DNA of 64,000 nucleotides from Escherichia coli (GCF_013315695.1 NZ_CP054353.1); one strand, 5' to 3'; positions 1-64,000 are shown, counted from the first letter of the stretch. Notes: generated from the letters alone by a model not told the origin. A program made the numbers and translations.

Positions 1-215
1 TGTGACGCTGGCAGGCTCTGCCACGGAATATCCGGTGAAGTACCACCGCTGCGCTTTACGGTGAGTTTTTCGAAGCTCTCCAGCGTCGAGAAGGAGAGAC
101 TGCATTCGGGATTGTTGCACTGGTAGAGCTTCTGCCGGACAGTGCGTGAGTCGTTCGCGGCGCGGCTTGTGCGGGTGCGCGTGCTCGCACCACAAAAAGG
201 ACACGGAAAAGACAT
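1..215 (-). CDS. ogr: Ogr/Delta-family zinc-finger late-gene activator, 3' end runs off the window
   Basis: Minus-strand ATG at 215..213 preceded by AAGGAGG; translation MSFPCPFCGASTRTRTSR...YQCNNPECSLSF has C-x2-C...C-x4-C spacing like P2 Ogr; no stop reached before position 1. Confidence 0.6.
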   Translation of the reverse strand, partial: MSFPCPFCGASTRTRTSRAANDSRTVRQKLYQCNNPECSLSFSTLESFEKLTVKRSGGTSPDIPWQSLPAS

Positions 216-267
216 GACGGAGACCTCCTTTTTTTCATGAAGGTGAATCTCCGTGATTTTATTCCTG

Positions 268-1383
268 TTATTCCTGTTGCGCTATCCATTCAGGAATTTT
301 TAATTCCAGCTCAAGCCGCGTGGTGAAGCCGCTGTCGTCGATGTTGTGCTCCACCTTCGCCAGTACCCAGTCCTCCGCGTCGATGTCACTCTTGAAACCG
401 GATACCGTGCCGCGCATTTCGGGGTACAGGTCGGGGCGACCGCGTGCCAGCGTGATGGAGAACTCAGCCGCGCCGCGCTGTAGCTGCTGCCATTTTGCCG
501 CCGCTGCACGGCGTGCGGCCTCCTCGTTTTTGAAGGTTTTACGCATGACGTACACATTGCCGTCTGCGCCCTCCATGTAATCCCCCTCGCGGCTGCTGCT
601 TTTCTCCTTTTTTGTTTTTTGGGCAGAACCACGTTTTGTCACGCTGACTTTTTTCTTTTTGCCAAAGTCCAGATCCAGCCAGTAAGCGCGCACCCCCGTG
701 TACGCCTGCCGGTCTGCAATGCGGAAGTGATGGCTGTCACCGCTGCTGCGGGTGATGGCGAATGAGGGCAGCGGCTTTCCGCTGGCGCTCACCCCCTGTC
801 CGGGCACGATGAAAAGCAGGGCACCGTTTTTGACGGTGGCGATGGCGCCCAGCATGTCCGCCATGCGCGTGAGAAACGAGATGTCACTTTCCTCCGTCTG
901 GTCGGCGTGGTCGATTTCCACCTCTGCCAGCGAGGCGCTGATTTGTGCCTTCAGTCCGTAGCGGTACGCGATGGCAGAAACAACCTGTCCCACCGTCACG
1001 TCATGCCAGGACACTTCACGCTTCACGTTGAACTCCTGCCGGAAGTCTGCGCTGCTGGCCGTGATGGTGAGCCTATCCGGTGGTCCCTCATGTGTCACCT
1101 CGTCAACGATGAAGGTTCCCTTGTCTGTCAGCGCCTCACCTTTCCAGCCCAGCGCCAGACCCAGCGTCTGTCCGCGCTTCGGGAGTTGCACTCCGCCGTC
1201 GCAGTCGTCAATCGTGAGGGTTAACTGGTCCGCCTCAAATCCCCGGTTGTCGGTCATCGCCAGCGAGATGACCCGTCGGGTCAGCGCCGCGTTTTCCGTG
1301 CCCTTAACCGTGATGGAAAAATCAGGGATCTTCACGCACTCTGACAGACCGTTCAGGTATCCGCTTACGTCCGCAGGGTTCAT
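268..1383 (-). CDS. D: Tail protein D (late control gene D homologue)
   Basis: Translation from MNPADVSGYLNGLSECVKIP aligns by eye with P2 gpD (GWKGEALTDKG, SWHD, SFLTR, RAAQAKW..LQRG motifs); start chosen at internal ATG 1383 rather than track start 1566. Confidence 0.85.
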   Translation of the reverse strand: MNPADVSGYLNGLSECVKIPDFSITVKGTENAALTRRVISLAMTDNRGFEADQLTLTIDDCDGGVQLPKRGQTLGLALGWKGEALTDKGTFIVDEVTHEGPPDRLTITASSADFRQEFNVKREVSWHDVTVGQVVSAIAYRYGLKAQISASLAEVEIDHADQTEESDISFLTRMADMLGAIATVKNGALLFIVPGQGVSASGKPLPSFAITRSSGDSHHFRIADRQAYTGVRAYWLDLDFGKKKKVSVTKRGSAQKTKKEKSSSREGDYMEGADGNVYVMRKTFKNEEAARRAAAAKWQQLQRGAAEFSITLARGRPDLYPEMRGTVSGFKSDIDAEDWVLAKVEHNIDDSGFTTRLELELKIPEWIAQQE

Positions 1384-1455
1384 CGCAATTTCTCCGTCTG
1401 TGTCTTCGTCCGGCGAAATACTCCCACGCGCACGGAGGCGCTGTAATCCTGCGTA

Positions 1456-1481
1456 TGTTGTCGGAGAACGGTGAGAACAGG
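1456..1481 (+). promoter_or_regulatory. Candidate Ogr-dependent late promoter element upstream of FI
   Basis: TGTTGTCGGAGAACGGTGAGAACAGG lies about 65 bp upstream of FI start; a near-identical 26-mer (23 of 26 positions) recurs upstream of P at 20014..20039. Confidence 0.4.
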
Positions 1482-1545
1482 CAGCGCGTGAATGCGGGGC
1501 TGTTTTTCGGGAGGATGTCGCCACACAAAACACCAGGAGGTGCTC

Positions 1546-2727
1546 ATGAGTGAAACACGCTTTCACGGTGCACGCGTCAAAGAAAACACCGACCTTGTGA
1601 CCGCGATTAATGACATTGATTCCAGTGTCATCGGTATCGTGGCCACGGCGGACGATGCAGACAGCGACGCGTTCCCGTTAAACAAACCCGTATTGATCAC
1701 CCGCGTGGCGAATGTGCTGGGTAAGGCAGGCACAACAGGCACGCTGTACAAAACGCTCAAGGCGATTTCCGACCAGACCAGCCCGAAGGTTATCGTGGTG
1801 CGTGTGGCTGAAGCCGGAGAGGAAGGTGAGACACAGGATCAGCTTGTCATCGGTGGCTCGCAGGCTGACGGCAGCTACACGGGCATGTATGCCCTGCTGG
1901 TTGCTGAACAGGACGAGAGCATTGGTTACCGCCCGCGCATTCTGGCGGCTCCCGGCCTGGATACCGAAGCAGTCACATCCGCCCTGTGCGTCATTGCGGA
2001 CAAGCTCCGCGCCTTTGTGTACGCCGGATGTAACGGGTGCGACACGATGGCGGAGGCAATCACTTACCGTGCGAAGTTCTCCGCGCGTGAGCTGATGCTG
2101 CTGTGGCCTGACTTCATTGCCTACAACCCGGTGAGCGGAAATAACGAAACATTTCCGGCAGCGGCGTATGCGTGCGGGTTGCGTGCGCGGATTGACAGTG
2201 AACAGGGCTGGCACAAGTCACTGTCCAACGTGGCGCTGAAAAATGTTCTCGGTATGTCGCAGCAGGTGTTCTGGTCGTTGCAGGCCGAAGACAGTGATGC
2301 GAACAACCTGAACAACAAGGAAATCACCACGATTATTCGCCGTAACGGCTTCCGCTTCTGGGGGAACCGTACTGCCGAAACCAGCGACTACATCTTTGAG
2401 GTGTACACGCGCACAGCGCAGATTCTGGCAGATACCATCGCTGAGGCGCAGTTCGAAACCATTGACGAACCGCTGACCCCGGCGAACGTGAAGGACGTGA
2501 TTAGCGCCATCCGCGCAAAACTCAACGCCCTGGTCACCGCCGGGAAACTCATCGGTGCGGAGTGCTGGTATGACGTGCTGGACAACGGCACGACGGATTT
2601 GCGTCAGGGGCGCGTGCGCATCCGCTACAAGTACACGCCAGTGCCGCCGATGGAAGATCTGACGCTGTATCAGACCTTCACGGATGAGTATTTCGACTCC
2701 GCTTTTGCAACGCTGGGAGGTGCGTAA
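1546..2727 (+). CDS. FI: Contractile tail sheath protein FI
   Basis: MSETRFHGARV...FPLNKPVLI...GFRFWGNRT...YTPVPPMEDLTL closely resembles P2 FI; RBS GGAGG upstream of ATG 1546. Confidence 0.9.
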   Translation: MSETRFHGARVKENTDLVTAINDIDSSVIGIVATADDADSDAFPLNKPVLITRVANVLGKAGTTGTLYKTLKAISDQTSPKVIVVRVAEAGEEGETQDQLVIGGSQADGSYTGMYALLVAEQDESIGYRPRILAAPGLDTEAVTSALCVIADKLRAFVYAGCNGCDTMAEAITYRAKFSARELMLLWPDFIAYNPVSGNNETFPAAAYACGLRARIDSEQGWHKSLSNVALKNVLGMSQQVFWSLQAEDSDANNLNNKEITTIIRRNGFRFWGNRTAETSDYIFEVYTRTAQILADTIAEAQFETIDEPLTPANVKDVISAIRAKLNALVTAGKLIGAECWYDVLDNGTTDLRQGRVRIRYKYTPVPPMEDLTLYQTFTDEYFDSAFATLGGA

Positions 2728-3243
2728 ATGGCTGTACCACGTTACGTTCGCCAGTTCACGCTGTTTGTGAACGGCAAAAACAAAATCGGCACGGTGACAG
2801 GCGTCACTCTGCCCAAGCTGACCCGAAAAACCGAAGCCTATCGCGGTGGCGGGATGCTGGGTGCGGTGCATATTGACCTCGGACTGGATGACGGCGCACT
2901 GGATGCCTCGTTCACCACCGGTGGGGTTGAAAAAGAGCTGCTCCAGGAATACGCCACTGACATTAACGAAGTGGCGCTGCGCTTTGTGGGTGAGCTGTTC
3001 ACCGATGGTGAGGAAAGTCAGCTCCTTGAGGTGGAGATGCGCGGACGCATCACGGAAATCGACCGTGGCGAAACCAAACAGGGCGACACCACACAGTACA
3101 CCTTCGCCGTCAAAAACACCTACTACAAGGAGTCGGTGGATGACAGTGATGTGACAGAAATCGACCTGCTGAACTTCATCTACAAAAAAGACGGCCAGAA
3201 CGTCTTTGGTGACCGCGTGAGTTCGGCGCTCGGTCTGAACTGA
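2728..3243 (+). CDS. FII: Tail tube protein FII
   Basis: 171-aa ORF immediately after FI, as in the P2 FI-FII pair; size matches P2 FII. Confidence 0.85.
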   Translation: MAVPRYVRQFTLFVNGKNKIGTVTGVTLPKLTRKTEAYRGGGMLGAVHIDLGLDDGALDASFTTGGVEKELLQEYATDINEVALRFVGELFTDGEESQLLEVEMRGRITEIDRGETKQGDTTQYTFAVKNTYYKESVDDSDVTEIDLLNFIYKKDGQNVFGDRVSSALGLN

Positions 3244-3289
3244 CAGCATTAACAGGGCGGCACATTGTGCCGCCACAGGAGAAAGAAAA

Positions 3290-3673
3290 ATGGCAGCAAA
3301 GAAAGATGACATCATGAACAGCGAAATCGTCGCAGGTGACACCACCACTGAAAACATCGATGTGGCAGAGGAAAAAACGGGGGTGAAGTTATCCTGCCCG
3401 GTGGTGCGTGGCGAACGCGTTATTGACTACGTGGAGATTGGCGAGGAAATCCGTCAGGCAGGCTCGTTGCGCGGGCTGTCTCTGATTGAGGTGCTGAACC
3501 TCAAAACGGACCCGATGATGACGCTGCTTTCGCGCGTGACCGCACCACGCCTGAAGCTGGCAGAAATCCAGACACTGGACACCGGTGATTTCGTGGCGCT
3601 GGCGACTATGGCTGCGAATTTTTTTGCTCCCACGGAGTCTGCGAAACCGTCCGTGGCGGTGATGGAAGCGTAA
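3290..3673 (+). CDS. E: Tail assembly chaperone E
   Basis: Position between tube and tape measure; contains a run of seven T followed by G at 3619..3626, matching the P2 E/E' slippery site type. Confidence 0.75.
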   Translation: MAAKKDDIMNSEIVAGDTTTENIDVAEEKTGVKLSCPVVRGERVIDYVEIGEEIRQAGSLRGLSLIEVLNLKTDPMMTLLSRVTAPRLKLAEIQTLDTGDFVALATMAANFFAPTESAKPSVAVMEA

Positions 3674-3836
3674 TCACGCTGGCGAAGTTCGACAACGTTG
3701 AAGAACTGGTCGCTGATATAGCAGTCGTGTTTAACTGGTCGCCCGGCGAGATATTCTCAATGCCTCTCGTCGAGGTGATGAGCTGGCGTGAGCGGGCGGC
3801 GCAACGTAGCGGAGTCCGCAACAGTGAAATCCCTTG
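3290..3836 (+). CDS. E': E+E' fusion product predicted from -1 programmed frameshift at 3619..3626
   Basis: After a -1 slip on the T-run, the frame stays open to TGA at 3834..3836 and encodes ...VITLAKFDNVEELVADIAVVFNWSPGEIFSMPL..., resembling the conserved P2 E' extension. Confidence 0.55.
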
Positions 3837-6800
3837 ATATTCGTGTCAGCTTTGGCGCAATTGACCGGCTGACATGCCCGACCGAAAACGCCCGCCGTCA
3901 GGTGGGCGCTCTCACTGAATCCCTTCAGAAGACGCAGAACAACATACAGGCGCTCGACAGACAGTCGAAGGTGTTCGATCGTGCCGCCGGAAATCTCAGT
4001 AAATACCGCGAACAGATTGCCCGCGCGGAGCAGAGGCTCGCCGGGCTGCGAAAGGCAGAGCAGAACGGTAACATCCTCTCCGAAAAGCAGCGCGAAACGC
4101 TGGCGGCACTCTCCGCGCGGCTTGAGCGCCTGAACGAGCTGCGCACGCGCGAGCGCGAAAAACTCCAGGCGGCGGCTGGCGAAATGCGTAAACATGGCAT
4201 TCTGCTTTCCGGCAGCAGCCGCACCATCGAAAGTGCCGTTCGTCGCACGCAGCAGTACAACGAGCAGCTCGAGCGTGAACGGCAGGCTCTGGCTCGCGTG
4301 ACGCAGGCACAGAGCCGCTATGAGGCCGCGAAGGCACAGGCGGAAAAACTGCGCAACACAGGGGCTGTGGCGATGGCGGCGGGTACAGGCGGCCTGTATG
4401 CGGCGCAGCGCATGATGGCTCCGGCGATGGAGTCCGAACAGCACGGTGCGGTCATCGCAGCCGGTTCGGGGGAAGGCGCACAGGATGGCGCACGTTACAC
4501 CCACATCATCCGTAACATACAGGCTGACGGTCTCGCTGATTTTGCCGGTGCTGCGGAGGCCGTGAGTGCGGTACGCAGCACGCTCGGCGCACTGGGCGAC
4601 ACCGGTGACAGGGAGCTTGAGCGCATCAGCCGTCGTGCGCTGGATATGCGGACCGTCTTTGGTGTTGATGTGCCGCAGAGCATTCAGGCCGCTGCCATCA
4701 TGATGAAGAACGGGCTGGCCGCCAGCAGTGACGAGGCTACTAACCTGATGACGGCAGGGATGCAGCGCATGTCCGCTGAAATGCGCGATGAACTGCCGGA
4801 AATTCTGCATGAGTATTCCACCCACTTCCGCAACATGGGCTTCACCGGCAGCGAGACAATGAGTCTGCTGGTTGAGATGGCAAAGCAGGGCAAGTTTGCG
4901 CTGGACAAAACCGGCGATGCCGTGAAGGAGTTCAGTATCCGTGGTTCGGATATGTCGAAATCCAGTGTTTCAGCGTATGAGACACTTGGCCTGAATGCCG
5001 AACGGGTGTCTGCTGCCATTGCTCAGGGGGGCAGTACCGCACGCCAGGCGATGCAGGTGACCGCCCGTGCACTGCTGGCCATCCGTGACCCGGCAGAGCG
5101 GGCGAACACGGCCATTGCGTTATTCGGCACCCCCGTTGAAGACCTTTCCGTTGACCAGATCCCGCAGTTCCTGAGGGCGCTGGCTGATGTTCGTGACAAT
5201 CTGGGCGATGTCACCGGTGTGGCAGACCGCATGGGGCAGACGCTGCGCGGTAATCTCTCCGGCGATATTCAGGCGCTGAGTGGTGCGTTCTCAGGGCTAC
5301 GCACGGACATCTTCGGTACTGTGACCGAGGATTTGCGCGGGCTGGTTCAGACGGTGAGCGCGTGGGTGACCCGGATGCGCGAATGGGTCGGAGAGCATCA
5401 GGCGCTGGTCAGGGTGCTGGTACTGGCGGGCGGGAGTGTTCTGGCGCTGTCTTCTACGTTCGGTGCGCTGTCACTGACGCTCGGGCTGATTGCGGGGCCG
5501 CTGGCAAAACTGCAACTGGGACTGGGGCTGCTGACGGGGGGCGGCGGCATTGGTGGTGCTGTCCGGCTTGTGTCTGCGATGGCGCTGCGCCTGACGGGGC
5601 TGCCTGCGCTGTGGGGGCTGGTCACGGGGGCGGTGTCGGTACTGGGTGGTGCAGTGGGGGCGCTGTTCAGCCCGGTCGGGCTGATTGTTGCCGCCCTGGT
5701 GGGCGGCGCGGTTCTGGTGTGGAAATACTGGGATCAGATCAGTGCGTTTTTTTCCGGCTTTTTTGCCGGAGTGTGGGAGGCGCTGCAACCGCTGCGGGAA
5801 GCCTTTGCGTCGCTGGCTCCGGTGTTCGGGCTGATTGGCGATGGCATCAAAGCCGTGTGGGAATGGTTCACCCGCCTGCTTGAACCTGCAAACGCCTCAA
5901 AAGAGACACTCGACAAATGCACCAGCGCCGGGGAGTCGTTCGGGAAAACGCTGGGGTGGGTCATTCAGAACATTGTGCTGGGGCCGCTGACACTGCTTCT
6001 TGATGGCCTCGGCACAGTGCTGAAGTGGCTGGGTGTTATCCCGGATGGCATCAGGGAAGCGCAGAAGGAGACGCAAAAACTCCAGGAGAGCGCCGCAAAA
6101 CAGGCCACACAAAAAGCGCCGGTTGCGTGGGAGTGGGATCCTGCACAGAAAAAAATGGTGCAGAAAACATGGTCGTGGTCATCAGATGCAGCGGAAAACA
6201 ACGGTGACAATAAACCCGCAATACCTGCCCCTGCGGTTCCCGGAGAGGTGAAGGGAACGTCAGACAATCCGGTCGGCAAACCCGGTAGTAAATCCCCGCT
6301 GGATGAGGCATGGTTCCGGCAGGGGATACAGAAAACCGCCAGCAACACCGGCGGGCTGCTTGAGGAAACCAAAAAACGTACTGGTCCCGGCGATATTGTT
6401 TTCAAAAACCTGCCCGGACCCGAAATCATTCACGGCGAGTGGAAAGCACCGCAGGTTATCCGGACAGTGCAGGCGGTATCGGCGGGCGGAGGACTGGCGG
6501 ATGCGCTGACAACGCTCTGGCAGAAACTCACCGGAAGACAGACTGCTTCACCCGTTCCGGTCGTGAATATTCCTGCGCCAGTGGAGAGAGTGGCACGTCA
6601 GGTATCCACGCTGCCACAGCCGCAGCACAACGAGGCAAATACAGAACTGGTTGCCGGTATTCAGCGCGTGCATGAGGCTGTGAACAGTCCGGGGGGAGAG
6701 ACGGTATCGCCTCCACCTGTGGTGAACGTTCTGATGCCAGCAGTGAATGTTCCTGCGCCAGTGGTGAGTGTGGCGCGTCAGGTATCCACGCTGCCGCAGC

Positions 6801-7288
6801 ACAACGAGGCAAATACAGAACTGGTTGCCGGTATTCAGCGTGTGCATGAGGCGGTGAACAGTCCGGGTGGAGAGACGGTATCGCCTCCACCTGTGGTGAA
6901 CGTTCTGATGCCAGCAGTGAATGTTCCTGCGCCAGTGGTGAGCGTGGCCCGTCAGGTATCCACGCTGCCGCAGCACAACGAGGCAAATACAGAGCTGGCT
7001 GCCGGTATTCAGCGCGTGCGTGAGGCTGTGAACAGTCCGGGTGGAGATGTGGCTTTATCTGTTCCTGTTGCGGAGGTTATCCGTCCACCGCTGCGACCGG
7101 AGTCCGTCAAAAAAGAAACCGCGCCACAAACGCAGGCTGCGGTATTTTCCGGTGAGATACACGTGCATCTGCACAACGTCAACACGCAGAATCCGCGTGA
7201 ACTGGCAAAACTGGTTGGCGAGGCTGTCCGCGAAGAGATGCGCAGACAGGTGCGTACAGGCATGAACAGCTTCCGTGACAGGGACTAA
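3788..7288 (+). CDS. T: Tail tape measure protein T
   Basis: 1166-aa ORF after E/E' with coiled-coil N-terminal part, Gly/Ala/Leu-rich hydrophobic core and internal tandem repeats; start codon uncertain (GTG 3788 or a downstream GTG). Confidence 0.85.
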   Translation: MSGRRNVAESATVKSLDIRVSFGAIDRLTCPTENARRQVGALTESLQKTQNNIQALDRQSKVFDRAAGNLSKYREQIARAEQRLAGLRKAEQNGNILSEKQRETLAALSARLERLNELRTREREKLQAAAGEMRKHGILLSGSSRTIESAVRRTQQYNEQLERERQALARVTQAQSRYEAAKAQAEKLRNTGAVAMAAGTGGLYAAQRMMAPAMESEQHGAVIAAGSGEGAQDGARYTHIIRNIQADGLADFAGAAEAVSAVRSTLGALGDTGDRELERISRRALDMRTVFGVDVPQSIQAAAIMMKNGLAASSDEATNLMTAGMQRMSAEMRDELPEILHEYSTHFRNMGFTGSETMSLLVEMAKQGKFALDKTGDAVKEFSIRGSDMSKSSVSAYETLGLNAERVSAAIAQGGSTARQAMQVTARALLAIRDPAERANTAIALFGTPVEDLSVDQIPQFLRALADVRDNLGDVTGVADRMGQTLRGNLSGDIQALSGAFSGLRTDIFGTVTEDLRGLVQTVSAWVTRMREWVGEHQALVRVLVLAGGSVLALSSTFGALSLTLGLIAGPLAKLQLGLGLLTGGGGIGGAVRLVSAMALRLTGLPALWGLVTGAVSVLGGAVGALFSPVGLIVAALVGGAVLVWKYWDQISAFFSGFFAGVWEALQPLREAFASLAPVFGLIGDGIKAVWEWFTRLLEPANASKETLDKCTSAGESFGKTLGWVIQNIVLGPLTLLLDGLGTVLKWLGVIPDGIREAQKETQKLQESAAKQATQKAPVAWEWDPAQKKMVQKTWSWSSDAAENNGDNKPAIPAPAVPGEVKGTSDNPVGKPGSKSPLDEAWFRQGIQKTASNTGGLLEETKKRTGPGDIVFKNLPGPEIIHGEWKAPQVIRTVQAVSAGGGLADALTTLWQKLTGRQTASPVPVVNIPAPVERVARQVSTLPQPQHNEANTELVAGIQRVHEAVNSPGGETVSPPPVVNVLMPAVNVPAPVVSVARQVSTLPQHNEANTELVAGIQRVHEAVNSPGGETVSPPPVVNVLMPAVNVPAPVVSVARQVSTLPQHNEANTELAAGIQRVREAVNSPGGDVALSVPVAEVIRPPLRPESVKKETAPQTQAAVFSGEIHVHLHNVNTQNPRELAKLVGEAVREEMRRQVRTGMNSFRDRD
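6560..7060 (+). repeat. About 2.7 tandem copies of an in-frame ~174-bp unit inside T
   Basis: Peptide unit PAPVVSVARQVSTLPQHNEANTELVAGIQRVHEAVNSPGGETVSPPPVVNVLMPAVNV repeats near 6565, 6747 and 6921; the first copy carries an extra PQ. Confidence 0.8.
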
Positions 7289-7301
7289 AGGAGACGCAAT
7301 T

Positions 7302-7760
7302 ATGATGATGATTTTTGGCATGTTTGTGTTTGAACTGAAAACGCTGCCGCATCAACAGATTCAACAAAACAAAACGTGGCGGCATGTGAAAAATGAGCGA
7401 ATCAACCGTTCTGCGGCCTGGCAGTATATTGGCGCAGGTGACGACCAGATCACGCTGTCCGGTCTGCTGTACCCGGAAATTACCGGCGGTGAGGTGTCGC
7501 TGACACTGCTGAACACCCAGGCCTACACCGGATGTCCCTGGCCGCTGATTGATGGTACGGGGCAGATTTACGGAATGTACGTGATTACGGGATTACAGAC
7601 CACCCGCTCCGAACTGGATCGCTACGGGAAGGCAAAAAAGATTGAGTTCTCCATCAGCTTTCAGCGGTGTGATGAGGATATGCGGGAGAGGCTTCAGTCT
7701 GCTTCTGCAGGTGATTTACTGAACACGCTTAAAGACAAAATGGCGATAGCGGCATTCTGA
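7302..7760 (+). CDS. U: Tail protein U
   Basis: MMMIFGMFVFELKTLPHQQ...DDQITLSGLLYPEITGG... resembles P2 gpU; RBS AAGGAG before ATG 7302. Confidence 0.85.
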   Translation: MMMIFGMFVFELKTLPHQQIQQNKTWRHVKNERINRSAAWQYIGAGDDQITLSGLLYPEITGGEVSLTLLNTQAYTGCPWPLIDGTGQIYGMYVITGLQTTRSELDRYGKAKKIEFSISFQRCDEDMRERLQSASAGDLLNTLKDKMAIAAF

Positions 7761-7769
7761 ATAAAAAAA

Positions 7770-7796
7770 GAGGGAGTGTAAAAAGCACTCCCTTAT
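7770..7796 (+). terminator. Hairpin terminator candidate after U
   Basis: AGGGAGTG-loop-CACTCCCT followed by a T-containing tail. Confidence 0.45.
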
Positions 7797-7882
7797 TGCC
7801 TTCATGGAAAAGAAGCAAATGTTGTCAATACATTCTGACTATATATAAATCGCCCGATGAAGGCAATGGTGATGTTCGGGAA

Positions 7883-7908
7883 ATAAAAAAGCCCTCACAA
7901 AGAGGGCG
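7883..7908 (-). terminator. Rho-independent terminator candidate (minus strand)
   Basis: GCCCTC-ACAAA-GAGGGC preceded on the plus strand by an A8 run, i.e. hairpin plus U-run on the minus strand. Confidence 0.5.
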
Positions 7909-8070
7909 GCATGCATTGTGTGAAGATTTAATTTTTCTGCTTGCAGGGGGATTATATTGAACGGTATTCATTCAATGCAATATTTTTAATTGTCATTATC
8001 ATTAATGAAAATGTTTCTTGTGTTTTTGTTGCTCTGATTACAATCCCGTTTATTACTGTGTCTTTGCGGC

Positions 8071-8097
8071 AAAAAAAAAGCCCGCACGGGGCGGGCA
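8071..8097 (-). terminator. Rho-independent terminator candidate (minus strand), just downstream of the decayed G
   Basis: GCCCGC-ACGG-GGCGGG hairpin with an A9 run on the plus strand (U-run on minus). Confidence 0.6.
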
Positions 8098-8140
8098 AAG
8101 AATGTTTGCATGTGTAGAACAGTGCGGGATTATAAATATA

Positions 8141-8711
8141 TTATGCGTTCTGAAAAGTCCCCTTTGATGGAGATTCAGGCCATACCAGCGCATTATAACA
8201 ATCTTTATTCATCACGGAAGTGAACGTCAACTGCTGAAGTTCCCTAATATATTCAATCCACGTAGCCAACCTTCCCTTGTCTGCATTGCTGATGGTGCCG
8301 GGCAATAACTCAGATTGCCAGATTCTGATCCTCTCTTTTGCCTCCGGCAGCAGGGGATTTCGTTGTCATTCTGCTTTAGCCTGCCACTTTTCAGGTGGCA
8401 GCACATGACGAACAATATTTTCATCATCAAATATCCAGTTACCTGAGTCATCAGCACGTTGGTTAGCGTTAATATCAGAAGTATTAACAACACTAAAACC
8501 GACATGATTAAGTGTTGATGCCTCTCTGGTAATGGTGACAATAATATTATTTCGTTGTAAATCATTTTGATTTTATCTGGTCGAAAGGTCCCTGCTTCGT
8601 TATGTCAGTTTTATCGCCTTCAGAGGAAACCAGATTACTTTGTGCTTCTTTTTCTAACACATACAGTCCCGGAGTTAATATTGCCTGTTTTATGTTCTTG
8701 AGTGCATCATA
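8141..8711 (-). pseudogene. G: Decayed tail fibre assembly gene G (frameshifted, with an early in-frame stop)
   Basis: Minus-strand translations in two frames give NNIIVTITREASTLNHVGFSVVNTSDINANQRADDSGNWIFDDENIV and ...ADKGRLATWIEYIRELQQL...VWPESP, resembling P2 gpG; the N-terminal part reads MMHSRT-stop. Confidence 0.6.
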
Positions 8712-8767
8712 TTAATCTCTTACATATTGTATCTGGTGAAATTTATAATTTTCTGAAGCTGCCTGAA

Positions 8768-8898
8768 AGAATTGAGTTTCCTGCAGGCTTTCAATGGTGT
8801 GATGAGGATATGTGGGAGAAACTCCAGTCTGCTCCTGCAGGGGGGGCTTACTGAACACTATCAAAGACAAATCTTCGTCGTTGATCGCATTCCCTTAA
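8768..8898 (+). pseudogene. Diverged second copy of the 3' end of tail gene U (fragment)
   Basis: DNA is homologous to 7631..7760 (roughly four-fifths identical by eye, TGTGATGAGGATATG core conserved), with a G7 run causing a frame break; the 5' part of U is absent. Confidence 0.6.
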
Positions 8899-8903
8899 CC
8901 TGA

Positions 8904-8938
8904 CGCCACCACCCCACACAGATGACGGGGTGGTGGCG
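8904..8938. terminator. Strong GC hairpin between the U fragment and the tail-fibre operon
   Basis: CGCCACCACCCC-loop-GGGGTGGTGGCG perfect 12-bp stem; no clear U-run, so terminator function is uncertain. Confidence 0.35.
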
Positions 8939-8943
8939 TGATT

Positions 8944-9240
8944 TCACCAGTAACTAACCAGCAGCCAGAACAACAGGCATATTGCCACTGGTGCAGCAAA
9001 ATCCATCAGGCTTCCGGCATCCCACACGCGCGGATCAAAACCACCCCACCAGGGCATGTTAATTCGTTTCCCTTTCCCGAATTTTTCAATCCAGCGATAT
9101 TCTGCCTGGGTGTGTTCACGCGCAATGAAGAACGAGCAACCGGCTATCGCTCCGTAAACCCAGTTTCCCGTAAGAATGCCAGCCAGTACCTGCGCAGCCA
9201 CGGCACAAAGTGCATGAAGGACAGGCGTTATATCCATCAC
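8944..9240 (-). CDS. Small two-TM membrane protein of unknown function, last gene of the tail-fibre operon
   Basis: 98-aa ORF with hydrophobic N- and C-terminal segments; GGGAGG RBS 9 bp upstream; co-directional with and immediately downstream of H and orf92. Confidence 0.6.
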   Translation of the reverse strand: MMDITPVLHALCAVAAQVLAGILTGNWVYGAIAGCSFFIAREHTQAEYRWIEKFGKGKRINMPWWGGFDPRVWDAGSLMDFAAPVAICLLFWLLVSYW

Positions 9241-9249
9241 TCCCTCCCT

Positions 9250-9528
9250 TCAGCTCCATTCCCGAAGCGGTGCTTCCAGCTCCACCACATAATCAGAGAA
9301 CACAGAAACATCAAACGTATCATCAAGAATACGAATGTTGACAAAATAACCGTCATTCCGGATACAGACAGGTTCTCCCTCTTCATTTTCCCCTGTTTCT
9401 GTATAGGTGAAACCAATTTCATCGACTAACAGTTTGTTCTGGAGGTCTTCATTTTCCTCCCAGCCAAGAGATGACAGGAGGGCTTTAAACTGCTGTTTGT
9501 CATGAAACTTCAAAGTCAAATCTTTCAT
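9250..9528 (-). CDS. Acidic 92-aa protein translationally coupled to tail fibre H (candidate non-canonical fibre chaperone)
   Basis: ATGA start/stop overlap with H at 9525..9528; no resemblance to P2 gpG noticed; occupies the position G holds in P2. Confidence 0.55.
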   Translation of the reverse strand: MKDLTLKFHDKQQFKALLSSLGWEENEDLQNKLLVDEIGFTYTETGENEEGEPVCIRNDGYFVNIRILDDTFDVSVFSDYVVELEAPLREWS

Positions 9529-11306
9529 ATTGCCTCTCTTAATTGCCTGTCATTTAATTCTTTATGCCATATGCGGAAATTACGAATGTGACCAAACAGA
9601 TGTCGTTCTCCAGTACTCGTTCGCCCTCCAATACGGATAATTGCGGAGTTCTGAATATATGACCATGTGGTTTTTGTTTCGCCGGATAACCGTCCGTTAC
9701 TGACTGAGCATGTAGACTGATCTGACTTTACTCGCATCCCTATAACCATTTTTTCAAGTGATGCGTTTTCGTTTACCCGCATGTTAGCCCCGCCTATATC
9801 GCAATAAGGAAATCCGTCGTAATCCGTCGAACGACCGAATCCAAGAATAATTTCCTCTCCAGTTTGATGACCACTGGTATTAAGAACACGCGGTGCTGCA
9901 TTTGGCGTTTTATACCAGTTCTTATGTACCTCACAAAGAACAGTAAAAGGAGGATTATAAAGATTATTCTTAACCGGAACTGTCACAATATCACTTGCAC
10001 GTGTTGCTGGTGTTGCACCCGATATAATAAATGATGATGCGCAGGGGCCATTTTCAACCTGAGGGGTGGACAGGAAAACATAATCTCCTGATTCAACGAC
10101 ACCACCTTCTTTCGGAGTGTATTGTATTGCCGATGTTATGTAGGACTCATCAATTGCCTGAATCGTTGCCTCTGCAAAAATCCAGCCGGTAACCTCATCT
10201 TTGTTAACTCGGGCAGTGATCCTGTCGGCAGCTCCTCCTGTGATTTTAACTGATAAAGATCGCGTATTAACAATGGCATATCCAAGGTTAGATGATGTGT
10301 TGCCATCGTAAGATTCAAACCTGATCCTTAACATGAGTTCCAGATCAGTTTTAAATCTGCACGATGTCGTCACGCACTTATTATCGCCTGAAACATCGAC
10401 GGCTCCGGTTACTGCAACTGATGCCATGTTAACAGGCAGGGACTGCCCAATCAGAGAATCGTTACAGACGAACTTTCCATAGGTAAAACCAGAACTGTCC
10501 GTCCCGGTTTCGGGAACATCCATATTTACCGACTTGCCCCAGTTGACCGGGGTTTCCGAATTGAGCATGTAGTTTGTTCTTTGCCCTTCAATAAGCAGTC
10601 CATCGCGTTCAAATCGCGGCTCATTAATTTCAGCTATTTTCAGTTCACCGGATTTATTGATATAGGTTGCCGTTGATGCGCGACTGAAACTAACCTGTTT
10701 ATCACTGGCAACCTGAACCACATCGTCACCAATGGTGATTTTTTTATAGCCCGGTGCGAACCCCGTAAGCATATCCAGTGAATCGTTAAACGGTATCCAC
10801 ACATCAGGCAGCGGCGGTACAGACTCCTTTTCCTGCGCAACATATTCTTCAACATAGGCGCGGGTGGCGAGCACGACAGAGGGATCAACTTTCAGTTCGA
10901 CAGACGAAGCACTGGAAACCACAACAATCATGCGAATCGTCTGCGTGCGCCCGCTTCCCTCGGTGAGTACAGGCTTGTAGGTTTCGGGGCAGTTCGCCAC
11001 GGCAATCATCACGCCGTCGCTGTCAAAAAGCCCAATCTCGCGGATCCAGAACCCCCCTTTATCTTCCGGGATAATCATCTCGGCGATAAGCTGGCTGGCA
11101 TCAGACGCGCTGATGCTCAGTTGATTCAATGGGGCGCTGTATACCGTGTTCACCAGATTTTCCATGGAAGCCTCCGGTTCCGGCAGGCTGCCGCCGCCAT
11201 CCCCCAGTTTCATGGTGGTGATGGATATTTTCGAGCCGCTGGCCACCGCCTTTGCCAGACGGGCGGCACCCTTGTCAGTCAGAACAGAAAAATATTTTAC
11301 AGTCAT
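9525..11306 (-). CDS. H: Tail fibre protein H (conserved P2-like N-terminus, divergent C-terminal region)
   Basis: N-terminus ...ITTMKLGDGGGSLPEP...WIREIGLFDSDGVMIAVANCPETYKP...SGRTQTIRMIVVVSSASSVELKVDPSVVLATRAYV matches P2 gpH; the rest is unrelated, as expected for a receptor-binding part. Confidence 0.85.
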   Translation of the reverse strand: MTVKYFSVLTDKGAARLAKAVASGSKISITTMKLGDGGGSLPEPEASMENLVNTVYSAPLNQLSISASDASQLIAEMIIPEDKGGFWIREIGLFDSDGVMIAVANCPETYKPVLTEGSGRTQTIRMIVVVSSASSVELKVDPSVVLATRAYVEEYVAQEKESVPPLPDVWIPFNDSLDMLTGFAPGYKKITIGDDVVQVASDKQVSFSRASTATYINKSGELKIAEINEPRFERDGLLIEGQRTNYMLNSETPVNWGKSVNMDVPETGTDSSGFTYGKFVCNDSLIGQSLPVNMASVAVTGAVDVSGDNKCVTTSCRFKTDLELMLRIRFESYDGNTSSNLGYAIVNTRSLSVKITGGAADRITARVNKDEVTGWIFAEATIQAIDESYITSAIQYTPKEGGVVESGDYVFLSTPQVENGPCASSFIISGATPATRASDIVTVPVKNNLYNPPFTVLCEVHKNWYKTPNAAPRVLNTSGHQTGEEIILGFGRSTDYDGFPYCDIGGANMRVNENASLEKMVIGMRVKSDQSTCSVSNGRLSGETKTTWSYIQNSAIIRIGGRTSTGERHLFGHIRNFRIWHKELNDRQLREAI

Positions 11307-12079
11307 GAAAAAATCCTCAAAGAATCCTCCAGAAATACCACTGATGCTGTCAGGGTTCCGGTTGTGGCGGTCAGTTGCATCACCGCCTGTGGCTCCACGG
11401 TCACCGCATCATCGCCCGTAACCTGTAATCCCATGACAATCCCCGCATCGACAGATACCGACGGTGTCGGCGGGTAAATGGTGAGCATGTCGCCGTCAAA
11501 GAAAGCCGGAGATGCCCGGAACACCGAAACAGTCTCAACACCGGCAGAAGCGGCTGGCCAGATTGTTGTTTCACTGCCGTCGTGCATGCCGGAAAACACA
11601 CGTGCGACTCCCTGCGTATCCAGCATAATGTTCAGCGAGGCAAGGTGGCGGCTGACCGGACGGGCATCGTCGATCAGTCGTGTCAGCTCGGAGTACGTTT
11701 CCTCTGTGATACCCGCGTCCTGCACGCCAATATCAATGCGGAACGTGCCGCGCGGGTCGCCGTTCTGCCACCACTCCGTCACGTTAATGACATAGCCAAA
11801 GGGTTCAACCACACGCCTGATGGCGCTGATGGTTCCCTTATGGCGGTGGATTGCCCAGGCATCACGGATCACCTGGCGCTTTGTTTCTTCCGTCCAGTCA
11901 CGATCCCACCTGTCCACGGACAGCGCCCACGCCAGATAAGGCAGCAGGGCTGCCGGGCAGGTGTCAGGATCCCAGAGCTGGTTAAGGCTGACAGGTAATG
12001 CTGACAACCGGGCGGTTCCCCGCTCCACGCAGCGCATGAAATCGCTGGCTGAAGGGGGGAGAAGTGACGGTTCACTCAT
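11303..12079 (-). CDS. I: Baseplate protein I
   Basis: DTCPAALLPYLAWALSVDRWDRDWTE motif typical of P2 gpI; start placed at MSEPSLLPP. Confidence 0.8.
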   Translation of the reverse strand: MSEPSLLPPSASDFMRCVERGTARLSALPVSLNQLWDPDTCPAALLPYLAWALSVDRWDRDWTEETKRQVIRDAWAIHRHKGTISAIRRVVEPFGYVINVTEWWQNGDPRGTFRIDIGVQDAGITEETYSELTRLIDDARPVSRHLASLNIMLDTQGVARVFSGMHDGSETTIWPAASAGVETVSVFRASPAFFDGDMLTIYPPTPSVSVDAGIVMGLQVTGDDAVTVEPQAVMQLTATTGTLTASVVFLEDSLRIFS

Positions 12080-12968
12080 TGGTTCCCCCTGTGCTGACCG
12101 TGAACGATGTGCAGTACGCTGACTGCACATCACTGATAACAATATTCTGTGCGGGGCTGGTCAGTTCCACGCGCTGAACGCCCTGAACATGCAGTGCGGC
12201 CATGATGGCGGAGAGCGCGACATCGCGACCGATTTTGCCCTGTTCGGCAAGCCAGGTTTCCAGATTGTTTCTGGCGGCATTCAGGATGGGTTCCGACTCC
12301 GGCCCCGGATAAAAGTAAAGCCGGGCATCAATCTGATACCGTATGATTTCTGCGCTCTGCACCGTCAGACGGTCACCGACCGGGCGAACGTCTTCGGCAT
12401 TCAGCGCATTTCTGACCGTTGTCAGGAGTTCTTCGGTCGCCGTGCCGTCGCCTTCTGTGGACAACACTGTCACCACCACTTCCGCCGGTGCGGGGCTGGT
12501 TGCGCGCGCGTCCGCCACCTGACCGCTGGCACTGCGGGCAAAATATTCATACGCCCCGGTGGGACCGGCCACGCTGAGGCCATCAAATGCAGACTGCGCA
12601 CGCAGCCGCAGGGCGGAGTCGCTTTCCATGACGGCCTCCGTGGTGTCCATGGCCGGTGTGATGACCAGCCGCGCGGTGTTCATGTTGGCAGCGAGGTTGT
12701 CCAGGTCATCACCTGTGGAATGGCTCAGCATACAGGCCGCTGCGCCCTCATTAATGCGCTGGCGAAGCAGCAGTTCACGCAGCGCGAAAGCCTGGGCAAT
12801 GACCGTGAGCGGTTCGGACTCCAACGCCATGGCTGACCGGATGGCAGCCTGCTGTGTCTGTGGAAATGACGTAATGATGTCTTCTTTCACTTCCGCTAGG
12901 ATGACTTCAAAATCCGGCGTTTCAATAATCTGTGGTGTCGGCAGTTCCGACAGGTCAACGGCTGGCAT
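12072..12968 (-). CDS. J: Baseplate protein J
   Basis: 298-aa ORF at the P2 J position with matching size; overlaps W and I ends as in P2. Confidence 0.85.
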   Translation of the reverse strand: MPAVDLSELPTPQIIETPDFEVILAEVKEDIITSFPQTQQAAIRSAMALESEPLTVIAQAFALRELLLRQRINEGAAACMLSHSTGDDLDNLAANMNTARLVITPAMDTTEAVMESDSALRLRAQSAFDGLSVAGPTGAYEYFARSASGQVADARATSPAPAEVVVTVLSTEGDGTATEELLTTVRNALNAEDVRPVGDRLTVQSAEIIRYQIDARLYFYPGPESEPILNAARNNLETWLAEQGKIGRDVALSAIMAALHVQGVQRVELTSPAQNIVISDVQSAYCTSFTVSTGGTNE

Positions 12969-13320
12969 TGTCGCTCCTGAGTGTCAGTGTGTTCTGTACG
13001 GTTTCCAGGCTTTCTGTCAGTGTGCCGGTGAGGGTGATAACGGCTTTTCCGCCCGCCTCCCACTGAATGTCAACGGCATTCAGGGCGATGCGTGGCTCCC
13101 ACTGTGTCAGGGCAATCACCACGGCGCTCATGCACTGAAGGCGCGTGGTGGCATTCATCGGTGCATCCAGCAAATCCGGCAGCAGGCTGCCGTATTCCCG
13201 GCGCATCACCCGGCTGGCGAGCGGTGTTAACAGAATATCCCTCACGCTGTTCCACAGATGGTCCGTGTCGCTGAGCGTGCCGGTGGCCTCGGGGTTCATC
13301 CCCAGAAAACGGGCACTCAC
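12955..13320 (-). CDS. W: Baseplate protein W
   Basis: 121-aa ORF between V and J, size and position as P2 gpW. Confidence 0.8.
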   Translation of the reverse strand: MSARFLGMNPEATGTLSDTDHLWNSVRDILLTPLASRVMRREYGSLLPDLLDAPMNATTRLQCMSAVVIALTQWEPRIALNAVDIQWEAGGKAVITLTGTLTESLETVQNTLTLRSDNASR

Positions 13321-13898
13321 TGCGGGCCTCCTGTGCTGTCACCGCCGCTCTTCACGCCACTGTGTTTGTGCGTGTGCAGCGTCACACCGTTTGAGGTGAA
13401 ATCACCGCCGCTGTGCGAGATACTGCCACTCATGGTTCCGCCTTCTGTCACCTCAATCGTTGTCGTCTTCAGATGGTTTGTGCAGGTGACGGTGGGGGTA
13501 TCCAGCGTCACGCCTGTTCCGGCCTGAATGGTGGCAGTTTTGATTCCGCTGGCGCTCAGTGCGCCAGCGTCCGCATCGTAGCGGAACACCGCGCCGTCAG
13601 GCGCTGTAACCACGATTTCCGTCAGGCTGCTGCCGGGCGCCGGATGTTCGCTGCTCCAGAGACTGCCGATGACGGACGCGGTCGCGGGGTCGCCACCGAT
13701 GCAGGCAATCATGACCTGTTCGCCCACGGCAGGCGGCAGCCAGACGCTGAACGCGCCCGCGCGTGGTGTGTTCCAGCGCAGCCAGTCGGTTTCCAGCTCT
13801 CCGCTGCGCACGCGAACGCGCCACGTTGTTTCGTCCACGGCAAAAATCACGCCCGTGCGGATGATATTTGCAAGCAGTCGCATGATTTCCGCTGTCAT
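13317..13898 (-). CDS. V: Baseplate spike protein V
   Basis: 193-aa ORF at the P2 V position, Gly/Thr/Ser-rich C-terminus. Confidence 0.8.
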   Translation of the reverse strand: MTAEIMRLLANIIRTGVIFAVDETTWRVRVRSGELETDWLRWNTPRAGAFSVWLPPAVGEQVMIACIGGDPATASVIGSLWSSEHPAPGSSLTEIVVTAPDGAVFRYDADAGALSASGIKTATIQAGTGVTLDTPTVTCTNHLKTTTIEVTEGGTMSGSISHSGGDFTSNGVTLHTHKHSGVKSGGDSTGGPQ

Positions 13899-14533
13899 CG
13901 TGCTGCACTCCCCAGGGAACGGATAATCGCGTCACGCATCCGGCGTTCGTCGGCTGCGGTCACACCCAGCAGTTCACGCACCGGGTAGGTGGTCATCACG
14001 CCCGGTGTCACCTCGTCGCGTAACCCCGCCTGATGCACGCGGGCAATCCGCGCAGCCAGGCCATCAAAGCCCACCACAGCGCCTTCCGCATCTGAGCGCA
14101 TTTTTAACCAGCGATATGTGCGAAGACGCGCGAACATCGGCGTGCTTTTCTTGCTGGTCTGGCGGGCAGACATGGACGATACAGCGAGGTATCGTTCAAT
14201 ATCATCGCGGTAAAACGTCCTCAGTGCGCCGCCACGGTCAGGGTCGCGCCCGATGATGGCGCGGCCTTTCCGGTAACGTTTGTGCCCCCACTGGCGCAGC
14301 GTGCGGACCTCGCCGTTCCAGACAAACTTCACCTCCCGGCGGGTGTGCATTACCTGCTGTTTTCGCGCCGGATACGGCGAACCGTCTGCGTTCTTCTGCG
14401 TACGGATACGCGCCTGCTGGCTCTGGCGCAGCGCCTGCCCGACAGCCCTCGCCGTGCGTGCACGTCCGGCGGTGGAAAGTCCGTTCAGGATGTCGCGGAA
14501 AACCGCGTCCGGGTCATGCGTCGTCGTGTTCAT
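13895..14533 (-). CDS. S: Tail completion protein S
   Basis: Position between R and V; start uncertain (ORF is longer than P2 gpS). Confidence 0.7.
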   Translation of the reverse strand: MNTTTHDPDAVFRDILNGLSTAGRARTARAVGQALRQSQQARIRTQKNADGSPYPARKQQVMHTRREVKFVWNGEVRTLRQWGHKRYRKGRAIIGRDPDRGGALRTFYRDDIERYLAVSSMSARQTSKKSTPMFARLRTYRWLKMRSDAEGAVVGFDGLAARIARVHQAGLRDEVTPGVMTTYPVRELLGVTAADERRMRDAIIRSLGSAAR

Positions 14534-14996
14534 CCGTCAAATCCTTAAAGGTCACATCCTCAACAATCAGCTCTCCCCAGGCTCCTGTCAGTGCGGCAGG
14601 CGGGCGGGGTTCCGGCAGGTGCACCGGATACAGTTCCCCCTGTTCATTGCGACAGACTTTCACGCGCTCGCGCACGGGAATTTCCAGTAACAGGTCGGTG
14701 CTGTCGTCGTCATTGACGGCAACGGAAAACTTAACGTCCTTGTTTTTCTCCGGGTTGAGCAGCAAATCCGGCTGGTTGTGCATGAGCCAGACAATCAGCG
14801 GCAGCATCAGCTCGTCGATGTGTCCCGGAAAATCCATGACGAAGGCCACGAGCGTGTAACGGTAGACAAACGTCGGGGTTTCACCCGTGGTCTCAATACT
14901 TCCGCTTTCTGCAAACACGGTGAGTTTTTCCGGATTCGCGCGACACCACCGGGATGAGGCGGTGAGGGCTTCGCGCAGACGGTTCATTTTCAGCAT
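14514..14996 (-). CDS. R: Tail completion protein R
   Basis: 160-aa ORF at the P2 R position, size as P2 gpR. Confidence 0.7.
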   Translation of the reverse strand: MLKMNRLREALTASSRWCRANPEKLTVFAESGSIETTGETPTFVYRYTLVAFVMDFPGHIDELMLPLIVWLMHNQPDLLLNPEKNKDVKFSVAVNDDDSTDLLLEIPVRERVKVCRNEQGELYPVHLPEPRPPAALTGAWGELIVEDVTFKDLTDEHDDA

Positions 14997-15005
14997 GACT
15001 TCTCC

Positions 15006-15289
15006 TTACGGTCGCATCCGGCGTTGTTGTTCGGTTGCTTTAATGGCTGCCTTGTCAGCGTTGCAGCTCTCCAGTGCGTCCAGCAGCCGGTCACTCCAGA
15101 CGGCCAGTCCGCCCCACGTCAGCGGACGGGGCAGGGACGGCACCGGCGTTGGCTGTGTCAGACTTTCCGGCAGCGGTGCGTGCTGCGTCTGAGTGACCAC
15201 GACGGGGCGCGGCGCGCTGTTGCAGGCGGTCAGCAACAGCGGCAGGCACAGCAGCAGCCGCGCACGGATTTTCCCGGAGTGTGTTGCGT
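15006..15289 (-). CDS. lysC: o-spanin (LysC/Rz1-like outer-membrane lipoprotein), embedded out of frame in lysB
   Basis: GTG start with GGGAGA RBS; VKRYATHSGKIRARLLLCLPLLLTAC signal peptide with lipobox LTAC; Pro-rich mature part. Confidence 0.65.
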
Positions 15290-15537
15290 ATCTCTTCACG
15301 GCGTTTTTCTCCCTCCTGATTCCGGTGCTGCTCTGCGGCGCGGACCTGCGCCAGCAGGTCGCTGATGCCCCGGAGTTCCGCATGAAGTGCATCCACGGCG
15401 GCATTTGTTCCCGCCAGCGCCTGTTCGTGATATTCCCGGCGCGCCCGTTCATGCCCTGCCTGCCAGGCCAGACGCAGTGACACCAGATACAGCGCCCCCG
15501 AAAACAGGGCGACGACGGCGGCGGTGGTCAGCCTCAT
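15091..15537 (-). CDS. lysB: i-spanin (LysB/Rz-like)
   Basis: N-terminal TM segment MRLTTAAVVALFSGALYLVSL then charged coiled-coil-like region; overlaps the endolysin end and contains lysC. Confidence 0.7.
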   Translation of the reverse strand: MRLTTAAVVALFSGALYLVSLRLAWQAGHERARREYHEQALAGTNAAVDALHAELRGISDLLAQVRAAEQHRNQEGEKRREEIRNTLRENPCAAAAVPAAVADRLQQRAAPRRGHSDAARTAAGKSDTANAGAVPAPSADVGRTGRLE

Positions 15538-16076
15538 TTCTGTTTCTCCACATCCCGCAGACACCAGGCGCGAAAATCGCTGCGGCGGTTAACCAGTCCC
15601 TGACTGCGCTTCCCGCCTGCATTCACAAAATCAGTGAGGCGGGCACACATCCGCGCCCAGTTATGCGCCTGTGCCTGTTTCCAGATGGTGGTGCGCTGGC
15701 GCTTACCGTTGCGGTCCCTGAACCACATCAGACCGGAGCACCCCAGATTGAAGGCTGCATCCGTCATCGCCTCGAAGGCCGACTGCGGCATGGCTGCCCC
15801 CTGAAAATTCTGGTTAATACAGCTCTCCGCCCGCTGCATGTCATTCACCCAGCGACGGGCCACCTCCTGCTCGCTGTACAGGTGTTTCTGTACGTTCCCC
15901 GTGGAGCCGCAGCCCACGGTGGCAACACCCGCGATGTCCGTGTAGGGTGTGGCGCGGCAGTCTTCCCACGTGGCAATTTTTATCTGTGCCTCCTGTGAGG
16001 TGCGCAGTGCTTCAGGAGCCAGCGAGACACCCAGCGCCACAATCACGGCGGCGGCATATCGCTTAATGTTTTTCAT
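15534..16076 (-). CDS. K: Endolysin, lysozyme-like with N-terminal signal-anchor (SAR-type) segment
   Basis: MKNIKRYAAAVIVALGVSLAP hydrophobic N-terminus followed by ...ATPYTDIAGVATVGCGSTG... lysozyme-like motifs; start placed at the third in-frame ATG. Confidence 0.75.
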   Translation of the reverse strand: MKNIKRYAAAVIVALGVSLAPEALRTSQEAQIKIATWEDCRATPYTDIAGVATVGCGSTGNVQKHLYSEQEVARRWVNDMQRAESCINQNFQGAAMPQSAFEAMTDAAFNLGCSGLMWFRDRNGKRQRTTIWKQAQAHNWARMCARLTDFVNAGGKRSQGLVNRRSDFRAWCLRDVEKQK

Positions 16077-16356
16077 CGTTATCCCGTTGCAGTGCGGCAA
16101 GCGCCCGTTGTTCACTTTCATGAAGCCCGCGCGTTCCGGCCTGTGCCAGAATCTGTGCAATCAGCGCATTGCGGCGGACCTGCGCACGCTCCATGCGGCG
16201 ACGGTGAAGCCAGCCCTGAAAGAGTGAAAGCGCACCCAGCAGCAGCCCGGCCAGCGCGATTTTTTCGCTGATGGTCATCGCGCCAATCGTGACCGCAGAG
16301 ACGGAGGCGGCGAAGGCGATGTGGTCGTAAATACTGCGAAAAAAACCTAATCCCAT
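16063..16356 (-). CDS. Y: Holin candidate
   Basis: Two hydrophobic segments then charged C-terminus (HRRRMERAQVRRN), directly upstream of the endolysin. Confidence 0.6.
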   Translation of the reverse strand: MGLGFFRSIYDHIAFAASVSAVTIGAMTISEKIALAGLLLGALSLFQGWLHRRRMERAQVRRNALIAQILAQAGTRGLHESEQRALAALQRDNDEKH

Positions 16357-16553
16357 AACTGCACCGTCTCCCGTGTTTTTTTCTCTTCCTGCTCCGGTAA
16401 TTCCACTTCCTGTCCGGCCTCCAGAAAAATCTGTCCGCACAGCCCCGGATTGGCGGCCAGCACCTTTTCGGTCACGCCCTGCGTTGTGCCGTAGTGCCGG
16501 AAGCACAGCAGGTCAACGGTGTCGTCCTGTAATGCCTTCACCTTCATCAGCAC
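16347..16553 (-). CDS. X: Tail protein X
   Basis: 68-aa ORF at the P2 X position between L and the holin. Confidence 0.7.
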   Translation of the reverse strand: MLMKVKALQDDTVDLLCFRHYGTTQGVTEKVLAANPGLCGQIFLEAGQEVELPEQEEKKTRETVQLWD

Positions 16554-17041
16554 AGCCTCGCAAAGATGCGCGGTGCGCCCTGAATATCGGCAATGGCCCA
16601 GCGCACGTCGCGCCAGAGGTCACCGGTCTGGGCTTCCAGTGCGTCCGCTTTCCGGTCGCCCTGTTCGGTGGTGTCCACATCGCGCACGCGCTCCAGTATC
16701 AGGGCGCGGGTGGCGGCATACACCGCAAGACGGAAGCGGTGCACGTTGACGCTTTCGCCGTTCACGCGGGAAGCCGGAACGTCCGCCAGCGTGCGGTATC
16801 CGTCATTCATCTGCTGCGTCTGCCAGTTGCGCAGCTCACCGGTGACGTGTGCCACGGCTTCGGTTGCCGCGTGCATCAGGCGCGACGTGGTGGTGCGACC
16901 GGGCAGGCGCACGGCAAGACGCAGCGCGCGCAGTTCTGTCTCCGGCCAGAAGTCGTCCGTGGTGATGCGTGCATCACCGTCGTCCGTGTCCGCGACATCC
17001 TCCGTCGCGGCAGTGATACCGGGTTTTGCAATCATGCTCAT
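16547..17041 (-). CDS. L: Head completion protein L
   Basis: 164-aa ORF at the P2 L position. Confidence 0.8.
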   Translation of the reverse strand: MSMIAKPGITAATEDVADTDDGDARITTDDFWPETELRALRLAVRLPGRTTTSRLMHAATEAVAHVTGELRNWQTQQMNDGYRTLADVPASRVNGESVNVHRFRLAVYAATRALILERVRDVDTTEQGDRKADALEAQTGDLWRDVRWAIADIQGAPRIFARLC

Positions 17042-17160
17042 GACGAGCCTCCGTTAAAAAGTCAGGCGGTGGGCGAACGGTCAGAAGGTCGCGGAGTTAA
17101 AAAACCAGGTGACCGTTCGCGCCGCCTGTCGCCGGGGCGAAGTCGGTATGCGTGAGAGTC

Positions 17161-17958
17161 TCACGCGGATTTTTTGCTTTTCCGTGTGGCAGTGGCTTTT
17201 GTGGCGCTCTTTTTGCCTGCCTTTTTCGTCACGGTTTTCGCGGTACTTTTGCCTTCCGCGTTGTTCTCCGCACCGTCGGTACTGGTCAGCTTTTTCACTG
17301 CACGGGACAGCGTGGCAATCTCGCGCTTCACGCCCGCGTTCGGGTTCAGGTGCATCGCTTCGCGCAGCAGTTTCAATGATGAAGCCATACTGTCCGCATC
17401 GGTCAGACCACGGCGGGAAAAGGCGCACGCCTTGCAGAGTTTGGCGCGGACCTCGTCCGGCATGTCCCGACCGGCGATAATTTCCTGTAGCGTGTCCAGC
17501 GGGGCGATGTATCCGGACAAATCCGCGTCCTGGTCAGTGCCTGCCAGCGTCAGCACCGGGTTACAGATTTCCTCTGTCAGCAGCGTGGCGGCATCGCGCC
17601 CGAAGCTGTCCGGTGTGCTGAGGTTATGGCGTACCACGTACTCACCGATGCGCAGCGCCAGCGGCAAATCACCGCAGTCAACGGCCCAGACCATGAGGGT
17701 GACTATCACCTCATCCTGGCGTCCGCTGTCGCTCTCGAGCGTGCCGTCAATCCAGCCGGAAAAATCCGGCAGCAGCGTCTTTTTCAGTTCCGCTTTCGCT
17801 GCCTTTGACTGAATGCCTTTCAGTCGTGCCTGTGCCAGTCGCAGGCGATGCAGGATTTGTTCGTGAGCCGTGCGCACCGTCTGTGACTGACTGTCATCGG
17901 TCAGTCCGGCGCGTTGTGCCATCGTGCGCTGAAAATGCGCCTGTGCCGGTGTCAGCAT
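17161..17958 (-). CDS. M: Terminase small (endonuclease) subunit M
   Basis: 265-aa ORF at the P2 M position with Lys/Ala-rich C-terminal tail. Confidence 0.8.
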   Translation of the reverse strand: MLTPAQAHFQRTMAQRAGLTDDSQSQTVRTAHEQILHRLRLAQARLKGIQSKAAKAELKKTLLPDFSGWIDGTLESDSGRQDEVIVTLMVWAVDCGDLPLALRIGEYVVRHNLSTPDSFGRDAATLLTEEICNPVLTLAGTDQDADLSGYIAPLDTLQEIIAGRDMPDEVRAKLCKACAFSRRGLTDADSMASSLKLLREAMHLNPNAGVKREIATLSRAVKKLTSTDGAENNAEGKSTAKTVTKKAGKKSATKATATRKSKKSA

Positions 17959-18007
17959 TGTTCTCTCCTCTTACGGGCGGTCAGCGCCCGCCCGTGGTTC
18001 AGGTAAA

Positions 18008-25905: not shown

Positions 25906-28713
25906 GTTTCCACTGGTCAGGCTACCCCGCAGCAGGTCTGCTTTGCGGCGGGCGCGTTCAGTGGTTTCACTGATTCTCTGTGCGTGCTCTGCGTCACGGA
26001 TGGCGTGCAGCATGTCAGAAAGCACGGTAACAGGGGTTTTCATGGTGTTCTGGTCCTGCTGAAGTGTGGATGCCAGGCGTGCGGCGGCTTCGGGGTCTGA
26101 TGCCCCCAGCTGTTCCAGATAGCTGGCGACCGGGTTATGGCGGATCTCCGTGCTGCTTACGCCGTGATTACGGCTCAGGCGCTGCCAGAGCTGCGTGATT
26201 CGGCTGTCCGGGCGGGTATCCGGTTTGCGTACAATTTCAAATCCCTGCGGTGCAATGATGCTGCCGTCAACGTACAGACTGCCGCCCCGTAACAGGTGCT
26301 GCATCTGCTGTTCACCAATATGCAGGCCGAGAGATTCAGCAGACTCCCGCCATTCTTTTGCGAGTAACTCGTGGTTATCAGGCAAAGGCTGTGGCTGTTT
26401 GCGGCTCTGTGTCCAGCTCTGCATTTCATAACTGCTGTTTTTGGCCTGTTTGTCACGCAGCGAACGCATCAGCGCCCGGCGTTCGTGCCGTTTCAGTGAG
26501 CGCATCCATTCATTCACTTCAATTTCAATGCCGTCAGGAAGCTGCGGCCACTGTGCTGGCCGTTCTTCCGGCTGTTCTGTCCCGTTGTTGTCCGTTTCCT
26601 GTACACGGGGACAGTTATTGCCACGAGTCCAAGGGGCGGCAGGGCCGCCCTGAAGGTCAAAACCATTTTCGCGGGCGCTGTCTTCCGCTTCCGGTTTGCG
26701 TCTTACCAGCTTCCAGTTATCCGGATGCGTGCATACGCGGGAAGACTCCCCAATGAGCGGCGACCAGATCCCGTAAATCTGTACGCTCTGTTCACCGTAA
26801 TCGTTCAGCTCATCTGCGAGGTCGTAGGCGGTGCGAATCAGGTAGTCTTTGCGTGGAACAAGTACGCCACCCTGTTTCTCAATGTAGGTGGCAAAACATC
26901 CGGCATCAGCGGCAGCGAGTACCGCGTCCATTGCGTCATCCTTCAGCCGTTGCGGGCCTTCCGGGTTGCGTGCCATCTGGCTGGCAAGGCGGCGCAGTTC
27001 ACGCCACACCTGACGGGAGGGGATACCAAAGAACTGGAACTGGCGGACCCGGTGAAGGCGCGCCCAGCCGATGGCGCGTTCCACGCTCTCGGCCATTGAT
27101 TTTCCGGTTTCGTGGTCAACGCGTGGCTTGCCCGTTTTCGGGTCGATGCCATCCACGGCGCGGCTGTCCAGGTTCTTTCCGATGTAGGTGGCGATGTAGC
27201 TGGTTGGTGTGCCTTTTGAGCCGTCTACGTACTCCGCCTTAAAACGCGGAGTTATGTCATCGCCCAGCTCGTGGCGGTCTTCCTGAATGGCAATATCGCA
27301 GACGTGGGACACGATGGTTTCAATCTCGTCCTGATGTGCAAAGACCATCATATGCCAGTGCACAGTGCCGTCATGGTGAGGCTCCACCGTGCGGATGCCA
27401 TACCAGCGCAGACCGTCGCGGTTCAGTTTTTTGCGGACCGCCGCAAAAAACGTGTTAACCAGGTAATCGCTGGAGTCGCGCATGGTGGCCCCGTTCCATT
27501 TGGGATTCGGATGACCGTTCTCCGTTGTTGCGTGGTATTTTGACGGGCAGGTGACAGTCAGAAACACCGCTCTGTCGCCACGGGCTTCGGCCAGAAGTTC
27601 CAGTCCCTTCATGGTGGCCATCATTTCTGCCTTACGGTGAACCGGGTTACTTACTCCCGCGTAATACACTGTCTCGAGATCAATCGTGAACCCGTCTTCG
27701 TTTTCCAGCATGAAACTTTTCAGGAAATCGCGTGTTTTCTCGCGCTGTGCGCGAAACTCGCTTAACGCGTCCTGGCTCAGATAGGGTGATGTTTTTCTGG
27801 AAACCAGACAGGCGGCGCGGAGTTGTTCTTCTCTCCACTCGCAACGTAACAGCCACAGTTTGCGTTTCCACCATTCCGCACAGGTCAGGCGAAGGATTGC
27901 GCCCGGCAGCAGCTCCGTGTCCGGTTCGTTCCTCCGGTCTTTGTCTGTTGTCAGTGCGTCATAATGTGGAGGCATGGCGTGCAGGTGTAACGCCATGCGG
28001 GCCAGCATCTGATACGCCTTCAGCGTTACATCCATGGTCAGTTCGCCATCAGTCGCACCAAAGCCATCGCAGAGTTTTTCGAAGGTGCTGCTGAACATCG
28101 CCGCCGTCATGGTGGCCAGCGTCTGTATCTGGTGTTTGTTGAGCTGCGGCAGGTAAAGCAAATCGTCCAGGCGTTCGCGTCCGGCAAGGGAGCGATAACC
28201 CGGTGTCAGCCAGCGGTGATCGGTGCGGTCCAGGCGTTCGAATATTTTGCGCAGGGTTCCGCGCGCGTAGCGTTCAGCCTGCCAGCTCTTTTTGCCTTTC
28301 TGGCGATCGGCTTCCTGTTTTTTGCGCAGGAAAGAGAGGTGGCGGCTCAGAGGTTCACGCAGATAAACGGGAAGCACCTTCAGTGTGGCAAAAGCACGGG
28401 CCACCGGGTCTTGTTCTGTTGCCTGACGCTTGCTGATGATGCTTTGTGCCAGCTTTTCACGCTGTCCGGCTTCCTCAAGGGATGCCATGAGTTTTTTACC
28501 CACGGTGGATTGTGCGAAAAAGGCTTCCTCCTTCGCTTCCTGTTCTTCCAGAGCCTTTTTGTCTGCCTCAAGGTAGTAACGGATGGCGCGTTGTAGGTCG
28601 GTTTCAGTTTCCTGCCTGTGCTCCGTAAATCTGGCCGGATCAATGGCTGGCCGTGGTTCATTCCAGCTCCATGCAAACTCACTCATGGCTGGTATCCCGT
28701 CACGCGCTGCCAC
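25840..28713 (-). CDS. A: Rolling-circle replication initiator A
   Basis: Contains HUH-like VHWHMMVF and a YIATYIGKN Tyr-containing motif; position as P2 gene A; true start may be the ATG at 28686. Confidence 0.85.
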   Translation of the reverse strand: MAARDGIPAMSEFAWSWNEPRPAIDPARFTEHRQETETDLQRAIRYYLEADKKALEEQEAKEEAFFAQSTVGKKLMASLEEAGQREKLAQSIISKRQATEQDPVARAFATLKVLPVYLREPLSRHLSFLRKKQEADRQKGKKSWQAERYARGTLRKIFERLDRTDHRWLTPGYRSLAGRERLDDLLYLPQLNKHQIQTLATMTAAMFSSTFEKLCDGFGATDGELTMDVTLKAYQMLARMALHLHAMPPHYDALTTDKDRRNEPDTELLPGAILRLTCAEWWKRKLWLLRCEWREEQLRAACLVSRKTSPYLSQDALSEFRAQREKTRDFLKSFMLENEDGFTIDLETVYYAGVSNPVHRKAEMMATMKGLELLAEARGDRAVFLTVTCPSKYHATTENGHPNPKWNGATMRDSSDYLVNTFFAAVRKKLNRDGLRWYGIRTVEPHHDGTVHWHMMVFAHQDEIETIVSHVCDIAIQEDRHELGDDITPRFKAEYVDGSKGTPTSYIATYIGKNLDSRAVDGIDPKTGKPRVDHETGKSMAESVERAIGWARLHRVRQFQFFGIPSRQVWRELRRLASQMARNPEGPQRLKDDAMDAVLAAADAGCFATYIEKQGGVLVPRKDYLIRTAYDLADELNDYGEQSVQIYGIWSPLIGESSRVCTHPDNWKLVRRKPEAEDSARENGFDLQGGPAAPWTRGNNCPRVQETDNNGTEQPEERPAQWPQLPDGIEIEVNEWMRSLKRHERRALMRSLRDKQAKNSSYEMQSWTQSRKQPQPLPDNHELLAKEWRESAESLGLHIGEQQMQHLLRGGSLYVDGSIIAPQGFEIVRKPDTRPDSRITQLWQRLSRNHGVSSTEIRHNPVASYLEQLGASDPEAAARLASTLQQDQNTMKTPVTVLSDMLHAIRDAEHAQRISETTERARRKADLLRGSLTSGNKKQTETGFTNPVNEQKTCRDI

Positions 28714-29072
28714 TCCTGCGAGAAGAGGGCAGAAAGGCGGTTAAATTCAGCGGTGTATTCACTCAGCGAGGCACACCCGCCAGCAGTGCGATGCGCCAGC
28801 ATTGCCGCAAATACGGAGGCCGGGGAGTCGTAATACGCCAGCAGTGATTCTCCGTGTGGTGTCAGGCAATGCAACGCCAGCCCGTGTGGTGTGAAGTCCA
28901 CGCGGTAGCAGTCGTCTACTGTGAAATAAAGGGTGTCTGCATTTTCCGGTTTTGTGGTGCGTGCTCTGTTGTCACGACCACGGATGTAGAGATCAAATAA
29001 TCCCTGAAGAACGGGAGCCAGACGGGTGTCCTGTGTGCGCACCCATCTTGTGAAGTCATGAGCGTCAATCAT
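28683..29072 (-). CDS. Hypothetical early protein
   Basis: 129-aa ORF directly upstream of and slightly overlapping A. Confidence 0.5.
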   Translation of the reverse strand: MIDAHDFTRWVRTQDTRLAPVLQGLFDLYIRGRDNRARTTKPENADTLYFTVDDCYRVDFTPHGLALHCLTPHGESLLAYYDSPASVFAAMLAHRTAGGCASLSEYTAEFNRLSALFSQEWQRVTGYQP

Positions 29073-29144
29073 GCTGCAATTCTCTTTACTACAGATGTGC
29101 GAAGGCCTCCCGCCGCAAGGTGCAGGAAAGGCCCGGAACAGGAA

Positions 29145-29375
29145 TTAATGGAGTTTGTTTTGCTGCTGGAAGAGTTGTTGCAGCTCGCGCAGATCATCCG
29201 CCAGATAGCTGAAAACAGAGGCGGAATAGATGTTCGATAGCGCGTGGCTGCGCTCATGCAGCATATTGATGTGCATGATTTGCGCGACGCGTGATGCGCG
29301 GAAAAGTCTACGGTTGATTTCAGTCTGGATGTGACGACGCGCAGCGTATGCGCGCTGTTGTTTGCGGTTTGCCAT
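29145..29375 (-). CDS. Hypothetical basic 76-aa early protein
   Basis: ATG 29375 preceded by AAGAGG RBS; MANRKQQRAYAARRH... Confidence 0.55.
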   Translation of the reverse strand: MANRKQQRAYAARRHIQTEINRRLFRASRVAQIMHINMLHERSHALSNIYSASVFSYLADDLRELQQLFQQQNKLH

Positions 29376-29697
29376 GGTGTGGCCTCTTTGCTCGGTGATA
29401 GAAATAGCTCACCATCCAGAGTTGAGAATCTCGGGGTGGCGAGACGTACAGGGTTCTCAACACCGGAGAGCAAAGAATCCGGCCCGACCGAAGTCGGCCC
29501 CGTACGTCCCGCCATAATTCTGACGCGAAAAAGACGTGGCAATACAGTACGCACAAAAAAACCGCTGGCGCGGTTATGCGCTTTGCTCTGTATCGGGTTG
29601 AGAATCCCGGCACCCGTTTTATGAGGTGCAGCGGAAATGTAACCTGACCGATTGCGGCATGGCAAGCGGTTTTTTTGTGTGTGCATGTTCTGGTTTC

Positions 29698-29997
29698 TTA
29701 CTGGTTCAGAAAAAAATCAAAAACCTTGTCAATGCGTTGCAGCAGCTCTTGCTGTATTGCTTCCGGCGTTTCCGGTTCGCCGGGTGCCTCCAACGTCGCG
29801 CAGAAATCAGCGATTTCATGATGGAGTGTCAGGCGAATGGCAGGAGCCGTGGTTCTGGCGTGCTCCAGCTGATCCAGCAGTGCCAGCACAGCAGACGGCG
29901 AGAGCATTGCGCGAAATGCCAGTAATTTTTGAGGCGTTGCCATTCGTTGCAGGGCAAATGCCAGTTCGCGTAGCTTCTGGTGGTTGATGGTGCTCAT
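29698..29997 (-). CDS. Hypothetical early protein
   Basis: 99-aa ORF, stop overlaps the start of the downstream ORF. Confidence 0.55.
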   Translation of the reverse strand: MSTINHQKLRELAFALQRMATPQKLLAFRAMLSPSAVLALLDQLEHARTTAPAIRLTLHHEIADFCATLEAPGEPETPEAIQQELLQRIDKVFDFFLNQ

Positions 29998-30260
29998 GTT
30001 CTGGCTTCCTTCAGTAGCTGGTTAAACATGTGAGTAAGTGGATTGCTACACCCGAACGGCATCGGGTTTACGTGGTAAGAAGCCTGGCCTCCAGTTTTGC
30101 GAGCGCGACCACCTGTGCTGCGGTTTGTTCTGATGACTAAGCCGCCGCGCCAAAGTTGGCGTAACTCAGCATTAATGGCTGTGGTTGGAGTATTCAGTGC
30201 TGCGGCGATCTCTCCGCCGCTACAACCCGGATGAGTAGCGATGTAGTCCAGAATGGTCAT
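29994..30260 (-). CDS. Hypothetical early protein
   Basis: 88-aa ORF, overlapping start/stop with neighbours. Confidence 0.55.
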   Translation of the reverse strand: MTILDYIATHPGCSGGEIAAALNTPTTAINAELRQLWRGGLVIRTNRSTGGRARKTGGQASYHVNPMPFGCSNPLTHMFNQLLKEART

Positions 30261-30460
30261 CTGCGTGGCTCCTGTACCTGTCGGATAAGATTCACCCGCG
30301 CCACGTTGGTGGCGCAGAAGTAAGTGCCGTCAGTGAGGTAGATGTGGTGTGCATCCTTTTCCGAACGATGTTTGTCGATAGTGGTAATCAGGCGTTCGTC
30401 GACCTCGTATTCGCGCCCTCTGGAGGTAAAGCGAACGACGGGAAAATGCTTAATTGCCAT
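30257..30460 (-). CDS. Hypothetical early protein
   Basis: 67-aa ORF in the early operon. Confidence 0.5.
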   Translation of the reverse strand: MAIKHFPVVRFTSRGREYEVDERLITTIDKHRSEKDAHHIYLTDGTYFCATNVARVNLIRQVQEPRR

Positions 30461-30483
30461 TGCACCCCCTTTGTCCAGTAACC

Positions 30484-30894
30484 CTATGCGTTAAATACGG
30501 TGTGTCGGGCGTCATCAATGAATGCAACTTGAGAGCGCTCTATCAGGCGGAGATTTGTCAGAAGCGCTGATTCCCTTATGGGGTGAGGAGTGATCAGGTA
30601 TTTGTTCTGTAATCCGGCGATAATGGTGTATCGCTGTGGCTCCGAGCCAATAGTGTAAATAAGGCGTCCGGTGTCAGATAAATCCAGTCCGGTGACTGGT
30701 TTAGTTTTGAGAAGCGCAAGTTCCACACCCTGTTCTTCGATGATTTTGGCAGCTTCTGCCGTGACTTTTGCGACTATCATTGTGTGGGTTGCGACGTCCA
30801 TGTGAGCATTGGCCACGGCTTTTTTCGCTACTTCGCTTTCCATCTTTGAAATTTCTTTCAGTGCTCTGATGATACCTTCTTCTTTTGCGTGCAT
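30484..30894 (-). CDS. Hypothetical early protein
   Basis: 136-aa ORF with GGAG RBS. Confidence 0.55.
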   Translation of the reverse strand: MHAKEEGIIRALKEISKMESEVAKKAVANAHMDVATHTMIVAKVTAEAAKIIEEQGVELALLKTKPVTGLDLSDTGRLIYTIGSEPQRYTIIAGLQNKYLITPHPIRESALLTNLRLIERSQVAFIDDARHTVFNA

Positions 30895-30987
30895 TTTTGT
30901 ATCTCCGTTATTTGCGTGTGCGAATACCTCCGTTAATACGGATGGTTTTCACGTTTTCTTATTTAATTTGATGTTTTATTTGTATCG

Positions 30988-31101
30988 TTATTCATCAGAG
31001 AAAAAACGCTCGATCTTTTTCACTGAATTAATAATTCGCATAATCCCAATGGCGCAGGCCACCGAAATAATCAGAACAAGCCATGAGATAAATATACTCA
31101 T
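30988..31101 (-). CDS. Small 37-aa hydrophobic peptide (below the ORF track threshold)
   Basis: MSIFISWLVLIISVACAIGIMRIINSVKKIERFFSDE; ATG overlaps the stop of the upstream 80-aa ORF in an ATGA arrangement. Confidence 0.4.
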   Translation of the reverse strand: MSIFISWLVLIISVACAIGIMRIINSVKKIERFFSDE

Positions 31102-31340
31102 GCGATATTCCCCAGCTTATACGGTTCAATATGTTCTCCGCATTCTGCGGCACAGATCAGCTCGGAAAGTTCGTTAAGTGCATCCAGATCATCAGCGTAA
31201 AAAGCCACGTCATACAGACTCCGGATTGCCCTGGTCAATGAGTCACGGGCTGCACGTTCAGCATGAACGCCTGATGCACTTAAGCGAAAATAAAAACGCT
31301 CAAGTGCTTTGTTGATGAGTGTTTTATATTCTTTGTCCAT
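31098..31340 (-). CDS. Hypothetical early protein
   Basis: 80-aa ORF in the early operon. Confidence 0.55.
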   Translation of the reverse strand: MDKEYKTLINKALERFYFRLSASGVHAERAARDSLTRAIRSLYDVAFYADDLDALNELSELICAAECGEHIEPYKLGNIA

Positions 31341-31351
31341 TGCAACACCCT

Positions 31352-31639
31352 TTAATCTGCTTTCTGTATTTCAGCTTCTGAATCCATACAAATAATTTCG
31401 ATATAGGGTTCATCGCCATTAACTTGGCGTGCCTTTTCAGCTTCGCTAATGATTTCTCGTACGGTCTGGTACGGAAGTTCCACAAGCAGTCGCGTGCCGT
31501 TCAGATAGACGTAAGTGGCTTCGTCGGCTCCGTTTTTACCCGCCGGAGTCACTCCGTCAATAGCGGATGCACGTAATAACAGTTCACCGCGAAAATCAAT
31601 AAAACGGATAAATACACCTTGTGCATGGTCTTTGGTCAT
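31352..31639 (-). CDS. Hypothetical early protein
   Basis: Start placed at MTKDHAQGVF (internal ATG of track ORF 31352..31753). Confidence 0.5.
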   Translation of the reverse strand: MTKDHAQGVFIRFIDFRGELLLRASAIDGVTPAGKNGADEATYVYLNGTRLLVELPYQTVREIISEAEKARQVNGDEPYIEIICMDSEAEIQKAD

Positions 31640-31649
31640 AAAGCACCCG

Positions 31650-31988
31650 TTATAAATCAGCCTGTTTAATAAAACTTTGCCCGCGAAGCAGACGATCAAC
31701 CGTGCGAAGTGCTTCGTATAATGTGAAATCCTGCCCGAACTGATTGTCGCCACAGCTCAATGCAAAAATGCGGTTTCCGGTAAACGGATTGCGTGGGCAT
31801 TTGTGGATCACGATTCCAGCTTTCTCAATCAGCCAGGCGTGCTCGCCGATTTGTTTTACTGGGTAGCCATCCGGCGTTGCGTGTGTATCACTCAGGCTGT
31901 AGCGGATGTTGCTGCGTGATGCACTGGTAGTGAAACGGTTAGCGTGGCGTTCTGTTCCGGTACGAAAATTACGGCGTTGCTTCAGCAT
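31650..31988 (-). CDS. Hypothetical early protein
   Basis: 112-aa ORF, second gene of the early operon. Confidence 0.5.
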   Translation of the reverse strand: MLKQRRNFRTGTERHANRFTTSASRSNIRYSLSDTHATPDGYPVKQIGEHAWLIEKAGIVIHKCPRNPFTGNRIFALSCGDNQFGQDFTLYEALRTVDRLLRGQSFIKQADL

Positions 31989-32002
31989 AAAATGACACCT
32001 CG

Positions 32003-32281
32003 TTATTTTGTCATCTGCACGTATTTTTCTGCGCTCCTGATTGTTTTCAGGAAAAGAGCGAAGAGATTTACTGTGCGTCTTGAGTTCTTTTCATCCTGGT
32101 TGATGGGAATTGAACCTCTGTCAGCCTGTCTTTTCACTGTGTTAACAGCTTGGTTAGTACGCTTTGCGTAATCTTTCAGGCTTTCTTCAAGTACTGGTAA
32201 CCCATGCTCATCGCGGTAGGGATAGAACGCTGCTAAACGCTCAAAGTCTGCCTGTTCGTGTGTGTTCAGGACTTTTGCCAT
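32003..32281 (-). CDS. cox: Cox/Apl-like early regulator (first gene of early operon)
   Basis: Divergent from repressor C; internal segment YAKRTNQAVNTVKRQADRGSIP resembles the P2 Cox helix-turn-helix region. Confidence 0.5.
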   Translation of the reverse strand: MAKVLNTHEQADFERLAAFYPYRDEHGLPVLEESLKDYAKRTNQAVNTVKRQADRGSIPINQDEKNSRRTVNLFALFLKTIRSAEKYVQMTK

Positions 32282-32320
32282 GTGTGATAACCTGCGCTAT
32301 CTGTGGTTGTTTGTGATCTG

Positions 32321-32373
32321 GTGTACTTATAAGTACACCTTGTGCGCAAGCTTAGTGTACTTATAGGAACACT
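32321..32373. promoter_or_regulatory. Operator-like palindromes in the C/cox switch region
   Basis: GTGTACTTATAAGTACAC perfect 18-bp palindrome at 32321..32338 and related AGTGTACTTATAGGAACACT at 32354..32373, between divergent cox-like and C genes. Confidence 0.5.
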
Positions 32374-32377
32374 GTCA

Positions 32378-32686
32378 ATGCTTATCGGTGAAAAAATTAG
32401 AGTGATTCGTGAATCAGAGGATTTAACGCGCGAAGAATTTTGCGGCCTGATTGATGTGCCTATCGGCACTTTGCGTCGTTATGAAACGGGGCGGATTGAA
32501 AACATAGGGGGCGAAGTGCTTATCAAGATTGTTAATCACCCTCGCTTTTTTAAGTACATGAATTGGCTTATGACGGGAAAAACAAATGAGGCTGCTGGGC
32601 AGATCAGTCCGTCTCTCTCCCCTGATGGGCCAAAAAGCACATCGCCTTCTCAAAAACCCCGCAAGACTGGCACACAGCCCGGCTAA
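32378..32686 (+). CDS. C: Immunity repressor C
   Basis: MLIGEKIRVIRESEDLTREEF...GTLRRYETGR...HPRFFKYMNWLMTGK resembles P2 C repressor. Confidence 0.7.
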   Translation: MLIGEKIRVIRESEDLTREEFCGLIDVPIGTLRRYETGRIENIGGEVLIKIVNHPRFFKYMNWLMTGKTNEAAGQISPSLSPDGPKSTSPSQKPRKTGTQPG

Positions 32687-32735
32687 TCATGGAGCGCTGG
32701 GGGCATGGTGGTCTTGTAACGCTGGGGTTTCACGA

Positions 32736-33710
32736 ATGAGCATAAAATCAATTCCGGGAGGATATCTTCTTGACATGCGCCCGGAGGGGCGTAAAGGCAA
32801 ACGCATTCGTAAAAAATTTAAAACGAAATCGGATGCAGTTTTATATGAGCGGTGGGTGCTGGCGCAACAGCATAACAATGAGTGGAAAGGAAACTCCATT
32901 GATCGCCGTCCGCTGTCAGTGCTTATTGACTTGTGGTGGAAATACCACGGTCAGCTAATGAAGTCAGGGCATAACACGCGCCTTAAATTGCTGCGCTTGA
33001 GTGAGGCAATGGATGACCCGTGCGTGCATAAACTTAATACAACGATGCTCACCGAGCTACGTGTGTCCAGGATAGAGCAGGGGATACAGCCCAGCACCAT
33101 AAATCGAGAGATTGGGGCGTTAAGCGCGATGTTTACCGCACTCATCTCATCCGGCCATTTTCTTAACGATAACCCCGTTCAAGGCCTTAAAGGAATGAAG
33201 GTTAACGAGCGCGAAATGGGATATCTGAGTAAGTCTGAATGTGTTCAGTTGCTGGATGCACTGGCTGAAAATCCCGATGAACGGCTGGCTGTCGAAATCC
33301 TTCTGTCGACCGGGGCGCGATGGGGCGAGGTAGCGGCACTGGAGCAGCGCCGTGTTCTTCATTGTCGAATCACTTTTTCAAAAACGAAGAACAGCAAAAA
33401 CCGTACCGTTCCTATTTCTGAAAGCCTGTTTGAAAAGATCAAAAAACGGGGCGGGAAACTGGTGTTTCCGACGCTGGATTATCCATTGGTTCGCGATGTC
33501 ATCAAAACGGTCGCACCTGATGTTCCTGACGGCCAGGCTGTTCATGCGCTGCGCCACACCTTCGCCAGTCATTTCATGATGAACGGCGGCAATATTCTGA
33601 CGCTCCAGAAAATTCTGGGGCACGCAAAGATTCAGACAACGATGATTTATGCCCATCTTGCGCCGGATTACTTGCAGGATGCGGTGAGATTTAATCCTAT
33701 TGCTGGGTAA
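32736..33710 (+). CDS. int: Tyrosine integrase
   Basis: ...LSTGARWGEVAAL...HALRHTFASHFMMNGGNILTLQKILGHAKIQTTMIYAHLAPDYLQDAV closely resembles P2 Int. Confidence 0.9.
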   Translation: MSIKSIPGGYLLDMRPEGRKGKRIRKKFKTKSDAVLYERWVLAQQHNNEWKGNSIDRRPLSVLIDLWWKYHGQLMKSGHNTRLKLLRLSEAMDDPCVHKLNTTMLTELRVSRIEQGIQPSTINREIGALSAMFTALISSGHFLNDNPVQGLKGMKVNEREMGYLSKSECVQLLDALAENPDERLAVEILLSTGARWGEVAALEQRRVLHCRITFSKTKNSKNRTVPISESLFEKIKKRGGKLVFPTLDYPLVRDVIKTVAPDVPDGQAVHALRHTFASHFMMNGGNILTLQKILGHAKIQTTMIYAHLAPDYLQDAVRFNPIAG

Positions 33711-33720
33711 GGAGGATGTT

Positions 33721-34116
33721 GTGGAAAAAACAGTTAATAGCGATTTGCATTTAGGTCAGTACTGGAGAATAGACATTGTCTGCGATCCAGAACTTCGAGA
33801 TGAGGTTGAGCAATATTTTTCTCGACACGATGTTGGTTTTAGCAAAATTGAAGTTTTTTCCGTCGAAAATCCATATAAACTTGCTCTGTTCTTTGATTTC
33901 GCGAAGAAGGGTGTGGAGGTTGCAAAAGCCATTATGGGACTCTTAGACCGAAATGATATTGAAATAACGATGTATCGTGCTACGGACAGTAGCCCGCAGT
34001 CTGTAAAAAGCATCAAATTGCGTAAGTCTGAAGACGTAGAGAAATGTAAAGATTTGCTTAGTACGTGTGTCGCAATTGGCGTTCAACGAAATAAGGAAAA
34101 AGAGGGGAGCGAATGA
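33721..34116 (+). CDS. AT-rich cargo gene between int and the host junction, unknown function
   Basis: In-frame GTG 33721 five bp after AAGGAGGA RBS; 131-aa acidic protein; no family recognised. Confidence 0.55.
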   Translation: MEKTVNSDLHLGQYWRIDIVCDPELRDEVEQYFSRHDVGFSKIEVFSVENPYKLALFFDFAKKGVEVAKAIMGLLDRNDIEITMYRATDSSPQSVKSIKLRKSEDVEKCKDLLSTCVAIGVQRNKEKEGSE

Positions 34117-34178
34117 TCCACAAAGTGACCACATCCCTGTTATTTGTTGTGGTTGGCTGTGTTTTTGTGTGTCTGTAA
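34113..34178 (+). CDS. 21-aa hydrophobic peptide translationally coupled to the preceding gene
   Basis: ATG overlaps upstream stop in an ATGA arrangement; AGAGGGGAG RBS inside the upstream gene's last codons; MIHKVTTSLLFVVVGCVFVCL. Confidence 0.35.
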   Translation: MIHKVTTSLLFVVVGCVFVCL

Positions 34179-34230
34179 GTCTTTGATAATTATCTAACTT
34201 ATTGATTTTTGTTTGTGTTTATGGCCGCTC

Positions 34231-34258
34231 TGCGGCCTTTTTTCTTTTCACTGTCGAA
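34231..34258 (+). terminator. Rho-independent terminator
   Basis: GGCCGC-TCT-GCGGCC hairpin followed by TTTTTTCTTTT. Confidence 0.6.
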
Positions 34259-34305
34259 GAGTCACCGTAAAATCAACGCCATGACACTTCAGCAGAACGG
34301 ATACC

Positions 34306-35286
34306 ATGCTGACACTTGCCCGCCAACAACAGCGACAAAATATTCGCTGGTTATTATGCCTGTCAGTTTTGATGCTGCTGGCGCTTCTCTTAAGCCTTTG
34401 CGCCGGTGAACAATGGATCTCGCCAGGTGACTGGTTTACTCCTCGTGGCGAACTGTTCGTCTGGCAAATTCGCCTGCCACGTACGCTGGCTGTATTGCTG
34501 GTTGGTGCGGCGCTGGCTATATCCGGCGCTGTAATGCAGGCGTTGTTCGAAAATCCTCTGGCAGAACCTGGACTACTTGGCGTCTCTAACGGCGCAGGCG
34601 TGGGGCTTATCGCCGCGGTATTGCTTGGGCAAGGGCAACTCCCCAACTGGGCGCTGGGGCTGTGTGCGATTGCTGGCGCGCTTATCATCACTTTAATACT
34701 CTTACGTTTCGCCCGTCGTCATCTTTCGACCAGTCGGTTATTGCTGGCTGGCGTTGCATTAGGGATTATCTGTAGCGCACTAATGACGTGGGCTATCTAC
34801 TTTTCCACCTCTGTTGATTTACGTCAGCTGATGTACTGGATGATGGGCGGTTTTGGCGGCGTAGACTGGCGGCAAAGCTGGCTGATGCTGGCATTGATCC
34901 CCGTGTTGTTGTGGATCTGTTGTCAGTCCAGGCCAATGAATATGTTAGCACTTGGCGAGATCTCGGCGCGGCAACTGGGTTTACCCCTGTGGTTCTGGCG
35001 CAATGTGTTGGTGGCAGCGACCGGCTGGATGGTTGGCGTCAGTGTGGCGCTGGCGGGTGCTATCGGCTTTATTGGTCTGGTGATCCCACATATTCTCCGG
35101 CTGTGTGGTTTAACCGATCATCGCGTATTACTTCCCGGCTGCGCGTTGGCAGGGGCGAGCGCATTGCTGCTGGCCGATATTGTAGCGCGCCTGGCATTAG
35201 CTGCCGCAGAGCTGCCTATTGGCGTGGTCACCGCAACGTTGGGTGCGCCGGTGTTTATCTGGTTATTGTTAAAAGCAGGACGTTAG
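34306..35286 (+). CDS. btuC: Vitamin B12 ABC transporter permease
   Basis: [29 protein letters not shown]... recognised as E. coli BtuC. Confidence 0.95.
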
Positions 35287-35348
35287 CCGCAAAAAGACGG
35301 TCTATGATTAAAAGCTAAGATTTTTACTGACCACACCCAGGAGAAACG

Positions 35349-35900
35349 ATGCAAGATTCCATTCTGACGACCGTAGTGAAAGATATCGACGGTGAAGTGA
35401 CCACGCTGGAGAAGTTCGCCGGTAATGTGCTGTTGATTGTCAATGTCGCCTCAAAGTGTGGCTTAACGCCGCAATATGAGCAGTTGGAGAATATTCAGAA
35501 AGCCTGGGCCGATCGTGGTTTTGTGGTGCTGGGATTCCCGTGCAACCAGTTTCTGGAACAAGAACCGGGCAGCGATGAAGAGATTAAAACTTACTGTACC
35601 ACCACATGGGGGGTGACGTTCCCGATGTTCAGTAAGATTGAAGTTAATGGCGAAGGACGCCATCCGCTGTATCAAAAATTGATTGCCGCAGCGCCGACCG
35701 CAGTCGCGCCGGAAGAGAGCGGATTCTATGCCCGTATGGTCAGCAAAGGTCGTGCACCGCTGTACCCTGATGATATTTTATGGAATTTTGAGAAATTTTT
35801 AGTTGGCAGGGACGGATTGGTCATCCAGCGTTTTTCCCCGGATATGACGCCGGAAGATCCCATTGTGATGGAAAGCATTAAACTGGCGTTGGCAAAATAA
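35349..35900 (+). CDS. btuE: Glutathione peroxidase-like BtuE
   Basis: 183-aa ORF with [11 protein letters not shown] motif between btuC and btuD. Confidence 0.9.
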
Positions 35901-36649
35901 TGTCTATTGTGATGCAGTTACAGGATGTTGCGGAATCTACCCGCCTGGGGCCGCTTTCTGGCGAGGTTCGGGCTGGGGAGATCCTGCACCTGGTGGGGCC
36001 GAACGGCGCGGGTAAGAGTACCTTGCTTGCACGAATGGCCGGAATGACCAGCGGTAAGGGAAGCATTCAGTTCGCGGGGCAACCACTGGAAGCATGGTCC
36101 GCAACAAAACTCGCGCTGCATCGCGCCTATCTTTCACAACAGCAGACGCCGCCGTTTGCAATGCCGGTCTGGCACTACCTGACACTGCATCAGCACGATA
36201 AAACGCGTACCGAACTACTGAATGATGTCGCAGGGGCGCTGGCTCTTGATGACAAACTCGGACGTAGCACCAATCAACTTTCCGGCGGCGAATGGCAACG
36301 CGTACGTCTTGCTGCGGTGGTGCTGCAAATCACACCACAAGCCAATCCCGCAGGCCAATTACTACTTCTTGATGAGCCTATGAACAGTCTTGATGTTGCG
36401 CAACAAAGTGCATTAGACAAAATTCTGAGCGCGCTGTGTCAGCAAGGACTGGCGATTGTGATGAGCAGTCACGATCTCAACCATACATTGCGTCATGCGC
36501 ATCGGGCGTGGTTGCTAAAAGGTGGAAAAATGCTGGCCAGTGGACGCAGGGAAGAGGTGCTCACGCCGCCAAATCTGGCGCAGGCCTATGGGATGAATTT
36601 TCGCCGTCTGGATATCGAAGGTCACAGAATGCTGATTTCGACCATCTGA
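35900..36649 (+). CDS. btuD: Vitamin B12 ABC transporter ATP-binding protein
   Basis: Walker [10 protein letters not shown], signature LSGGEWQR, Walker B LLLLDEP. Confidence 0.95.
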
Positions 36650-36726
36650 TTTCATTAGTATCTTGAAAATCGGGTAATTACGACGCTAAATTAATGCAAG
36701 AATAAAAAACAGAGGAACCGTACGGA

Positions 36727-37191
36727 ATGCGTTTCTGCCTTATTTTGATCACAGCACTGTTTCTGGCCGGGTGTAGCCACCATAAAGCACCGCCGCCAAA
36801 TGCCAGACTTTCTGATTCGATTACCGTTATTGCCGGTTTGAACGACCAGCTACAGAGCTGGCATGGCACGCCGTATCGTTATGGTGGCATGACGCGGCGC
36901 GGTGTGGACTGTTCGGGGTTTGTGGTTGTGACGATGCGCGATCGTTTCGATTTGCAGCTGCCCCGAGAAACCAAAGAACAAGCCTCTATCGGCACGCAAA
37001 TTGATAAAGACGAGTTGCTGCCTGGTGACCTGGTCTTTTTCAAAACGGGCTCCGGACAAAATGGTTTGCATGTAGGTATTTACGATACCAACAACCAATT
37101 TATCCACGCCTCTACCAGCAAGGGAGTGATGCGTTCCTCACTCGATAATGTTTATTGGCAGAAAAATTTCTGGCAGGCGAGACGAATCTAG
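36727..37191 (+). CDS. nlpC: NlpC/P60 lipoprotein
   Basis: Lipoprotein signal LFLAGCSHH; NlpC/P60 Cys motif DCSGFV; K-12 gene order. Confidence 0.9.
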   Translation: MRFCLILITALFLAGCSHHKAPPPNARLSDSITVIAGLNDQLQSWHGTPYRYGGMTRRGVDCSGFVVVTMRDRFDLQLPRETKEQASIGTQIDKDELLPGDLVFFKTGSGQNGLHVGIYDTNNQFIHASTSKGVMRSSLDNVYWQKNFWQARRI

Positions 37192-37437
37192 TATGTCGAA
37201 AAATTGACGGCGATGATACATCGCCGTCAATTTACTCCAGAATACAGTAGTATTTTGCAGACAAAAATTCCGTAAATGGATTATTCGTTTATAATCAGGA
37301 TAATCTAAAAAAAGGACCCCTGAAAAAGTGGTTAACATGGAACAAATGAAAGTTACTCCTTCTGTAATTGTTATGTCTTATGGCCTCATCCCTTTTAGCC
37401 GGATACTGAAAAACATCCTTCGAGAGGGACGGTTACC

Positions 37438-38106
37438 ATGAAGATTTTTTTGGAGAATCTTTATCATTCTGATTGCTATTTCCTGCCGATAAGAGATAAC
37501 CAGCAAGACCTTGTCGGCGTTGAGTTAATTACCCATTTCTCCAGTGAAGATGGTACGGTTCGTATACCGACGAGTCGGGTTATAGCGCAACTTACCGAGG
37601 AGCAACATTGGCAATTATTTTCTGAGCAGTTGGAATTGCTAAAATCATGCCAACACTTTTTTATTCAACATAAACTCTTTGCCTGGCTTAATTTAACCCC
37701 ACAAGTGGCTACTTTATTATTAGACAGGGATAATTACGCGGGCGAACTATTAAAATATCCGTTTATTGAACTGTTGATTAATGAGAATTACCCGCATCTC
37801 GATGAAGGAAAAGATAATCGCGATCTTTTGTCCTTATCGCAAATGTATCCCCTTGTGTTAGGTAATTTGGGCGCAGGCAATAGCACAATGAGAGCGGTTT
37901 TTGATGGTCTTTTCACCCGCGTCATGCTGGATAAAAGTTTTATTCAGCAACAAATCACGCATCGCTCCTTCGAACCGTTTATTCGTGCGATCCAGGCGCA
38001 AATTTCCCCATGTTGCAATTGCATCATCGCGGGGGGCATTGATACGCCAGAAATAATGGCACAGATTACCCCCTTTGATTTCCATGCTCTCCAGGGATGC
38101 CTGTAG
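37438..38106 (+). CDS. ydiV: Anti-FlhDC factor YdiV, ends at an in-frame TAG about 15 codons earlier than I recall for K-12
   Basis: MKIFLENLYHSDCYFLPIRDNQQ...; after TAG at 38104..38106 the same frame continues PAVPVNQITTLVQR then TAA. Confidence 0.85.
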   Translation: MKIFLENLYHSDCYFLPIRDNQQDLVGVELITHFSSEDGTVRIPTSRVIAQLTEEQHWQLFSEQLELLKSCQHFFIQHKLFAWLNLTPQVATLLLDRDNYAGELLKYPFIELLINENYPHLDEGKDNRDLLSLSQMYPLVLGNLGAGNSTMRAVFDGLFTRVMLDKSFIQQQITHRSFEPFIRAIQAQISPCCNCIIAGGIDTPEIMAQITPFDFHALQGCL

Positions 38107-38174
38107 CCTGCCGTTCCTGTAAATCAGATAACGACGTTGGTTCAGCGATAACCCTCCTGTTTGCTGGTGTTTAA

Positions 38175-39650
<1,476 letters not shown>

Positions 39651-39653
39651 AGG

Positions 39654-39845
39654 CTACTTGGTCAACAGCAGCTTGCCAGCCTGAGTTTTACGGAGCAGAT
39701 ATTCTTGCCCGTCATGATCGATAATCAGTTTGCCATCCGGACCTAACAGTGTCTGGCTGGTAATTCGCCGAATGGGCTGCGGGGAAGCGGTCTTGTGATT
39801 GGCATCCGTTTCAGGCGTGAGTTTTCTGCTATCCGTATAACGCAT
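39654..39845 (-). CDS. hemP: Hemin uptake protein HemP (YdiE)
   Basis: [28 protein letters not shown]... Confidence 0.8.
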
Positions 39846-39976
39846 AAAAATTAATAATAATTGATATAACAATAATTCTTATTATCAATATTCTGGCGGG
39901 CCAGAGCAAGCAGTAATGTGTTGAGAAGACAACAAGTTGCGCGGAAATGCCCATCCCATCAGGAATGGGCACGCAT

Positions 39977-41023
39977 TCAGAAGCGGGTATCTACCGCAGA
40001 GGCGAGTTTTTCGACCAGGCGTTCGGTATCTTCCCAGCCCAGACACGGGTCGGTAATGGATTGACCGTAAGTGAGCGGCTGACCGCCGACGATTTTTTGC
40101 GTTCCTTCGCGCAGGAAACTTTCCGCCATAATTCCAGCAATCGCCGTAGAGCCATTGCGGATTTGCTGACAAATATCCTCACAAACTTCTAACTGGCGAC
40201 GGTGCTGCTTCTGGCAGTTACCGTGGCTGAAATCCACCACCAGATGTTCAGGTAAATCAAACTCGTGCAGCGTATCGCAGGCTGCGGCGATATCATCGGC
40301 ATGATAATTCGGTTTTTTGCCGCCACGCATAATAATGTGGCCATACGGGTTGCCGCTGGTCTGATAGATGGTCATCTGACCATTTTTGTCTGGCGAGAGG
40401 AACATATGGCTGGCGCGGGCTGCGCGGATAGCATCCACAGCAATCCGCGTGTTGCCATCGGTACCATTTTTAAAACCTACCGGACAGGAGAGTGCCGAAG
40501 CCATTTCACGGTGGATCTGACTTTCGGTAGTACGTGCGCCAATCGCGCCCCAACTGATTAAATCAGCAATAAACTGACCGGTCACCATATCGAGGAACTC
40601 AGTCGCGGTAGGGACGCCCAGCTCATTTACCTGTAAAAGTAATTTGCGCGCCAGCTCCAGACCGTGATTTACCCGATAGCTACCGTTTAAATCTGGATCG
40701 GAGATTAGTCCTTTCCAGCCGACAACAGTTCGTGGTTTTTCAAAATAGGTGCGCATTACGATTTCCAGCCGTGACTGGTACTGGTTGCGCAGCGACTGCA
40801 GACGGGTGGCGTACTCCATTGCAGCGGTGAGATCGTGGATCGAGCAGGGGCCAATAATGACCAACAGTCGCTTATCTTCACCATTGAGTATTTTTTCAAT
40901 TCTGCGGCGGGAGTCGGTGACATGGGTGGCGACGCCAGTCGTTACGGGATACCGTAGCGCGAGTTCGGCGGGCGTTACCAGGCTCTCAATACGCGCAGTA
41001 CGGAGTTCGTCAGTTCTGTTCAT
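39977..41023 (-). CDS. aroH: DAHP synthase, Trp-sensitive
   Basis: 348-aa ORF MNRTDELRTARIESLVTPAEL..., K-12 gene order. Confidence 0.95.
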   Translation of the reverse strand: MNRTDELRTARIESLVTPAELALRYPVTTGVATHVTDSRRRIEKILNGEDKRLLVIIGPCSIHDLTAAMEYATRLQSLRNQYQSRLEIVMRTYFEKPRTVVGWKGLISDPDLNGSYRVNHGLELARKLLLQVNELGVPTATEFLDMVTGQFIADLISWGAIGARTTESQIHREMASALSCPVGFKNGTDGNTRIAVDAIRAARASHMFLSPDKNGQMTIYQTSGNPYGHIIMRGGKKPNYHADDIAAACDTLHEFDLPEHLVVDFSHGNCQKQHRRQLEVCEDICQQIRNGSTAIAGIMAESFLREGTQKIVGGQPLTYGQSITDPCLGWEDTERLVEKLASAVDTRF

Positions 41024-41179
41024 TACAAGTCTCAGAAATTTGTTGCTTCTACGGCAGGACTACCGGGAAGTGATGCGCATCACGATAAACCAATCGCAGC
41101 TGATTTCAAGTGCGAGGTGTGTCACACCTCGCCGGGTGGTTAGCATGATAACAAAAAAGCAAGCCAATGCACTAGTTTT

Positions 41180-42013
41180 CTAGTACATTCGACGGCTAAG
41201 GCCCATGATATCGAGGATCTTGGTGGCAATCTCTTCTACCGAATAATTGGTACTGTTAATCCACGGGATCTGATTTTTACGGTACAACGCTTCCACTTCC
41301 GCGACTTCCATCCTGCACTGACGAAGCGAGGCATAGCGACTGTTCTCCCGACGTTCCTCGCGAATCGCCGCCAGACGTTCCGGGTCGATAGTCAGGCCGA
41401 ACAATTTGTGCTGAAGCGGTTTGAGCGACGCGGGTAGCACCAGATTATCCATATCGTCGGCAATAAAGGGGTAGTTTGCCGCGCGGATACCAAATTGCAT
41501 TGCCAGATACAGACTGGTGGGGGTTTTACCACAGCGAGAAACACCGAGCAGGATCACCTGAGCCTGGTCCAGATTGCGCAACGAAATGCCGTCGTCATGG
41601 GCAAGGGTGTAATCAATCGCCGCAATACGCGCATCATATTTATTGAGGTTATTAGGGTTCAGGCCATGGGTACGATGAGCAATCGGCGTGGGATCCAGTT
41701 TCATCTCTTGTTGTAGCGGGGCAACCAGCGCCTGAACGATATCCTGGCAAAAGCCCTCACTTTGCAAGATGATGGCGCGAATCTCCGGCAACACGATGGA
41801 GTAGAAGACCAGCGGGCGCACACCTGTCTGGTGATAAATTGCGTCAATCTGATCCTTCACTGCCCGTGCACGGCTCTCATTTTCGACAAACGGCAGCGTA
41901 ATGCTGCTGATAGTGACGGGAAATTGTGACATTACTGCGTGTCCTAATACCTCCGCAGTTATTGCCGTACCATCAGAAATATAAAAAACGTGGCGATCAA
42001 CAGCATTATCCAT
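41180..42013 (-). CDS. ppsR: PEP synthase regulatory protein
   Basis: 277-aa ORF divergent from ppsA, P-loop GVSRCGKT. Confidence 0.9.
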
Positions 42014-42344
42014 TTTGTTCTTCCCGTGATGCAGACATAATTCTATGAAAGCATAAATTAAAAACGCACAGAAGCGTAGAACGTTATGTCTGGTTTATAA
42101 AATGAAACTTAAATTTTATTTTTTATGAAAACAGCATTTCATTTTTATGGTTTCGTTTATACCGATGGTTTATGTGGAAATTGTCGAAGAGAGCAGATTT
42201 GCGCAACGCTGGGATCAGTCTTAAAAAGTAAAAAATATATTTGCTTGAACGATTCACCGTTTTTTTCATCCGGTTAAATATGCAAAGATAAATGCGCAGA
42301 AATGTGTTTCTCAAACCGTTCATTTATCACAAAAGGATTGTTCG

Positions 42345-44723
42345 ATGTCCAACAATGGCTCGTCACCGCTGGTGCTTTGGTATAACCAACTCGGCATGAA
42401 TGATGTAGACAGGGTTGGGGGCAAAAATGCCTCCCTGGGTGAAATGATTACTAACCTTTCCGGAATGGGTGTTTCCGTTCCGAATGGTTTCGCCACAACC
42501 GCCGACGCGTTTAACCAGTTTCTGGACCAAAGCGGCGTAAACCAGCGCATTTATGAACTGCTGGATAAAACGGATATTGACGATGTTACCCAGCTTGCGA
42601 AAGCGGGCGCGCAAATCCGCCAGTGGATTATCGACACTCCCTTCCAGCCTGAGCTGGAAAACGCCATCCGCGAAGCCTATGCACAGCTTTCCGCCGATGA
42701 CGAAAACGCCTCGTTTGCGGTGCGTTCCTCCGCTACTGCAGAAGATATGCCGGACGCTTCTTTTGCCGGTCAGCAGGAAACCTTCCTCAACGTTCAGGGT
42801 TTTGACGCCGTTCTCGTGGCAGTGAAACATGTATTTGCTTCTCTGTTTAACGATCGCGCCATCTCTTATCGTGTGCACCAGGGTTACGATCACCGTGGCG
42901 TGGCGCTCTCCGCCGGTGTTCAGCGGATGGTGCGCTCCGACCTCGCATCTTCTGGCGTGATGTTCTCCATTGATACCGAATCCGGCTTTGACCAGGTGGT
43001 GTTTATCACTTCCGCATGGGGCCTTGGTGAAATGGTCGTGCAGGGTGCGGTTAACCCGGATGAGTTTTACGTGCACAAACCGACACTGGCGGCGAATCGC
43101 CCGGCTATCGTGCGCCGCACCATGGGGTCGAAAAAAATCCGCATGGTTTACGCGCCGACCCAGGAGCACGGCAAGCAGGTTAAAATCGAAGACGTACCGC
43201 AGGAACAGCGTGACATCTTCTCGCTGACCAACGAAGAAGTGCAGGAACTGGCAAAACAGGCCGTACAAATTGAGAAACACTACGGTCGCCCGATGGATAT
43301 TGAGTGGGCGAAAGATGGCCACACCGGCAAACTGTTCATTGTGCAGGCGCGTCCGGAAACCGTGCGCTCACGCGGTCAGGTCATGGAGCGTTATACGCTG
43401 CATTCACAGGGTAAGATTATCGCCGAAGGCCGTGCTATCGGTCATCGCATCGGCGCGGGTCCGGTGAAAGTCATCCATGACATCAGCGAAATGAACCGCA
43501 TCGAACCTGGTGACGTGCTGGTTACTGACATGACCGACCCGGACTGGGAACCGATCATGAAGAAAGCATCTGCCATCGTCACCAACCGTGGCGGTCGTAC
43601 CTGTCACGCGGCGATCATCGCTCGTGAACTCGGCATTCCGGCGGTAGTGGGCTGTGGTGATGCAACAGAACGGATGAAAGACGGTGAGAACGTCACTGTT
43701 TCTTGTGCCGAAGGTGATACCGGTTATGTCTATGCGGAGTTGCTGGAATTTAGCGTGAAAAGCTCCAGCGTAGAAACGATGCCGGACCTGCCGTTGAAGG
43801 TGATGATGAACGTCGGTAACCCGGATCGTGCTTTCGACTTCGCCTGCCTGCCGAACGAAGGCGTGGGCCTTGCGCGTCTGGAATTTATCATCAACCGTAT
43901 GATTGGCGTCCACCCACGCGCACTGCTTGAGTTTGACGATCAGGAACCGCAGTTGCAAAACGAAATCCGCGAGATGATGAAAGGTTTTGATTCTCCGCGT
44001 GAATTTTACGTTGGGCGTTTGACTGAAGGGATCGCGACGCTGGGTGCCGCGTTTTATCCGAAGCGCGTCATTGTCCGTCTCTCTGATTTTAAATCGAACG
44101 AATATGCCAACCTGGTCGGTGGTGAGCGTTACGAGCCAGATGAAGAGAACCCGATGCTCGGCTTCCGTGGCGCGGGCCGCTATGTTTCCGACAGCTTCCG
44201 CGACTGCTTCGCGCTGGAGTGTGAAGCAGTGAAACGTGTGCGCAACGACATGGGGCTGACCAACGTTGAGATCATGATCCCGTTCGTGCGTACCGTAGAT
44301 CAGGCGAAAGCGGTGGTTGAGGAACTGGCGCGTCAGGGGCTGAAACGTGGTGAGAACGGGCTGAAAATCATCATGATGTGTGAAATCCCGTCCAACGCCT
44401 TGCTGGCCGAGCAGTTCCTCGAATATTTCGACGGCTTCTCAATTGGCTCAAACGACATGACGCAGCTGGCGCTCGGTCTGGATCGTGACTCCGGCGTGGT
44501 ATCTGAACTGTTCGATGAGCGCAACGATGCGGTGAAAGCACTGCTGTCGATGGCGATTCGTGCCGCGAAGAAACAGGGCAAATATGTCGGGATTTGCGGT
44601 CAGGGTCCATCCGACCACGAAGACTTTGCTGCATGGTTGATGGAAGAGGGGATCGATAGCCTGTCTCTTAACCCGGACACCGTGGTGCAAACCTGGTTAA
44701 GTCTGGCTGAACTTAACAAGTAA
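42345..44723 (+). CDS. ppsA: Phosphoenolpyruvate synthase
   Basis: 792-aa ORF; PEP-utilising motifs [17 protein letters not shown]. Confidence 0.95.
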
Positions 44724-44726
44724 ATA

Positions 44727-44760
44727 AAAACCCGGCGGCGTTCAGTCGCCGGGTCCATTT
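44727..44760 (+). terminator. Terminator after ppsA
   Basis: A-run then CCCGGCGG-loop-CGCCGGG hairpin. Confidence 0.6.
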
Positions 44761-45205
44761 CTATATCCCCACCTTTTAACAACCTGCTTTGGGCAAACGC
44801 GCTCATGCAATATAAAAAGTTTCCGGACATCATCTGAATAATTGGCTGCTGTTCTTTCTGATTTTAATTTGTTTGCGATCCTCTCCACAGAATAATTCTC
44901 GATACCGTTTTTTCTCAAAGCCGAATGTGACCACACGTCAATTTCCTTAAGCATATGCGTAATTTTTTCGTCCAGAGTTCGTTGGATTGCACGAAGTCAC
45001 TGATGAGTCCCGTTTTTATACTATCTTCAACCACAGCATAAAAAGGGATATGGCCATGAAAAATTACCGCACCGTTATTCAGACATAAGCGCAGATTATG
45101 TAATTCAGAGAATTTATTCGAACTAAAACCGATTTTCTGATTTGTCTGGCTGTACAGAAAACAGGATAAATTCCCTCCGCGAGCGGTGGGAAACAGCTAC
45201 AGGGA

Positions 45206-46612
45206 TTGCATATGAGTTGCTATTTGAAAGTCCTGATTTGTGCGATTGTCGCACTCGCTATATGGTTTTTCCCCGTCCCCGACGGATTAACACCCTTAAC
45301 CTGGCACATTCTGGCCATATTTATCACCACTGTGGTGGCGTTTATTCTGCAACCGTTGCCGGTGGGCGCTATCGCGTTAATAGCCATCAGTTTTATTATG
45401 CTGACCGGTATGATGAAAACCAGCGAAGCCTTAAAAGGTTTCAGCAGCACGACGGTATGGCTTATTGTCGCCGCATTCCTGTACGCGAAAGGATTCATCA
45501 AAACGGGGTTGGGGCGGCGTATCGCCTATTTGCTGATTCGCGGATTTGGCGGCAGCTCGTTGCGTCTGGGTTATACATTGGCGCTAAGCGATATGATTAT
45601 CGCGCCCGCAACGCCATCAAACACAGCGCGAGCAGGAGGGATTTTGTTCCCGATTGTTCGCAGTGTCTCTAACAGCTTTGGATCTGAACCGGATCAAGGG
45701 CCGCGTAAAATAGGCGCTTATCTGATGCAGACGGTGTTCCATTCCAACTGCCTCTCATCCTCGATGTTTATGACGGCCAGCGCGCCAAATGCACTCATTG
45801 TATCTCTGGCGGCCAGCACTTTATTTGTCGATATCTCATGGGGGATGTGGACGCTAAGCGCACTGGTGCCGGGCATTATCGCTTTTATCACTATGCCGTT
45901 GGTCATTTACAAACTCTACCCGCCAGAGATCAAAAAGACGCCAGAAGCCAAAGCGTTGGCACAGGAAGAACTTATCAAAATGGGGCCGGTAACCCGTGAT
46001 GAGCGCGTGACGATTGGCATTTTCCTGCTTTCATTATTGGCCTGGAGTACATCGAAATGGACTGGCCTGGATGCGACGGCTGTTGCGCTTTCTGGCGTCT
46101 GTTTAATGTTGATGACCCGGATTATCACCTGGCAGGATGTGCAGTCAGAGAAGGGGGCCTGGGACATTCTGGTCTGGCTGGGAGTCATGATCTGTATGGC
46201 AGATAAGCTCAATCAGCTTGGCCTGTTCAAATGGTTTGCCGTCACAACCTCGGCGCTGTTCACCGGCATTCCGTGGGAGATAACGTTGACGGTGTTGCTG
46301 ATAGTTTACTGCTATTCCCACTATTTCTTTGCCGGAAGTACGCCGCATGTAGTGGCGATGTATGCCGCTTTTGGCAGCGTCTCGGTTGCTGCTGGCGCAC
46401 CGCCGATGATGGCGGCTCTGTCACTGGCGTTCGTCACTAACCTGATGAGCGGCATTTCGCATTATGGCAACGGACCCGCAGTGATCTATTACGGCGCTGG
46501 CTATGTCTCGCAACGAGAATGGTGGCGGCTGGGCTTTATCGTCATGTTGTTGAACATTGTCATCTGGTTCGGACTGGGGGCGGTGTGGTGGAAAATTCTT
46601 GGCCTGTGGTAA
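45206..46612 (+). CDS. Anion permease, DASS/SLC13-like (organic acid transporter candidate)
   Basis: 468-aa polytopic membrane protein with SNTARAGGI motif; not in the K-12 ppsA-fadK interval as I recall it. Confidence 0.65.
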   Translation: MHMSCYLKVLICAIVALAIWFFPVPDGLTPLTWHILAIFITTVVAFILQPLPVGAIALIAISFIMLTGMMKTSEALKGFSSTTVWLIVAAFLYAKGFIKTGLGRRIAYLLIRGFGGSSLRLGYTLALSDMIIAPATPSNTARAGGILFPIVRSVSNSFGSEPDQGPRKIGAYLMQTVFHSNCLSSSMFMTASAPNALIVSLAASTLFVDISWGMWTLSALVPGIIAFITMPLVIYKLYPPEIKKTPEAKALAQEELIKMGPVTRDERVTIGIFLLSLLAWSTSKWTGLDATAVALSGVCLMLMTRIITWQDVQSEKGAWDILVWLGVMICMADKLNQLGLFKWFAVTTSALFTGIPWEITLTVLLIVYCYSHYFFAGSTPHVVAMYAAFGSVSVAAGAPPMMAALSLAFVTNLMSGISHYGNGPAVIYYGAGYVSQREWWRLGFIVMLLNIVIWFGLGAVWWKILGLW

Positions 46613-46647
46613 GTGGCCTGCGACAAACATCAATCAAGGAATAGTGT

Positions 46648-47607
46648 ATGAACTTAAAAGATATTCAAGTGGCGATCGTCGGCAAACTAAGTGATCGCTT
46701 AATGGCTAAAGTTGAATCTACCTTCACCGCATATCGCCTGTGGGAACTGGCTGATGAAGGCGCTTTTTACACGCAAATCGCGCCGGATATTCAGGCGCTG
46801 GTGACCAGTGGTAATCCGGTAATGGGGGCTTCTCGGGCGCTAATAGAAAAATTTCCGAATCTGAAGATTATTGCCAGCAACGGTGTGGGTTATGACCCTA
46901 TTGATATCGTGGCAGCCAGGGAGCATGGCGTTATCGTCACCAACACACCTGGCGTGCTTAATGACTGTGTCGCAGACATTGGTATAGCGTTGTTACTCAA
47001 TGTTGCCCGACGTATTAACATTGCCGATCGTTATGTTCGTGACGGCCGTTGGCCAAACGAGGGGCGTTTCCCGATGGCGACGAAAGTGAGTGGCAAACGT
47101 TGCGGAATTGTCGGTCTGGGGAACATTGGTAACGCAGTAGCCCGCCGTGCAGCAGCATTTGAAATGGAAATTCACTATTTCGACCCAAAACCGCATAACA
47201 AACCTGATTGGACGGCGCATGATTCGTTGGTTTCTCTGGCGCAAGCGGTGGACTTCCTCGTTCTGACGCTGCCAGGCGGCGCGAGTACGCGCGGCGTTAT
47301 TGACAAAACGGTGCTGCAGGCTCTGGGGAAAACCGGGCATTTGATCAGTATTTCCCGGGGATCAGTGGTGAACGAAACCGATCTGATTGATGCTCTGCAA
47401 AATAACATTATTGCTGGTGCGGCACTGGACGTTTATGCCAACGAACCACATGTGCCAGAACAATTAATGTCGCTGGATAACGTTGTCCTTACGCCACATA
47501 TCGCCAGTGGTACGAGCGAAACGTTTAATGCGATGGCGGATTTGGTATTTGATAACTTACAGGCTTTCTTTAGCGGACAGCCAGTTATTACCCCTGTTAC
47601 TCAATAA
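46648..47607 (+). CDS. D-isomer-specific 2-hydroxyacid dehydrogenase
   Basis: NAD-binding GIVGLGNIGNAVARR and catalytic-region motifs typical of glyoxylate/hydroxypyruvate reductases. Confidence 0.8.
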   Translation: MNLKDIQVAIVGKLSDRLMAKVESTFTAYRLWELADEGAFYTQIAPDIQALVTSGNPVMGASRALIEKFPNLKIIASNGVGYDPIDIVAAREHGVIVTNTPGVLNDCVADIGIALLLNVARRINIADRYVRDGRWPNEGRFPMATKVSGKRCGIVGLGNIGNAVARRAAAFEMEIHYFDPKPHNKPDWTAHDSLVSLAQAVDFLVLTLPGGASTRGVIDKTVLQALGKTGHLISISRGSVVNETDLIDALQNNIIAGAALDVYANEPHVPEQLMSLDNVVLTPHIASGTSETFNAMADLVFDNLQAFFSGQPVITPVTQ

Positions 47608-47617
47608 GGCGGAAAAT

Positions 47618-48097
47618 ATGATTTATGGTGATATCGCGTATCTTAGTGAACAACAAAAGCGGACATTTCATCCTGTCATCACTCGTGTCATTGAGTATCT
47701 TTCACAACATGATCTGAATAGTCTTCCTGTGGGAGAGAAGGTTTTTATTCAGGATGACTCAATATTTTATACCGTGGTTGAACCGATGACTAAACCACTA
47801 CATGAATGTCGACCGGAAGTTCATCGTAAATATCTTGATGTCCATTTTTTAATTGCCGGAGAAGAGCGGATTTGTGTGGATTTTGATGATGGGGAAAACT
47901 CGGTTGTAGAAAGCCACCTGGGCGACCGTGATGTTATTTTTTATGCTGATGAACGTATTAATGATCGAATCATCACGCTGACACCAGGACAGTTTGTGGT
48001 GGTCTTTCCGGAAGAAGTGCATCGGGCATGCTATAAAATCGATAACGTGGAAAAAATCAAAAAAACAGTCGTGAAAATCGACATGAGTTTATTATAG
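47618..48097 (+). CDS. YhcH/YjgK/YiaL-family protein
   Basis: 159-aa ORF (start at MIYGDIAYL with AAGGCGGA RBS); C-terminal ...KKTVVKIDMSLL resembles family members. Confidence 0.65.
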   Translation: MIYGDIAYLSEQQKRTFHPVITRVIEYLSQHDLNSLPVGEKVFIQDDSIFYTVVEPMTKPLHECRPEVHRKYLDVHFLIAGEERICVDFDDGENSVVESHLGDRDVIFYADERINDRIITLTPGQFVVVFPEEVHRACYKIDNVEKIKKTVVKIDMSLL

Positions 48098-48109
48098 GCG
48101 GAGCTGGCT

Positions 48110-48853
48110 ATGACAAAAATTGCCCTGGTGACGGGGGGAAGTAAAGGCATCGGCTACGCAGCAGCAAAGGCACTCTATGACATTGGATATACAGTTATTG
48201 TTGCCGCGCGTAACGAAGAAACCTTACAGCAATGTGCACAAGGATTAGCCAAGGAACGCTTTATTCCTCTGGTTGCCGATGTCACGGATGAGTCCGCTGT
48301 CGTTGCGCTATTTGCCGAGATTAAGGCTCTTTTTGGTCGACTGGATCTCTTGTTCAATAATGCGGGCAATAATAGTCCGGCAAAAAGTATTGAAGAGGTT
48401 GAGTTTACTGAGTGGACGCGCGTGTTTAACGCCAATATTCATTCGACATTTTTGTGTTCGAAAGAGGCGATTAAAATCATGAAAGCGCAGCAGCCAATGG
48501 GAGGACGTATTATTAACAATGCGTCGATTTCTGCACTGACGCCGCGCCTCTATACTGCGCCATACACGGCGTCGAAACATGCTGTTACCGGGTTGACCAA
48601 GGCCATTTCCCTGGATTGTCGCAAATTTAATATCGCTTGCGGGCAAATTAATATCGGCAATGCGGAAACGACATTATCGAATCGGATGCGTAAGGGCGTT
48701 TATCAGGCAGATGGTGCTATTAAAGCGGAAGATATGATGAATGTTGCTGATGTTGCAGCGACCATTCAGATGATGGCTCAGTTGCCAGTAACCACGAATG
48801 TGCTGGAAATAACGATTATGGCAAATAATATGCCGTATGTCGGACGTGGTTAA
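48110..48853 (+). CDS. Short-chain dehydrogenase/reductase
   Basis: N-terminal TGGSKGIGYA Rossmann motif; YTASK catalytic motif. Confidence 0.8.
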   Translation: MTKIALVTGGSKGIGYAAAKALYDIGYTVIVAARNEETLQQCAQGLAKERFIPLVADVTDESAVVALFAEIKALFGRLDLLFNNAGNNSPAKSIEEVEFTEWTRVFNANIHSTFLCSKEAIKIMKAQQPMGGRIINNASISALTPRLYTAPYTASKHAVTGLTKAISLDCRKFNIACGQINIGNAETTLSNRMRKGVYQADGAIKAEDMMNVADVAATIQMMAQLPVTTNVLEITIMANNMPYVGRG

Positions 48854-48865
48854 TCGAGATTGAAT

Positions 48866-48897
48866 AAAGCACCTTGCGTGTAAGGTGCTTTATTATT
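48866..48897. terminator. Bidirectional hairpin terminator
   Basis: AAAGCACCTT-GCGTGTA-AGGTGCTTT flanked by A/T runs. Confidence 0.6.
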
Positions 48898-48903
48898 TAT
48901 GAC

Positions 48904-49120
48904 TTATGCCTCAACGCATGTTTGTTCCAGCCGTTGAAGAATATCTTTACGTAACAAAAATTTTTGTATTTTACCGGAGGCAGTGCGCGGTAGTTTTTCG
49001 ATTACCACGATATGTTCAGGATATTTATATTTCGCGACCCGTTTACGGCTAAAAAATGCCACTACATCTTCCAGCGATAATGAATGATGCGGTGCTTTCA
49101 GCACGACATAAGCGCATGAA
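48904..49120 (-). pseudogene. fadK: fadK 3' fragment, separated from the 5' part by IS1
   Basis: Encodes ...YVVLKAPHHSLSLEDVVAFFSRKRVAKYKYPEHIVVIEKLPRTASGKIQKF..., the acyl-CoA synthetase C-terminus. Confidence 0.85.
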
Positions 49121-49175
49121 GGTGATGCTGCCAACTTACTGATTTAGCGTATGATGGTGTTTTTGAGGTGCTCCA

Positions 49176-49451
49176 GTGGCTTCTGTTTCTATCAGCTGTC
49201 CCTCCTGTTCAGCTACTGACGGAGTGGTGCGTAACGGCAAAAGCACCGCCGGACATCAGCGCTATCTCTGCTCTCACTGCCGTAAAACATGGCAACTGCA
49301 GTTCACTTACACCGCTTCTCAACCCGGTACGCACCAGAAAATCATTGATATGGCCATGAATGGCGTTGGATGCCGGGCAACAGCCCGCATTATGGGCGTT
49401 GGCCTCAACACGATTTTACGTCACTTAAAAAACTCAGGCCGCAGTCGGTAA
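49176..49451 (+). CDS. insA: IS1 InsA
   Basis: [43 protein letters not shown]... Confidence 0.95.
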
Positions 49452-49873
49452 CCTCGCGCATACAGCCGGGCAGTGACGTCATCGTCTGCGCGGAAATGGA
49501 CGAACAGTGGGGCTATGTCGGGGCTAAATCGCGCCAGCGCTGGCTGTTTTACGCGTATGACAGGCTCCGGAAGACGGTTGTTGCGCACGTATTCGGTGAA
49601 CGCACTATGGCGACGCTGGGGCGTCTTATGAGCCTGCTGTCACCCTTTGACGTGGTGATATGGATGACGGATGGCTGGCCGCTGTATGAATCCCGCCTGA
49701 AGGGAAAGCTGCACGTAATCAGCAAGCGATATACGCAGCGAATTGAGCGGCATAACCTGAATCTGAGGCAGCACCTGGCACGGCTGGGACGGAAGTCGCT
49801 GTCGTTCTCAAAATCGGTGGAGCTGCATGACAAAGTCATCGGGCATTATCTGAACATAAAACACTATCAATAA
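49370..49873 (+). CDS. insB: IS1 InsB (normally expressed as InsAB' by frameshift)
   Basis: 167-aa ORF overlapping insA in another frame. Confidence 0.9.
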
Positions 49874-49888
49874 GTTGGAGTCATTACC

Positions 49889-51375
49889 GCGCATGAACGT
49901 TCACCTAAACGTTCATCGGGCATCGCAACCACACAGGCATCGTGAATTTTAGGATGCTGCAATAAAATATCTTCTACTTCACGGCTGCTAATATTTTCGC
50001 CGCCGCGGACAATAATATCTTTCTTGCGCCCGGTTATTTTTATATAGCCAGCCTCATCCATGCGGCAGAGATCGCCGCTGTAATACCAGCCTTCTTCATC
50101 CAGCGCACGGGCGGTTAATTCAGGTTCATCAAAATACCCCATAAACACATTGGGGCCACGCGAGGCTTCTTCACCTTCGCAACCTGGCGGTAAGGTCTTG
50201 CGTGCGTCATCGACCACTTTAATCTCTACACCTGCGGCAGCGTAACCATCGGTGTGCATAAAGCGCGACAAAGGATCATCGAGATTCACCACCGCATGCG
50301 GCGAACTTTCTGTGGAACCATAAACACTTAATAATTTAATGCCGCGCTGCTGGCATTCACGCGCCACTTTTTTGGGGATTGTGGTACCGCCGCAAAGAAA
50401 GAAACGCAGCGCTGAAAGGTCTGCGGGCTGTTTCTCTAGTAAATTCAAAAGATCATAGACAAACGGCGTTGCGCCGAGCATACAGGTGCAACGCTGCTGC
50501 TCAAGCAGCGCGAGACACGCAGCAGGAGTGAAAATATCTAACAACACGCTGCGAGCACCAATTAAAAATGGTGCTGTTACGCCATGCAGAAAGCCCGTTG
50601 CGTGACCAAGTGGCGCAGGCATCATAAAGACATCCTGCCAGGTCAGATTCAGCCGCGCGCAATAAGCCCGCTCACTGGCGAGAATATTGTTATGCGTTAG
50701 CATCACGCCCTTTGGCAGACCCTCGGTTCCGGAGGTAAACAGCACCGCGGCTAATTCATCGCCGTGGACCGTTATCGCCGTGGTCAGAGGAGTATTGTCG
50801 GCGATAATCTGACTTAATGAGAGGGAAGAGGTGGCGGGAGCCAGTTTGTCCACGCCGACAATTTGTTGTAGTTGTGGAAGCTGATTTTGCAGTGGCAGGA
50901 TTAAATCTACCGGACGCGTTTGTTTAAACAACGTCGGTGCAAAGAACATTTTTGCCTGACACTTATTGAGCACCCACACCAGTTCTGCTTCCCGCCAGGA
51001 AGGTAACAGCGGCACGGAAACCGCACCGGTTTTCAGGCAGGCAAGATAGATAACGGTAAATTCACACCAGCCTGGCAGTTGAAATGCGATGCGATCGCCT
51101 GATTCAATACCCTTCGCTAACATCCAGTTTGCCAGACAGCTCGCGGCGTGATCGAGCGCGCTATAGGTGTACGTTGCACCATGATTGTCGACCACGGCAA
51201 TTTTGTCTGGCATCGCACGAGCGGTCTGCTGCCAGTAATCGGCCAGTGAAGCATCGCCCCATAACCCTTGCTGACGATACGCCGCACGACGTTGTTCGTT
51301 AAACGTTAATGTCACTTTCATTTTGGACTCTCGAAACAGAACATCAGGCCCGAGATGCGGGCCTGTGGGATGCAT
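49889..51375 (-). pseudogene. fadK: fadK 5' part (short-chain acyl-CoA synthetase), interrupted at its 3' end by IS1
   Basis: AMP-binding motifs TSGTEGLPKG, YGSTE; reading frame runs into IS1. Confidence 0.85.
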
Positions 51376-51377
51376 GA

Positions 51378-51671
51378 TTAGCCGTAGCGAAAATCAATAC
51401 CGAAGGTGCCTGCGGGATATTGCCACTGTTCGAGAATAGTGTTACCGCACAGCACCCGACAGGTGCCGCACTCCAGACAACCGGCGGAATCGAAATGAAT
51501 GTTTCCTGCGTCATCCTGCTTATAAAGTCCGGCAGGGCAGGCTTTCATTAATTTACGGAATTCATTGATATCGGGATTTGCCGCCAAAATGATATGCGGG
51601 TGGCCCTCATCAACATGGAATTTATTGACGCCTAATTTGATGTCGACGTTAACCGTAGCGTTCTGGCTCAT
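51378..51671 (-). CDS. ydiT: Ferredoxin-like protein (FixX-like)
   Basis: 97-aa ORF with Cys cluster CLECGTCRVLC, K-12 gene order. Confidence 0.85.
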   Translation of the reverse strand: MSQNATVNVDIKLGVNKFHVDEGHPHIILAANPDINEFRKLMKACPAGLYKQDDAGNIHFDSAGCLECGTCRVLCGNTILEQWQYPAGTFGIDFRYG

Positions 51672-52957
51672 AGCGCGGTTGCTCCCTTAATGCCATCTTT
51701 CAGCAAGTTGATCAGCCCAATTTTCTTCGCGTGTCCCATGATCATTTTGCGTACCGGCTGGTTTGGTTTGCCGTCAATGGTGAACATCTCGTTCATGATG
51801 TCGGCTACCATTCGTGGGTATTGGCTAAACAGGCGCGGGTTTTCCATCAGCGCCGGGATCTTGCGGAAATGCTGCATATCGCGCATAACACAACTTTGTT
51901 CCAGCTCACGTTTGTATTGCGCAAGACTGCTGGCGGAGAAATCCGCGCGTTCTTTGGCGGCAATCACTGTTGTGGCGGCAGCCTGAGCTGATGCAATGGC
52001 TAAATCCATGCCGCGAACTGTAAAACCCAAATTCAGGCAGAAGCCTGCGGCGTCACCAACGATAATCACGCCATCGTTAACCAGCTGCGGCACCATCGCC
52101 AGACCGCCTTCCGGTACCATATGCGCGGAGTATTCAAGCAGTTTGCCGCCGCTAATCAGCGGGCGAATGGCGGGGTGTTGTTTAAAATCTTCCAGCATTT
52201 GCGGCACACTTTTTTGCGCATGGGCGATATCACCCAATCCACAAACCAGCCCCAACGATACGGAATCCTTGTTGGTATAGAGAAATCCGCCACCCATCAG
52301 GCCGTCCGAAGGGGAACCGGCAAACAGCCAGGCGGCACCTTCCTCGCCCGTAATATTAAAGCGATCGTTGATCTGTTCTGGTGTGAGGCCAATAACCTCT
52401 TTAACACCAACAGCGTAATGATGCGGATCGGAAGCGGGAACCATTCCCAGCGAGCGGCCAAGCATCGAGTTAACGCCATCAGCCAGAATCACCACATTCG
52501 CTTCAAGAACATCATCCCCGGCCTGAACGCCAGTGACCTTGTTTCCTTCACGAACCAGCGCATCGACACGAACGCCCGGGATAAACTGCGCGCCAGCCTG
52601 TTCGGCTTGTTCCATCAACCACGGGTCCAGACGATTACGCAATACGGTATAAGACGCGTGTTGCGGAACATCTGATTGCTCGCGGTGAAAATCGAGGGTA
52701 ACGGCACTCTCTTTGGTTAAGAAGGAGATTTTCTCGCGTGTGACCTTGCGTTCTACTGGCGCTGATGCTGCAAAGCCTGGAATGATTGCTTCAAGTGTGT
52801 GGGCATAAAGACGCCCGCCGGTCATGTTTTTACATCCGGCACTGTCGCCGCGTTCTATCACCAGGACATCCAGCCCGGCTCGCGCCATGACCAGTGCGGC
52901 AACGCTACCGGCAACGCCCGCACCGACCACAATGGCATCAAATTTGTCATCCGACAT
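51668..52957 (-). CDS. ydiS: FixC-like flavoprotein dehydrogenase
   Basis: N-terminal FAD motif FDAIVVGAGVAGS. Confidence 0.85.
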   Translation of the reverse strand: MSDDKFDAIVVGAGVAGSVAALVMARAGLDVLVIERGDSAGCKNMTGGRLYAHTLEAIIPGFAASAPVERKVTREKISFLTKESAVTLDFHREQSDVPQHASYTVLRNRLDPWLMEQAEQAGAQFIPGVRVDALVREGNKVTGVQAGDDVLEANVVILADGVNSMLGRSLGMVPASDPHHYAVGVKEVIGLTPEQINDRFNITGEEGAAWLFAGSPSDGLMGGGFLYTNKDSVSLGLVCGLGDIAHAQKSVPQMLEDFKQHPAIRPLISGGKLLEYSAHMVPEGGLAMVPQLVNDGVIIVGDAAGFCLNLGFTVRGMDLAIASAQAAATTVIAAKERADFSASSLAQYKRELEQSCVMRDMQHFRKIPALMENPRLFSQYPRMVADIMNEMFTIDGKPNQPVRKMIMGHAKKIGLINLLKDGIKGATAL

Positions 52958-53012
52958 GCGTTATGCTCCCTTCCCGCTGCGTTTACAGCGGGAGATGTGG
53001 TTGAAAGGGGAA

Positions 53013-53951
53013 TTAGCGGCTCAACTGGCTAATCAGGGCAGGGACGACTTTGTAGATATCGCCCACCAGACCGTAGTCGGCATAGTTGAAGATTGGCGCA
53101 TTTTTATCTTTATTGATGGCGACAATCACTTTTGCGCCGTTGCCGCCAACCATATGTTGGATCTGCCCGGAGATCCCCAGCGTCAGGTAGAGATCGGATT
53201 TCAGCAACACGCCGGAGACACCGATATAACGTTCACGCTCCATCCAGTTCTCGCCTTCGGCAATTGGACGTGAACAGCCGACTTCAGCATTCAGCACTGC
53301 CGCCAGTTCGTGGACCATTTTCAGGTCATCCTGCGCCGCCAGACCACGACCGACGCCAACCACACGTTTTGCTTTGCTCAGGTCCACGCTGCTTGCCGCT
53401 TTCGCACGGCGTTCGCGACAGAGAATTTCATGACGCGGGGCAACATAAGGTACCGTTTCTGTCGGGCACTGATGAGAGATATCACTGGTGCACGGTTCCT
53501 GAACACCGGGTGCAAGGGTAATGATTGCCAGCGGGCTGTTGATCTTTTCCTGAGCGAACGCTAACCCGCCATACATCCGGTGTTCGGCGCAAATGTGACC
53601 ATCGACAATATCCACCGCAGTGGCATCGTTCACCAGCGCCGCATTCAGTTGCACACTTAACCGTGCTGCCAGAGCTTTACCACGTTTCGTCGCGGCCAGC
53701 AGCAACATAGAAGGGTGTTTATCTTTCAGCAGGGCAGCAATGCTTTCGGCGTAATTTTCAGTACGTTGCAGCGCGTCGTTTTGCTCAAGAACATAAATGC
53801 ATTTTGGCCCATAAGGCATAACTGTCTGCGCCTGGTCGGTATTTTGTACAATGGCATACACCTGTTGGCCCCATTGCTGAGCGCCGCCAAACAGTTCAGC
53901 ATAACGTTCAGGATTATCGCTAAAGACCCAGACGCTGTTTAATTGACTCAT
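53013..53951 (-). CDS. ydiR: Electron transfer flavoprotein alpha subunit-like
   Basis: 312-aa ORF, K-12 gene order. Confidence 0.85.
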   Translation of the reverse strand: MSQLNSVWVFSDNPERYAELFGGAQQWGQQVYAIVQNTDQAQTVMPYGPKCIYVLEQNDALQRTENYAESIAALLKDKHPSMLLLAATKRGKALAARLSVQLNAALVNDATAVDIVDGHICAEHRMYGGLAFAQEKINSPLAIITLAPGVQEPCTSDISHQCPTETVPYVAPRHEILCRERRAKAASSVDLSKAKRVVGVGRGLAAQDDLKMVHELAAVLNAEVGCSRPIAEGENWMERERYIGVSGVLLKSDLYLTLGISGQIQHMVGGNGAKVIVAINKDKNAPIFNYADYGLVGDIYKVVPALISQLSR

Positions 53952-53970
53952 CGTTTCTTCTCCGTAGGCT

Positions 53971-54735
53971 TCAGTTCAGGGCTTTCTTCAGATGTTCCAC
54001 CAGCTCGGCAATGGCCTCCGGCGAATCGTTATCGAGAATGATGTGCTTACGTTCTGTTTGCGGCGGTACGCGAATGCCGGTCAGTTCAGCAAGTGGCGCG
54101 CTCTGGCTCCAGCCAATGTCACTTGCCTGCCACTGATTTACCGGTTTTTTACCCGCGCCGAGAATGGCTTTCATCGAAGGAATGCGTGGCATGTTAATAT
54201 CGGAGGTGACGCAGAGCACGGCTGGAACAGAGAGCTCAATAACTTCAACATCATCTTCAAGCGTGCGTTCAATCACCAGTGTATTGCCCTGACGCTGAAT
54301 AGCACTCACTGCATTAATCACCGGAAGTTGCAGAATTTCTCCGACCAGCAAGCCAACCTGCTGGGCATAAAGGTCGCCGGAACCTTCACCAAAGATCAGT
54401 AAATCGAAGCCGATCTTTTCAACTGCTGCCGCCAGCGCCTTTGCGGTATCGAGAGGCAGTGCATGTTCAAGTTGCGCATCCTGCACCAAATACAGGCTAT
54501 GCGGCCCGCGGGATAGCACGTCTTTACGCACTTTCGAGTTCTGCAACAATGAGCCGCCAATGGTCAGCGCGGCTATCTCATCGTCATCTGTTGCAATCTG
54601 GCTTGCAGCTTCAATGGCATTGAGATCGAACTGGCTGATTTTGGCGTCGGCATTGTCGAAATTCAGGGTATATTCTGGAGTGACAACAATGTCCTGTTCT
54701 TCAGGCACCAGCTTAAAGCAGGTTATTATTTTCAT
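53971..54735 (-). CDS. ydiQ: Electron transfer flavoprotein beta subunit-like
   Basis: Start placed at MKIITCFKLVPEEQD. Confidence 0.85.
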   Translation of the reverse strand: MKIITCFKLVPEEQDIVVTPEYTLNFDNADAKISQFDLNAIEAASQIATDDDEIAALTIGGSLLQNSKVRKDVLSRGPHSLYLVQDAQLEHALPLDTAKALAAAVEKIGFDLLIFGEGSGDLYAQQVGLLVGEILQLPVINAVSAIQRQGNTLVIERTLEDDVEVIELSVPAVLCVTSDINMPRIPSMKAILGAGKKPVNQWQASDIGWSQSAPLAELTGIRVPPQTERKHIILDNDSPEAIAELVEHLKKALN

Positions 54736-55050
54736 GATTTCTCCTGTGAGTCGCATACGGAACCATCTCCGATGGAAGGTAAAAATGGCCTGAAAATAGT
54801 GTGCGATAGCGGTGCGGGGTTTTCGACGGAGCAAGCTGTTTTCCTTGCCAACAATCTTGCAAAAAAAATGCGATCGCTAAAACAAAAGTGCAATTTGCGG
54901 CAATATAGTTATTCCATGACCGTACAATCTTGCATTCAGTGTAAATAATCTTGTTTAGCTCTCGCTAAACGCGGTTGTATAACCGCAATACACGCCGTAT
55001 TTTATCCGGCATATATTGTTTTTGCTTGCTCATGGAATAGGGAGGTTGTC

Positions 55051-55748
55051 ATGTATCAACGCTGTTTTGATAACGCCAGTGAAACGCTGTTTGTCGCCGG
55101 TAAAACGCCACGGCTTTCACGTTTCGCATTTAGCGATGATCCAAAATGGGAGTCCGGACATCACGTTCATGACAATGAAACCGAGCTGATTTACGTCAAG
55201 AAAGGGGTAGCAAGGTTTACCATCGATTCTTCGTTATATGTCGCGCATGCCGATGACATTGTGGTGATAGAACGTGGCAGGCTGCATGCGGTGGCCTCTG
55301 ACGTTAACGATCCGGCAACGACGTGTACCTGTGCGCTGTACGGCTTTCAGTTTCAGGGGGCTGAGGAAAATCAGCTACTGCAACCGCATTCTTGCCCGGT
55401 AATTGCCGCAGGGCAGGGAAAAGAAGTCATTAAAACCTTATTTAATGAGCTAAGTGTGATTTTGCCGCAAAGTAAAAATAGCCAAACATCTTCGTTATGG
55501 GACGCATTTGCCTATACGTTAGCAATTCTTTACTATGAAAACTTTAAAAATGCTTATCGTTCGGAGCAGGGATATATTAAAAAAGATGTTCTGATAAAAG
55601 ATATTCTTTTCTATCTGAATAATAACTATCGCGAAAAAATCACTTTAGAGCAGTTATCGAAAAAGTTTCGTGCCAGCGTCAGTTATATTTGCCATGAATT
55701 TACCAAAGAGTATCGCATTTCCCCTATTAACTATGTTATTCAACGGCG
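55051..55748 (+). pseudogene. ydiP: ydiP 5' part (AraC-family regulator), interrupted by IS1
   Basis: Reading frame continues into IS1; the C-terminal HTH part lies beyond the IS. Confidence 0.8.
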
Positions 55749-55803
55749 GGTGATGCTGCCAACTTACTGATTTAGTGTATGATGGTGTTTTTGAGGTGCT
55801 CCA

Positions 55804-56079
55804 GTGGCTTCTGTTTCTATCAGCTGTCCCTCCTGTTCAGCTACTGACGGGGTGGTGCGTAACGGCAAAAGCACCGCCGGACATCAGCGCTATCTCTGCT
55901 CTCACTGCCGTAAAACATGGCAACTGCAGTTCACTTACACCGCTTCTCAACCCGGTACGCACCAGAAAATCATTGATATGGCCATGAATGGCGTTGGATG
56001 CCGGGCAACAGCCCGCATTATGGGCGTTGGCCTCAACACGATTTTACGTCACTTAAAAAACTCAGGCCGCAGTCGGTAA
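55804..56079 (+). CDS. insA: IS1 InsA
   Basis: Identical protein to insA of copy 1. Confidence 0.95.
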
Positions 56080-56501
56080 CCTCGCGCATACAGCCGGGCA
56101 GTGACGTCATCGTCTGCGCGGAAATGGACGAACAGTGGGGCTATGTCGGGGCTAAATCGCGCCAGCGCTGGCTGTTTTACGCGTATGACAGGCTCCGGAA
56201 GACGGTTGTTGCGCACGTATTCGGTGAACGCACTATGGCGACGCTGGGGCGTCTTATGAGCCTGCTGTCACCCTTTGACGTGGTGATATGGATGACGGAT
56301 GGCTGGCCGCTGTATGAATCCCGCCTGAAGGGAAAGCTGCACGTAATCAGCAAGCGATATACGCAGCGAATTGAGCGGCATAACCTGAATCTGAGGCAGC
56401 ACCTGGCACGGCTGGGACGGAAGTCGCTGTCGTTCTCAAAATCGGTGGAGCTGCATGACAAAGTCATCGGGCATTATCTGAACATAAAACACTATCAATA
56501 A
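55998..56501 (+). CDS. insB: IS1 InsB
   Basis: Identical protein to insB of copy 1. Confidence 0.9.
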
Positions 56502-56516
56502 GTTGGAGTCATTACC

Positions 56517-56739
56517 TCAACGGCGTATGACGGAAGCGAAATGGTCACTCACTAATACTGAATTATCACAGACAGAGATCTCCTGGCGTGTGGGTTATGA
56601 AAATGTCGATCACTTTGCCAAACTGTTTTTGCGCCATGTCGGCTGTTCGCCCAGCGATTACCGCAGGCAATTTAAAAACTGTTTTGCGGAACAAGAAATC
56701 TTATCTGAATTTCCTCAACCGGTAAGTCTTGCCGGATAA
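56517..56739 (+). pseudogene. ydiP: ydiP 3' fragment (AraC-type HTH region)
   Basis: Frame continuing after the target duplication encodes ...TELSQTEISWRVGYENVDHFAKLFLRHVGCSPSDYRR. Confidence 0.75.
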
Positions 56740-56781
56740 ATCTGGCGGCGCAGTTTGTTAAGAAGCTGCGCCGCCTGCAGA

Positions 56782-57933
56782 TTATTTGTTCTGATAATCT
56801 TTCAGGATCTGCCGACCTGCTACGTAAATCATAATTTCGTCTGTACCGCCGCCGATACGTTCACAACGGACATCACGCCAGAAGCGGGAGACGCGCGCCT
56901 CATCGGTATAGCCCAGACCGCCCATGATTTGAATCGCATCATCAATAACTTCCATTGCGGTACGTGCGCAGTACAGTTTTGCCAGCGCCGCGCTGGTGCG
57001 CAGTGACTGATGCTGATCGGCTTGCCATGCCACTTTCAACACCATGTTGCGCATGTTGTCGATCTTAATCGCCATCAGCGCCAGTTTTTCCTGGATCATC
57101 TGGTTATGACCAATGGGCTTACCAAAAGCGATACGCTGGTTGGCATAGCGGGCGGCATCTTCGAATGCGCATTCGGCAAAGCCGGTGCTGCGCGCGGCGT
57201 TGATCAGGCGCTCCATCTCAAAGTTGTACATCACATTGAGGAAACCCATTCCTTCTTCGCCCACCATGTCGCTCTCTTCAACTTCCACGTTGTCGAGATA
57301 GACTTCGCAGGTGCTGAGCATATGCCAGCCGATTTTATGCAGTGGATTGATTTTAATGCCGGGCTTACTGGAGTCGACCCACCACAGAGTAAAGGCCTTT
57401 TTCGGATCTTTCGGTTGCGGATCGCGCGCCAACACCAGCATATATGGATACTCTTTCGCACCGGTAATAAAGGTTTTCTGTCCGTTGATGTAAACCTTGC
57501 CGTTTTTACGCGTGTAAGTGGTAGTGGCACTGTTGTTGTCTGAGCCTGCGCCTGGCTCCGTCAATGCCAGGGCATAGGCGGGATCACCCGTTTCCAGTGT
57601 GCTCTCTGCCGTTTTACGTAGCTGCTCTGCAGAACCGAAACGGCGCATACTGTGAATACATTGACCGTTGGTAATCAAAAATGCCGGAGCACCGCATTTT
57701 GACACTTCCATCAGCGCCAGCATTTGGGTGACGTAATCCGCAGGGATACCACCAAATTCTTCCGGCACGCCAAGCATGGAAATACCGTTATCCGCCAGTG
57801 CCCGCATAAACTCACGCGGGTATGTCCCGTTTTGATCGCAGGTGCGGAAATACTCTTCCGGAAAGTTAGTCGTAATCAGTTCGCGAATACTGGCCAGCAG
57901 CAGTTCTTGTTCTTCAGTTAAAGAAAAATCCAT
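56782..57933 (-). CDS. ydiO: Acyl-CoA dehydrogenase
   Basis: Start at MDFSLTEEQELL; 383 aa. Confidence 0.9.
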   Translation of the reverse strand: MDFSLTEEQELLLASIRELITTNFPEEYFRTCDQNGTYPREFMRALADNGISMLGVPEEFGGIPADYVTQMLALMEVSKCGAPAFLITNGQCIHSMRRFGSAEQLRKTAESTLETGDPAYALALTEPGAGSDNNSATTTYTRKNGKVYINGQKTFITGAKEYPYMLVLARDPQPKDPKKAFTLWWVDSSKPGIKINPLHKIGWHMLSTCEVYLDNVEVEESDMVGEEGMGFLNVMYNFEMERLINAARSTGFAECAFEDAARYANQRIAFGKPIGHNQMIQEKLALMAIKIDNMRNMVLKVAWQADQHQSLRTSAALAKLYCARTAMEVIDDAIQIMGGLGYTDEARVSRFWRDVRCERIGGGTDEIMIYVAGRQILKDYQNK

Positions 57934-57946
57934 CATTATACTCCTG

Positions 57947-64000: not shown

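Follow-up and report, generated by a model that had tools for sequence, protein, structure and literature searches.

Tn9 and the resistance determinant of R100 each have a block of genes enclosed by direct copies of IS1; in Tn9, the R100/NR1 determinant, and the argF segment of Escherichia coli K-12, such repeats permit excision, tandem amplification, or transposition of the enclosed block. IS1 has classically been reported to favour AT-rich targets. The element is 768 bp long, encodes the InsA repressor and, by a -1 frameshift at an A6C motif, InsAB', and duplicates 8-9 bp of its target (PMC12428005).

Two IS1 copies in direct orientation are described here in a window of 64,000 nucleotides (the whole stretch of DNA analysed) from E. 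coli (GCF_013315695.1, NZ_CP054353.1), where they interrupt fadK and ydiP. Both resemble K-12 IS1A in their 768-bp length, imperfect terminal repeats, insA/insB' frames with an A6C motif, and 9-bp target duplication. Unlike in Tn9, R100/NR1, and argF, the block between them is native chromosomal DNA in place, each IS1 has a duplication of its own, and mobilised copies of the block were not found. It appears, with a probability of roughly 0.9, that two separate, ordinary IS1 transpositions took place in an IS1-rich lineage, with near-neutral gene decay as the most likely overall reading.

Structure and Identity of the IS1 Copies

The left copy (IS1-L) occupies positions 49121-49888 and the right copy (IS1-R) positions 55749-56516, each 768 bp with insA followed by insB' on the + strand, so that IS1-L is antisense to fadK and IS1-R runs in the same direction as ydiP. 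In IS1-L, insA lies at 49176-49451, the A6C frameshift site at 49427-49433, and the end of the insB' frame at 49873; the corresponding positions in IS1-R are 55804-56079, 56055-56061, and 56501. Reading frames and ends are intact in both copies, each of which encodes an InsA of 91 aa and an InsB of 167 aa, with the A6C motif (AAAAAAC) at IS1 nt 307. A Pfam search of the products returned PF03811 (1.3e-21), PF12759 (4.7e-31), and PF03400 (2.3e-78), the domains found being Zn_ribbon_InsA, HTH_Tnp_IS1, and DDE_Tnp_IS1. The left and right terminal repeats (IRL and IRR) are imperfect in both copies, with 18 matches over the first 23 positions, and the ends are identical to those of K-12 IS1A. Length and ends, the insA-insB' slippery site, the domains, and the target duplication all place both copies in the IS1 family.

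With regard to sequence, IS1-R is identical to K-12 IS1A at 767 of 768 positions and IS1-L at 765. Both differ from it by G444, which replaces Ser with Arg in the YAYD(S/R)LRK stretch of InsB'; the RefSeq transposase with this change (WP_103215986.1) is annotated on IS1 copies of several strains, and the copy identical to IS1-R in strain MSB1_4I is labelled in RefSeq as a programmed-frameshift IS1A-family transposase. IS1-L additionally carries C28 and the synonymous A103, and the two copies differ from each other at just these two positions (nt 28, C in IS1-L and T in IS1-R; nt 103, A in IS1-L and G in IS1-R, synonymous in insA), thus forming a 768-bp repeat of 99.7% identity. The left-end region containing nt 28 is partly overlapped by the IS1 promoter (PMC12428005).

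As read from the sequence, GCGCATGAA flanks IS1-L at 49112-49120 and 49889-49897, and TCAACGGCG flanks IS1-R at 55740-55748, within the 5' fragment of ydiP, and at 56517-56525, the start of its 3' fragment. Each 9-bp duplication is perfect (random expectation about 4e-6 apiece), and a 99.7%-identical 768-bp repeat together with two exact 9-bp duplications is far beyond chance. The initial annotation, which gave each IS1 a length of 768 bp and a duplication of its own, was borne out to the base, the junctions matching IS1 ends and target duplications. In-silico removal of each IS1 and one duplicate restores a FadK of 546 aa and a YdiP of 303 aa, both full length and sharing 97.2% and 99.3% identity, respectively, with their K-12 counterparts. 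In K-12, both sites are empty and uninterrupted, with a single target copy each (GCGCATGA in fadK and TCAACGGCG in ydiP).

Effects on fadK, ydiP, and the Genes between Them

The fadK gene, on the - strand, is divided into a 3' fragment at 48904..49120 (codons about 476-546 plus the stop, including 49112-49120; coordinates from the intact fadK of MSB1_4I) and a 5' fragment at 49889..51321 (478 native codons; a K-12-style upstream start would be at 51375). As first described, the split is close to the 3' end, 215 bp upstream of the stop codon and after codon 478 of 546. The frame enters the right end of IS1, where VMTPTY is appended before a stop at 49867, giving a product of 484 aa. The reconstructed FadK contains PF00501 at residues 31-397 and PF13193 (AMP-binding_C) at 448-525, and aligns over its full length with solved adenylating enzymes. 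In the truncated product the N-terminal domain is complete, but only 30 residues of the C-terminal one remain. The 68 missing C-terminal residues include the greater part of this mobile domain and PRTASGK, the lysine motif (A10) conserved in adenylate-forming enzymes; the motif, at residues 519-525, lies beyond the cut, and its counterpart in a salicylate-AMP ligase of solved structure is PRTSVGK. The locus is predicted to encode a disrupted fadK rather than a functional acyl-CoA synthetase of the ANL superfamily.

AraC-family proteins need two helix-turn-helix motifs to bind DNA. The AraC-type gene ydiP is, as claimed, split by IS1 into a 5' fragment at 55051..55748 on the + strand (233 native codons with the cupin/AraC_binding domain and first helix-turn-helix; a pseudogene in the MSB1_4I annotation) and a 3' fragment at 56517..56739 on the same strand (second helix-turn-helix, codons about 231-303). 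The insertion follows nt 698 (codon 233 of 303), in the 3' third of the gene, and the frame runs into IS1, gaining VMLPTY and a stop, for a product of 239 aa. HTH_18 and HTH_AraC were found at 202-281 and 251-280 of the reconstructed YdiP, and the homeodomain-like units assigned by SUPERFAMILY lie at 179-230 and 232-284 (PMC8464067 supplement). A cut after residue 233 leaves the ligand-binding domain and one helix-turn-helix but removes the second, and the product does not possess the two-motif DNA-binding domain of the AraC/XylS family.

Because FadK has lost its C-terminal residues with the A10 motif and YdiP its second helix-turn-helix, both genes are very probably null alleles; partial or dominant-negative activity of either truncated protein is conceivable. 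The earlier statement that the insertions inactivate both genes holds as regards the loss of key domains, from which inactivation itself would probably follow.

The interval between IS1-L and IS1-R measures 5,860 bp (6,628 bp start to start). It had been described as ydiTSRQ bracketed by IS1, and all four genes are indeed inside, intact and on the - strand according to ORF analysis and the MSB1_4I annotation: ydiT (ferredoxin-like, 51378..51671), ydiS (FAD-dependent oxidoreductase, 51668..52957), ydiR (electron transfer flavoprotein alpha subunit, 53013..53951), and ydiQ (electron transfer flavoprotein beta subunit, 53971..54735). The interval also holds the 5' 87% of fadK and the 5' 77% of ydiP, which that description omitted. 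The ydiQ-ydiP intergenic (promoter) region at 54736-55050 is untouched. Both elements face convergently transcribed genes, and no gene follows fadK in its operon; with no same-strand gene downstream of either IS1, neither would be expected to silence or activate a neighbour.

Order and Source of the Insertions

The closest genomes, MSB1_4I (NZ_LR898874.1) and OZ547117 (OZ547117.1), are 100% identical in the flanks of the insertions and carry the ydiP copy only. In MSB1_4I, ydiP::IS1 has an identical duplication and an identical IS1, yet fadK is intact (546 aa, seen directly), unlike here. Positions 49889-64000 of the window are 100% identical to MSB1_4I, and from 34223 to 64000 the differences amount to 2 SNPs and the 777-bp insertion in fadK; MSB1_4I is also without the P2-like prophage adjoining ihfA. 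The site (after nt 698), orientation, and IS1 sequence of the ydiP allele are shared by MSB1_4I, OZ547117.1, and 1368KP, in which RefSeq already annotates the ydiP halves as pseudogene fragments; 1368KP, in which fadK is likewise intact, has flanks 98.5-99.5% identical, and its left duplication copy is mismatched at one position (TCAACGGCT). The fadK::IS1 junction was found in none of 5,426 complete E. coli genomes and had no match in the JGI metagenomes.

The different duplications, the two linked variant sites, and the sister genomes with the ydiP copy alone uphold the initial claim of independent insertions and indicate that they were sequential, ydiP first and fadK later. In a first step, an IS1 nearly identical to K-12 IS1A would have entered ydiP, duplicating TCAACGGCG, and the allele would have been inherited in common with MSB1_4I and OZ547117. 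In a second step, an IS1 of the C28/A103 sub-lineage, from a different donor, would have entered fadK, duplicating GCGCATGAA, in an event private to this strain. Since C28 and A103 are absent from the ydiP copy, the fadK copy was very probably not derived from it. The C28 allele occurs in 257 of the 5,426 genomes, and because it is paired with A103 in unrelated IS1 copies, such as those adjoining yjiC in SE15 and ybcM in ATCC 43896, the pair is an inherited allele rather than two fresh mutations. The donor of the fadK copy was not found, and among sequenced IS1 none combined exactly C28, A103, and G444. MSB1_4I carries IS1 in 39-40 or more places, compared with a median of about 10 per genome.

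The fitness cost is expected to be small. FadD would substitute for FadK, whose loss has a weak phenotype, the single fadK mutant showing no growth phenotype on fatty acids (PMC9329746); for ydiP, the phenotype on record is impaired growth at 15 C. Overall, near-neutral gene decay driven by IS1 expansion is the most likely account, and nothing contradicts the structural reading.

Proposed Regulation and Selection, and Possible Loss of the Segment

IS1 was found within ydiP in about 29 of the 5,426 complete E. coli genomes (about 0.5%), at 15 or more positions, whereas the equivalent query on fadK in the same genomes returned no interruption. The GC content of ydiP is 43% overall and 38-40% near the insertion site, against 50% for fadK. 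The higher incidence of IS1 in ydiP than in the adjacent part of fadK could reflect selection rather than target preference.

The two knockouts might have been selected for rewiring or shutting down the ydiQRST-fadK pathway, although this seems unlikely. The recurrence of IS1 in ydiP at many independent positions and the lack of hits in the equivalent fadK query would fit such selection, as would the divergent arrangement of ydiP and ydiQ, a common layout for a local regulator, and IS1-associated deletions in several strains. However, the AT-richness of ydiP would make it a mutational hot spot and explain the recurrence without selection, the frequency of interruption is low, and the fadK mutant grows normally on fatty acids. 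Binding of YdiP at ydiQ is also unreported: the ChIP-exo sites include sdhC, uxaB, secG, cspA, and others, with ydiQ unmentioned in those files (PMC8464067), and the sole functional study of YdiP concerns control of cold-shock (csp) genes, its supplements mentioning none of ydiQ, ydiO, and fadK (PMC9283627). The suggestion in the initial annotation that loss of YdiP probably alters ydiQRST-fadK expression is therefore unsupported by the published targets, and its label of an anaerobic fatty-acid module is weak, a 2022 review having noted that experimental evidence for YdiQR in growth on fatty acids is lacking.

It had also been proposed that the direct repeats allow deletion of the ~5.9 kb between them, and E. 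coli HS offers such a product. RecA-dependent recombination between 768-bp direct repeats would be expected to permit deletion of fadK'-ydiTSRQ-'ydiP or its tandem duplication. In HS (NC_009800.1), ppsA is followed by the last 40 nt of fadK, one IS1, and ydiP from nt 657, with flanks that do not match; this lone IS1, oriented like the two copies of the window, occupies the place of what is essentially the same fadK-ydiTSRQ-ydiP' block, as expected from recombination between two direct copies placed as here. The end points differ (in fadK, 40 nt before the stop in HS and 215 nt here; in ydiP, nt 657 in HS and nt 690/698 here), so the HS deletion is an independent event, and its IS1 differs from IS1-R at 3 positions. 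A single IS1 copy could equally have generated this deletion as an adjacent deletion. IS1-associated loss of this segment thus occurs and persists, HS being a case.

In several strains, IS1-associated deletions affect ydiF/ydiO or remove the fadK-ydiP' block entirely. By a doubtful extension, IS1 may be driving convergent loss of ydiF-ydiO-ydiP-ydiQRST-fadK across many E. coli lineages because the absence of YdiP or of the pathway is an advantage in some hosts, with the window as a two-IS1 intermediate before an HS-type deletion. The data behind it, namely the ydiP interruptions, the IS1-adjacent deletions, and the HS block loss, fit selection and an AT-rich IS1 hot spot alike.

Other Conceivable Histories of the Two Copies

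It is very unlikely that the fadK copy came from the ydiP copy by a local hop over the 6.6 kb that separate them. The copies are close together and in the same orientation, and a passage of PMC12903888 describes IS1 transposase as acting preferentially in cis, which would favour such a hop. Nevertheless, they differ at nt 28 and nt 103, the C28/A103 pair occurs in unrelated copies elsewhere, and the ydiP copy of MSB1_4I has the sequence of IS1-R, not of IS1-L.

There is still less reason to regard fadK::IS1 as a repeat misplaced during assembly, even though the junction is unique among the 5,426 genomes and absent from the metagenomes and a lineage with about 40 IS1 copies is hard to assemble; a misplaced repeat would not yield a perfect 9-bp target duplication, leave a gene exactly restorable in frame, or be expected to bring its own two-variant allele.

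A 7.4-kb IS1-fadK'-ydiTSRQ-'ydiP-IS1 composite transposon of the Tn9 type, which arrived or moved as a unit, is suggested by two direct IS1 copies flanking a gene block but can practically be dismissed, given that the outer flanks differ (left, GCGCATGAA; right, TCAACGGCG) with each IS1 in its own duplication, that the enclosed DNA sits at its native locus and is colinear with K-12, PCN033, and MSB1_4I, and that a sister genome has one copy of the two. As a history it is refuted by the duplication pattern, with neither an outer-end duplication nor a non-native or mobilised copy; in the plasmid collection no true plasmid carried the segment, full-length matches being Mb-scale or chromosomal-context records only. 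Future movement of the IS1-bracketed segment as a unit is possible.

Implications for the Strain and Its Lineage

Two separate insertions in an IS1-rich lineage represent routine genome decay of an already known kind and no new system, and their importance hardly extends past the annotation of this strain, where both fadK and ydiP ought to be labelled pseudogenes. The fadK::IS1 junction serves as a private marker separating the strain from the near-identical MSB1_4I and OZ547117. The direct repeats make fadK'-ydiTSRQ-'ydiP an unstable segment, and users of the strain who study YdiO/YdiQRST, short-chain fatty-acid activation, or YdiP-dependent adaptation to cold should be prepared for null phenotypes and for a possible loss of the segment by spontaneous deletion. 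The private insertion in fadK points to recent IS1 activity and to an element still mobile in this lineage, and the recurrent ydiP insertions, together with the block loss in HS, provide a modest pointer for population genomics on IS1 target choice versus selection.

Structure of the IS1 insertions in fadK and ydiP

Two copies of IS1 are present on the plus strand of the window, one within the acyl-CoA synthetase gene fadK (IS1-L, 49121-49888) and the other within the AraC-type regulator gene ydiP (IS1-R, 55749-56516). The initial annotation had described two same-strand 768-bp elements with their own 9-bp duplications, and both coordinates and flanks agree: IS1-L (768 bp) is bordered by GCGCATGAA at 49112-49120 and 49889-49897, and IS1-R (768 bp) by TCAACGGCG at 55740-55748 and 56517-56525. 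On re-alignment, the junctions fit IS1 ends and perfect target duplications. The two copies differ only at nt 28 (C in IS1-L, T in IS1-R) and nt 103 (A and G, respectively) of the element, the latter difference being synonymous in insA, and they match IS1A of K-12 at 765 (IS1-L) and 767 (IS1-R) of 768 positions. Both have imperfect terminal repeats (18 of 23 positions paired), an insA ORF of 91 aa, an overlapping insB' frame, an AAAAAAC slippery site at nt 307, and the Pfam domains Zn_ribbon_InsA, HTH_Tnp_IS1, and DDE_Tnp_IS1. These features agree with the published description of IS1 as a 768-bp element that encodes the InsA repressor and, via a -1 frameshift, the InsAB' transposase, and that generates an 8-9 bp duplication (PMC12428005). 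Every testable defining feature of IS1 was found in both copies, which are nearly canonical.

In silico removal of each IS1 and one duplicate restores a 546-aa FadK (minus strand) and a 303-aa YdiP (plus strand), with 97.2% and 99.3% identity to their K-12 counterparts; in K-12, both target sites are empty and uninterrupted. The interval between the two elements (5,860 bp) contains the 5' 87% of fadK, intact ydiT, ydiS, ydiR, and ydiQ, and the 5' 77% of ydiP, and the ydiQ-ydiP intergenic region is unaltered.

Predicted consequences for FadK and YdiP

The adenylation step in the enzyme superfamily of FadK requires the lysine of a PRTASGK-type motif. In FadK, this motif (residues 519-525, aligned with PRTSVGK in a salicylate-AMP ligase of solved structure) is located at the end of the AMP-binding_C domain (448-525), while the interrupted gene encodes 478 native residues followed by a VMTPTY tail. 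Because the motif lysine is needed for adenylation, fadK::IS1 is very likely a null allele, judging from the predicted product. The YdiP product keeps 233 residues and gains a VMLPTY tail. It is cut between the two homeodomain-like units, which were placed at residues 179-230 and 232-284 (PMC8464067 supplement; Pfam HTH_18, 202-281), and the truncated protein would lack the second helix-turn-helix. Polar or activating effects of either IS1 were judged unlikely from gene orientations, as no same-strand gene lies downstream of IS1-L or IS1-R to be silenced or activated: fadK lies at the end of its operon, and the SDR gene past IS1-L and ydiO past IS1-R are both transcribed convergently.

It was also proposed in the initial annotation that loss of YdiP probably alters ydiQRST-fadK expression. 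No support was obtained for this proposal, which amounts to positional guesswork. Control of ydiQRST by YdiP is not reported in PMC8464067, PMC9283627, their supplements, or the review PMC9329746. The ChIP-exo sites of YdiP include sdhC, uxaB, secG, cspA, and others, with ydiQ absent (PMC8464067), and a genetic-interaction study connected YdiP with cold-shock gene regulation and with impaired growth at 15 °C (PMC9283627), its supplements making no mention of ydiQ, ydiO, or fadK. According to a 2022 review, evidence is lacking for YdiQR in growth on fatty acids.

Genomic surroundings

The non-colinear left 34 kb of the window corresponds to a P2-family prophage (1-34222) with genes for tail sheath, gpD, gpU, tape measure, and tail fibre; replication endonuclease, terminase, and capsid genes are seen in its relatives, the best of which are only 92-94% identical. 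The prophage ends at 34222, adjoining the ihfA/btuC junction, and on the left it continues beyond position 1. The sister genome MSB1_4I (NZ_LR898874.1) has no prophage beside ihfA/btuC, though it is otherwise near-identical. A 174-nt tandem repeat (6619-7140; three copies, 100%, 97%, and 62% identical to the reference copy) is located inside the tape-measure ORF (3788-7288, 1166 aa, Pfam PhageMin_Tail) and thus forms an in-frame 58-aa repeat.

Between ppsA and fadK, a four-gene accessory block (45206-48853) encodes an anion permease, a 2-hydroxyacid dehydrogenase, a YhcH/YjgK/YiaL family protein, and an SDR oxidoreductase. It is apparently present in a minority of E. coli (by coverage, at most ~190 of 5,426 genomes), and fadK directly adjoins ppsA in K-12 and PCN033.

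Order and origin of the insertions

The closest complete genomes are those of E. coli MSB1_4I (from a rectal swab, Australia) and OZ547117 (OZ547117.1), in which the locus is 100% identical. Both carry ydiP::IS1 at the same site with an identical element and an intact fadK, and the ydiP duplication is also found in MSB1_4I. Across 34223-64000, the window differs from MSB1_4I by two SNPs and the 777-bp fadK insertion; the SNPs, at 38105 (A vs G) and 48569 (G vs T, within the SDR oxidoreductase gene), are the sole differences outside IS1 over 29 colinear kb. None of the 5,426 complete E. coli genomes searched contains the fadK::IS1 junction, and JGI metagenome contigs have no exact match to it. 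The sister-genome and junction data make the ydiP insertion the older, inherited one and the fadK insertion a recent event private to this strain. The earlier view that the insertions are independent is borne out by their separate duplications, the differences between the copies, and the sister genomes that hold the ydiP copy without the fadK copy.

A local hop of the ydiP copy into fadK is ruled out by two linked variants of IS1-L, C28 and A103. In a survey of 5,426 genomes with a 33-mer centred on C28, this variant proved to be a minority IS1 allele (257 genomes); it lies in the left terminal repeat, which the IS1 promoter partly overlaps (PMC12428005). C28 and A103 occur together in IS1 copies beside yjiC (SE15) and beside ybcM (ATCC 43896), both of which, on inspection, were 3-4 other sites off, so that the exact donor was not found between them. 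The pair (49148 and 49223 in the window) marks a minority IS1 sub-lineage, mostly with one copy per genome and often beside yjiC. In IS1-L it stands on the G444 background shared with IS1-R, a combination pointing to a mosaic element or an allele not yet sampled. The lineage of the window is rich in IS1, with at least 39-40 places in MSB1_4I versus a median of ~10 per genome.

Strain 1368KP also has an identical IS1 at the ydiP site of the window (L003, 2599-3366). The flanking sequence there matches the window at only 98.5-99.5%, and a single mismatch is present in the left copy of the duplication (TCAACGGCT). Either an old allele was transferred by recombination or the site was struck twice.

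The IS1-bracketed segment and its predicted deletion

The arrangement is similar in layout to Tn9-type composite elements. However, the duplication pattern (no outer-end duplication), the native synteny, and the lack of any mobilised copy of the bracketed segment on plasmids rule out a composite transposon. The pair of insertions is real, correctly described, and ordinary. RefSeq already lists the ydiP allele as an annotated pseudogene, and the fadK allele adds a new case of a textbook event.

Recombination between IS1-L and IS1-R would remove 6,628 bp, and the one IS1 left behind would have GCGCATGAA on its left and TCAACGGCG on its right, flanks that do not match. This exact product was found in none of the 5,426 complete genomes, because none holds the left junction. 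An analogous IS1-associated loss, in keeping with the deletion initially proposed between the direct repeats, is seen in E. coli HS, where the order is ppsA, the last 40 nt of fadK, one IS1 in the orientation of the window, ydiP from nt 657, and ydiO, and where the 9-bp flanks of the IS1 differ (AACCGCCGC vs AGAGTATCG). HS is an independent natural analogue of the predicted deletion. In this commensal reference strain (L014, NC_009800.1; IS1 at 833-1600), as in other HS records, the rest of fadK, ydiT, ydiS, ydiR, ydiQ, and ydiP nt 1-656 are replaced by the one IS1.

IS1 copies without target duplication were also detected in PCN033 (L002, 10167-10934; inside ydiF, with a deletion within that gene), B25FEP (L005, 2716-3483; ydiO lost), and APEC_AN-25 (L006, 2802-3569; ydiO and part of ydiF lost), and these look like adjacent deletions mediated by IS1 or products of IS1-IS1 recombination. 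Loss of the ydiQRST-fadK region as a difference between two clinical isolates is also noted in a recent preprint. Given the deletions in other strains, it is plausible that the window represents the two-IS1 state preceding an HS-type deletion.

Recurrent insertion of IS1 into ydiP

Junction-style queries (loci L003-L007, L015, and L016; hits H46-H52, H128-H149, and H153-H155) placed IS1 within ydiP in ~29 of 5,426 complete genomes, at ~15 or more positions and in both orientations. The element lies at or downstream of the ydiP site of the window in seven genomes (nt 698, 774, 815, 853, and 901) and at or upstream of it in 22, with eight distinct spacings; strain 2 HS-C, from the latter set, was confirmed at nt 527-534. 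The opposite orientation was observed in three genomes, one confirmed at nt 847-854. The same query design applied to fadK returned none among the 5,426 genomes.

Recurrent ydiP::IS1 has two readings, a hot spot for insertion and selection for the loss of ydiP. The GC content of ydiP is 43% overall and 38-40% around the site, compared with 50% for fadK, and IS1 classically prefers AT-rich targets. The AT-richness of ydiP fits this preference; selection may contribute but is not needed to account for the recurrence.
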